Shown piece by piece: positions 1 through 64,000 of a stretch of DNA of 64,000 nt (positions within the stretch are counted from its first letter, which is position 1; each line of letters starts with the position of its first letter). The notes under the pieces were generated by a model that did no database searches, was not told the origin of the DNA, and was given only the letters and a program-made list of their open reading frames with translations. The stretch covers positions 206,832,001 through 206,896,000 of the forward strand of contig OX597814.1 of assembly GCA_951406725.2 (NCBI GenBank). Reading direction: 5' to 3'. This stretch comes from Octopus vulgaris (taxonomy: Eukaryota). The translations under genes were made by a program, and so were the position numbers.

Positions 1-1500
1 ATACCACTAACACTGATTCTGAGGAAAGCAAAAACTGGGTATGTATTCAAAAGCCGCCAACAAAAAGTTGACCATTTGTTATTCATGGATGACCTCAAAC
101 TGAAGCCCAAGTCAGTTCCCTCATTGATACGGTGTACACCTTCAGTGCTGATATCAGAATGGAGTTCGGACTCAGGAAGTGTGGTGTGTTAGTCATGAAG
201 AGAAGCAAAATAAAATGTATGGATCAGCTAATAATACCATCGGGGGAGGTTATGAAGCAGATAGAAGAGATGGGCCAGAAGAACTTGGGGAATTTGGAAA
301 TGGATAAATTGATGGAGAACTGATCCTTAATTCGAAATTAAATGGATCCTTAATTCGAAATTAAATGGATGGAATAAGATCAAAGCCATCAACAGCTGGG
401 CGGTTTCACTCTTCAGATATGGAGCAGGGGTAATCGCATGGACAGAAGATGAACTAAACAGCTTAGACAGAAAGATAAGGAAGTTGCTAACAAGATATGG
501 GACATTCCTCACAAAAAGTGACACAAACAGACTGTATATACCAAGTAAAAGTGCGACAAGAGGACTGATTGGATGCGAACACAGCATTAGAGCAGAAGAA
601 AACAACATAGCATGGTATGTAAAAAATGCCACAGAATAGCTAATATTAGAAGTAAGAAGGCAGACTTGTGTAGGATGAAAGATTGCAAAGATAAAGCACT
701 CTACAAGAAATTGAAAACGAATGAAACTGAAAATAGGTGGGTAAAGAAAAGAATGCATGGTCAATTTCATAGGGATGCTGAAGATAAGACAGAGATAAAA
801 GATGACTGAGGATGACTAAAAGTGATTTAAAACCAGGAATGGCAGGTCTAATCTGTGCTGCCCAAGATCAGGCACTAAGAACAAACTACATAAAATACAG
901 AATAGACAACACAGCAGAAAGTGATAAGTGCAGAAATGGTGAACAAAATGGTGAAACCATGTGCCATATTACCAGTCAATGTACGCCACTAGCCCAGAAG
1001 GAATATAAGAGATGCCACAATATAGCAAGGCTTGTCCATTGGACACTTTGCAACAAGTATGGATTTGACAGAGCAAAATATTGGTACGACCACAAACCCA
1101 AAGGCATCATTGAAAATGATAAGGCAGAGATCCTGTGGGATTTTCTGATTCAGTGGGACCATGAGATTGAAAATTAGAAGTCGGACATAGTCTTGATTGA
1201 GAAAGAAAACAAACTATGCTGGATCATAGATATAGCATGCCCAGCTGACAACAAGGTATGTGAAAAGGAAGAAAGAAAATTCAAGAGATATGACAGGTTA
1301 GCTTAGGGGGTTAAGCAGTGTTGTCACTAGAAAAGGTGGTAGTAGTACCAGTAATTGTCGGAACTCTGGGAACAGTGACTAAATATCTTGAGAAGTACAT
1401 GGAATAAATAGGGGCTGCAATAAGAGTGGAGCACTTGCAGAAAGTAGCAGTGCTTGGAACTGCTTGAATACATCTCCAGCATTAGAAACTGTGCAAAGAC
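1..1500 (+). mobile_element. Dong/R4-clade non-LTR retrotransposon, family A, degraded 3' part
   Basis: HLLFMDDLKL RT motif, ICAAQDQALRTNYIK, CCHC knuckle, restriction-like endonuclease (ILWDF..Q, DIVL, DIACP); many stops; ends in (AAT)n at 1501-1521. Confidence 0.85.
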
Positions 1501-1552
1501 AATAATAATAATAATAATAATCATTTTGTAATTGTGCATATATATAAAAATG

Positions 1553-1555
1553 TAT

Positions 1556-1614
<59 letters not shown>

Positions 1615-1636
1615 TGTATGTATGTATGTATATATA
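1553..1636. repeat. Compound microsatellite (CA)n(TA)n(TATG)n
   Basis: Directly visible. Confidence 0.95.
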
Positions 1637-1726
1637 CAAATTTTTTTTGTCATTCTATATATGCATATGTATGTTCTAAAAATGAGGAAAGCAAAACATT
1701 GTGAAACAAAAATATGCATATAGCAA

Positions 1727-2025
1727 CATTCGAGAGTGGTCGATGCCAGTGCTGCCTGACTGGCTCCCATGCTGGTGGCACGTAAAAAGCACCATTCGAA
1801 CATGGTTGTTGCCAGTACTGCCTGACTGGCCCTCATGCCGGTGGCAAGTAAAAGCCACCCACTACACTCTCGGAGTGGTTGGCATTAGGAAGGGCATCAA
1901 GCTGTAGAAACACTGCCAGATCAGATTGGAGCCTGGTGCAGCCTTCTGGTTTGCCAGTCCTCAGTCAACCTGTCCCACCCATTCCAGCATGGAAAGCAGA
2001 CGACGACGACGATGATGATGATGAT
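1727..2025 (+). mobile_element. RTE 3' UTR/tail fragment with ~60-bp repeats and (GAC/GAT)n tail
   Basis: Matches the reverse complement of the RTE 3' end at 6660-6850 (cactacactctcggagtggttggc.ttaggaagggcatc ... agcatggaaagc). Confidence 0.8.
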
Positions 2026-2805
2026 TAGATATTTCAAATAATCCTTTTTTATTGTAGAAATTAAAACTCAAACAGTTTTCAACTGAACTTCTTGTTGTAG
2101 ATATTACAACGTCAAAAATATTGTTTTTTTTCTCTTGTTGAATTTTTTTTTCTTCTCTCCCTTTCTTTCGTGTGTTATGAAGAAATATAATGCAAAGGTA
2201 TTGTTATATATCGAAATTTCTACATTTCTAGCAGCCAATTGTATGTAGTGACACTGTAAAGACATCTATTCATAAATCCAGGCAGATTAGTTTGTTAGCA
2301 CAACAAAATATTCCATTGGTGCAAAATGAGTGAGATCAATGAAATAAAGTTAGGGTCATCATTGGTCAGTTTAACATATAGACAAAAACCTCTTGAATTT
2401 TATCCCTTTTCGTTCCAAAAATTAAGATTCAAGATGCTTCTAGAAACCCCAAGACCATTCGGTAGAATGATATAAAAACCGAAAATGTTAAGGGATTTGG
2501 AATGATCTTTGAGATGCCACACGAATCTTTGTCACTCGATCACTCGTTTTCATCCTTTATGCTATAAGTGAGAAATATCTATTTTGATGTTTCATAATGT
2601 CACTTAAGCATTTAACAAATGGCTTTATGTCATACTAAAATCCTTCCTTTCAATTAGTTAAGGATAACAATCTAGCTAGTGTAAATTAAATAATCTACAC
2701 TCTCCTAGATTTAATACTAGACACATTTAAAGGCCAAATAATATAGGGTTTCTTTATTACCTGCCTACCTTTACTGTGCTTAGCAAAAAATAAAAGATAT
2801 TTTAA

Positions 2806-3217
2806 ACTCTCTTTACTCTCTACTCTTTTACTTGTTTCAGTCATTTGACTGCGGCCATGCTGGAGCACCACCTTTAATCGAGCAACTCGACCCCGGGACT
2901 CATTCTTTTGTAAGCCCAGTACTTATTCTATCGGTCTCTTTTGCCGAACTGCTAAGTAACGGGGACATAAACACACTAGCATCGGTTGTCAAGCAATGCT
3001 AGGGGGACAAACACAGACACACAAACACACACACGCATATATATATATACATATATACGACGGGCTTCTTTCAGGTTCCGTCTACCAAATCCACTCACAA
3101 GGCTTTGGTCGGCCCGAGGCTATAGTAGAAGACACTTGCCCAAGGTGCCACACAGTGGGACTGAACCCGGAACCATGTGGTTGGTAAACAAGCTACTTAC
3201 CACACAGCCACTCCTGT
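2806..3217 (-). mobile_element. tRNA-derived SINE with CORE-like central domain
   Basis: Minus-strand head with A box TGGCTGTGTGG and B box GGTTCAGTCCC, then caccttgggcaagtg, an internal TA/TG microsatellite and an (AGTAAAG)-like tail. Confidence 0.85.
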
Positions 3218-3559
3218 CCTTTTAAATCTTCCGTAAGGAATATTGCATGTAAAAATTGTATTAGCCAAATATCAGTTTGACCGAACAAGTCAACACCTTA
3301 TAGATATCCTCTTCTAAATTTAAGACATTGATTATAATATCGATAATTTCTTTTTATAGTTTTGTTTGTTAGAAATATAAAGTAAATAAGTATAATTAAT
3401 GAAGTAACTTTAGACAATATTTTATTAAATTAAATAGCCTTCTGGAAACAACTTATACACAGTTAACTATGCTAAAATTAAAAAAAGGCATTTAAATGCA
3501 TAGCCCCATAAAAATAACACATCATAACAAACAATCTTATAAAGACACACTGGCACAAA

Positions 3560-6465
3560 CCCTTCTCTGAATATGAACCTGGATGGTCACTTGAATGGGA
3601 ACTGCCCCAACTCAAGCCCTCCAAGTCCACCACCACAGACAGAATGGACCCAAGAAGAGCATACAGAAGTAATGTATGCCTAGTATTATGCATTAGGCTG
3701 GCCATCTGAAATGAAACACACCACATGCTCTTATCAAATATGGAGAACACGAAATCAAGACAACAGACTATATTTGGAGGAAAACAAGTTAGCAAATGTT
3801 AGGAGGGATATCTTCAGAAATAAAAGACTCACAGATAGTGAAATAACCACAATCAAGTGCACAGCAGAAAAAAGACTTAAATATAAGACAACAAGGAAAT
3901 GAAGAACCAGACGAAGAGAGCAACTCTACACGAGTCTCCATTAAAAGACTGCCATCTGACCAGAATACGCAAATGTCTGGAGAAATAAATTGCAATGAAC
4001 CTGAGAAAGATAACAAGGTAAGTGGTAAAGAAACAGTGTTTGAAGACTGCACCTTTACTGAAGAACATAGAGAGTCTATGATAGAACTGAAGCAGAAAAT
4101 CTTGAATAACCTTGCAGTTGCAAGACACAACAATATGCATGATAGAGAACCCCTTCATAAATTCTCAAATGTAATCCAAAATAGAAAACAAATTAAAATT
4201 GGAAACTATGTAACAAAGGAAATTATACAAGAACTAAAACCAGATCTCACTGAATTAAATGAAATGATTTATGCAGCTGCTAAGACAATTGAAGCCAGTT
4301 GTATGCCTCTGAGAAAAACCAAGAAATACAAACCTGAGAAGAATTCCAAACTGGAAAAGTAAAATTGAAAAAGAGATTGAAATAAAGAGAAATGAAATAT
4401 CAATATCGAAGGAACTCATCTGTGGAAACGATGTAAAAACCAGAAAAGGAAGAAAGATGAAGAGAAAACATAAATTCTCACCAAGAGAAGAACTGCTTTC
4501 AGCAAAAGAAACACTGCAACAAAAAATTACTTTCACCTTCAATTTTCTGCATAGCCCTAATACCCCTTACAGATGAATTCAACAGAACAGGGTATGAATA
4601 TTAAATTGGTGACAAGAAAACAAGTCATCTATTTTATGTGGATGACTTAAAACTCTGTGGCAAAGACGATAATGAGCTTGAAGGACTGCTACATACTGTG
4701 AAAGCATTTAGTGATGACATCAGGATGGAATTTGGTTTTGATAAGTGTGCCAGGGTTACTTTCCAGAAAGGGAAACTGAAGACCTCACATTCAGTAGAGT
4801 TGGATGTTGCCACAGTCATAGAAGAACTCGAGCAGAAGAAACTTACAAATACCTCGGAATAAATGAGGGTTCTGGCATTCAGCATGCAAGAATGATAGAG
4901 AAGGAATGGTAAAGGTGAGTTCAAGCAGTCCTATAATCTGAGTTAAATACACGTAACAAAGTGTTAGCTATGAAATCCTTAGCAGTTCCGGTTGTTATTT
5001 ACAGTTTCAATATGTTGAACTGGAATATGAGCGAAATAAGGAAGATTGACAGGAAAATCCTTGAGTTGCCGAGTTGCAAAAAGATGCACCAACCAATGGC
5101 AGATGCAGATTGTCTTTACATACCCAGAGCTCAAGGAGGTCGAGGCTTGGTTCGATTTGAAATCTCCAACAAAACCATCACAACTGGACTGGCGAAATAT
5201 CTTGAAACATCTAATAAATGGATGCTAAATCTCATTGAAAAGCATGAAAGACATAAGAAGCTTCCTTCTGTAATGAAGGAGAGCAAAAAATGTTCAAGTG
5301 AGTTTATACATAAATTGAACAGCATGAGGGAAGTGCAACAACTCTAGTTGCAAAGAAGGTGAAACCAATAGGAAAGCAAAATGCGTTTGAACAATTGGAT
5401 GATGGGTGGGAACAAAAACCCCAGCATGGCAAATATGTGGCCCATAGCAAACAAGCTGATGTAGACCAGAAGCAGACCCATCAGTGGCTACAAAGCTCAG
5501 GGCTAACGGCAGAGAGTGAAGGCTTTATCTTGGCTGCCCAAGAGCAGAGATTATTGACCTGGAACTATCAAGCCAATGTGATAAAAAATGGTGTAGACCA
5601 AAAGTGCTAATACTGCAAGGATGGGATTGAAACAGTGGACCACCTAATCTCTCGATCCAAGGTTTTTACCACCTGTAGAGTAGAGATCAAGACACAACAG
5701 TGTTGGCCAATATCTACTTTGGATAATGTATCAGTATCATAAAATCAAAATTGCTGACAAATGGTACAAGCACCACCCTGAGGCTGTTAGAGAGGGAGAA
5801 AATGTAACGATTCTTTGGGACTTCCCAGTATGTACAGATGTGACCATCAAAGCTAATAAACCAGAATTTGTTTTGAAAGACCAAAACAATAAAGTCTGTT
5901 TATTGATTGATGTGAGCGTACTTTGTGTCTATGATGTCTCAGCAAAAGAATTTGATAAGCTCAGAAAATATAAAGATCTGCTGATTGAAATCAAAAAGAT
6001 GTGGCATCTCAAGATGTCTACAATACCAGTGATTGTAGGAGCACTTGGAATGATCAAAAAAAGGAACTGAAAATTATTTAAGAATGATCCTTGGCTTACC
6101 ATCCATGCAGGAAGTGCAAAAGATTGTCTTAACTGGTAACTGGTCACACGTATTGAGAAGAGCATTGTTGCTGTGAATTTTCTTTCTTTTTTTCCCTTTA
6201 TTTTCTTTGTTTATTTTTTAAATTTTTGTTAAGATTGTTTTAACTGCCACATCACACACACTGAGAAGAGAATTGCCACTGTGAATTTTATTTCCTTTTT
6301 CCTTTTATTTTCCTTGTTTACTTTTTTTTTCTTTTTTCCCCTTTTTTTATATGACTTTGTAAATGGTATGTTTATTTTAATGGCCTACCACATGTACAAA
6401 GTGAACTTTTTTGTCCTAGATGTTGGGAAGACACTTGGCAAGGAATGGAAATGAAATTGAAAGAA
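3560..6465 (+). mobile_element. Dong/R4-clade retrotransposon, family B, degraded, internally deleted near 4530
   Basis: N-terminal KLANVRRDI, RT YVDDLKL, ESEGFILAAQEQ, RLE ILWDFPV/KP..V/KYKDL, pyrimidine-rich 3' UTR. Confidence 0.85.
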
Positions 6466-6560
6466 GAAGAAGAAGAAGAAGAAGAAGAAGAAGAAGAAGA
6501 AGAAGAAGAAGAAGAAGAGATGATGATGATGATGATGATGAAGATGATGATATTAATAAA

Positions 6561-6610
<50 letters not shown>

Positions 6611-6658
6611 TAATAATCATAACAATAATAATAATCATCATCATCATCATCATCATCA
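6462..6658. repeat. Compound trinucleotide array (GAA)n(GAT)n(AAT)n(CAT)n
   Basis: Directly visible; lies between the tail-to-tail 3' ends of a Dong element and an RTE element. Confidence 0.95.
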
Positions 6659-9600
6659 TTTAAAGTCCGCTTTCCATGCTAGCATGGGTTGGACGGTTCA
6701 ACAGGCCAGTCAGATCTGGCAGTGTTTCCTACAGCTGGATGCCCTTCCTAACGCCAACCACTCCGAGAGTGTAGTGGGTGATTTTATGTGCCACCGACAC
6801 AGGTGCCAGACGAGGCTGGCGAACGGCCACGCTCGGATGGTGTTTTTTATGTGCCACCGACATAGGTGCCAGACGAGGCTGGCAGACGGCCACGCTCGGA
6901 TGGTGTTTTTATGTGCCACCGACACAGGTGCCAGATGAGGCTGGCGAACGGCCACGATCGGATGGTGTTTGTTACGTGCCCACAGCACGGAGGCCAGTCG
7001 ATGCGGTACTGGCTACGGCCACGTTCGGATGGTTTTCTTGTGTGCCACCGGCACTGGTACCACAAAGATACAAATTCCATTGATGTTCATCTATTTTGAT
7101 TTGTTTTGATTTTCACTTGCCTCAACAGGTCTTCACAAGTGTCACAAGAAGGAAGGTATGCACAGGTGGACTGACTACGTCCCAGGTAGGGGCCACGGGT
7201 TATGGCCTGACTAGTCTTGCCGGGTCTTCGGATGGTGTTTTTATGTGCCACCGACACAGGTGCCAGATGAGGCTGGCGAACGGCCATGATCGGATGGTGT
7301 TTGTTATGTGCCCACAGCACGGAGGCCAGTCGATGCGGTACTGGCTACGGCCACGTTCGGATGGTTTTCTTGTGTGCCACCAGCACTGGTAGCACATAGA
7401 TACAAATTCCATTGATGTTCATCTATTTTGATTTGATTTTCACTTGCCTCAACAGGTCTTCACAAGTGTCACAAGAAGGAAGGTATGCACAGGTGGACTG
7501 ACTACGTCCCAGGTAGGGGCCACGAGTTATGGCCTGACTAGTTGCCGGGTCTTGCCGGGTCTTCTCGATGCACTGGCTACGCCACTGGATGGTTTTCTGT
7601 GTGCCACAGCATACTTCTATTTTGATTTGATTTTCATAGGGTCTCTACGGTCTCTAGTCATTTCCTTGGTGAGAGACCTAAAGTTGAAGGTCGTGCTTCA
7701 CCACCTCGTCCCAGGTTTTCCTGGGTCTACCTCTTCCACAGGTTCCCTCAACTGCTAGGGTGTAGCACTTTTGCAAACAACTATCTTCAGCCATTCTCGT
7801 CACATGACCATACCAGCGCAGCCGTCTCTCTTGCACACCACAACTGACGCTTCTTAGGTTCAACTTTTCTCTCAAGGTACTTACACTCTGACGATTATGA
7901 ACACTGACATTACACATCCATCGGAGCATACTGGCTTCATTTCTTGCGAGCTTACGCATATCCTCAGCAGTCACGGCCCATGATTCACTACCATGTAGCA
8001 TGGCTGTTCGTACACATGCATCATACAGTCTGCCTTTTACTCTGAGCGAGAGGCCTTTTGTCACCAGCAGGGGTAAGAGCTCTCTAAACTTTGCCCAGGC
8101 TATTCTTACTCTAGCAGTTACACTTTCAGCACACCCACCCCCGCTACTGACTTGGTCTTCTAGGTAGCGGAAGCTATCAACTATTTCTAGTTTGTCTCCC
8201 TGGAACGTGGTAGAAGTTGGTCTCTGCACATTTCCAGTGTTTATTGCTCCTGAGCATCTGCCACAGACAAAAACTATTTTCCTAGTTAGCCTTCCTTTGA
8301 CATTGCTGCACCTCTTATGTGTCCATAGCTTACACTTGGTGCACCTTATAGAGTTTCTACCTACACCTTTTTTACAGATCAAGCAGGGCCATCTACCTGA
8401 AGTCGTTTGTGAATGGTCCACCTTCCTACTTATTAGGACTTTGGTTTTGGCTAGGTTGATTCTAAGGCCCTTCGATTCTAATCCTTGTTTCCACACCTGA
8501 AACTTCTCCTCCAGTTCTGATAGTGACTCAGCAATTAGAGCAAGGTCATCAGCATAGAGGAGCTCCCAGGGGCATCCTGTCTTGAATTCCTCCGTTATTG
8601 CCTGGAGGACTATGATAAATAGGAGGGGACTGAGGACTGAACCTTGGTGGACCCCAACCTCTACCCGGAATTCTTCACTGTACTCATTGCCAACCCTCAC
8701 CTTACTAGCAGCATCTCTGTACATGGCTCGCACAGCTCTCACTAACCATTCATCTATCCCTAGTTTCCTCATTGATCACCAGATAAGGGATCGGGGGACC
8801 CTGTCAAAGGCTTTCTCCAAGTCAACAAAAGCCAGGTACAGGGGCTTATCTTTGGCTAGATATTTCTCCTGCAGCTGTCTTACCAGGAATATAGCATCAG
8901 TAGTACTTTTCCCTGGCACGAACCCAAACTGCATATCATCTAAGCTAACTCTCTCTGTAATTAATTTGGCTATAACCCTCTCCGTAACCTTCATTACCTG
9001 ATCCAGCAGCTTGATACCCCTGTAGTTATTTGTATCTAGGGCGTCACCTTTACCTTTGTAGCAGTTGACTATTATGCTGCTACACCAGTCATTGGGTATG
9101 ACTCCTTCGTGTATCACCCAGTTAACTATACGGGTGACTAAGCTATAGCCCACACTACCAGATATTTTGAGCATCTCTGCAGTAATTCCTGATGGGCCTG
9201 GGGCTTTCCCTGTTTTCATGCTTCTAATTGCCTTATCTACTAAGGAACTGTTAACTCGGATTGCTGGTCCCTCTGTTGGGTCGACATTCGGGAGACTCTC
9301 TTTATCCCATTCATTTTCCTCATTCAGCAACCTTTCATAGTGGCGTCTCCAAGCCTCTCTCTTTGCATCCTCATTTAGCGCAAGTGAACCGTCATCCTTG
9401 CGAACACATTTCTCTCCTACCACGTCACGATTCTCTCTCACACACTGCCTTGCAACACAAAATACCTCAAGTCTTTCATCCTCACGGCGCAGGACATTGG
9501 CAAATTTTTTCCTTATCTGCCTCCCCTCTGGCTAGATAGACCTGTCTCCTAGCTTCCCTTCTGGCAGTCTGATACACTTCCCTGCTACCACCATTCTTCC

Positions 9601-9862
9601 AGGCCTTCCAAGCCTGTTTCTTTTGTCTAATAGCCCTGTCAACAATATTGTTCCACCACCACGTTATTTTGGGTCTTAAGGGGACTTTGCACCAGCCACA
9701 GATCTGGTCAGCGGCTTTCAGCAGGTTGTCCCTCAGAAGCGCCCAGTTGTCTTCTACCCCATGCGTAGCTATACCCCCTTCCATTTCGTCAAAGGCTTCA
9801 AGTAACATATCTCTAAATCTCTGTCCATTCGCAGGGTCTTTAAGCTTCCAGACCCTTCTTCA
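6636..9862 (-). mobile_element. RTE-clade LINE, 5'-truncated, young (few disruptions)
   Basis: ORFs 9482-9808, 8776-9441 and 7678-8772: KAPGPSG, NYRGIKLL, FVDLEKAFDRV, GVHQGSVLSPLLF, YADD, RLRWYGH, GRGRPRKTW; 3' UTR minisatellite and (ATG)n tail. Confidence 0.93.
6897..7555. repeat. ~330-bp tandem duplication inside the RTE 3' UTR, on top of ~61-bp minisatellite units
   Basis: 6897-7228 repeats at 7229-~7555 (cggatggtgtttttatgtgccaccgacacagg ... ggcctgactagt). Confidence 0.9.
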
Positions 9863-9871
9863 ATAATGATA

Positions 9872-9924
<53 letters not shown>

Positions 9925-9930
<6 letters not shown>

Positions 9931-11753
9931 AGAGGGACTCATGAAAACCAAAGACATCCCCATTAGAAGGGGAATATTCCAGGGAGACACGCTCTCTCCA
10001 CTCCTTTTCTGCTTGGCACTGTCACCTCTATCTGATATGCTAAATAGAACTGGATGCGGATATAAATGTTACGGCAAAACGATCAGCCACCTTTTATATA
10101 TGGATGACCTAAAACTATACGCTGCAAATGACAAACAGCTGGAAACACTATTAAAGACAGTTCATGGATTTACCAAAGAAATAGATATGAAATTTGGATT
10201 AGAAAAATGCGCCAAAGTAACCATGAAAAGAGGAAAACTAGTTAAGAGTAACAACATCACACTAGATAAAACCAATGAAATAAAAGAATTAGACCAAAGC
10301 CAAACTTACAAATACTTAGGAATCCATGAACTAGATAAGACACAACACACACAAATGAAAGAGAAAATAAAAAAAGAATATTATAGACGAGTTAGATCAA
10401 TACTAAAAACAGAGCTCAATGCTAAAAACAAGATAATAGGTATCAACACTTTAGCTGTCTCAGTTATAAGTTACAGCTACAATATCCTTAACTGGACACG
10501 AAATGAACTGTCCAAAATAGATAGGAAAACAAGAAAAATACTGACAGGATCTAGGATGCATCACCCAAAATCTGACATAGAAAGACTATATATACAATGT
10601 ATAGAAGGTGGTAGAGGCCTTATACAGCTGGAAAACTACTATAAAATAACCACCATAGGACTGCAAAAATACCTACTTCAGAAGGAAGGAAAACTGATCC
10701 AGATAGCAGCAAAACACGAGCAAAACAAAAAACTGTTCTCAGTATTTAAGGAAGCTGACAAATACAAACAAGAAATCATACCACCTAATAAACACAAAGA
10801 AGAAGAAGAAGATGATGAAGAAACAACAAAAGCTATAAAACAAATGAAATCCAAACTAAAAATAGAACAGCAACGAGCCATGATAAAACGATGGCAAGAA
10901 AAGCCCCTTCATGGTAAATACTGCACTAAACTAAACGCAAAAGAAATAGACAAAGAAAAATCCTAGCAATGGTTGAGAAGCTCAGGACTCAAAGCAGAAA
11001 CAGAGGGATTTTTAATTGCAGCACAAGACCAAAGCCTCCCCACCAGAAATTACCAAAAACATGTAATGAAAAGAAATATTACAAGTAACTGCAGAATATG
11101 TGGAGATGGACAAGAAACAATAAATCATATTATCTCTAGCTGCCCAGTCCTGGCTAAGAAGGAATATATTCACAGACATGACAGAGTTGGAACCTACATA
11201 CATTGGAAGCTATGCCAACATTATGGAATAACAACAGAAAAAAGATGGTATAGGCACACACCAGAAAAGGTCACAGAAAACGAGAAAGCAACCATACTCT
11301 GGGATATGCCGATACACACAGATAGAGAAATTAAGGCCAACAGACCAGATATAGTTGTCAGAGATCATGAAGAAAAAAATTGCTTTCTAATTGATGTATC
11401 AATACTGGCAGATGACAACGTGTCTCTAAAAGAAATGGAGAAACTCTCAAAATACAAAGACCTGGAAATAGAGGTAACTAGAATGTGGAACCTGAAAACA
11501 GAAACAATTCCTATCATAGTAGGTGCATTAGGCATGATAAAAAAATATTCAGACAAATACATAACAAAAACACCAGGACTTACAAACACATATAACATAC
11601 AGAAAATTGCACTACTAGGCACTGCACACATCCTACGCAGAACACTTTCCATACAATAACCATCAGAGCATCACAACAAATCACAGCACATACCCAAGGC
11701 ACACAGAGCTGCGCTCGGTAGTGAAGTGAAAGCACGCTATAAAAATAAAACTA

Positions 11754-11757
<4 letters not shown>
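9925..11757 (+). mobile_element. Dong/R4-clade retrotransposon, family C, 5'-truncated, nearly intact
   Basis: GIFQGDTLSPLLFCLAL, YMDDLKLY, CRICG..ETINHI...C, RHD, RPDIVV, KYKDL; one in-frame TAG at 10964-10966; (AAT)n on both sides. Confidence 0.95.
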
Positions 11758-11787
<30 letters not shown>

Positions 11788-11788
<1 letters not shown>

Positions 11789-12345
11789 TGCAGTACCAGG
11801 CAGTGGCTCTCGTAGCTTCTGATCTTAACTGATTGGAAGTGCTATCATGTACATTGTTTTTTCTTGGTATGAAAGATGGGTTACAGCAAATATTCAGCTC
11901 AATACCACAGATTTGCTTGTTAGTTGTTTGACCATAACCAGTTGAGTATGTCCCTTAGTGGCTGATGGTATGTGCATCTCTGATCATGAGCAGAAGTAGT
12001 GGGGGAGCATCATAGCCATGTGTTGAAGGGGAATTTTTGGGGTATTGAATAATTCCCCTTTGGAAATATAAGTGTTTCATTCAACATCCTTAAACAAACC
12101 TTATTCAGTAATCTTTTGAGCTATTTGGGCTTCTCAATCTGAAGGAATTTCTAACTGGGCCCCACCTGCAAGGGTCATGCACTGTTTATCTTGTTATGAG
12201 ATCATAATGTCACACACATATGGTCGTGATGCATGTGCCAGGTGTACCCTTATCAGACGGGTAGTTATGATGGGTATACTGGACTTTGTACATTTGTACC
12301 CCACGGTCACTTTGTTGGCATGCATTACTCTCTCACTCAATAATA
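11788..12345. repeat. Unclassified interspersed repeat, second copy at 55781-56340
   Basis: Both start atgcagtaccaggcagtggctctcgtagc and align at roughly 90% by eye over ~550 bp; both are flanked by AAT repeats. Confidence 0.85.
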
Positions 12346-12354
12346 ATAAAGATA

Positions 12355-12545
12355 ATACTCTTTTTTATTAAACTCACAAGGCCTGAAGTTTTGGAGGAGG
12401 GGATTCTTGATTACACTGACCCCAGTGTGTAACTGGTACTTATTTCATTGTCCCTGAAAGGATGAAAGGTGGAATTTGAACTCAGAACGTTAAGACAGAC
12501 AAAATGCCCAACATGCTAATGATTCTACCAGCTCACCTTCTGAAT
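12355..12545 (-). mobile_element. SINE fragment; related copies at 31740-31870 and 60520-60735
   Basis: Shared gacccc..tg..caactggtactta..ttat...cc.gaaaggatgaaa..gaatttgaactcagaa; the reverse complement contains B-box-like GAGTTCAAATTC. Confidence 0.7.
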
Positions 12546-12672
12546 AATGATGATGATGATGATGATGACAGTGGCGATGACGACGAAGATGGTGACGATG
12601 ACGATGATGATGAAAAGAGACACTTGTTTTTTCCTAAATAAAATTTAAGATAAATAAAAAGAAAGTATTTAC

Positions 12673-12727
12673 CTGATGATGCAGCTGAACTACCTGTCGT
12701 GTTTACTTGGAAATATTCTTCAAATTT
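12673..12727 (-). CDS. Exon F: last helix of macrodomain 2 plus linker
   Basis: ttctaacag|AAA TTT GAA GAA TAT ... TCA G|gtaaat; 55 nt, phase 0-1; KFEEYFQVNTTGSSAASS; paralogous to exon B. Confidence 0.8.
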
Positions 12728-13589
12728 CTGTTAGAAGTAAACAATTAATTTATCATCACCCAAGCAAAGACATAATATCCTAATTAATTTCTGTTAATTA
12801 CAATGGATGAATATTGTTTTAAATTTATTCATTTTAAGACCTCACCAACAGAGTAGAAAATCAGAAGATATTCAGACAAGCAATCTTGTTTTTCAACTGA
12901 GCACATCTAAACCTCTCTTTTTCAGCACATACCATAATTACCTTATTAGTTCATTTCATTATTCTATCTAATTCATTATCTCTGTAAACACAGTTTCATC
13001 TTCCATGCTGTACGTTTAAAAATATTCAAGATCCAGGAAAGACTTCCTGTTATTTCAGTACTCATATTTTTTGTAAATGTTCTTTCAAATTTCATTTTGT
13101 AGAAAAAAAATAAAACACTTTGGAAATTTCCAACACTTTCAGTTGCATAAAAAATAAAAACTTTTTGCCATACAGTATTAATAATACCTCTTTTTACCAT
13201 GGGAAATTTCTCTGAAATTTTATCGCCGAGAAACATATCCAACCAGTTTGGGATTTTTGTCAAAACTCATCCCCACCCCTACAAATAGCTTTCTCCGAAA
13301 AAATTCCAATATAATCGACTTCTAGGCCATATGAATAGCACATGTAAAAAAATTTATTAAAAAATGTGTGGAAAAGAGTTTGCGTGAGATTTGGCTGTTA
13401 TTTCTAGCATATGAATAGACTGCTTGAAGGCTTATTTAATGTATGGGAGTAGGTGGGGTACATATCCACCATGTGCACCCAACTTTGATTTCGAAGTATT
13501 TAAGGGTCTACATCCCAAGACATACTAATGACCACATGGAAGCACAGTTCACTATAGCTAGGACCAAACCTAGATTTTAGAACTATACA

Positions 13590-14060
13590 CTAAGAGACAG
13601 AAATAGAATCAGACAGAGGTCCAACAACTCGGGTATAAACCCACATGTGGCCTATGTAGGCTGATTCAGTGCATGAGGAACGGAGAAATGGTATGCCTTC
13701 CGACAAATAATTCTGGCAGGATGTCAATAGACAGCTTACCGAACTACATCCAGGCAATGCAACCTCACATTGCCAATACGAAAATAACAACTTTACAGGT
13801 GCATGAGGAGAGAGAAAAGGTCCCCCAACGCCCACATGATGATGTGGACAATTGTTCTTGGATCTCAGAAATGCATGGCCAACAATTTCCAAGCCTGGAA
13901 CAACAGTATCCCAACGCTGTCTGGACTTTGTAAGGACCACAAAGTAACTACTGATCCTGCGGTGGGACCACCAACAAGACCAGTCTGTGGAGCAAATATC
14001 GCCAGCAACTACAGGATCTCCTACTTCCTCTCAATGATTACACGCCCCATAATCTGGTGT
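13590..14060 (+). mobile_element. Penelope-like element RT N-terminal fragment
   Basis: VCLPTNNSGRMSID and PTLSGLCKDHK...PPTRPVCGA...NYRISYFLS resemble the PLE K.DK.G and P.LYG.PK.HK..P.RP motifs; frameshifted. Confidence 0.65.
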
Positions 14061-14071
14061 TCCCTGCTGTA

Positions 14072-14760
14072 AAGAAATTTGACATCGAACAAACAGTAAA
14101 CCATCAGAACAACCGACATTTTGAGTGTATCTGGTTCTGTCAAGGATAGACTTATAAATCGATGTCATAATCTACAATCAGTTATGGTTTGGGTGGCTGT
14201 GAAAGCCACAGGAAGGTCTCCCTTCATTTTTGTGCCCTCAGATGTTAAAATTAACATCAAAAATAACATTAGTGACATTCTAGAAGTTTAACTGCTTCCC
14301 TGGGTGAATGAGCACTTTCATGGCATACGTTAGAGCTTACAACTGGACTTGGCACCATCCCACAGCTCCAAATAGACACAACAGTGGATTCAGAAAGACA
14401 TTCCGTCATTGTTAGTCAAGGACATATGGTCCTCAAGAGGCCCCAATCTCAATCCATTGGGTTTTTCTGTTTGGCCCATTTTGGTCTTGAGAACTCCCCA
14501 AGTTTTGCTCAATGCTCTGGAGACAATACTGCACCAGGAATGGGCTTTGGTTCCACAAGAACAGTTGTGTGCTGCATGTGTAGCATTTTCACCTAGAGTA
14601 GCATCTGTGTCTTGAAACAGAGGTGGTCGTATTGAATAAATGTGTTAGAGTCATAATTGTGTTTCACTTACCTTTGCATTGTAATGCTCTGAACCGAAAT
14701 ATAACAATATTTGGCTTTGGCAAAATTGAAAAAAGATAGTTGCTTCAAATTTGGGACACA

Positions 14761-14765
<5 letters not shown>
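14072..14765 (+). mobile_element. Tc1/mariner superfamily (DD37D/maT-like) transposase fossil with right terminus
   Basis: KKFDIEQTVNHQNNR, VMVW.AV...G.SP.IF, QLDLAPSH...WSSRGPNLNPLGFSVW; 37 residues between D2 and the D3 position. Ends ttgggacacagtg|TA into a (TA)n run. Confidence 0.85.
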
Positions 14766-14807
<42 letters not shown>

Positions 14808-14954
14808 TGCATGAGTAGACAAAAGGAATGTGATGAGTACACACACACACACACAGATATTGTGTGTATGTATATATATATATATATGCAAGGTGTTAAT
14901 ATTTGTTTACACATCTCTATAGAAATTTGATGCATAAGCACATTAGTGACAGAG

Positions 14955-15445
14955 GCAGTAGTAAAGCCAAGAGATGCAATATTTCATCCCCACTTAAGCA
15001 TGGGTGTCCTGTTAGTACCAACTTTACTGTGGTAGATGCCATGAGCTAAACCCTAACATTGGATTTTTGGGGCAAGATAATTCCCTACTACCTCCAGCAC
15101 TGGGACAACAAGATCACATAATATCCACCTTGTTTGACCTTGTCAATGATGGACACATGAGCACTAGGGAGTGTCAATCTATATAACGCTGGGGGGAGAT
15201 GAATTACTGCTGTCTCTAGCAGTCGATTGTCCATCATCGATAAGTTCAAACAAGGTGGAAATCACATGAACTGGTGGCCTTGGTGCTGAAGATTTATCTT
15301 TTTGCTACTGATATGAAGAAGAGGGCATTCCAAAAAGCCTGTGAGGGTTTCTCTCATGGCAATTACCATAGTAAAGTTGGTTCTCAGGGAACATCCTTGT
15401 TTAAACGGGGATAAATATTACCTCACACTAATAACTGACTGCATG
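14955..15445. mobile_element. Fold-back / MITE-like long inverted repeat
   Basis: Left arm ~14955-15170 matches the reverse complement of ~15213-15445 (e.g. ccaccttgtttgaccttgtcaatgatggaca vs tgtccatcatcgataagttcaaacaaggtgg). Confidence 0.8.
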
Positions 15446-16558
15446 GGAATGAAGAACAGTTGCAAGAAGAACCAAAGAAAGAGGTCTTTACGTGGTCACT
15501 TGATCTGCTAAAATTAACAGCCAAATCTCTCTCACATCATACCTTGCTACCTTATAGTGTTTTGTGAATAAATGTGGGAAGTCTTAGCTAGAGAATGTAT
15601 CTTGGGTCTTTATTTGGGACTTCTTCATGCACAATGGAAACAACTTGGATTACTTGAAACATTCTTCAGAACATCTGGAAATTGAATATTTCAAAGTGGC
15701 AAGGCTTGTCAGGGTCAAGTGTAAAGAGCTTCAACATCACCTTGATGGTAAATTCACCAGGCTTTTTAAAGGGCACTGGACCAAAGAGGAAATTTGTGGA
15801 CATATTCCATCCATCCTGGCTTTTGATGCTCAATAAAGTATAGGGTTTGCTGACCAAGGCTATTTTGCTGAACCGTTGACCATATCAGATGTTAGATTTT
15901 GGAGATTTCCATACTTGGATAGGGAGAAAGTTCCACCCAATTACAACTGATGTTATTGCAAGAGTCCCAGAACCAGAAATGGAGAGAAAGGGGGAAGGGG
16001 GACAGAGGTAACTGGTTTGGCGTTTGTGAAATGGATCTTGGCTGTGGCAGCTTGGAAGAGGAGGAGGAAGAAAAGAAGAGAAGAAAGACATACAAGCATC
16101 TTTGACCTTCAGTCTGCAGAATCAGAACTGACTCAGGGTCCAACAATAAATACAACAACAACAACAAGCAAAACATTCTTAGCTTCAAATGTTACAATGG
16201 AATATTTCAGAAGCAAGAATTTGGTGATGGGAAATGGTATAATGAAAGGATAAAGCACAACAAGATATGATGAACAGCATTAAAGGTAGCATGAAGAAAG
16301 GTACCCAGGACATGCTGTGAAGTGGTTGGCATTAGGAATGGCATCCAGCCATAGAAACCATGCCAAAGCAGACACTGGGGTTCAATAAACCCTTGTGGCT
16401 CTTTGGAGCCAGTCAAAATGTTGCACCCATGAAAGTATGGAACAAGGGCTGTAAGTGAGGATCGTTTCTATTTTCTTTTCTTTATTGCGGAATATTGGTT
16501 TTTGGTAAATTCCAAGAATATCAACATCAAACAACAAACAATAAATACATCAACCAAC

Positions 16559-16786
16559 CTTTACTACTACTGTATCTTGAGGATAAACCACAAAGCAAAC
16601 GTCTTTGATCCGGCTTGAATTTAGATTTGAGTAGCTTTTCACTGCTTCATACATAGTTCTGGGTAGTTCTTCAACAGGGTACTTCAATACCCCAGCTCCT
16701 AATATAGGAAATGCAAGACTTTTTGCTCCCAATTCCTCAGCATTTTCTAGACAAATGGTTATTATTTGAGTCAAGTTTGCCAGAAT
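16559..16786 (-). CDS. Exon E: C-terminal half of macrodomain 2
   Basis: tttattag|ATT ... AAG|gttggt; 228 nt, phase 0-0; ILANLTQIITICLENAEELGAKSLAFPILGAGVLKYPVEELPRTMYEAVKSYSNLNSSRIKDVCFVVYPQDTVVVK; SLAFPILGAG is the macrodomain loop-2 motif. Confidence 0.92.
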
Positions 16787-17397
16787 CTAATAAAAAATAA
16801 TTGTTTAGTAATTGATAATGAACATTTTATTAAATTATTTTCTTATTACAGGAAGAAACCATTAAGTTGTAATAAATATATCCTCCTCTCACAACTCCTC
16901 TCACTCCTACCACTTCTAAACACAACTGTCATTCCTATCACTCTTTAGTCCTGCAAGAGACAAGGCAACCTCACTCATGTTGCTGCTACAATAAAACAGA
17001 CTCAATCCACCATGTTAAATGGTTGGTGAATGAAGAGAGAGAATGCAGACCCAAGAGGAGTCTTTAGTGTTGTTGAGGACATGACAACCTCTCTAGTGCT
17101 CGTGCCATGACAGAGAAAAACTCACCAATACAGAGAGTAAAACAGAGAAATATGTTTTAATATAGTCTTATTTATCAGTCATATAACTGTTGTTAGGCCA
17201 TGAGGCTTTTTCCCTTCTATTTATATATAAAAGTGTCCTGTTCATCGATATCTTCTGCTTCCTTCCAATGATAACTTGGAAGAACAAATATTAAACAGGA
17301 TGCTGACATTTGCTTTATGATTCTCACACAACATGCATAAGGTTCCCTTCAAACATTAACTCTTTCAATAAGTCAATATAATATGATTGATACTTAC

Positions 17398-17625
17398 TGA
17401 ATCAGAGGAATATTCATCCCAGGAAGGTAATGCCAGATGAAATACATTCTTACATTTGAGGTTATATCCTTTAGTGATGGCAATTTCAGATGTAGAAATA
17501 CCTCGAGGATATTTCTGGTTACATTCATCTTGTATCTGTGAACCAGCAGCATTGAAAATAGATTTGGAGATAGAACCATCACTAAGCCGGAGGTTTTTAT
17601 TGCTGCTGTTAACGATGACATCAAC
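17398..17625 (-). CDS. Exon D: N-terminal half of macrodomain 2
   Basis: ttttgtag|GTT GAT ... GAT TCA|gtaagt; 228 nt, phase 0-0; VDVIVNSSNKNLRLSDGSISKSIFNAAGSQIQDECNQKYPRGISTSEIAITKGYNLKCKNVFHLALPSWDEYSSDS, with macrodomain motifs DVIVN, AAG..Q.E and T.G.NL.CK.V.H. This frame is absent from the ORF track. Confidence 0.92.
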
Positions 17626-17906
17626 CTACAAAAGTAATTAATGGTAAACAACTAAGGAACATTCCATGGAGAGAAGAGAGATACATTGTTGCAGTTGATA
17701 TTGTTGTTAAGAAAGGCTCTACAGAATGGCTGTAGTAAGTTTGAGGTTGTTAAAGTTAGCAAAAGATATACTCAAGATATCAGATGTGAAGGAAATGAAA
17801 TGTTTGAGTTTGATTGAGAAAATGTTTTAATTAACTGTAATGATTCCTCATTTGGAAATGAAATAACAATTAAAGGTAAATATGTCAAGTGAATCTATTT
17901 ACTCAC

Positions 17907-18043
17907 AGATGCATTAGAAATTGAATCAATCAATAATTGTATTTTGATGCCAGCATTTTCTCCGGATGCCACATTAGTTCTGTGTACCACAGAAGAGGGT
18001 TCCTTTTGCGAAACATGAAGAGATGTGTTTGATGATGTGGTGT
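17907..18043 (-). CDS. Exon C: linker and first strand of macrodomain 2
   Basis: ttttcag|AC ACC ... GCA TCT|gtgagt; 137 nt, phase 1-0; (D)TTSSNTSLHVSQKEPSSVVHRTNVASGENAGIKIQLLIDSISNAS; reads straight into VDVIVN of exon D. Confidence 0.85.
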
Positions 18044-18080
18044 CTGAAAATAATAAACAAATATCAACATATGTACACTT

Positions 18081-18126
<46 letters not shown>

Positions 18127-18228
18127 AAGATATATATCATCATCATCATCATCATTTAACGTCCGTATATGTATTTCATGTTTGGATTTGGTTTGCAAGA
18201 TTCTTTATGTGAGTTTGTGTGTTGAAGC

Positions 18229-19620
18229 ATATTCTGTTGTGTCTGGGGAGAGTCATTTTCTTTTCGTGCCTTATAATTTAACACACTCACTGCCAAAAAT
18301 TTCCACTTATTTCTCCTTTTTATTTTGTTCAAATTTTCGTTGCATCTTGCAAACATTTCAATAGTCTTGACTCTGTCCGTTATTTACACTGCGTTCCTTT
18401 TTGTTTGTTTGTGCGCATGTGTGTGGGTCAGTGTGTGTGTGTGTCTATGCATGCATGTATTTATGTATGGGTATGGGGGTATGATATCTACCATGTATAT
18501 TTCCTATTTAGTATTAGGAAAGTTTCATTTATAAGGACGTACTCCCGTATTTGTCTGAGTGTTGGGTCTTTTGATTGCTTGGATGAGGTGCGGATGTCAA
18601 GTTGACCAATGTTGCCTCTATGGTGGTCTTTGGTAGAGTATGGAGGACTGCTTTTTGTTGTCATATTGTTTCAAATGTTCATTTAGTCTTTCAGCTATGC
18701 TCCTAGATGTCTCCCCTACGTACGTCATGTTTATGTCTTTACAGGCACCTTCTAAGCATCATATGCTGTAAACTACATTTCGAGTTCTACAGTTAATGCC
18801 AGGGCTAATCCTACATACCATGCAGTTATCATTGGTGCATATGGTATTCTTAAAGGGGTACATCCTACATAGTTGTGGTCTGATGGATTTCCCTGGCTTT
18901 TCAACAATCTTAATGTCGGGTTTGGTCTCCTTCAGAGCTTCCCTAAATCTACAGGCTAGTTCTCCATGGGATTTGGCCTCTACAAACATCACTCCTTGAT
19001 ATTTCTCACTTTTATACCATGTGTTCGCCCTGTTTGCTATGTCACAAGTTCTTTGTATCCTATTCCATTCTTTGTTTCTATATCTAGGGCAGCTACCACT
19101 GGTATCATTACGTATAATGTTATCAGATTTATTTCTAGCACCCCTGTATACTCGAACCCAATCTTTTTGATCATATCCAGAGAACTGCATGCGGTGCATA
19201 AAGTTCTGTATGTGTTTTGTCGTTTCATAGGGTTCGCATAGTGGGGACACATTGTTCATTATTCTAATTAAGTCTGCTATTAGTATGGTTAAATTTCCAT
19301 GTTTTGTGAGAAAGGTGAGTTCTTGTGAACGACATAGTTTGAAGTTATGGGTTCCATGTAATAAGAGTGGAGGAGCTGCACTATTTTGTTCACAGTCTCT
19401 AACCCAAGTTCAGTATCAAGTACAGGGAGTCCATTGTTGGGGTGCTTAGTGGGGTTAATCTATAGTTACCTTGATACTTTGGTGGATGGAGTTAGCTATT
19501 TGCTGGAGGCTCTCCATTATGTTCTTCTCAGTTTCTACATTAAGCGGATATTTCACCGGTGAGTGTGTAAAATTATAAGGCACAAAAAGAAAATGACTCT
19601 CCCCAGACACAACAGTATAT
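18229..19620 (-). mobile_element. Penelope-like element (RT thumb + GIY-YIG endonuclease), 5'-truncated, with inverted terminal repeats
   Basis: ORF 18759-19259 and its continuation: KIVEKPG, C...C..C......CRTRNVVYSI*C...YVGETSRSIAERLNEH; ~62-bp inverted repeats at 18229-18291 and 19559-19620. Confidence 0.85.
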
Positions 19621-19755
19621 ATATATATACATACATATATTTAGTAAAATTTAGATTCAGATGAATATGGTACTTAAGTTAAAGGGCACCAGAATTTGGC
19701 ATGGTATTATCCATATAATTACAATCAAAATAAGCAACAAGGATATCCAGAGGTA

Positions 19756-19845
19756 ATGCAGTACAATCGTTTCATGCGACTCCATTTAATTGAACAATGC
19801 AAAAATTACATCAGTTTTAAAATGTAGAGCAATCTTCAGCTGCAT
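19756..19845 (-). ncRNA. Candidate minimal type I hammerhead ribozyme
   Basis: Minus strand: ATGCAG CTGAAGA [59-nt imperfect stem II] GAAA C GATT G TA CTGCAT; perfect 6-bp stem I, both conserved core boxes, GUA cleavage triplet, 2-bp stem III. Confidence 0.7.
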
Positions 19846-20179
19846 AAAAATATAGAATTTAGTTAAATTCGAAGGATTCCTTTGTATAGTTTTCTTATTA
19901 TTCAAAATCACAAAGAGGATAAGTAGATAGACAAAGAACATGTTTTATCAACAACATCACAGTTGTAACTGAAATTTTTGCAAAGGAAAGACACTGCTTA
20001 TCATTGATTATATATGTTATTCAGATTTACTAATGTGGGGGGGGTACTTTAAATTTATAGGCTAGTTTATCAAGTCTAATAGAAACTAGAATCTATACTT
20101 TATGGATGAAGTAAAAAAGACATTTTAAGTGGCAGAGTCATAAATGAAGATTTTTTTTATGTAAAAACCATTTGTTTCA

Positions 20180-20207
20180 TAATAATAGTAATAACAACAA
20201 CAACAAC

Positions 20208-20242
<35 letters not shown>

Positions 20243-23100
20243 TAGTGAAATTATTGTATACAGTGCTCAGGTGCACCACAACTTGTCAAAAGTGCGTATA
20301 AAGCATCTGCAGTAATGTACAAATGTCTGGGAAGTGAACAATGTATGAGTCAGATACATGCTTGTGTGTGTATGGAGGGGAGAAAATCAGGTGTAGTGTT
20401 GGCGAATCTCAGAAAGCATGGAAGTTTTGAAGGATGCAGTGCTCCGACAACTAACAACTGATGCCGGCAGTTTGTTCCATGCTTCAGCAACTCTTAGCGT
20501 GAAAAAATGTTTCCGAAAGTTATGGGAGCTGTGCTGTTTTCTGACTTTGTAAACATGTCCACAGGTGTTAGACAGATGGAGTTTGAAAAGGTGCTCAGAG
20601 TTTTTGTTTGTAAGATGGTTAATAATTTTATGGGTGTCTGCCAAGTCAGCTGCCAGACGTTGGAGTTTCAATGTATCCATGCCCAGGGAAGTAAGGTGTT
20701 CAGAATATGGCAAATGCCTGATGGAGGGAATTCTCTTGGTTGCACGTCGCTGAATGGCTTCCAGACGATTAATATCCTGGGCAAGATAGGGGTTCCAGAC
20801 TGGGGATGCAAATTCCAGGTTAGGTCTTACCATAGCTATATAATGCCTCAGATAGATAGCCGGAGAGCGGCTCACAAAGGTCTTGGTGTGTGATGCCAAG
20901 ACACCCTCAGCCTTCTTGGCAATTTTAGCAATGTGTTTTATCCAACACAAATTGCTGTTGACAATAATGCCCAGGTCACGTTCACAAGAAGACTTTTTGA
21001 GATTAGTGTTGTGGAGGGAGCAAGTAGACGCTGAGTTTTTCCTCCCAAAATGCATGGTGGTACATTTGTCCACAGCCAGGTTGAGTTGCCAGTCCATGAT
21101 CCACTGCTGCATTGTGTCCAGGTCCGATTGCAATAAAGATCTATAGTGTACAGGATCTGACCTCTTTATTTCGAGGTACAGCTTGATGTCATCTGCATAT
21201 TTCAGCACTGTGGCATTCTTTAAGTTGGCATCTATGTCATTAACATATGCAACAAATAAAAGGGGGCCAAGAACAGATCCCTGTGGTACACCAGATGTCA
21301 TCTCCTACGGTGAAGAGTGCTGTCCTAGAACTGTGACAACTTCTTTTTGGCCGACAATGAAGGACTTCAACCAGTTACAGAGATCATCTCTTACACCCAA
21401 CGCAGAAAGCTTCACCATAAGTCTTTTGTGTGGCACAGAGTTAAAAGCCTTAGCAAAGTCCAGGTAAACAACATCCATCCAGGATCCGCGATCAGTGATT
21501 CGGATAATGTCCTCAAGAAACTCGATGAGTTGATTACAGCAGCTGGAGTTAGGAATAAATCCGAATTGTGACAGCTGGATGAGGCTGTGAGACTTCCAGA
21601 AGTTCCAGAGGGTTTCTCTGATACAGGATTCCATCATTTTAGCGATGCAGCTAGTAAGACTGACGGGGCGATAGTTGACAGGTGATGTGTGGTCACATTT
21701 TTTGAACAGAGGGATAGCACTGACAGTTTTTCACTGCTCTTGAGTAACACCATTGTCAAGACAGAATTGGAAGAATAGTGAAAGTTGGTTTAGAAGAAAG
21801 TACCTACTGCGTTTGAGAAGTAGGTATGTAACACCATCGAGACCAGGAGAGGCATAGTTACGTTCATTCTTAAGGTGGCGTTGTAGCATTGCTGGTGTAA
21901 ATTGCATAGTAGATATAGAGTCCGATGTCAGTGATGATGAAGATGGGATATTTTGGTCTTCAACAGTAAAGATACTGGCATAGCATCCAGCAATGATTAC
22001 TGCACATTATTTGGGATTGCCAGTAACCTGGCCCATGTGGAGATTGCAAAGGAGGCCAACTGGAGAGTGGGGTCTCTGCTTTGAGTGCACATACTTCCAG
22101 AACACTTTGCTGTCAGGGTTAGCCGCAATGCGCTGTTCAAATTCAAGCACTGCCTTTTTTGTCACCTGCTTGAGGTGGTTGGCTGACCTATTGCGCTTTT
22201 CCCTGTTGCTCTCTGATTTGTGCAATTTGTATTCCTGTTCAGCATTACAGCGTTCTTTCCTGGCAAGTCGGACTGCTGCAGTCTCCCAGATTGAACTATT
22301 GGGTGATCTTTCTGTGCTTGTGTGGTACCGATGCGCACATGCCACCCATATTGAATTCAGAATGTTCTGAAGTATAGTGTTCACATCTCCAGAGACATAA
22401 AATTCGTGCCAGTTTGGGCATCACAGCTCGGTACAATAAGTGTTCCAGTCTGCTTTATTCCAGTCAAAGCAGGCAGTTTGAAGATGGTTGTGGTTTTTGT
22501 TACAACCAATCAGAGACAAGTCAGCCATGATCATGGAATGATCAGAGTCACCTAAAGGTACTTCAGAAGTGACACTAATGATTGTTTCAGGAGAAACGGT
22601 AAATAGCAAATCCAAAGTGTTGTTACCCCTTGTGGGGGAGGTAAAAATTGCGACCAATTTGAATTCAGCACCAGTTCAAGGAAATCGTCTGCACTTTGCA
22701 GCCAACAGAAGGCCTCCCAGTCAATCTCAGGGAAATTGAAGTCCCCCGCAATATAAACATAAGTGGCTGTTTCCATGGCAGCAACTCTGAGGATATCAAA
22801 AAGTTGTGTGTCTTGATGATAATTTGGGGGGCAGTAAACAACTCGCAAGTAGAAGTGTTGACATGGTCATGTATATATTGCAGAAAAATACTTCCTGTTG
22901 AGATTGGTTCAAATCATCACAAGGAATTGCCAATAGATTTGAACGGATGTAAACCATCACACACCCACAACGGCGATTAATGCGGAACAGGTTGTAGCTG
23001 GCTATGCTGAAAACCCCATCACAGAATGCAGAATGTGCCCATATTTTCATGACTGTGATGAAATCTGGGTCGATACTTTTGATGTAAGAATATACTTCAG
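20180..23100 (-). mobile_element. CR1-clade LINE (APE endonuclease + RT), degraded
   Basis: VYCPP, AGDFNFPEIDW, PTRGNNTLDL, LGDSDH, YLDFAKAFNSVPH, GVPQGSVLGPLLF, YADD, EFASPVWNPY, FFTLRVAEAWNKLP; (TTA)n tail at 20180-20240. Confidence 0.92.
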
Positions 23101-23629
23101 CTAATTGTGCAGGCTAAAGCTGATATAGCATTAACTATTTACCAGCTATAAAAGCAGTGTTATTTATATACATGCAGGTACATTTTAGAGTTGTTTCAAA
23201 GAGCAATAAGAAGAATATTTCAGAATATTTTCAGTATTATCAAAAAATTTTATACAATAGAGGGATAGAGAATATAGAAATAATTCCATATTTATATATT
23301 TCTATATTAACTTAATATATATTTATAGTTAATTATTAAATAGTAATTTTTGGTACTAATAAAGGAAAGTTAAGTTGAAGGAATATGTTAAAAATTTATA
23401 TATTATACGTTAACAATTTTAGTTAGAGCATGTTTCTTATATTATAAAATAAACAGTGAATTATACCAGTATAGTATATATAAGTTGAGTATGAAATTTA
23501 TAGAGATATATTATAAATAAAATGATATAGTGAGTAAATAGGTAAGAAATTGGTTTGAAATTAAAATAAAGAAATAAAAATGAATATAATAAAATATAAA
23601 TCTTTGTAGAATGTTATAGACAAGGGGTA

Positions 23630-25005
23630 AATCAGAACTTAATGAGATGTCTAGCCCAAAGTATGGAGACCTTGCTAGTGACAGTTAGGAACGAGGGAGT
23701 ATTGAGAGCAGTGAGAAAAGGGAAAACAAAGGAAGAAGTACGAAAAGGGACATGAAAAAGAATTACAAGAAGAGATTACGCAATCAGTTCGATGTAGCTA
23801 CAACAGAAGTTGCTGGAAAAAATAGGTGGAATTGGCTGAAGAAAGGAGACCAAGAGCACTATGCTGGTAGTGTATGACCAAGATTTGGCCATATGGAAGG
23901 TCAACCTTAGGAATGAGCAAGCATGTCCACTGGGCCGCATCTGTAATAGAGATGGACGAGACCATTGCCTACATCATGAATGAATGCCCTAAACTTGCCC
24001 AAAACCATTATAAGTTGTGGTAACATAACCAGGTGGCAAAGTGTTCCATTGGAAACTGCTATAAGTGGGGGCTAGAGAGAGGCAAGACATGGTATGAGAA
24101 CAAATTACAGAGAGTGGCAGAGTTGGAGACTAGGAAAATCTTCTGGGATTTCCCAATCCAAACAGATCAGGTACTAGAGAATAACACACTGGACCTTGTG
24201 GTAGTGGACAAGGTGCATCACATATGCTATGTAGTTGATGTTGGATGCTCCTTTGACCCACAAATGGTCAAGAAGGAATGCAAGGAAATAGATAGACTGA
24301 CAGACAGACAGATAGATAGATACAACCCTCTTAAGTACGAAATAGCCCAGCTATGGAAAATGAAGGAAGTGAAGATAGTGCCAATTATTGTTGGGTCCTT
24401 CGGAACAGTATGAGAAGGCACGAAGAGGAATAAAATAGGAAATTGGAATAGAGTGCCCAGTAGAACTGTTACAAAAGGTTTGCTTCCTTGGCATGGCCAG
24501 AATAATTAGGAAAGTATTAGATAGTTGAAAAGAACGAATAGCATGGTACTATAGGCTGCAGGTAGTAAGCCCACTATGTATGCAAGGCTCCAGGAGTTCC
24601 AACAAAACCTGTAATAAAGAGAAAATAAAAGTAATAATAATTGACCCATCACGCCTGTTTGATTCCGGGATTGTAAAAAAGAGGAAGAAAAACAAAAAAA
24701 AAAAATACAATCTCCATAAATTTGAAATAAGAAGAATTTGGTGCATGTGATCAGTAATGGTCATGTCTATAATAATTGGTGAGTTGGGAACAGGAAGCCA
24801 AAAGATGGAGAAATAGCTGAAGGAGATTGGAATAGAATGCCCGGAAGAGCTTCTACAGAAAGTTTGTCTCTTAGGAACAGCAAGGATTATCAGGAGGGTT
24901 GTAAGCACTTGAAAGACTGCTGGAAACTTGTGGATACCTGAGGCTGCAGGTAGTAATCGGCTATTCCTGCCAGGAACAACACCAAACCCGAGCCAAACCA
25001 AAATA
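23630..25005 (+). mobile_element. Two adjacent Dong/R4 3' fragments (23630-24630 and 24640-25005)
   Basis: CCHC knuckle remains, IFWDFPIQTDQ, VDVGCSFD, IVPIIVG, LLQK.CLLG; each is followed by AAT repeats. Confidence 0.75.
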
Positions 25006-25649
25006 ATAATAATAATAATAGCAACAACAGAGATAAGCCCACACTGAATAACAACATGAATGTGCTACACAGGGCTCCCCATTCAAAAACAAATCTAATC
25101 TAATAACATCGATGGAATGGGATAAAGGAGCCTGTGGAAGACTTGAAGGAAGCAGACTTTTAATGAAAATAGTCACAAAAACGAAATTTTACTGCCATAC
25201 AAAGCAGAGTTTCTCCTCTACACAATGTCTCAGTGAAACGTGTATGAAACACACAAGCAAAATCAACATCAGAAAGTTTAGAGATATAAAATAGAAATGG
25301 AACAAAACAGTAAGTATATAATTACACATACACTTGAATGTCTACACAATCATATATACATTTTGATAGCCATAAGACTACACATACATTCCAATGTTTA
25401 CACAACTACGTGAAATTTAAAGGACACACATACATGCATATGAAAACACATGTCACAAATGAATCAAAAACAAAACAAAACAATTTTTTAGTTTTGAATG
25501 CAGACAGAGTGAACAATTCATAAATTTTAAAACACCACAAAATACTATGCCTGGAGATAAATCTATAAAAACAAATTACAGACGAATATCGATCTGTTAG
25601 CCTTAAGAAGCTACGTTATGAGCAATGTTTACATGCAGAGAACTCAGAG

Positions 25650-28600
25650 ATGGTGTTGTCAGAAATAATTAACCCTAAACAGACAGATCTGTCCCTTAAT
25701 CTCAACATCGAAGTTCGTCAAGCCTCACTATTAACAAAGCAAATTACAAACCAGAATGGTCATCGACCGGATTACAGAAGGACACGTACTCAAATGAGGA
25801 ACCGGATTCGATGCAAGAAATCAATTACTGGTTCAAATCTTCCTGACACACAGGAGCTAGAAGTACCCCACAACCGGAATATTCCAACAGATGGCCATCC
25901 ATGCTCGTCACCAAACAACCAAAAGAAAAACAATGAAAAATGGTCTCGGGAAGATAAAGAAGTTCTTACAGCCTTCTACCATGCCATATATTTCTCCACA
26001 AATAAATCTAATACTGTACAAACCTATGTAAACTGGAGACAGAAACACCTTGAAGTAAGACCCTACATAGACAGGAACAAACTTGCCAACGTCAGAAGAA
26101 ACGTTATGTAAAAGAAATTTCTAACTGAATTAGAGACTGACCAACTTAAACAATCAGTAAGGGATAAAAGGTACGAAGCTGCAGCTAAAGAAGATACTAC
26201 AGAGGAAATAATTATAGACCAGCCCAGGGCTGATGAAAATATTGTAATGATTGAAAGAGTTAATGTAACTGATAGGCAAGGTGAAATACTCTCTGAACCA
26301 ACCATAAAGACTAAGGCAGATGAAAATCAAATAGATGAAGAAAGTCACACAAATATTGACCCAACAGAACTGCATGATCTAAAAAATCAAATCATGATTG
26401 AATGGCTGAAAAGTAAAGAAACCAGTATGGATGAATGCAACACTCTCCCAAAAATTAGCAATTCTAACCAAAACCTGAAAGTAATTGATAAAATCTGCCT
26501 TGCACTTAAGGATTTCAGTTAATGATGTTGATGTTACAGATCTCAACCACCAGTACAAAAATCTATGTGGTGAAAAGATTAGAAAACGACAACATTCTCA
26601 CAAAAAGCCTTCTTGGCAACAGTGTATTCAACACCAAATTAAGCTACTTAGGTCTGACATAGAATATTTGAAAAACCTTAAGTTTAACAAAGACTATCAA
26701 ACCTACAAAAACCTGAAAATTAAAGAAAAAATATAATATGAAAACCATACTTGACACAGATGCCACCATAGAAACCATCAAGCAAAAGGTATGTACTAAA
26801 GCTGCCCGCATAACAAGGTATGAAAAGCGCGTTAGATTCTTCAAGGACAACAACATATGGCTAGTTGATGGTTTAACATTCCTGCTTCCAAAAAGTGAAG
26901 AAACAAATGAACCAAAAAACTATAGACCCATAATCTGCTTAACAACTGTGTATAAAACGCTAACATCTGTCCTGACAGAATATACTTATAGTTTTTTAAC
27001 AGACAGCAGCATATTCCCTAATGAACAGAAAGGATGTAAACATGGGTCCAATGGTTGTAAAGATCAACTACTCATCAATAAGATAATCTTAGAAGACTGT
27101 CACAAACAACACAAAAACTTATCAATAGCCTGGATAGACTATAAAAAGGCTTTTGATAGCCTACCACATAGCTGGATTAAGAAATGTCTGGAAATGTATA
27201 AGATAGCACCTACTCTGCGAAACTTTTTGTCTGTAAGTATGAGATCATGGAGAACCACACTAACTTTGAACAGTGACAATGAATCTCTAAATGCTGGTGA
27301 TGTAAAAATTTCATGTGGCATTTTGCAGGGTGACTCACTATCACCACTCCTCTTTTGTCTAGCCTTAATACCTCTCTCAAAATTGCTCAATGATGCACAG
27401 TACGGGTATAAAATGTTTGATAAAAATATAAATCATCTCATTTACAGGGATGATTTAAAACTCTTTGCAAAAAATGACCAACAACTCAAGGGCTTACTAG
27501 CGATAGTCAAACAATTCAGTGATGACATCAGAATGCAATTCGGCCTCGATAAATGTGCAAAGGCTACCTTTATCAAAGGAAAAATGACAGAAACATCTAA
27601 CGTTAACATTGACCAGCAGAATGTCATAAATGAATTAGACCCAGCGGAGAGCTACAAGTACCTAGGGGTAATTGAAGGGGACGGAATAAGGCATTCAGAG
27701 ATGAAGGAAAGGATCAGGAGAGAATGTTATCGAAGAGTGAGAGCAATACTCAAGACAGAGCTGAATGCAAGAAACAGGATCGAAGCGATCAATGCATTAG
27801 CCATACCAGTCGTGACTTACAGTTTCAATATCGTTAACTGGTCAATTACTGAAATATGTAATCTTGACAGAAAAATACAAAAATTGTTGACAATGCATAG
27901 AATGCAGCACCCTTAGGCAGATATAGAACAACTTTATCTGCCAAGGAAAGAGGGAGGCCATGGACTTTTACAACGGGCAATAACAATGAAGATTGCTACA
28001 ATTGGCCTAGACACATACCTGAAAAACTCTGAGGACTGGATGTTAAAACTTGTCTCAAAACATGAAAACAAGAAAGCATCATACTCAGTAACAAAACAGG
28101 CAAAGGAATATCTAAGTGAATTCCGAATACAACAAATTTTGGAATTAGACACACAAGAAACAAGCACAGAAAAAGCTAGGTGCATGAAAACCCGTGCTAA
28201 AACTGTGGCCTTAGATATTCTGAATGATAAATGGCAAGAAAAACCTCTCTATGGCAAATACCCAAAGAGAGCGAATAATGCAGATGTTGACAAAGCCCTG
28301 ACCCACCAATGGCTAATGGCCTCTGGCTTAAAATCTGAAACAGAGGGGTTTATCATAGCAGCCCAAGATCAATGCTTACCTACAAGGAACTACCAGGCCA
28401 ACATATTAAAGAACGGCAGTAGCCCAACATGTCGTGTATGTCAGCAACAAAATGAAACCATTGATTATGTTGTCTCCAAGTGCAGTCTTCTAGCGCCTAC
28501 AGAGTATCTCAACAGGCATGATAGAGCTGCACAATATATTCACTGGGTAATTTGAAAAAACCTGGACTTGCCCCATAATAAAAACTGGTGGGAACACAAA

Positions 28601-28735
28601 CCACCTCCAGTGCTTGAAAATGATCACATCTCACTCCTCTGGAACTTCACCTTTCAAACTGACAGAAAGATAGATGCGAATAGGCCAGACATCATATTGA
28701 AAGACTTCAGACAAAGAACATGCCTCCTGATTGAG
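25650..28735 (+). mobile_element. Dong/R4-clade retrotransposon, family F, internally deleted and cut at its 3' end by a Penelope-like insertion
   Basis: KNYRPIICL, AWIDYKKAFDS, GILQGDSLSPLLF, YRDDLKLF, CRVC..NETIDY, RHD, NRPDII; homology stops at TCLLIE (~28735). Confidence 0.92.
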
Positions 28736-29985
28736 GTAGATAGAAGAGATGTAAGATATAAAGTGGAATAAGAGATATAGGAGAGATAGAAGAGACATAG
28801 AGGGGCGCGTGTTAATGATCAAAGGGGTTTGTATGTGGGTGCTATTCATGGGGGTGAATTTACATTTAGATTTATGAAAGAATTTCAAAGTACAGAAGAA
28901 TTTATGCTTACACATAGTGAAGACATCATACTTATTAAGCAATTGTGGTGAGTTAGGGGTTAAAATTTTGAGGGCTTCTGTTAAGCAGAGTCAACAACTG
29001 GAGTGTTGGCCCTGATATGGGATACCAGAGTCTATTATAGCCCAGAAAATTTATACTGTATTTTTCTAGTAATTAAATGGTGTACATGGCTGATTAGTGG
29101 TGTGGAATTACTATTCTCTTTATATTTAAACAAGTTTAAATGTGCATAACATCTTTGTTTAAAATTGGTGCTAGAACCAATGTAGTGGCTACAGGAGTTA
29201 TTCATCATGTTGTGAACAGTGCATTGGTATACGGCATTGAATCTTCTGCATTGGGCATGCAGTGGGTAATCTGTCCCGGATCTGCAGTTGCAGTTATCAA
29301 TTCTACGATGGTTAATTGGAGATAGAGATGAAATAGTGCTGATAGTGGCTAGGGTAGTATTACATGAATTAATCATGATATAGCTGTGGTTTCTAGTATC
29401 AATATCAATGCCTACACTACCATTATTATTATCTTATTGTCATTATCATTATTGGAGTTGCTGTAATTATTATTATTAGTAGTAGCAGTAATAGTAGTAT
29501 TAGTGGTAGTAATATTAGTAGTATTACTAGTAATAGTAGTAGTAGCAGCAGCAGCAGCGGCTGTAGTAGTATCATTGGTAGTAGTGTTAGTATTAGCAGT
29601 GGTAGTGGAGGTGGTATTAGTGATGCTATTATTGCAACTATTACTAGTTGCATTTGTGGTAGAAGTGTTAGTAGTAGTAGTATTTTCAGTAATGGTAATA
29701 TTCCTATTGATGCTAGTATTAATGTTATTGCTAGTCCTATTAGTAGTAGAAGTATGTGTATTATTAGGTGTAGTTGTTATAATGTAATTAGTATTCTTAG
29801 TATCAGTGTGCCTATTAGTGTTTGCATCGGTTTCAGCTGTGCATCCATTACCCTCTGAGGTGGGAACCATATTATGTATGTTCAAGTTGTTTCAAGTGGC
29901 CGGGCCAGGGATATTAGATATGTTATTGCGAGTGGTGTTAGTGTTTTTGTTGTGTAGGTCGATGGTAGGGTTGTATGTAAGGTCA
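28736..29985 (-). mobile_element. Penelope-like element 3' fragment (GIY-YIG endonuclease) preceded by an ACT/AAT-rich low-complexity tract
   Basis: CNCR....PL...C....AVYQC...HYIGSSTNFKQR..H...F......ST.L, then LLNK..V...CKHK. Confidence 0.75.
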
Positions 29986-29994
29986 GGGCAGCAA

Positions 29995-30340
29995 ACTTGC
30001 AGTCATAGGATCATGGTTTCATTTCCCAGACCAGACGTTATGAGTGTTTATGGAGCGAAAACACCTAAAGATCCACGGGAATTCGGCAGTGGTGGTGGGC
30101 GAACCCTGCTGTATTCTTTCACCACAACTTTCTCTCACTCCTTCTTCTTGTTACTGTTGTACCTGCATTTTAAAGGGCCAGCCTTGTCACACTCTGTATC
30201 ACATTGAATCTCCCTGAGAACTACATTAAAGGTACACATGTCTGTGGATTGTTCAGCCAGTTGCAAGTTAATTTCATGAGCAGACTGTTCCACTGATTGT
30301 ATAAACTGGAATCCTCATTGACGTAACTGACGGTGTGTCA
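29995..30340 (+). mobile_element. Probable tRNA-derived SINE (second family)
   Basis: Degenerate B-box head ggatcatggtttcatttcccagacc...tgtttatggagcgaaaacacctaaagatcca, also found at 39414-39480. Confidence 0.55.
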
Positions 30341-30999
30341 CATATATATATATATATATTCACACTCCTGTTTCTTCTCAGTGATTACAGCTATGAAAAA
30401 AACATCAACACATGAAGATGGGTGGTGGTCAAGGTGTAAACACTGTAAAGAGGGACCCATAACAAAACCAACGAAAAGAGAAAGAACGGTGGACAGATAA
30501 TCATGAATACTGTGAAATGGTTGATTTATGATTTACACACACTACAATGCAACACTCCTCCAAAAACATACAGAAATAAACTCATACAGTAAATACCCAA
30601 TAAAATGGACAAAGCCCACGTCATGTGCCATACAAGTCTGATACCCAACAGAAGAACACAACCTGCATTGTACAAACAACACACAATACAAAAACTAATA
30701 CATCAGAAAACTCAAACCAAACTCATAACAAAACATACTAATACAATGCAATATTCTCCATGCCCCACAAAAAAGTACAGCACACTCCACCCCACCAGCA
30801 CAAAAATGCAGCATGTGATGCAATAGAAAGTTGCTTGAAACTATCAAATGTCAAAAAATAATAGTGGGGGTGACGATGGTGATGAGCATTACTTTACTTT
30901 AGTTTATGAAAGACAGGAGTTTCTGAAAAAACTCTGGCTGTAACAGAGAAAACTAAGCTGGACCTTTAAAGGAGGCCTCTCGCACAGCTGTGGTCCAGA

Positions 31000-31738
31000 A
31001 AAGATGCAGACAGACCACAGCTGTTATCCTGAGACAGCATCATTAGATAATAGAACAAAGAGGCAGGAAGTGAACCAGCAAAAAAAAAAAAAACAGGATA
31101 GTGATGCAGTGCTATTTAGAAAGTGAACCTAAAAGAAGGGGATATAGAAAACGGATGTTAACACGTTGGGTAGAGAAGGGTTTGTTTAAAGTGACTGAGC
31201 ACAGAAATGGTATGAACATGAAGCAGAAGGAGTCACTGAGAACAACGAACATACGATACTGTGGGAATTTACAATCCAATGTGACTCCCTAATCAAGGCT
31301 CAGAGACCAGATATTGTGGTGGTAGATGAAGGAAAAAAGGAAACGAAGATCATAGATATTGCAATAAGTGACAAAGAAGTAGAAAAAATGGGAAAGTACA
31401 CACTACTAAAAGATGAAATTGCGAGAATGTGGACTATGAGGAGAGTGTCTGTCATTCCAGTAGTTTTAAGGACACTCAAAGCACTAGGAACCATGTTGGA
31501 GAAACATGTCAAAGAAATCAGAATTGATATGAGAGCAATGTAAACCCAAAAAACTCCTCTTCTGGGGACTTGGATGTTGAATGTCTCCCATGATAGTAAA
31601 CAACCAAGTATCAAAGCTTATGTGCAGAAAGAGACCCTGTGAGACCTGTCTGCTCTCATAGAATCTACCATAACAAACAAGACTGAATGTTCTGAGAGGT
31701 AAAACAAAATAATAATAATAATAATAAAAGTAATAATA
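31000..31738 (+). mobile_element. Internally deleted Dong/R4 element (N-terminus fused to endonuclease)
   Basis: VMQCYLESEPKRRGYRKRM..W joins at ~31200 directly to KWYEH..EGV.EN..ILW...RPDIVVVD...IIDIA; ends in AAT repeats. Confidence 0.75.
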
Positions 31739-31869
31739 ATCCTTTTCACAAGGCCCGAAATTTTGGGGGAGGGGCCCAGTTCATTAGACTGACCCCAGTA
31801 CACAACTGGTAGTTAATTTATTGATCCCGAAAGGATGAAAAGCAAAGTCGACCTTGGCAGAATTTGAAT

Positions 31870-33110
31870 CGTCATCATCGTTTTATGTCCGCTTTCCATG
31901 CTGGCATGGGTTGGACGGTTTGATTGAGGACTGGTGAGCCAGATGTCTGCATCAGGCTCCAGTCTGATCTGACAGTGTTTCTACAGCTAGATGTCCTTCC
32001 TAACACCAACCACTCTGTGAGTGTAGTGGGTGCTTTTACATTCTACCGGCACGAGGACCAGTCAGGCATTTCTGGCAATGACCACGCTCAAAAGGTGTTT
32101 TTATGTGCTACCTGCATAGGAGCCAGTCTGGCAGCACTGGCAACAACTACGCTCGAATGTTGTTTTTCATGCGCCACCAGCAAATGTGTCAGTAAAGCAA
32201 CACTGGCAACGATCACACTCGAATGGTGCTTTTCACATGTTACCAGCACTGGAGCTAATCTGTGGCCCTGGCAATGATCATACCTGGAAGTACTTTTAAG
32301 GTCCCACGGGCACAAGTGCCAATCAGGCAGTACTGTCATCGGTCACATCAGCGATTTTGCTTTGTTTACACTTGTCTCAACAGGTCTTCACAAGCAAGGT
32401 TTATTGTCCAATGAATGAGGGGTATTCATAAATGGGCTGGTTACACCCACTGGCATAGGCCATGGGCAATGGTCTCACATTGGGTTGTCGGGTCTTCTCA
32501 AGTATAGCATATCTCCAAAGGTCTTGTTCATTTGTCATTGCCTTGGAGAGGCCCAGTGTTCAAAGGCCATGCTTCACTACCTCATCCCAGGTTTTCCTGG
32601 GTCTACCTCTTCTACAGGTTCTCCCAACACTTTTTCACACAGCTGTCCTCATCCATTCACATCATTTAACCATACCAGCTCAGTCGTCTCTCTTGCACAC
32701 CACATCTGATGCTTTTTAAATTCAACTTTTCTCTCAGGGCGCTTACATTCTGTTGAGTATGCACACTGACATTACACACCCAGCGGAGCATGCTGGCTTC
32801 ATTCCTTGCAAGCTTACACATGTCCTCAGCAGTCACAGCCCATGTTTCACTACCATGTAGCATGGCTGTTCATACACATGCATCATACAATCTACCTTTT
32901 ACTCTGGGCAAGAGGCCCTTTGTCACCAGCAGAAGTAGGAGCTCTCTGAACGTTACCCAGGCTATTCTTATTCTAGCAGCTACACTTTCAGAGCATCCAT
33001 CACCACTACTGATGTGGTCACCTACTTGTAGTTTTTCTCCTTGGAATGTGACAGAAGCTGTTCTCTGCACATTTTCAGTGTTTATAGCACCTGAGTATTT
33101 GCCACAAATA
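31870..33110 (-). mobile_element. RTE LINE 3' fragment, older copy of the 6636-9862 family
   Basis: MLHGSETWAV, ERRLSWYG, 3' UTR repeats and ATG tail; the 5' break abuts (AAT)n at 33112. Confidence 0.88.
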
Positions 33111-33115
33111 TAATG

Positions 33116-33179
<64 letters not shown>

Positions 33180-33199
33180 TAAAACTACTGAATAATAAT

Positions 33200-36100
33200 A
33201 ATACCAATACTTTCTTTATTGGCTACCAGGGCCAAATACAAAACATAAAAGTTGATTCACAAACAAGGGACAGTGGGGCTAAATGTGTAAACAGCAAAAG
33301 AAAAAAGACACAATTCACAAGGAGATTAGACCAACAATGATCTTCCCCAATAATGGGGGGTGGGGTTCCACTGAGGAGTGAGCAAAGGAACCACTAACCC
33401 CAACAGTACCTCAGGTAGGTACCCCTCTCTTCCTCATTCCATCTGGCCTACAGACCCACACTTAGAGTAGGCCCATTTACATGGGCCATTCTTGTCACAT
33501 TCACCCACCTTTCAACAAACCTTCTGGGTGACAGCACCTCCCTCTCCAACCTCAATTTCCCTTTCAAATGGAACCTGAAAAAGTCAATTGAGGCCCTTTC
33601 AATCGTGTCCACGATACAACCTTTTTTACCATAGCCACCATAGAGAAAAACTGCCTGTCCTTCCCAGCCAAAGGAAGGAGGTAGAATGATCATGATGGAC
33701 TTGGACGATAGCCAAATCCATCTTCCATGTGACAATAACTGTCTGACAAAGCTCCATAAGTCAGCAATGCATGGACACTGTACGAGAGCATACAGAATGG
33801 TTTCATCACTCCACGTACATCTCAGAGAGGCCCATCTGACTGCACACCTGTGCCTGTAGAGCTTATTGTGAACTGGCAGACCCCCCTGGTAGCACTGCCA
33901 GGTCATGGATTTCAGGAAGTTGTCCATAGGCCCTGGCCCAAAAATCTTCTGAAAGAGACCAGCCAGTTGATCCCTCTCAACGCCCAAAACCTATCTGACA
34001 ATGTTGTACCTCTTGCCCTCCACTAATCCCCTATAGGACTCCAAGGTGGAACTTCCACTGACTGCATCACCCAACTAGCGAAGGGTTGTTAGCGCTTGGA
34101 GACACTCTAGGTGTCAAGCACCCTGCCGTGGTCTACACCGAATCCAGGACTGTCACCCCATCTAGGAGACAATCTATGGAAAAGTGTGTTCAACAAATGG
34201 GGACCACACCTGCTCACTGTTCAGATATTGCTGGAGATGTTGCAGCTTCAGCACATATCTGTGCATCATGAGCAATGGCATGCCCAGTACTCCATGTAAT
34301 GAGTTCTGACAGCAAATGGACCATCTGACAAGTGGTACTCGTCCCTTCCACAAGAAGCAGAAGAGCACGTGCACCAGCCTGTTCAGTTACGAAGCGGGGC
34401 AACGGTCAACAGTCAGGTAGTAGCATATGATGGATGCAATGTATGCTTTCACCACCTCTGCCCAATCTTTCAGAGAAAGCTTCCTCTCAACCCATTTGTG
34501 GTTGAGACTGGTCATCCTGTTTGTCACTTCACCCTAAATCGTATCCACTTGGAGGTCTGGACCAAACCAGACCCCAAGCAACTTAACCAGTTCTTCCATC
34601 CAATGCCCCACAATGTTGTCACTCAGCAAGGGCCTGCCTCTCCAGGTGCTGAGCTGCAGGCCCACTACTTCTGGCTAATCATTGCTCCTGTCATCATGTC
34701 ATATTCCCTTAGGGTAGTGCCAACCATCTTGATTTCCAAGACGTCCAACACTATCACGGTGACATCAGCCGCATATGAACCTTCCACATTCTAGTTCACA
34801 AGGTATGTCCCTCGAAACATCCAACTTCTGCAGCAATGGCTCGAGTGCCAGTACATAGAGAAGTGAGAGTAGGCATCCTTGACAGACTGAACGTGCAATG
34901 CTAAATAATTCCGACATGTAGCCATTTACTTTGACCCCCGAACAGATGTCATTGTACATTGCAGTGAACAAGCCTCTGCAAACAGGACCAAGACTAGCTG
35001 CTTCAAGCACAGTCTCCAAGTACTGATGGTCAACCCTATCGAAAGTTTTCAATTGATCCAAATTGATCAGGGCCCCTCCCATGCCAGGTTCTTTATCAAC
35101 CTACTTTTTGATGAATAGCATGCGGTGGAAGTTGTCATGGATAGAGCTGTTGGGAATAGCACAAGTCTGTGTATCACCCATCAATCGGTAATGACAAGCA
35201 CCAATCTCTTTGCTAAAACCTTAACCAAATTTTCGAAATCTGCATTTAATAGAGTTACAGGCCTAAAGTTATCAACCATGTCACCCTTGTTTGGATTCTT
35301 CTCAGTAGTGCCACCACACCTCAGCTCACAGATCTGGAGATTCTCACATTCTGCCGCCAGTTGCGAAAGACACCCTGCAAAAGCTTACTGAACAAGTCTG
35401 GCATATGAATATAAAGCTTGAAGGGCAAACCATCCAATCCCAGAGACTTCTCCCTCATGCAACTAGCCAATGCAACACATATATCTTCAGCTGTAATTGG
35501 CATTTTGCAGAACTCCACCTTCCTGGATGAAAGCCAGGGCAGAGCATCAAGGGGGAAGTGAAGTTCACCTCCACCTCCACCTCCAGACTACCACATGCCC
35601 CATACAGTTCAGCAAAGTGCCACTGAAATTCTGCACAAATCTGCTCGTACTCATGTAGCATGTACTTGTCTGCACCCCTCCCCCGGAATTTAACAATTTA
35701 CACCTTGGCCACTCAGTGCCATCAAACGGCTTTTGCTCCCTCCTCTTTTAGAACACATGCCCTAGCTCTCACAATGCAACCTTTATGCTTGGTGTTAAAG
35801 AATTGGTTCAGAACCAATCTCGCTGCCAGCACATCGGTCACTATGCCTCTACTGAGTGCCTCCTCCAATTTCTTAACTAGATCTCCCTAGTTCTCTGTAA
35901 AATTTTACAGATTCTACTGTAACCCCATATTTTAGGGCTACTCACCATCAGTTGTTGACAACTGCACCTATCAACTTTCGATGGACCAGCTTGCTAAGTC
36001 AGTCTCTGAAAACTTGATGTGCCAGGAAAGATGTGTTCAGCTTCCAGTATCTGGGACCCTGCCTATGAAGCTTATATAGGTCAACCATACAGATCACAAA

Positions 36101-37218
36101 TTTGTGGTCCGTATAGCTGATGAGTTCAAACTGTGGACAGCCTATGCTATCCCTATCTGCTGGCCTACAAACTATCCTAAGTAAGATCTAGATGACCCAA
36201 TGCAGTTTACCCACAATCAGCAACCGGAACATCCAGTCTGAGCTTGCAAACCAGTTGGAAATGACTGAGTAGGTTCGCAAGGCTTGAGCACACCCCTTCC
36301 TATCCACTAGCTGCACCCAATCCAGACATGCAGCCAAGACAGTGTTCCAGTTGCCCACTAACACTAAAGAGTGAGACATCCCAAGAAAGACTTCAAAACA
36401 TCTGAAGAAATTTGGCTGTCCCAATCCAGTCAAAGCATACACAGCGACCAGTCTGAAAGCACTGCCTTCATTATTGTTCACGTCCAAGATCACCTACTTA
36501 TCTTCTGGGTCCAAGAAGACTCACTGTATCTCAAGATCCAGACCTTTTCTGAACAACACCGCCACTCCAACCCCCATTCTTGATCGACTAAGAGATGCAT
36601 AGATCTCAAAATCTTCAAAAATGGGTGCTAAGTTGCATGTGTTTGCAATGCTGGTCTCACTAATGGCTATTACATCCAAATTCAGCCACCTGAGGTTACT
36701 GAGCAAGTGACCTTGCTTCCAGGATGACCCCAGGCCACGTACATTTATACAACCTACTCTTAGCACCACCATATTGGCTGAAAAAGAAGAAAAGAAAGAT
36801 GAGGAGTGCTACTTACCCATTAGAAAATGGGTGGACCCACCTCTATTTCTTCATTGGGCTCCTTTGGAAACCCTTGTAGAAGCTTTGTATTGGCATTTAC
36901 TTGAGAGATCCCTACATCGTCTGGAAAGCCTCCCTAATTGTTTGGAAAGTGTGTTAGTCCAAGAAGATTACCCCCCCCCCACCTTTTCCAATGACTCCCC
37001 TTTGTGATAAGATAGCCATAAGTTCTTTGTTGGCCTTCCTTACTAACACAGAGTGAGCTGCCTGTGTCAACTTTTTTTTGCTGTTCTTGTTGCATTTGTG
37101 GTGTAAGTTTGCTTTGGGGATTTTTTTTTTCTGTCTGCAGTGGGATTTTTGGTGCTTGTGATGCTTTAGTTGATGATTGTGGTGCTGCAGGAGTTGTCTG
37201 GGTGTCTGTGTTTGTTGT

Positions 37219-37249
<31 letters not shown>

Positions 37250-39075
37250 CGTGCGTGTGTGTAGTTTCTTTGCTATCTTGCTTTGGTGCAGGACAACATG
37301 TCTAGCCTCTGTGACTTTTTTAATTTACTCTGATCCCTGTCCTCATCACCTTTCATTGTGGTAGAACCAGTGTCTGTTGCAACCTCCTCCGCTCTCCTGT
37401 GCAAGTGAATTTGTGTTTGTATGTGTATCTTTTTCTGCATGCTTGTTTGTGAGGGGTGGGGTTGTTGAGCTTGGTTGCAAGGTGTTGGTTTTCATGGTTG
37501 ACCTCTCCGACGGCTTTCCTGCTGGTGCTGTTGTTACACCTGCCACCATTGTCACCATTGTTGCTGCTTTCCATGTTATTGGTGGTGATCTTTCTACAGC
37601 TGGTGCTATTTTTTGTTTTCCCAGCCTTGGTGTTGATGTCAATGGAGGTCCATGGGCCCCTCTAACTTTTCATTGAGGGCAATGTGCTTGTAAGTGTGTT
37701 GCTTCACCACAAGCAAAGCAATGAGGCCTCCTGCCTTCAGTGATCAAATATAATTTCGTTCCTTCTTTGAGGCAGACATGGTCTGGGATGTCCACCTAGT
37801 CTTGTGGTTTTATTTGGATTAGCATTTCCAAATCCTTCCCAATCCAGTCTTCTCTTTGCATCTGTTAGACTTTAAGGACGAAGGTGTTGCTGCTCTCCAT
37901 GATCACACATCCCATGTGCCTCCACATGTTGATACCTGGTGTTATTCTGGGGACTCCAACTTTTATAGTTCTTCTGCCCATGTAGGATGGGTACATTACA
38001 AGCTGGTCAGTTTTATGGGGTACCACCGAATGCTTCATGGCCAGCTCTTCTATTTTAAAAAGTACCAAGATGGTACCAAAACTTCCGGCCCTTTGAATGA
38101 ATTGAACTTCTTCTCTGATTGACCTCAGTACCATTTCCACTTGAAGGTAGGAAGGTTGTTCTGCACCGAGACACACTTATACTTTACTGTTCTCTTCTCA
38201 ATTTCTACCTCCACTTTGGCCGGGATTGCAAGGTTTGCCCAGGCTTTTTCTCTCTCTATGAGTTTGTACATCAGGAACATCTGTTTCTTGTTGGAGATGT
38301 TTATCTCATAGTATTTTTGTTGGCATTTCGCAGCTGCTGCTGCAAAAATACTTGTTCAGTTCTCAATGTTGATGATAGTGGTGGTGGTGGAATCATTCAC
38401 TTTGTTATAATTATTGTTACTTCTAAATACACCCACCTCTCTGTTGCTGGTGTTGCCGTTGGTATTGGTTGTGTTCTCATCGATGTTTTTGTTGTTGTTA
38501 TTCATTCTGTTATTGTTTTCTGTTATGCTTCTCTGCTCTGTGCTGTTCGATTTGTTATTTTCTGTGTTGATATCAGTTATCATATAATTTTCCACATTAT
38601 TCCTGTTTGGGTAGTTGGTGGTTACATTTTCATTTTCTATTCGACTATCGAGGGATTGTGTGTTCTCCATTGTGTCTCTGTTCTTTGTCAAAATACTTCT
38701 TAGTTCTTTACGGTTTATTTTATCACTGTCCAAAAGCACTGTGGTGCTTTTGGATTTGTTATCAATTTTGTTCCTGAAATTGCTTCTTGTGTCAGTGAAA
38801 ATTGCATTTTCATGATGTTTCCTGCTGTCACAAATTGGTTTGTTTTGCATTAGAAAGTTACACCCCTACACACCATTTTTCACTTATGAACGTGTAAACA
38901 TTTCACAAATGCTAATATTTGGGCACTAAGCCCCAATATTATTCAATTCTTTTTTGGCAGGGACAAAGACTATTGTCTTATGCTCCTTTTTAAACAATAA
39001 TATCAACAAAGACAGTAGTTTTGAGAACAAAAATACCTGTCAAGCTTCTATCGATGTTCTAGCCTTCCAACCAGT
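33200..39075 (-). mobile_element. L1/Tx1-clade LINE, near full-length but decayed (ORF1 with CCHC knuckle; ORF2 APE-RT)
   Basis: ORF2 start MVVLRVGCINVRGL..DVIAISET, LVGNWN, SLGLDGLP..LY, ALINLDQLKTFDRVDH, QGC.LS.LYVLALEPL; ORF1 YMGRRT..V and EGRRPHCFACGEATHL..C; 3' AATAAAGAAA; (AAT)n on both sides. Confidence 0.85.
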
Positions 39076-39097
39076 ATAATAATAATAATAATAATAA

Positions 39098-39558
39098 TAT
39101 AGATGTTTTCGATCTAGTTTGAATTCTTTGCAATCAAATTTGAATTTTTCAATTGGTGCTCAACCCTTGAAAAAAATTAGTTAAACTACATCGGCCGTAA
39201 GGGAATACATGTTTATCTTATCTAACTCGTCCAGTAGAGCCCACTGTTACTCGAACTTCAATCTAATCCCAAGCTTGGGACAACAAACTTGAGTTGGATA
39301 AACTTGAATAGTACGCTCTTTGCTCTTTATAACCGTTTTATGAAGTCACTTTTTTTGTTAAAATATTGTTCAATTTGCAGCTCCTCAAAGCAAATGGACT
39401 GGTTCTTTTAAGAGGGATCATGGGTTTGAATCTCTGACCGGGTGATGTGTGTGTTTATGAGCGGAACACCTAAGCTCCATGTTTTTCAAAGCTTGATTAC
39501 CAACTGAAAAATTCAAATTTGATTGCAAAGAATCTAAACTAGATCGAAAACATCTATA
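39098..39558. mobile_element. MITE with ~77-bp terminal inverted repeats and TA flanks
   Basis: tatagatgttttcgatctagtttgaattctttgcaatcaaatttgaatttttca (from 39098) is the near-exact reverse complement of tgaaaaattcaaatttgattgcaaagaatctaaactagatcgaaaacatctata (to 39558). Confidence 0.88.
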
Positions 39559-40395
39559 ATAAGAAGTACACTGAGAGTATGTGAACCTCCACCAAGGCAA
39601 CACCAGCGTCCTCTCAACGATTAGCCAGAGATGATTTTTAAAATGAGAATATCTGAAATAAACTCAACTGCTCTCACAAACGAGAATACTAAAAATGAAC
39701 CTGACCTCTTTCAAAAATTAAATTAAAAAAATGGAAAATAATGCAGAATCCTTGTCTGGTACCTGATCAATCCCAATGGTAGTCATGGAATGTGAAGGTG
39801 GGTGTGCAGGCCATATTTGTAATGCTGTGTGTATGTCGTCTGCAGTGGGAACAGGGACAGTTCTCTCTATGAAGGTCCTTTTTAGTTTATCCACTAATAT
39901 AGTGTCTTTACGATCATTAAAGTCTAAAATGAAAATTTTATCCATGCATGAAAGAAAATGGAAAGGACCTGTATACGGTGCTGTTAACAGAGGTTTAAAA
40001 ACATTGTTGCACAAAAAAAGCATGAGTCCAAGAAGTAAAGCTTTCTTCAAGGCAGACCTAGAAATGCAATTGTCAAGAAGGTAAGAGGTTTTAAGCAAGA
40101 GTGATATATTCAAAATTGGTAAAACTGAAAACTTGTCAAGAATAAATTAAATTTATTATTGTTACTGAATATGTTAGTGTTATTTAATTTCTGAATGGTT
40201 TTGCTGCCATTTGTTTATGTAGTTTGATTGCTTTATCCATCAGTTTTGAGTAAAATTAATAATAGAGACACAAAGATAAACCTCTGGAAACAGCAATGCT
40301 GCCATAACTTATGTGGAACCCATGAGCATGCTTTCAAGGGAGATAATCAGAGAAAGACTTGAAAGTCAACGTAAGATCGTAATACTTTAGGTAAA

Positions 40396-41945
40396 TCATC
40401 ATCATTTAGCGTCCGCTTTCCATGCTAGCATGGGTTGGACGGTTCAACTGGGGTCTGGGAAGCCAGAAGGCTGCACCAGGCCCAGTCTGATCTGGCAGTG
40501 TTTCTACGGCTGGATGCCCTTCCTAACGCCAGCCACTCGGGGCTGGCACACGGACATGGACAGATGGTGCTTTTTACGTGCCACCGGCATGGGGGCCAGG
40601 CGAGGCTGGCAACGGCCACGATCGGATGGTGCTTTTTATGTGCCACCGGCAACGGACATGGTCGGGTGGTGCTTTTTACGTGCCACCAGCACGGGGGCCA
40701 GGCAAGGCTGGCAACGGCCATGATCGGATGGTGCTTTTTACATGCCACCGGCACGGAGGCCAGTCGGGGCGGCGCTGGCCATGGCCACTATCGGATGGTA
40801 TGCTTACATGTCACCGGCACTGGTATCACAGCTGCAATTTCCATTGATGTTGATCGACTTCGATTTTGGTTCTGATTTCTGATTTGATTTGATTTCATTT
40901 GATTTTCAATTTCCACTTGCCTCAACGGGTCTTCACAAGTGGAGTTTTCAGTCCCAAGAAGGAAAGGTATGCATAAGTGGACTGGCTACATCCAAGGTAG
41001 AGGCCACGGGTACTGGTCTCACTAGTCCTGCCGAGTCTTCTCACGCATAGCATACTTCCATAGGTCTCGGTCTCTAGTCATCTCCTCAGTGAGACCTAAA
41101 GTTCGAAGATCGTGCTTCACCACCTCGTCCCAGGTTTTCCTGGGTCTGCCTCTTCCACAGGTTCCCTCAACCGCTAGGGTGTGGCACTTTTTCACACAGC
41201 TATCTTCATCCATTCTCATCACATGACCATACCAGCGCAAACGTCTCTCTTGCACACCACATCTGATGCTTCTTAGGTCCAGCTTTTCTCTCAAGGTACT
41301 TACACTCTGTCGAGTATGAACACTGACATTACACATCCATCGGAGCATACTGGTTTCATTTCTTGCGAGCTTACGCATATCCTCAGCAGTCACGGCCCAT
41401 GTTTCACTGCCATGTAGCATGGCTGTTCGTACACATGCGTCATACAGTCTGCCTTTTACTCTGAGCGAGAGGCCTTTTGTCACCAGCAGAGGTAGGAGCT
41501 CTCTGAACTTTGCCCAGGCTATTCTTACTCTAGCATTTACACTTTCAGCACACCCGCCCCCACTATTGACTTGGTCACCTAGGTAACGGAAACTATCAAC
41601 TATTTCTAGTTTTTCTCCCTGGAAAGTGGCAGAAGTTGGTCTCAGAGCATTTTCAGTGTTTATTGCTCCTGAGCATCTGCCACATGCAAAAACTATCTTC
41701 CTAGTTAGCCTTCCTTTGACATTGCTGCACCTCTTATGTGTCCATAGCTTACACTTGGTGCATCTTATAGAGTTTCTACCTACACCTTTTCTACAGATCG
41801 AGCAAGGCCATCTACCTGAAGGCATTTGTAATTTGTCTACCTTACTACTTATTAGGACTTTGGTTTTAGCTAGATTGACTCTAAGGCCCTTCGATTCTAA
41901 TCCTTGCTTCCACACCTGAAACTTCTCCTCCAGTTCTGATAGTGA
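40396..41945 (-). mobile_element. RTE LINE, 5'-truncated, intact C-terminal ORF
   Basis: ORF 41022-41915 is nearly identical to 7678-8772; 3' UTR minisatellite; (ATG)n tail. Confidence 0.93.
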
Positions 41946-42179
41946 AGTAAATATAACGAATAATCCAGAATCTTTGTCTGGTACCAGATCAATCCCAAAG
42001 TCTAATCAGTTCCTGCCAGTCATGAGACCAAACATCCCTGAAAGTTTCATATGAATCCATAAAGCAGTTCTTGAGATATTTGTCCATGGTCAAAGAAACA
42101 AACAAACATGACTGAAAATAATACCTCTACCTTCGCTAAAGTGGAGGTAATAATAACAATAATAATAATCATAATAATG

Positions 42180-43440
42180 ATAAATATATATAAAACATTC
42201 TATGAATATATAGCAAACAGTTCAACAGTTCCAAACAAAAGAGGGACTCACAAAAACCAAAGCCATCCCCATTAGAAGAGGAATATTCCAGGGAGACACA
42301 CTCTCTCCACTTCTTTTTTGCTTGGCACTGACATCTTTACCTAACATGCTAAACAGAACTTGATGCGGATACAACTATTACAGCCAAACAATATATGGAT
42401 GACCTAAAAGTGTACACTACACATGATAAACAGCTGGAAACATTACTACAGACAGTACATGGATTTACCAAAGAAACTAATATAAAATTTGGCTTACAAA
42501 AATGTGCCAAAGCAACCCGGAAAAGAGGAAAACTAGTTAAGAGTAGCAACATCACACTAGATAAAGCAAATGAAATAAGACAATTATACCAAAGCCAGAT
42601 ATACAAATATTTAGGAATCAATGAACTAGATATGATACAACACACACAAATGAAAGAGATAATATAAAAAGAATACTATAGATGAGTTAGATAAATACTG
42701 AAAACAAAGCTCCATGTGAAAAGCAAGATAATAGGTATTAACACTTTAGCCATTCTTGTTATAAGTTACAGCTATGATATATCCTTAACTGGACTCTAAA
42801 TGAACCAATCAAAATAGACTGGAAAACAAGGAAAACTGGCTAAGAAGGAATATATTTACAGATACGACAGAGTTGGAACTTATGTACACTGGAAGCTATG
42901 CCAATATTATGGAATAACAACAGAAAAAAGATGGTATAAGCACACACCAGAAATGGTCACAGAAAACGAGAAAGCAACCATACTCTGGGATATGCCAATA
43001 CACACAGATAGAGAAATTAAAGCCGACAGACCAGATATAGTTGTCAGAGATCATGAAGAAAAAAAATGCTTTCTAATTGATGTATCAATACCAGCAGATG
43101 ACAACGTGTCTCTAAAAGAAATGGAGAAACTCTCAAAATACAAAGACCTGGAAATAGAGGTAACCAGAATGTGGAATCTAAAAACAGAAACAATTCCTAC
43201 CATAGTAGGTGCATTAGGCATGATAAAAAAAATATTCAGACAAATACATAACAAAAACACCAGGACTTACAAACACATAAAACATACAGAAAATTGCACT
43301 ACTAGGCACTGCACACATCCTACGCAGAACACTTTCAATACAGTAAAAATAAGAGCATCAGAACAAACCACAGCACACATCCAAGGCATACAGGGCTGCG
43401 TTGGGTAGTACAGTGAAAGCACGTTATAAAAATAAGGCTA

Positions 43441-43445
<5 letters not shown>
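42180..43445 (+). mobile_element. Dong/R4 family C copy, 5'-truncated, ~0.6-kb internal deletion near 42836
   Basis: Aligns to 9925-11757; the RKTRK region is fused to LAKKEY; (AAT)n on both sides. Confidence 0.9.
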
Positions 43446-43481
<36 letters not shown>

Positions 43482-43534
43482 TAATAATAATAATAATAAT
43501 AATAATATTAATAATAATAATAAAAATAATAACC

Positions 43535-45022
43535 AACCATTTGTTATTCATGGATGAATTCAAACTTTATGGTAAAGATGAAGCCCAAGTCAGTTCCCTT
43601 GTTGATATGGTGTATAATTTCAGGGTTGATATCAGAATGGAGTTCAGACTGAGAAAGTGTGGTGTGTTAGTCTTGAAGAGAGGCAAAATCAAATGTATGG
43701 ATGGGCTATCAATCCATTTAAAGCCGAGCACTTATACAGACTGAGTCTGTATAAATCTTATTCTGACTGTTTAATTTTGACTTAAGGATCCTTAAGTCAA
43801 AATTAAACGGTCAGAATAAGATTGAAGCTATGAACACTGGGGTGGTTTCACTCCTAAGATGCGGAGCAGGGGTAATCACATGGACAGTAGGTGAGCTAAA
43901 CAGCTTAGACAGAAAGACAAAGAAGTTACTAACTACGTATGGGCACTCTGCACAAAAAGTGACACAGACAGACTATATGTAAGAAGAAGAAAAAGAGGGG
44001 GAAGAGGACTTATTGGATGCGAACACAGCATTAGAGCAGAAGAAAACAACATAGCATGGTATGTAAGCAATGCTATGGAACTGCTATCATTGGAAGTAAG
44101 AAGGTCAGGCTTGTGTAGGATGGAAGATTGTAAAGATAAAGCACCATACAAGAAATTGAAAACGAAGGAAACTGAAAATAGGTGGATAAAGAACAGAATG
44201 CATGGACAATTTCATAGGGATGTTGAAGATAAGACAGACAGAGAAAAAAGATGGCTGTGAATGACTAAAAGTGATTTAAAACCAAAAACGAAGACACTAA
44301 TCTGTGCTGCCCAAGAGCAAGCACTAAGAACAAACTACATAAAATACAGAATAGACAACACAGCAGAAAGTGATAAGTGCAGAATCTGTGGACAAAATGG
44401 TGAAACCATATGCCATATTACCAGCCAATGTATGCTACTAGCCCAGAAGGAATATAAGAGACACCATGACAATATGGCCAGGCTTGTCCATTGGACACTT
44501 TGCAACGAGTGTAGACTTGACAGAACAAAAAAATTGGTACAACTACACACCTGAAGGCATCGTCGAAAATTGAAATGCAAAGATCCTATGAGATTTTATG
44601 ATTCAGTGTGACCATGAGATAGAGAATAGAAAGCCGGACATAGTCTTAATTGAGAAAGAAAACAAACTATGCTGAATCATAGACATAGCATGCCCAGCTG
44701 ACAACAAGGTATGCGATAAGGAAGAAAGAAAAGTCATTAGGTATGACAGGCTAGCTTGGGAAGTTAAGCAGTTGTGGTCGATGAAAAAGGTAGCAGTGGT
44801 ACCAATAATTGTCGGAGCCCTGGGAACAGTGAAAATCTTGAGAAGTACATGGAATAAATAGGGGCTGCAATAAGGGTGGAGCACCTGCAGAAAACAGCAC
44901 TGTTTGGAACCGATCGAATACTGCAGAAGGTGCTCAAAAAATTAGAGGTGTTACCTTAGTTCACAGGTAGTGAACAGCTGACACTGTAGCACATCTCCAG
45001 CATTAGGAGCTGTGCAAAGGCA
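43535..45022 (+). mobile_element. Dong/R4 family A copy
   Basis: Aligns to 70-1500 (EHSIRAEENNIAWYV, MTKSDLKP, DIACPADNKV); (AAT)n on both sides. Confidence 0.9.
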
Positions 45023-45039
45023 ATAATAGTAATAATAAT

Positions 45040-46270
45040 ATTCTCTTGAAATCAAATCTCAACTTAGTGCCATCAGCATATGGGCTGTTGCTGTAGTTCG
45101 TTATAGTGCACCCCTATGGAGATGGACACAAGATAAGATTGAGCAACTCGATCACACTACCCGAAAGACAATGACGATGCATGGTGCCCTCCACCCTTTA
45201 GGAAAATGGACACAGGCTCTACATGAAGAGAGGTAAGGGTGGACATGGGCTGATTAGCATATGGGAGTGCATCAACGGTGGAAGAAGAAACATGGTAGAA
45301 TATTTGGTAAACGGCAAACAAGACTTGCTACAGTATGCTGCTAGTGCACAAGGAGTTAACAAAAGGAACTTGAGGGTAATCAGGAATTCTGATCACGAAC
45401 AGCCGACGAGAGAGAAGAAACCCTACTCCGTATGGAATTGCATGGTCAGTTCCACTGTGGAACCAACAAATTAAAAGACAAAGAAGCATCATAGAATGGC
45501 TCAACAAGGGTGACCTAATCAAAAATACTGAAAGCCTAATCATTGCGGCCCAGGACTCAGTGAAAAAGAATATATACCACACAAGTGCAACGGATCTCTG
45601 AAGAATGTGTGGGAAGAGAGTTGAAAGTGTGACTCACTGTTAGTGCTTGAGAAAGTCTTGCGCAGGAAGAGTAGAAGCGTAGACACGACAAAGTAACCCA
45701 AAACTGGCTACTTTGCCATAAGTATGGATATGAGGTTATGGGTGCTTGGTACCAACATACACCAGAAAAAGTAATGAACGAAAAGGGGAAGGCAAAAATC
45801 CTCTGGGACTTTGATTTCCAGACAGACAAAGTGTAAGAGAACTGAAGGCCAGATATAGAAACCTTTAGGAGGGACAAACAAGAGTGCCAAATAATCGATT
45901 TGGCAGGGCCAGGAGATCAACACATCATCATGAAATAAAGAGAAAAAGGTTGATAAATATGGAAACCTGAGAATTGAAATTGCTAAGATGTGGCAGGTAG
46001 AAGAGTCGAACATAAAGGTTATCCCTATTGTCATCGGAGAATTGGGTTCAATACCATCCAATCTGAAAAAACATCTGAAGTCCTTAGAGATACCCTGCAA
46101 TCTAGATGTATTGCAAAAGTCAGCATTACTTGGAATTGTGTAAAGTATTGTCTGCCTGAGGTCCATTTTGTGACTTGACAAACACTGCAAACCCCGAGTA
46201 GACACAATATCTTGGATCAACAATCTCACGATATTGTATACTGTGCGACATTTATAACAATAATAGCAAT
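45040..46270 (+). mobile_element. Dong/R4 family G 3' fragment
   Basis: MHGALHP, GGHGLISI, ESLIIAAQD, RHD, ILWDFDFQTD, KYGNLRIEI, LQKSALLG; AAT arrays on both sides. Confidence 0.8.
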
Positions 46271-46271
46271 C

Positions 46272-46321
<50 letters not shown>

Positions 46322-46347
46322 CATTAATCATTAATAATTAATAATAA

Positions 46348-46722
46348 TCATCATCATTATTTAGTGTCCGCTTTCCAAGCTAGCATGGGTTGGACCATTC
46401 AACTGGGGTCTGGGAAGCCAGAAGGCTGCACCAGGCCCAGTCTGATCTGGCAGTGTTTCTATTGCTGGATGCCCTTCCTAACGCCAACCACTCCGTGAGA
46501 GTAGTGGGTGCTTTTTACGTGCCACCGGCACAGGTGCCAGACGGGGCTGGCAAACAGCCATGGACGAATGGTGCTTTTTACGTCCACCGGCACAGGGGCC
46601 AAGTGAGGCTGGCAACAGCCACGATCGGATTGTGCTTTTTACGTGCCACCAGCACAGAGGCCAGTCGGGGCGGTGCTGGCAACGGCCACAGTCGGGTGGT
46701 GCTTTTATCGTGCCACCGGCAG
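46348..46722 (-). mobile_element. RTE 3' UTR/tail fragment
   Basis: Matches 40396-40760; embedded in AAT repeats. Confidence 0.85.
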
Positions 46723-46832
46723 GGAATGATAATAATGATAATAACATTAATCATATTTATAATAAACAGTGTTTAATAGAGACGGTATGACAAAACACCA
46801 TAATATTCAATATTAAGGAACAAATTGTTTAC

Positions 46833-46914
46833 CTTTTGAATGAAATCTTTCCTTTTCCTGTTTATCCATCATTCCTTCATTTTCGTCTTTATTTAGGAGA
46901 TATTCTTCAAATTT
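46833..46914 (-). CDS. Exon B: last helix of macrodomain 1 plus linker
   Basis: ttttacag|AAA TTT GAA GAA TAT ... AAA G|gtaaac; 82 nt, phase 0-1; KFEEYLLNKDENEGMMDKQEKERFHSK. Starts with the same KFEEY as exon F; phases match exon A and exon C. Confidence 0.8.
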
Positions 46915-47127
46915 CTGTAAAATTCAAAATAATGAGGTTACATTTTAGTAATAGGGTAGTTTAAACAGACCTGGTTCACCATATTATATTAAAAGACTAT
47001 TTTCTATTTCAAGGGACAGTGTAGGTGTGTTTTGGGGGGGAGTAATGTGGAATTGAAAAGAAACTTTTGTTTCTCTTTCAAATATCAATGATTTGGGGGA
47101 TTGGTCTTTAGAGGTCAGAATGGTGTG

Positions 47128-47129
<2 letters not shown>

Positions 47130-47180
<51 letters not shown>

Positions 47181-49560
47181 GTGTTTGTGTTTGTGTGTGA
47201 GGGCCGCTTTTGATTGGTCCCAGGGTTTATTGTGGTGTAAATAGGTGTGTCTGTGTGTGTTTTATATTTGGTAGGATGGTGTGTGTATATGTGTGCCCAT
47301 TTGTGTGTGTGTATGTGTGTGTGGTTAATGTTTGTTAGTGTGTTGTGTGTGCACTAGTGTGTGTATGTGTTTGTTCATATGTGTGCATCTGTGGGTGCGT
47401 GTGTATTCTTGTGTATTTTGTGTTGGTGGGGATGTTATATGTGTGTAGGTGAGTGTGTGTGTGTGTATATGTGTGTCTGTATGTGCGCGTGTGTATGTTT
47501 GTGTGTTTTTTTGTGTTGGTGGGGATGTTATGCGTGTGTATATGTGAGTGTATGTGTGTTGTGTCTGTTTGTGTTTTAAATGTCCTTGTGGTGTGTGTGT
47601 GTGAGGGTGCATATGTATGTGTGTGGGTATGTGTGGATGTGTATGCGTGTGTAAGTGTGTTGTATTTATCAGGGGCTCTGTGTGTCTATGTGTGTTGGGT
47701 TTATCTGGGTGGTGTGTGTGTGTATGCGTTTTGTTTGTGTTGGTATTGAGTATGTGTTTGTGTGTGTGTGTGTGTTTATATATGTGGGTATGGTTTATGT
47801 AGTTCTGTATTTTCCGGGTGTGTGTGTGTGTACATGTGTCTGTTGCATTTGTGAGTGATTTGTTTTGTTTGTATTGTTAGTGCAATGTGTGTGTATACGT
47901 GTAGGAGTGTTTGTGTGGGTGTGTTCAGGTGTCTTGTATTTGTCAGGGAGGTGTGTGTCATTGTGTGTGTGCATGGTTGTGTGTATGTATGTTTGTGAAT
48001 GTTTGTTGTGGTTGTAATGTGCGTGTATGTGTATTTTTTCTTTTGAATGTGAGTGTGTGTGTGTGATTTTATTACTGGGGTGCGGGCGTATTGTATGTGT
48101 GTGTGTACAGGTGTGTGTAAATGCGTGTGTGTTTGTGTGAGTTGTGTTGTAGTTGCATGTTTGTTTGTGTATCTGTGTGTGTGTTTGTGTGAATGTGATT
48201 TGTAATTTCGGGGTGGTGTGTGCAGGTGTGTGCATATCTGTGTTTACATATGTGTATATGTGTGTGTGAGTGTTGGTTATGGATGCTAAAATCTTATTGC
48301 AAGTGTATGTGTATGTGCGTTTTTCCTGGGATGTGTGAGGGTTTGTGCTCAAGTGTGAGGATATTGTGCTTGTGCAAGTGTATTTGCATCGGAGGTTGGC
48401 ATTGTTTTTGTGTGTGTGTGATTTTGTATATCTGTATGTGTTTCTGTATGTGTTTGTTTTGGATGTGTACCTGGGGGGTATGTTAGAGTATGTTTAGTTG
48501 TGGTCTGTATTTTTGAATAAGATTATTTTCCCTATTTATTTGTGTTTGGTCAGTGGTGTTGTCTGGGCATTGGTATAGTGGAAAACTAGGAATTCGGGGG
48601 ACTTGTTGTGTGCACAGAGGTCTAAGTGTCCACTTAGTGGTATCTGTCTTGTGGTGGGGTCCCTCAGTTGTTGTCGGTGAACTGTCATCCTTTCTCTGAG
48701 GGTAGTCTTTGTGGCACCCTTCACACCTTATGATATAGAGTAAATTTTTTGATGCACAGGTGAAAGTATTTTTTATGACAAAGGTGTGTTCCGACTGGAA
48801 TTTGTACACTGATCCTTCAATGAGATGGATGCAAGTCCTGCAGTTGGAACGACCACATTTTTTGACGGTGGGTGGTGAGTTTGTGTTGTGTAATTTTGCA
48901 TTGTGAGTAGGTTTTTTAGGGATTTGGGTTGTATTTTACTTTTTATTATTTTACGAGTTGTGAGTAAATTTTTTAGATGTGGGTCTTGATTTAGCTGTGG
49001 AATGTTGTATATAATTGTGTAAGCTTCTGCATTTCTTCGATTGTGTGTTGAGAGACAGGGGAGGCTATTTACTGTACTGTGGATGTGTTTTGGTTTTCGT
49101 AAGTCTTGGGTGTTAATTGATTTGGCCCGTTCTATTCCGTTGTCCACTAGTGATGCTGGATAATGTCTTTTGAGAAGAATTGCCCTTAGTTCCCGGAGTC
49201 TTCTATTTCGTGTTGTGTCATTTGAGACAATTGTGCAGATTCTTCTTGCTAAGTTGAAGGGGATATTTGTCTTTGTGTGTTTTGGGTGATTGGAGGTGAA
49301 TAGAAGGTATTATTTAGAGTCAGTGGGTTTGTAATGGATGTCAGTTTCAATGTTGACGCCTTTTTTAATGATTAGAATGTCAAGAAAAAGGAGTCGGTCC
49401 TGACTATAATCCATTGTGAATTGGATGTGGTTGTGTACACTGTTGATAAAGTTTTTGAAGTCAATAAGCTGGTTGAGTGTGTGGGACCATAGGATGAGGC
49501 AATCATCTAAGTACCATTTCCAATTCTCCAACAGGTATTTGTGGAAAGATACAATACCAA
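47130..49560 (-). mobile_element. Penelope-like element (RT C-terminus + GIY-YIG) with a ~1.3-kb degenerate (CA)n-rich 3' tract
   Basis: WYLDDCL, IQFTM, FLDILI, YKPTDS..YL...S.HP, FTCASKNLLYIIRC..C, LRERMTVH; TG-rich tract at 47130-48480. Confidence 0.85.
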
Positions 49561-50009
49561 TATTCCTCTGAACTTTTTAATAATTTTTTCTGTAAATTGT
49601 TTTTAACATTTTCTCAGAATGTATATATATATTGTAATCTTTTGTGCCCAATATTTTGATGAACTTGTTAAACTTTTTTATATTTTCTCAAAATTTTCCC
49701 GTGTAAACTGTTTTTAACAAGTTCTAATTATTATCAAAGAATGTATATATATATTGTAATATTTTGTGACAATCAGTACCTAACACAACAAAGCTTTTAC
49801 ATGTTACTTTTGACAATGTTTTTCTAAAAAAGTGAAACCGATGAAGTAAATAAACATCTTTTAAAATTGCATTTTCAAACCTTCTTTCATATATAATTCC
49901 TCTCGTGCAGTACCTTACAACTCCACTTTGTTATATATATATATATGGATTTCATAGACAGGAAGTGAAACAAATCAATCGTATATATATGTATGTATAT
50001 ATGTAAGTG

Positions 50010-52732
50010 TATGTGTTTTGGTATTGGCAACATGACTGACAATGGTCAGAGACTACTTGAATTTTGCACATACCATAACCCGTGCATCACCAACACATTC
50101 TTTGCCAGAAAGACATCCCACAAGTCATCTTGGAGACATCCAATATCTCACCACTGGCATCAGCTGGATCTCATCATTACACGAAGATTCTTTGTGAATT
50201 CTGTTCAACTGACCCGTAGTTACTACAGCGCGGATTGTGACACAGATCATTCACTAATAAGAAGCAGGGTGAGGATTCTACCTAAAAAAGTTCATCACTT
50301 CAAGAAAATGGGCCAACCACGCATTAACACTGCCAGAACCTTGGACCCTACACTGCGAAAATGTTTTGCTGTTTCTATCAAGGTTGCCCTCAGTAGCTGC
50401 CCAACCTCCTCTGCTGAAAGTAGGTGGAATTATATCAGGGAAGCTTTGTATACCACATTAATAGATACTTTTGGCATGAGAGAAAGGCAAAACCCAGATT
50501 GGTTCAGTGCTGGGCTCTCAGAGCTGGAAACAATTATCGAAACAAAGCGTGCAGCTCTGATGCAATACAAGAGTGATTCTTCTATAAAGTCACTCGAAGA
50601 ACTCAGAAAGGCAAGAAATAAAGCCCAACTGACAGCCAGACACTGTGTAAATAGGTATTGGCAGGAAATCTGTCAGAGTATCCAGTCAGGTTCTGACAGT
50701 GGTGACACCCGTGGGATGTATGCCAGTTTGAAGAAAGCCCTTGGTCCATCCGCAACCAAGTCAGCCCATCTGAAATCAACTACTGGAGATCTCATCAAGG
50801 ACCAAAGCAAGCAAATGGATAGATGGGTGGAGTACTACCAGGATTTCTACTCACGGGAGACCACAATAGCTGAGGCTGCAATCGAGGGTGTCAAGATCTT
50901 GCCAGTCATGTGCGAACTTGACAGTCTGCCATCTATAGCAGAGCTCACCAAGGCTATTGACACCCTAGCAAGTAACAAGGTTCCGGGAAAAGACGGCATC
51001 CCCTCAGAGATCATCAAAGCTGGCAAAAACACCATCCTGATTCGGCACCTTCATGAGCTTCTGTGTCAGTGCTGGGAAGAAGGTGCAGTCCCTCAGGATA
51101 TGCAGGATGCTAACATCATTACGCTTTACAAAAACAAAGGTGACCGTGGTGATTGTAACAATTACCGCAGAATATCTCTTCTAAGCACTGTTGGAAAGAC
51201 CTTTGCTCGCATTATCCTGTCCAGGCTACAATTGCTTGCTTCTTGAATTTATCCAGAATCACATTTTGGCTTTAGAAGAAGCAGATCAACTATTGAATGA
51301 TATTCTCCATATGCCAACTTCAGGAGAAGTCCAGAGAGCAGAAAATGCCATTATATACGGCCTTCATTGATCTGACAAAGGCCTTTGACTTGGTAAGTAG
51401 AAAAGGCCTCTTCATCCTGCTCCAAAAAATCAGATGTCCACCAAAGCTGCTGAGGATCATCAAGTCTTTCCATGATGATAAGCAAGGCACCATACAGCAC
51501 AATGGTTCAACATCAGCCGCCTTCCAAATAAAAAATGGGGTAAAGCAAGGTTGTGTCCTTGCTCCTACATTATTTGGCATCTTCTCGCTGCTGCTGTCAC
51601 ATACCTTTGAGACATCAGACCAGGGAGTGTTTCTGCACAGTAGAAGTGATGGGAAACTGTTCAATCTCTCTCGTCTGCGTGCCAAGACCAAAATCAGAAG
51701 TGTCCTCATCAAGGAGGTGCTATTTGCTGATCATGCTGCTCTGGTATCACACACAGAAGAAGCCCTACAAAGGCTCATCAACTGTTTTGAGCAAGCATGT
51801 AGCGACTTTGGATTAGTTATCAGCCTCAAGAAGACCAACATCATGGGTCAGGCTACATCGGACATCCCAAACATATATATTGGAGACCACAGATTACAGG
51901 AGGTGGAGAAGTTTATCTATCTTGGCTCTACTGTCACCTACAACCTATCTCTTGATGCTGAGCACTATATACGCATTGGCAAGGCAGCTGCTGTGATGGC
52001 CCAACTCTCCAAACAGGCATGGGACAACAATAAGCTGACCAAGACCACAAAAATGAAGATTTACCAGGCATGTGTACTTAGCACTCTCCTGGATGGAAGT
52101 GAGACTTGGATGCCATACACACGCCAAGAGCGTCGTCTAAATATCTTTCACCTGCGCTGCTTCCGGGAAATCCTTCGCATCAAATGGCAGAATCATGTCC
52201 CCAACAAAGATGTCTTCAAGCAAGCAGGAATAGCAAGCATGTTTGCACTCCTCACACAAAGACGTATGAGATGGCTTGGACATGTTAGCCGTATGGAAGA
52301 TGGCAGAATCCCCAAGAACATACTCTATGGAGAGCTTGCTAGGGGCACTAGGTCTGTGGGAAGACTATTCTTACGATAAAAGGATGTTTGGAAAAGGGAC
52401 ATGAATGCCTGCAACATCAATATTAGCAAGTGGGAAGCAGTTGCCAGCAACCGTAGAGATTGGCAACGTACCTTAAAGAGGGGACACAAAGAAGTGACAG
52501 AGAGAAAGAGGTGAAATGGAAAAACAAGAAAAGACGTCAACAAGAAACTATGACATTACAACCAGCCAGGCAAAGTCTTCGCTACGTTTGCGGCGTCTGC
52601 CAGAGGGGGTGTTTGTCCAGGATAGGACTACACAGCCACAGCAGGAGATGTATTAGGACATGAAATGTAAAAGCTGGACTAGATTATGCACAACTCCATT
52701 GTCTCCCGAAACAAAAAGGATGCCAACAACAA
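50010..52732 (+). mobile_element. RTE/BovB-like LINE (APE remnant, RT, C-terminal C2H2-like finger)
   Basis: NGQRLLEFC..ITNTFF..WRHP..WHQLD, DCDTDH, NYRRISLL, FIDLTKAFD, GVKQGCVLAPTLF, FADH, RMRWLGHV, CGVCQRGCLSRIGLHSH; short 3' hairpin and (CAA) tail. Confidence 0.92.
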
Positions 52733-53025
52733 TATATATGGATTTTCCAGACAGGAACTGAAACAAATCAACAGTATATATATGTATGTATATATATAAG
52801 AGTATGTGTGTGTCTTTGTCTCTGTGTTTCTCCCTCATCACTGCTTCACAACTACTGTTCATTTATTTACATCCACATAACTTACTGATTTCACAAGAAC
52901 AAACTAATAGAATAAGTACCAGGCTTATCAACATAAAAAAAGCACTAGGCTGTGTCTCATATTTTTGTTTGCGCACTCAGTTGTATCTATCAATTTATCA
53001 TTGTATGTATGTGTGTGTGTGTATA

Positions 53026-53039
53026 TCTATATCTATAGT

Positions 53040-53078
<39 letters not shown>

Positions 53079-54392
53079 ACCCTAATGGGAGCCTTAACTA
53101 CAAAATTTTAGTCATTTCTTTTCTGATCCAAAACTAAGTCAAAAGTACTGAATGGATCTTTATGAAATTTGGAAATTATATTCTATGCATAAGGGCCGTA
53201 ACCCCCATGACAATTCATATATTTTTGCTGTTGATAACATTTTAACCATAGATATTAGACACAAATGAAGTAATATTTATGAAATTTCATCTCACAAGTT
53301 AGAAAGACCCCTCCATGGGGACTTAACACCCACAATTTTGCCATTTTTATCTAAGCAAAGATGAATACAGTTATTCTCTTGGAAGCTGTAGGGTTACCCG
53401 AGCATAAAAAATGAGCATTAGTTGTAATTCAATGGTACAACAGTGTAACAGTTTGCTTTGACATACACTTACATTGTGATTTCCGCAATGTGGTGCATAA
53501 ATTGTCAAGTAAATGAGAGGCATCTTTGCCTCCACTGATTCAGTTGCAAAGTGTTGAGTAAAGTTATTTGATTGCAGATCTCCTTTCAGTCTTTTTATTA
53601 TCACTCGGTCACACATAGTCCCCAGATGGTAATATTGATTTCAAGGCCTTCCCAGATGAATGACTGGTTATTCAAAGACATTTATAGATTGTAAATTTAT
53701 TCTGTCCAGTTATGTATCTGTATAGTGGTCATTTGCAAAATCCAGAGGTGACACTTTCATTTCTCTTTAGCCTTCACGTCACAGAGTTGTTAATGTTTAT
53801 TTCAGTTGGATCACACCCTTCCAATTGCTATAGATTCGTAATGCATCTTACGGCTGTGCGTGTCACCTGCATGGTGAGGAATACTACATTGGGAGTGGTA
53901 ACAACTAGGGTAGGGTAACTGACTGCTTATTGTGATCATTCGTCTTTTGGTTTCCTGTAGCTTTGCTCTCTTTTACAAACCCAGTGAACACATATTTCCT
54001 ATTCCAAAGAAATTCACACAATAGATATAAGACTCAAGTTAAAAAGCTTCTCAACAATTCAACTTCTCTGGTTGACATTAAGATGCCCACCCCCAACAGG
54101 GGCCTTGACTCTCACATTTTAGAGCTCCATGACCTCCATTTTTCAGGAGCAAAATCTTTTTGACAGGTTCAATAAGACTGGAATTTTGGAATGTGCGCAT
54201 AAAAATCAGTGGTATGGGATACATGTGGCACGATTACAATTTTTGGGGGGTGTGTAAAGAGGGAAGTAACCTTCATCTGCAATTTTGATGAAATTCGAAA
54301 CATAGATATTCCAGTTCATTACAGAAGATATAACAGAAAAGTCTAATTCTTCAATTGTATGTAACACGGGCAACACCGGTTATCTCTGCTAG
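53026..54392 (+). mobile_element. Probable non-autonomous Helitron
   Basis: 3' end cacgggcaacaccggttatctctgCTAG|T (GC-rich imperfect hairpin, CTAG, T); possible 5' A|TCTATATCTATA at 53026. The 5' boundary is uncertain. Confidence 0.55.
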
Positions 54393-54829
54393 TATATATA
54401 TATCAGAGAGATAGTGAGAAAGAATAAAAATTTGTATTTCTTCTTCCAATACTGTAAGAAGTTACTTCTTTTAAAAAATCTCACTCACTTTCTCTCTCTC
54501 TCCCCTTCTCTCTCTGTTTGTCTGTCACTGTTTATACCTCTAGCTCGTCCCTATACACAATCAACCTAGACAACTCACAGGCACCGTCTACCTTGGTTTC
54601 CTTCATTCAATCGTTTCAGAAAACTAGTTGAATGATTATTTCTCTCTCCGTCATTTTTTCCATATTCTTCACCAGTTTCATGAATTAAAGTCCCTCTTTA
54701 AAGACATCCCAAGATGGCAATGTGCTTCTATGAAAGTAGACTCTATTCAAAAACTAATATGCATTTTCATGTCTCAAATGTTTCTTCTATTTCAATATTG
54801 GTTTACATTCATCATTATCACCACCACCA

Positions 54830-55140
54830 ACACCACCATCATCATCATCATCATTTAACATTTGTTGTCCATGCTTGTATGGGTTGAATAGTTTGACTGG
54901 GGCTGGCAAGCTGTAAGGCTGCACCAGACTTCAGTCTGATTTGCCATGGTGTATATGGATGGATGCCCTTCCTAATGCCCACTACTCCAAGAGTGGTAAG
55001 CATTAGGTATCTACCGCGACTGTGATTTTGCATGGATTGCTGGGTAATTTTTGCCTCCATGAGACCCAATGCTTCAAAGGCACACTCTACATGCTAGTTA
55101 TGTGACACCAGCATCAGCCATGGCTTCAATTTCACTTGGC
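54830..55140 (-). mobile_element. RTE tail fragment, degraded
   Basis: ggatgcccttcctaatgcc motif with a (CAT)n tail. Confidence 0.7.
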
Positions 55141-55142
55141 TT

Positions 55143-55756
55143 GTGAAAGACCAAAATATTGTTGTGAAAGACCAAAACAATAAAGTCTGTTTATTGATTG
55201 ATGTGAGCGTACTTTGTGACTATGATGTCTCAGCAAAAGAATTTGATAAACTCAGAAAATATAAAGATCTGCTGATTGAAATCGAAAAGATGTGGCATCT
55301 CAAGATGGTTACAATACCAGTGACTGTAGGAGCACTTGGAATGATCAAAAAAGGAACTGAAAATTATTTAAGAATGATCCTTGGCTTACCATCCATGCAG
55401 GAGGTGCAAAAGATTGTCTTAACTGGTAACTGGTCACACGTATTGAGAAGAGCATCGTTGCTGTGAATTTTCTTTCTTTTTTTCCCTTTATTTTCTTTGT
55501 TTATTTTTAAATTTTTGTTAAGATTGTTTTAACTGCCACATCACACACACTGAGAAGAGAATTGCCACTGTGAATTTTATTTCCTTTTTCCTTTTATTTT
55601 CCTTGTTTACTTTTTTTTTCTTTTTTCCCCTTTTTTTTATATGACTTTGTAAATGGTGTGTTTATTTTAATGGCCTACCACATGTACAAAGTGAACTTTT
55701 TTGTCCTAGATGTTGGGAAGACACTTGGCAAGGAATGGAAATGAAATTGAAAGAAG
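55143..55756 (+). mobile_element. Dong/R4 family B 3' end, near-identical to 5870-6465
   Basis: Roughly 10-15 differences over ~590 bp by eye, including the 3' UTR. Confidence 0.9.
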
Positions 55757-56360
55757 ATAATAATAATAATGATAATAATAATGCAGTACCAGGCAGTGGC
55801 TCTCGTAGCTTCTGATCTTAACTGATTGGAAGTATTATCATGTACATTGTTTTGTCTTGGTATGAAAGATGGGCTGCAGCAAATATTCTGCTCAAAACCA
55901 CAGATTTGCTTGTCAGTTGTTTGACCATAACCAGTTGGGTATGTCCCTTAGTGGTTGACGATATGTGCATCTCTGATCACAAGCAGAAGTAGTGGGGGAG
56001 CATCATAGCCATGTGTTGAAAGGGAATTTTGGGGGTATTGAATAATTCACCTTTGGAAATATAAGTGTTTCATTCAACATCCTTAAACAAATCTTATTCA
56101 GTAACCTTTTGAGCTATATGGGCTTCTTGATCTGAAGAAATTTCTAACTGAGCCCTACCTGCAAGGTCATGTGCTTTTTATCTTGATATGAGATCACCAT
56201 GTCATGCCCATATGGTTGTGATGCATGTGTCTGCTGTACCTTTATCAGACGGATAGTCATGATGGGTATATTGGGCTTCGTATATTTGTACCCTAGTATC
56301 ATTTTGATGACATACACTGCCCCCTCACTTACTCAATAACAATAATAATAATAATAATAA

Positions 56361-59300
56361 CGGGGGACGTTTTAAAGAACACTGTGGACGCTTAAAAGAA
56401 CACTGGGGATGTTTAACATGTAAGAGCGATAAAATACTGCTCCGAAATCTATCCAAAAACAAAAGAAATAATGGCATCACATAAAGCCAAAAAATAGCTG
56501 ACAAAGGATTGGACTATATCCGAGTAAGTAATACTCATTGAAATTTATTTCTATTTTCCAAATGAAATGATGTATTTTAATTGGATATCACCTCCATTGC
56601 TCGCACAGCACATGTAAACATGCTCGCTACATTACAATCCCATGAACACCAGGCCATCTCCGTCCCCAAATACCATGTAATTAAATAATACTGGTATTAT
56701 TCAGCCCAAAGATAACAAATGGGAAGAATGTACTTTAAACTTGTTACACAAAAACTATGAAAAACTACACGCGCAAAACAATTTGACAACAGAAATGAAC
56801 GGAGTGGTACCCTACAAAAATTATGGCTGTCAAAATAAAGGGCTGGACGTTCCTCATGTCCTGCAGATAAAACTAAAAAGGCATAAATAGACACATGGGC
56901 AATATATATCAATCCTACACGCTTACTTTACGGCAGTGATCTACCCAAAGAACGAAAACACAACAACATATACATATAAAACATGGAAGCAAAATAACAT
57001 AAATAAAGATCTGGATACAACAATTAACCCTAATAAACTAGCAAATATACGGAGATATATTCTCAACGCAAAAAAATATCAGAAGTAGAAATAGAACATT
57101 TAAAAGAAAAAATACATCAGGAAAATGTAGATAGAAGCCACACAACAATGCCAAATATGAACACTGAGATAGTAAAACACGAAGACAAATGTAACATTCC
57201 CAACAAAAACGATGTAAACAAAAAACAACAAACCCAGACCGTAGGGATGTATAATAATGTATGAAAAGCAGCAAACTAAAACACGACAGACAAACATACG
57301 AATGAGAAAGAAAGTGAAGAAAATCTAAAACCTGTAAACAATGAAGGGGAACCTAATGATTATGATACTATAAAAATGAGAATAATCAAAGAACTGAAAA
57401 CCACAGATCTCAAAATTGACCACCAACCATACCTTCCAAAAATCAAAATAGACAAAAAAACAACATCAATTATAAACAGCATAAACCTGGCCGTCACAGA
57501 ACTAATAGCCACTGAAACAAAAAGCGATATCACTGAGCTAAATGACATAATATATGCAGCAGCCGCTGCAGCCACAAAAGAAGTTGGATACTCCCTCAAA
57601 CCCATCCAAACAGGATTACCACCACCCAAACAAACCCTGTGGATAAATATTATCAAAAAAAAAAAAATAAATAAATAGAAAAATAGAAAAGATCTGTCGA
57701 TTCTTAACGAAATTAGTTGGTAATCAACACTACTATGTAACAAGAAGAGAACAAAAATACTGTGCAAATACAACATTACAGAAAAAGATTTACCTGAAAT
57801 AAAAGAAAAGCTAAAGCAAGATATCCTTGCCAAAGCACAAAGGATCAGCCGGTATGAGAAACGTCAACGTTTCTTTGAACAAAACAAACAGTTCAACTCC
57901 AACCCCAAAAAGTTCTACCAAGAACTTGGCAAAAATAAAATAGATATTACTGCAGCACCAATGGTAGAAGAAGAGGAAGAATTCTGGAGATAAATATGGT
58001 CGTCAAAAGAACAACTACAGAAAAGGACTATTACAACAACAAACTTAGCACCTGAGCAACTCTGGACCCCCATAAGAACTGAAGAGGTCACCCAGGTACT
58101 GCAAAGACTAACCAACTGGAAGGCACCTGGGCATGACAAGATCCCCAACTTCTGGTTGAAATATCTGACAGGAATACACAAAAAGCTGGCTGAAAACTTT
58201 AACAACATACTGGCAGAGCCAGAGAAAATGCCTGAATGGCTCACGGAAGGGAAAACTATCTTAATTCTCAAATCTGATGACACGGCAAAACCACAAGACT
58301 ACGGACCTAAAACCTGTCTGCTACAATGTACAAAAACCTTTACTGCAGTAATATCGCAGAGATTGAACAAGCATCTGGAACAAAACAACCTGTTTCCAGA
58401 AAAGCAGAAGTGATGCTGCAAGGGCTCATATGGCTGTAAAGATCAATTAATGATCAATAAAGCCATGACTGAAGACAGCCACAGAAAGAAGAAAGGCCTC
58501 GGTATGGCCTGGATTGACTACCAAAAGGCGTTTGGTAGTATGCCCCACACGTGGATCCTCGAAACACTAGCCATGAACAAGGTAGCACCAATAATTATAA
58601 AATACATAAGACTCTCTAAGAATAAATGGCAGACATTGCTACAGCTCCAAACAAAAGAGGGACTCATGAAACCAAAGCCATCCCCGTTAGAAGAGGAATA
58701 TTCCAGGGAGACACGCTCTCTCCACTCCTTTTCTGCTTGGCACTGATACCTCTATCTGATATGCTAAATAGAACTGGATGCGGATACAAATGTTACGGCA
58801 AAACGATCAGCCACCTTTTATATATGGATGACCTAAAACTATACGCTACAAATGACAAACAGCTGGAAACACTACTAAAGACAGTTCATGGATTTACCAA
58901 AGAAATAGATATGCGCCAAAGCAACCCTGAAAAGAGGGGAACTAGTTAAGACTAGCAACATCACACTAGATAAAGCCAATGAAATAAGAGAATTAGACCA
59001 AAGCCAGACATACAAACATTTAGGAATCAATGAGCTAGATACGATACAACACACACGATGAAAGAGAAAATAAGGAAAGAATACAATCGACAGGTTAGAT
59101 CAATGCTGAAAACAGAGCTCAATGCTAAAAACAAGAAAATAGCTATTAACATTTTAGCCGTCCCAGTTATAAGTTACAGCTACAATATCCTTAACTGGAC
59201 ACTAGATGAACTAACCAAAATAGACAGGAAAACAAGAAAAATAATGACAGGATCTAGGATGCACCACCCAAAATCTGACATAGAAAGGCTATATATACAA

Positions 59301-60466
59301 TGTATAGAAGGTGGTAGAGGCCTTATACAGCTGGAAAACTATTATAAAATAACCACCATAGGACTGCAAAAAATATCTACTTCAGAAGCAAGGAAAACTG
59401 ATACAAATAGCAGCAAAACACGAGCAAAACAAAAATTGTTCTCAGTATTTAAGGAAGGGGGAGGGGAAGAAGAAGAAGAAGAAGAAGAAGAAGAAGAAGA
59501 AGAAGAAGAAGAAGAAGAAGAAGAAGAAGAAGAAGAAGAAGAAGAAGAAGAAGAAGAAGAAGAAGAGCTATAAAACAAATGAAATCCAAACTAAAACTAG
59601 AACAGCAATAGACCATGATAAAACGATGGCAAGAAAAACCCCTTCATAGCAAATACTGGACTAAATTAAATGCAAAAGAAATAGACAGAGAAAAATCCCA
59701 GCAATGGTTGAGAAGCTCAGGACTCAAAGCAGAGACAGAGGGATTTTTAATTGCAGCACAAGACCAAAGCCCCCCCCCCCCCAAGGAATTACCAAAAACA
59801 TGTAATGAAAAGAAATATAACAATTAAATGCAGAATATGTGGAGATGGACAAGAAACAATAAATCATATTATCTCTGGCTGCCCAGTCCTGGCTAAGAAG
59901 GAATATATTCACAGACACGACAGAGTTGGGACCTACATATACTGGAAGCTATGCCAACATTATGGAATAACAACAGAAAAAAGATGGTATAAGCACACAC
60001 CAGAAAAGGTCACAGAAAATGAGAAAGCAACCATACTCTGGGATATGCCAATACACACAGATAGAGAAATTAAAGCCGACAGACCAGATACAGTTGTTAG
60101 AGATCATGAAGAAAAAAAAAGCTTTCTAATTGATGTATCAATACCAGCAGATGACAACGTGTCTCTAAAAGAAATGGAGAAACTTTCAAAATACAAAGGC
60201 CTAGAAATAGAGGTAACTCGAATGTGGAATCTAAAAACAGAAACAATTTCTATCATAGGTGCATTAGGCATGATAAAAAAATATTCAGACAAATACATAA
60301 CAAAAACACCAGGAAAATTGCACTACTGGGCACTGCACACATCCTACTCAAAACACTTTCAATACAGTAATCATCAGAGCATCTCAACAAATCACAGCAC
60401 ATACCCAAGGCACAGAGAGCTGTGCTCAGGAGTGAAGTGGAAGCATGCTATAAAAAAATAAAACTA

Positions 60467-60470
<4 letters not shown>
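56361..60470 (+). mobile_element. Dong/R4 family C, near full-length, decayed
   Basis: Starts right after (AAT)n; NWKAPGHDKIPNFWLK, AWIDYQKAF, GIFQGDTLSP, YMDD, CCHC, RLE; same 3' UTR as 11660-11757; (AAT)n from 60470. Confidence 0.93.
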
Positions 60471-60520
<50 letters not shown>

Positions 60521-60739
60521 GGTTTCAAATTTTGCCACAAGAGTAGACATTTTGGAGAGGGGATGTGATGATTACATCAACCCCAATGTTCAACTGGTAC
60601 TTAATTTATCAACCACGAAAGGATGAAGAGCAAATTTGACCTCGGCAGAATTTGAACTCAGAATGTAGCAGAAGACAAAATACTGCTAAGCATATCGCCC
60701 AGTGTGCCAACAATTCTGCCTGCTCACCGCCTTAATAAT

Positions 60740-62870
60740 AACAACAACATTTTCTTTATCCACTACTGAGGGTTTATATAAAAATTTAGGGATGATAGAG
60801 GACAGCATAGCACAACAGGAGTGGAATTTAATTATGTAAAAATTAATAAGGATGAAAATATTATAACAAATAAATCCCCAAAAGAAGAAGGCTTCCAAGA
60901 GCTGCTCATAGAAACATCCCAAAAACCAAGACCACCCTGGCCTCTAGGGCAAGTACCCTCTCCACTTCATCTACACTTGATCTAGAGACAAATTCACTTG
61001 GGCCATTCATGCTACATTCACCTACCTATTAACAAAATTGCTGGGAAGCAGCACTTTCTTCTCTACCCTCATTTTTCTTTAGTTTGGCCAAAGAGGAAAC
61101 TTCTAAGTTTCTCTCTAAATTTTCTTCTAATTCCTTTCTAACACTAATTCCTTACTAGACCTAGCTGATTCTACTCTAATTGCCCTTTTCAGGGCAAACC
61201 ACCATTTGTTGATCATGAATGTCCCATCAACACCTGTTTAACTAATTCTTTAATCTGGTCCCTGTAAGCTTGGCACACTGGGAGAGATGCATTCAGCGTC
61301 CAGTAACTGGGTCCCTACGATGTAAGCCTATCAAGGCTGACCATACAAATCACAAATGTGTAGCCAACTTTTACTATCGTTATCTACTGGCCTACAGAAT
61401 ACCCTGTCTAAAGATGAGCTGGATGACTTGATGCAATTCATCCATGTCCAAACTGGCACATCAGGGAAATCTAGTCAGTACCTGTCAGATATTTGGAAAT
61501 GTCTGAGCAGGTTTGCAAGTCTTTTACCCCACACCACCCCTTTTACTCTCTTGTAGCCCCACACAGTCCAAACATGGATCTATGATGGTACTTCATTCGC
61601 CCACTAACACTAAAGGGCAGGGTGCTCATAGGAAAGCCTCCGGACGTCTGAAGCAGACTGGATGTCCTGTTCCTGTCAGAGCATAAACAGTCACCAGTCT
61701 GAAGGGACCCCCATCACTATTGTCCAGCATCACCAACTTCCCTCCTGGGGCGTATCTGGATCAACACCACTGTTCCACCACCCATCCCTCGTTGGAATGG
61801 AAATAAATATACCTTGCATCCATCGAAAATGGACATGAAAGCTTTAGTTGGTCAGAGAATCTGGTTTTACTGATGGCCACTACATTGACACTTAGTGATA
61901 TGAGGTCATTGAGTAGACGGCCCTTGTTGCCAAGGCAACCCCAGGCAACTCCCATTTATACTGCTGACTCTGAGTAGGGTTAGATCAAAGTATAGAAACG
62001 AGGAATTGACTTAGTTGGTGAGGAGGGGATGGATGTTCCATCTCCATGGATATATGTGGATGTTTCCACAAGTAGTTCTTTACATATTCGTCTCTATTTA
62101 TGACTCTCTGGAAAGCCCCCCAACCCGACCCACCTCAGGATATTTTGTTTTGATGGTATTATACGTAGGTCGTGATGTCTGTATGACTTCAATATGTGTC
62201 TCTGGCTTGTTTCTCGGTGACATCAGGTCGGTGTATGTGTGTGTGAGCTTTGTATGGTTATATATGTGTGATGCATTAGCATTTTTTTTTATTGTTGGTG
62301 TTTGTTGCTTTGTGGGGTAGTTCACATCTCTCATTTCTTACAAACAGAAAGCTTTGGGATGGTTTGTATCCTTGCACAGCTGACATCTTGGTTTTCTACC
62401 CTCAATAGCCACATAAAGCTTTGTGCCATCCTGTAGACTAAAACACTTTGCTCGTCTGCCTGTATTAGAAGCTGCATCCCCTGTTCTGTTTATGTCCGGT
62501 AGGATGTTGAAAGTTCTTCGACCAAGATAGATGGGAATAATGATTAGTTTCTCAGTTTTTAGAGTAGCTGTCAAGTGATTTTTGGTCTCCTCCTCTGAGA
62601 CGAACCTCACTTCGACAGTCCCATATTTCTTTACCCTGGCTACGTAAGCTTTGCTTTTCCAAACTGCTTCTAGGTATTTCTCTATTTGCTGCTGTGTTGC
62701 CTGCTCTATTTTCCTACTTTTGGCTCCAGTTGTTTCATATAAAACTGCCTGCACATTAATTTCCTGCTGGATAGTTCTAGGAATGTTTACAGTCACATTT
62801 CTGCCAGAAATGCCAAAAACAATAATTTCAGCAAAAAACTTGCACACAGTCATAGTAGTTCAGTATAGCT
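60740..62870 (-). mobile_element. L1/Tx1-clade LINE remnant (ORF1 + APE fragment)
   Basis: IYLGRRT..., LYVAIEGRKPRCQLCKDTNHPKAFC; ORF2 start resembles 36521-36772 (GRLLNDL..L.V.VVAIS.T). Confidence 0.75.
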
Positions 62871-62884
62871 CTGGAATCCTGAAG

Positions 62885-63320
62885 TAAACAAAAGAGAACC
62901 TAAAGGAGATGGACAGGAAGTCAAGAAAGCTCTTAACGATGCATGGAGCCCATCATCCACAAACAGACACTGATTGCCTATACAGGAAGAGAGGGAAATG
63001 GAGGAAGAGGACTAATAAGTGTGGAAGACTGCATACGTACCAAACTCCAGAGCTTAATGAGATACGTAACCCAAAGTAAGGAAACCTTGCTAGTCACAGT
63101 TAGGAACGAGGGAGTATTGGGAGTAGGGAAAAAAGGGAAAACAAAGGAAGAAGTACAAAAAGGACATGAAGAAGAATTACGCAAGAAGGGACTACACAAT
63201 CAAATCCATAGAGACACAACAGAAGTTGCTGGAAAAAATAGGTGGGATTGGCTAATGAAAGAACCCTAAAAAAAGGGACTGAGAAAACTATACTGGTGAT
63301 GCAAGACCAAGTTTTAGCCA
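62885..63320 (+). mobile_element. Dong/R4 fragment, same family as 23630-24630
   Basis: DRKSRKLLTMHGAHHP, GGRGLISVEDC; nucleotide match to 23630-23850. Confidence 0.8.
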
Positions 63321-63581
63321 CAAATTTTAGGGTTAATTTTGCATGTTCAAATTGTGCTTCTCTCTATTGTACAGAACTCTCTAGAGATAAGAGTTGAAGA
63401 AAACCAAGCTAACCTACGAATATTACTGAACAATTCTAAGACATCAATAAAGGATCCCATATTTCATTTTATTTTTTAATTTTATTCCATATTTTATTTC
63501 ATCATAGAATTATTGGGGGTGGAGAGGGTAAATTCCAAAAATATCAACATCAAACAACAAACAACAAAAACATCAACCAAC

Positions 63582-63809
63582 CTTTGCTATTTTTTTGTCT
63601 TCTTGAGGTAAAACAACAAAGTAAACATCTTTGATCTGGCTTGAATTTTGATCTGAGTAGTTTTTCACTGCTTCATACATTGTTCTGGGTAGTTTTTCAA
63701 TGGGGTACTTCATTTTAGCCCCTAAAATAGGAAATGCCAGGCTTTTTGCTCCCATTCTCTCAGCATTTTCCAGACAAGTGGTTATTATTTGAGTCAAGTT
63801 TGCCAGAAT
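63582..63809 (-). CDS. Exon A of a PARP14/PARP9/PARP15-like multi-macrodomain gene: C-terminal half of macrodomain copy 1
   Basis: Acceptor tttattag|ATT and donor AAG|gttggt; 228 nt, phase 0-0. Translation ILANLTQIITTCLENAERMGAKSLAFPILGAKMKYPIEKLPRTMYEAVKNYSDQNSSQIKDVYFVVLPQEDKKIAK carries the macrodomain S(I/L)AFP.(I/L)G motif. Paralogous to 16559-16786. Confidence 0.9.
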
Positions 63810-64000
63810 CTAATAAAAAATAATTGTTTAGTAATTGATAATGAACATTTTATTAAGTTATTTTCTTATTACAGGAAGAAACCATTAAGTTGTAATAAAT
63901 ATATCCTCCTCTCACAACTCCTCTCACTCCTACCACTTCTAAACACAACTGTCATTCCTATCACTCTTTAGTCCTGCAAGGGATAAGGCAACCTCACTCA

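Follow-up and report, generated by a model that had tools for sequence, protein, structure and literature searches.

Here we describe a family of at least 51 macrodomain modules in the octopus genome, whose introns have probably (we put the chance at roughly three in four) been kept 96–97% alike by continual gene conversion, with selection preserving or reshuffling divergent patches of exon sequence near the predicted ADP-ribose-binding loops. Two of these modules lie in a single PARP14-like gene that crosses the window (the whole 64,000-nt stretch of Octopus vulgaris DNA analyzed here). The initial annotation of the window had noticed that an exon differs far more between these two copies than the introns on either side of it.

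Two homologous modules in one gene

A single homology tract of 1553 nt (93.4% identity; the alignment includes neighboring DNA) joins positions 63527–65076 and 16504–18053. Each copy contains three exons on the minus strand, A (137 nt), B (228 nt) and C (228 nt), and two introns of 281 and 611 nt. The identity first seen inside the window continues past position 64000 to 65076 versus 18053, spanning all three exons and both introns, and no alignment of the pair was found past the other end of the tract, at 63527 and 16504. Mapping of P0010, a protein of 1336 aa, over the region places both copies in the same gene as its second and third macrodomains, hereafter modules 2 and 3.

Module 2 extends beyond the window with exon A (64930–65066), intron 1 (64649–64929) and exon B (64421–64648); its intron 2 (63810–64420, 611 nt) lies within the window at 63810–64000. 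Exon C (63582–63809) comprises 76 codons with AG/GT ends and a short loop 2 from which one codon is deleted. It matches residues 848–923 of P0010 at 100%, and its Pfam Macro match is weak when searched alone (E = 0.016). The following 55 nt (63527–63581) begin a large intron and end the homology tract. Module 3, likewise on the minus strand, consists of exon A (17907–18043; linker and first macrodomain strand), intron 1 (17626–17906, 281 nt), exon B (17398–17625; 76 codons including loop 1; Pfam Macro E = 2.3e-12, best PDB matches to human PARP14), intron 2 (16787–17397, 611 nt) and exon C (16559–16786; long form of loop 2; Pfam Macro E = 8.6e-6; 100% match to P0010 residues 1073–1148), followed by the 55 nt common to both copies (16504–16558).

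The two modules are linked by a spacer exon, D (46833–46914, minus strand, 82 nt, phase 0 to phase 1), located by tblastn of P0010. Exon D closes a repeat unit A-B-C-D that is frame-symmetric according to the splice sites, and the introns on either side of it (~17 and ~29 kb) have no shared homology near the exons. A D-like exon of 55 nt after module 3 (12673–12727, minus strand) leads toward the PARP catalytic exons, which lie ~22–27 kb before the window start. The large introns (window 71–12467, 31700–33200, 40395–47400 and 55150–60650) carry dispersed repeats that are 70–97% alike, microsatellites and reverse-transcriptase-like fragments, for example at 50929–51575 and 8593–8826.

Contigs from four runs that we guess to be RNA, which cannot be tied to a single paralogue, contain an exact skip of the 281-nt intron 1 when aligned to the module 2 copy (4 of 4 runs) and splice joints across module 2 intron 2 (3 of 4). 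Members of the module family are thus spliced as modeled. In the sister species, the annotated isoform P0022 connects module 2 exon A directly with module 3 exon B, omitting a whole module. This could reflect genuine modular splicing or an artefact of mapping between A exons whose 3' halves are almost the same. In the last PARP exon of the focal gene (C1:206805233-206805492, L096, ~27 kb before the window) the frame shifts midway and the catalytic domain is truncated, reflecting either a null allele or an assembly indel; the same exon is open in P0009, the sister-species orthologue, and in 16 other copies.

Exon C differs more than its introns

The contrast described initially was recovered on realignment of 63400–64000 with 16377–16977. 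Over 191 nt of intron (63810–64000 versus 16787–16977) there are 3 differences, exon C begins with 10 identical codons in the two copies, and the flank directly after the exon C donor differs at 3 of 55 nt. Exon C as a whole has 10 synonymous changes and two 3-nt indels, and its amino acid changes number 17 or 18 according to where the gaps are put.

Counted per site between 63582–63809 and 16559–16786, 10 of 52.8 synonymous and 22 of 172 nonsynonymous sites differ, versus 6/281 nt in intron 1 and 16/611 nt in intron 2 (pooled, 22/892; Fisher p = 3.3e-6 for synonymous sites against introns). The excess persists at four-fold sites (6 of 25; p = 5.5e-5), which removes the concern that it reflects transition bias. 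Exon B has no significant synonymous excess over the introns (3/52, p = 0.15), and its nonsynonymous sites are in excess (16/176, p = 1.2e-4). The earlier view that positive selection alone is insufficient therefore holds for exon C, given its excess at four-fold sites, but positive selection does account for some of the pattern because the exon B excess is mainly nonsynonymous.

A PARP14-like gene with predicted reader domains

Exon B matches proteins of Octopus vulgaris and O. sinensis labeled PARP14-like at 100%. P0010 contains the Pfam domains PF00644, PF23085 and PF01661, and three macrodomains plus PARP exons map over the window and its flanks. The focal gene is a PARP14-like macroPARP, with macrodomains in tandem ahead of a PARP catalytic domain. 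The family member P0031 aligned with 3vfq at E = 2.2e-21 for the second domain and E = 2.8e-9 for the first, and exon B of the window likewise ranks human PARP14 Macro2 ahead of Macro1; judged by sequence comparison, the repeated module is closest to Macro2.

Macrodomains of the hydrolase type have Asn/Ser and Gly flanking loop 1 and a hydrophobic-aromatic pair in loop 2 (PMC10221186). The repeated modules keep the loop 1 Asn and Gly, but all 45 compared encode Leu or Met at codon C34. Because the loop 2 aromatic residue is absent from all 45, the modules do not appear to be Macro1-type hydrolases and are predicted to be readers, of ADP-ribose or of mono-ADP-ribosylated proteins. The first macrodomain of the focal gene has a Val-Tyr pair, as described for hydrolases.

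Size and distribution of the family

A search of the same genome returned 66 candidates, among which 51 are exon B copies, none with an internal stop; 48 lie on C1 and 3 on C29, and the distance between clusters reaches about 210 Mb. Because a search with the Pfam PARP family did not recover these genes (its 9 matches lie elsewhere), the last PARP exons were sought with a protein query, which found 17. Together with 22 near-full and one partial N-terminal exons, these counts indicate roughly 17–22 genes; the module and gene counts are lower bounds. The number of repeated modules varies, from two in the focal gene to seven in its neighbor.

Left out of the comparisons were 3 of the 51 modules, truncated or incomplete in the fetched stretch, one more for exon C (frameshift) and three for exon A. 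Several variation and recombination analyses dropped one member of each of two near-identical segmental duplicates, and intron 2 statistics cover the 33–35 modules with the 611-nt type.

The neighboring paralogue (C1:206606802-206771764; L067, L010, L003, L012, L002, L004, L006, L017) is on the opposite strand with seven tandem modules. Several of these modules have downstream flanks only 0.4–2% apart yet differ from one another by 6–15% at exon B nonsynonymous sites, which makes this gene the most promising locus for observing ongoing exchange or selection. Some modules have extra partial copies of exon A or intron 1 just upstream (L016, L018, L042, L028), which suggests that slippage or unequal crossover has acted locally. 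Two nearly identical copies of a two-module gene lie ~1 Mb apart (L014/L015 and L016/L018; C1 7.55–7.60 and 8.52–8.57 Mb) and represent either a recent segmental duplication or an uncollapsed haplotype. The N-terminal exon (L066–L087), compared over 18 genes, has pN 0.097, pS 0.110 and very patchy diversity (0.04–0.17 per 60 nt); in the focal gene and its neighbor it is ~200 nt shorter than elsewhere in the family, and 3 of 21 copies contain stops or frameshifts.

Introns are closer than synonymous sites across the family

Over 48 usable modules, the distance is 0.040 for intron 1, 0.032 for intron 2 and 0.11 for nonsynonymous sites; at four-fold sites it is 0.148 in exon A, 0.058 in exon B and 0.198 in exon C. 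Of the 561 pairs that 34 modules form, which are not independent, 550 have a larger distance at synonymous sites than in introns. As a control, the N-terminal exon, which is not tandemly repeated, has a four-fold distance of 0.080 and flanking introns at 0.06. Synonymous sites are thus not intrinsically five times faster in this family, the rate gap being at most modest. CpG decay accounts for 13% of the exon C four-fold differences.

Evidence for exchange between copies

Linkage disequilibrium decays over short distances, with r2 at 0.23 for sites up to 10 nt apart and about 0.06 for those separated by more than 120 nt (permutation p = 0.0005). The genealogies of the segments are largely decoupled: Mantel correlations over 31 modules are 0.03 between the two introns, 0.04 between exons B and C and -0.01 between intron 2 and exon C, and some pairs are weakly correlated (0.21–0.30; exon A with exon C, 0.30; exon A with intron 1, 0.24; also intron 1 with exon B and intron 2 with the downstream segment). 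In intron 2, 0.58 of informative site pairs are incompatible by the four-gamete test, whereas the highest value reached by 100 clonal simulations run on the fitted tree was 0.30. Intron 1 taken alone gave no significant recombination excess (0.38 versus a simulated 95% point of 0.41; linkage decay p = 0.14).

Intron 2 has two unrelated interiors, of about 611 and 820 nt, each 93–98% homogeneous among its carriers, and there are chimeras with the 5' part of one type and the 3' end of the other. Modules c1_8057 and c1_9196 have identical C exons and introns 2 that differ by 4.1%, with a ~31-nt deletion in only one of them. The long identical tracts in intron 2 (up to 333 nt) were set aside as evidence, some being expected by chance at a 3% background, and so was the 76% identity between intron 2 types as a measure of age, which includes a 16-nt gap. 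In L049 (c1_216041), intron 1 is 98% identical, but exon C, at 77% DNA identity, diverges strongly and is possibly a relic of an older lineage.

The contrast seen in the focal pair is real, but the idea of a privately homogenized pair did not stand. Ordered by closeness to module 2, module 3 comes only 17th of 34 at intron 2 and 40th of 46 at exon C. A copy with a different exon A, ~197 Mb away, has an exon C just 2 nt from that of module 2. Because the focal partner is the nearest copy at intron 1 alone and the closest relative of exon C is so distant, homogenization is family-wide. The original proposal of conversion or unequal exchange around an exon core that was protected or swapped in from another paralogue gains support from the distances, linkage and recombination tests across the family, and probably both kinds of core occur.

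Variation and probable selection in the exons

Hypervariable codons include B10, B11, B15, B16 and B18, assigned to loop 1 by alignment to human Macro2, and C32–C35 in loop 2, where 15 of 45 modules have a one-codon deletion. Among exon B variants of the seven-module gene, raw counts are 51 nonsynonymous in 175 sites versus 7 synonymous in 53. The synonymous variants at C24, C30 and C35 are linked to the loop 2 deletion (r2 0.63–0.77), and that at C63 is linked to C62/64 (r2 0.90). In windows, local synonymous diversity was not significantly correlated with neighboring amino acid diversity (best rho 0.22, p = 0.06). A single loop 2 dimorphism does not explain exon C, because the long-loop class is as deep within itself (pS 0.185) as it is against the short-loop class (0.186).

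Between P0009 and P0010, exon B differs at 5 of 76 residues in module 2 and 0 of 76 in module 3, and exon C at 4 of 76 and 1 of 76, respectively; the paralogous modules 2 and 3 differ at 12 residues in exon B and 17–18 in exon C. The differences of P0009 in exon A of module 3 cluster in a 7-residue patch that resembles paralogues. Exons cluster by orthology, at the protein level only, for P0009, P0010 and other sister-species modules, some of which have no close counterpart. The four DNA-like runs were unfit for comparing introns across species because they are too close to the genome.

With regard to an origin of exon variants by RNA editing or from a cDNA template, A>G changes at all sites outnumber T>C in exon B (30/77 versus 14/67) and exon C (34/88 versus 17/58), counts that are confounded by selection and leave too few four-fold sites, and there is no such difference in exon A or the introns. 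A metagenome scan with P0031 for relatives gave 158 pattern matches, 0 of them confirmed.

Duplication, constraint and assembly as alternatives

The data could also be read as a recent burst of module duplication, some 3–4% of divergence ago, then faster exon evolution and import of older patches without steady intron homogenization, which corresponds to the "accelerated evolution" or ASSET reading of snake venoms. Such a burst would account for the skew of intron variants toward rare alleles (singletons 41/95 and 68/133), the star-like intron trees (about 25% internal length) and the mainly nonsynonymous excess in exon B. Outer flanks, of which 0.4–1.5 kb could be compared in most modules (a few had less or no downstream sequence), point the same way where they align: most are 2–8% apart, and because this is less than the exon C synonymous distance, they also fit recent duplication followed by exon import. 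Intron distances, however, do not follow the flanks. Introns are already 2–3% apart where flanks differ by 0.8% and 3–4.5% apart where flanks differ by more than 8% (intron 1, 0.031 in 15 pairs with downstream flanks ~0.8% apart and 0.045 in 19 pairs above 8%), and in 936 of 1128 pairs without an alignable 300-nt flank on either side, intron 1 distance is an unchanged 0.041. Nor does a burst predict recombination and chimeras inside intron 2, and positive selection on point mutations cannot lift four-fold sites to 0.20. The exon import that this explanation requires is gene conversion itself. We therefore regard it as unlikely.

Purifying selection on the short introns, for example on splicing enhancers next to the very large introns or on double-stranded RNA for RNA editing, would make the exon synonymous distance the true age of the modules. 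The edges of intron 2 are in keeping with this, since its first 40 nt and last 50–100 nt are common even where the rest is nonhomologous, as are the 55 nt after exon C; likewise, distances in the introns by the N-terminal exon are a little below those at its four-fold sites (0.06 versus 0.08). About 9 modules, however, have open exons and an intron 2 whose interior has been replaced entirely. Insertions of 0.6–2.6 kb and the ~31-nt deletion are tolerated, intron distances track neither flank nor exon distances, and no inverted repeat that could pair exon with intron in the focal modules was better than E = 0.30. With two unrelated interiors and chimeras between them, sequence constraint is disfavored, and we consider it decidedly improbable.

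Short-read runs with four organism labels, independent of the assembly, have unique flanks within a few percent of the genome, mostly ~1% or less; in contigs of three of these runs, the ones compared, intron pieces of 210–357 nt were collapsed at ~12–27 times the depth of the unique flank, depth being a rough guide. That mis-mapped reads drew the introns to a consensus, or that the intron is a dispersed repeat, is very improbable even though no listed contig spans a whole module and 187 of 227 intron-only candidates were weaker and outside the scored set, since the 40 scored matches are all within macrodomain modules, the paralogous introns are 3–4% apart with private variants, the high depth recurs in independent reads, and the separately annotated orthologue has both domains in order.

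Discussion

Continual conversion balanced by selection on the exons thus remains our preferred explanation. We propose that the 1.55-kb module acts as a homology island in which short conversion tracts would start, and that the introns would drift to an equilibrium of mutation and conversion near 3–4%. Tracts erasing useful exon variants would be selected against, which could explain why older synonymous differences survive beside amino acid differences in exon C. Loop 1 in exon B may have been diversified by point mutation under positive selection together with import of patches. By analogy with vertebrate PARP14, the selective agent is probably pathogen-linked ADP-ribosylation, which would imply a role in immunity.

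A tentative and more far-reaching possibility is cassette exchange throughout the octopus genome, with near-identical introns serving as homology anchors by which hypervariable ADP-ribose-pocket patches are swapped among the ~51 modules, even between contigs, to form a combinatorial repertoire of PARP14-like sensors that would act as immune readers inside the cell. Under such exchange, the repertoire might also differ between close species, and probably between individuals.

To our knowledge, cephalopod innate immunity is poorly described. A family of ~20 PARP14-like genes with ~51 hypervariable modules is a likely site of host-pathogen conflict in the octopus. Its modules form a natural library of macrodomain pocket variants for the study of target specificity, and the family is an unusually large test bed for theory on conversion versus selection, where two copies are usual. 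Gene models, read mapping and dN/dS estimates will be unreliable for these genes unless exchange is modeled.

The mechanism itself is textbook knowledge; its scale, the pooling within and between genes and the gene family appear to be undescribed. Among the main texts of open-access papers, we found no report of the octopus expansion or of macrodomain conversion (PMC9712504 has no relevant mention), and one proteomics paper, in its available text, lists a PARP14-like protein in skin mucus (PMC11431876).

Vertebrate PARP14, PARP9 and PARP15, as outlined in the available parts of PMC10221186 and PMC13224862, combine an N terminus containing RRMs, a hydrolase-type Macro1, reader-type macrodomains and a PARP domain. 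Their macrodomains are under positive selection, clustered duplications are known, with four copies in lancelet, and PARP14 is a fast-evolving antiviral enzyme (PMC13224862). The octopus gene has the same domain order and fast-changing macrodomains, but its macrodomains after the first are Macro2-like and variable in number (2, 7), with ~17–22 genes and signs of continual exchange.

Iterated exon-intron units are also described for the Argiope spidroin MaSp2, whose introns are about 97% alike (PMC9779670, available text). In that account, introns become uniform inside each gene but quickly grow apart from those of other genes, and homogenization extends to the coding repeats, whereas in the octopus introns are common across genes and the coding repeats have diversified. 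In snake venom PLA2, introns are closer than coding exons, and surface segments are exchanged among paralogues by ASSET, according to the accessible part of PMC7285919. Those proteins are secreted toxins, whereas the octopus modules belong to a predicted intracellular ADP-ribose reader, with evidence of recombination inside an intron.

The human red/green opsin genes, as presented in the available text of PMC3924837, have a "peak of divergence" under gene conversion, their introns homogenized and their exons held apart by selection. The octopus family is similar in that introns appear homogenized between paralogues, exons stay separate, and exon identity follows orthology (in the octopus, at the protein level). 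Three of four opsin features recur here: introns closer than synonymous sites, a recombination signal and clustering of exons by orthology. The opsin case, as portrayed there, involves two adjacent genes and two fixed sites, whereas the octopus family involves at least 51 modules, within and between genes and across widely separated clusters, and many hypervariable codons.
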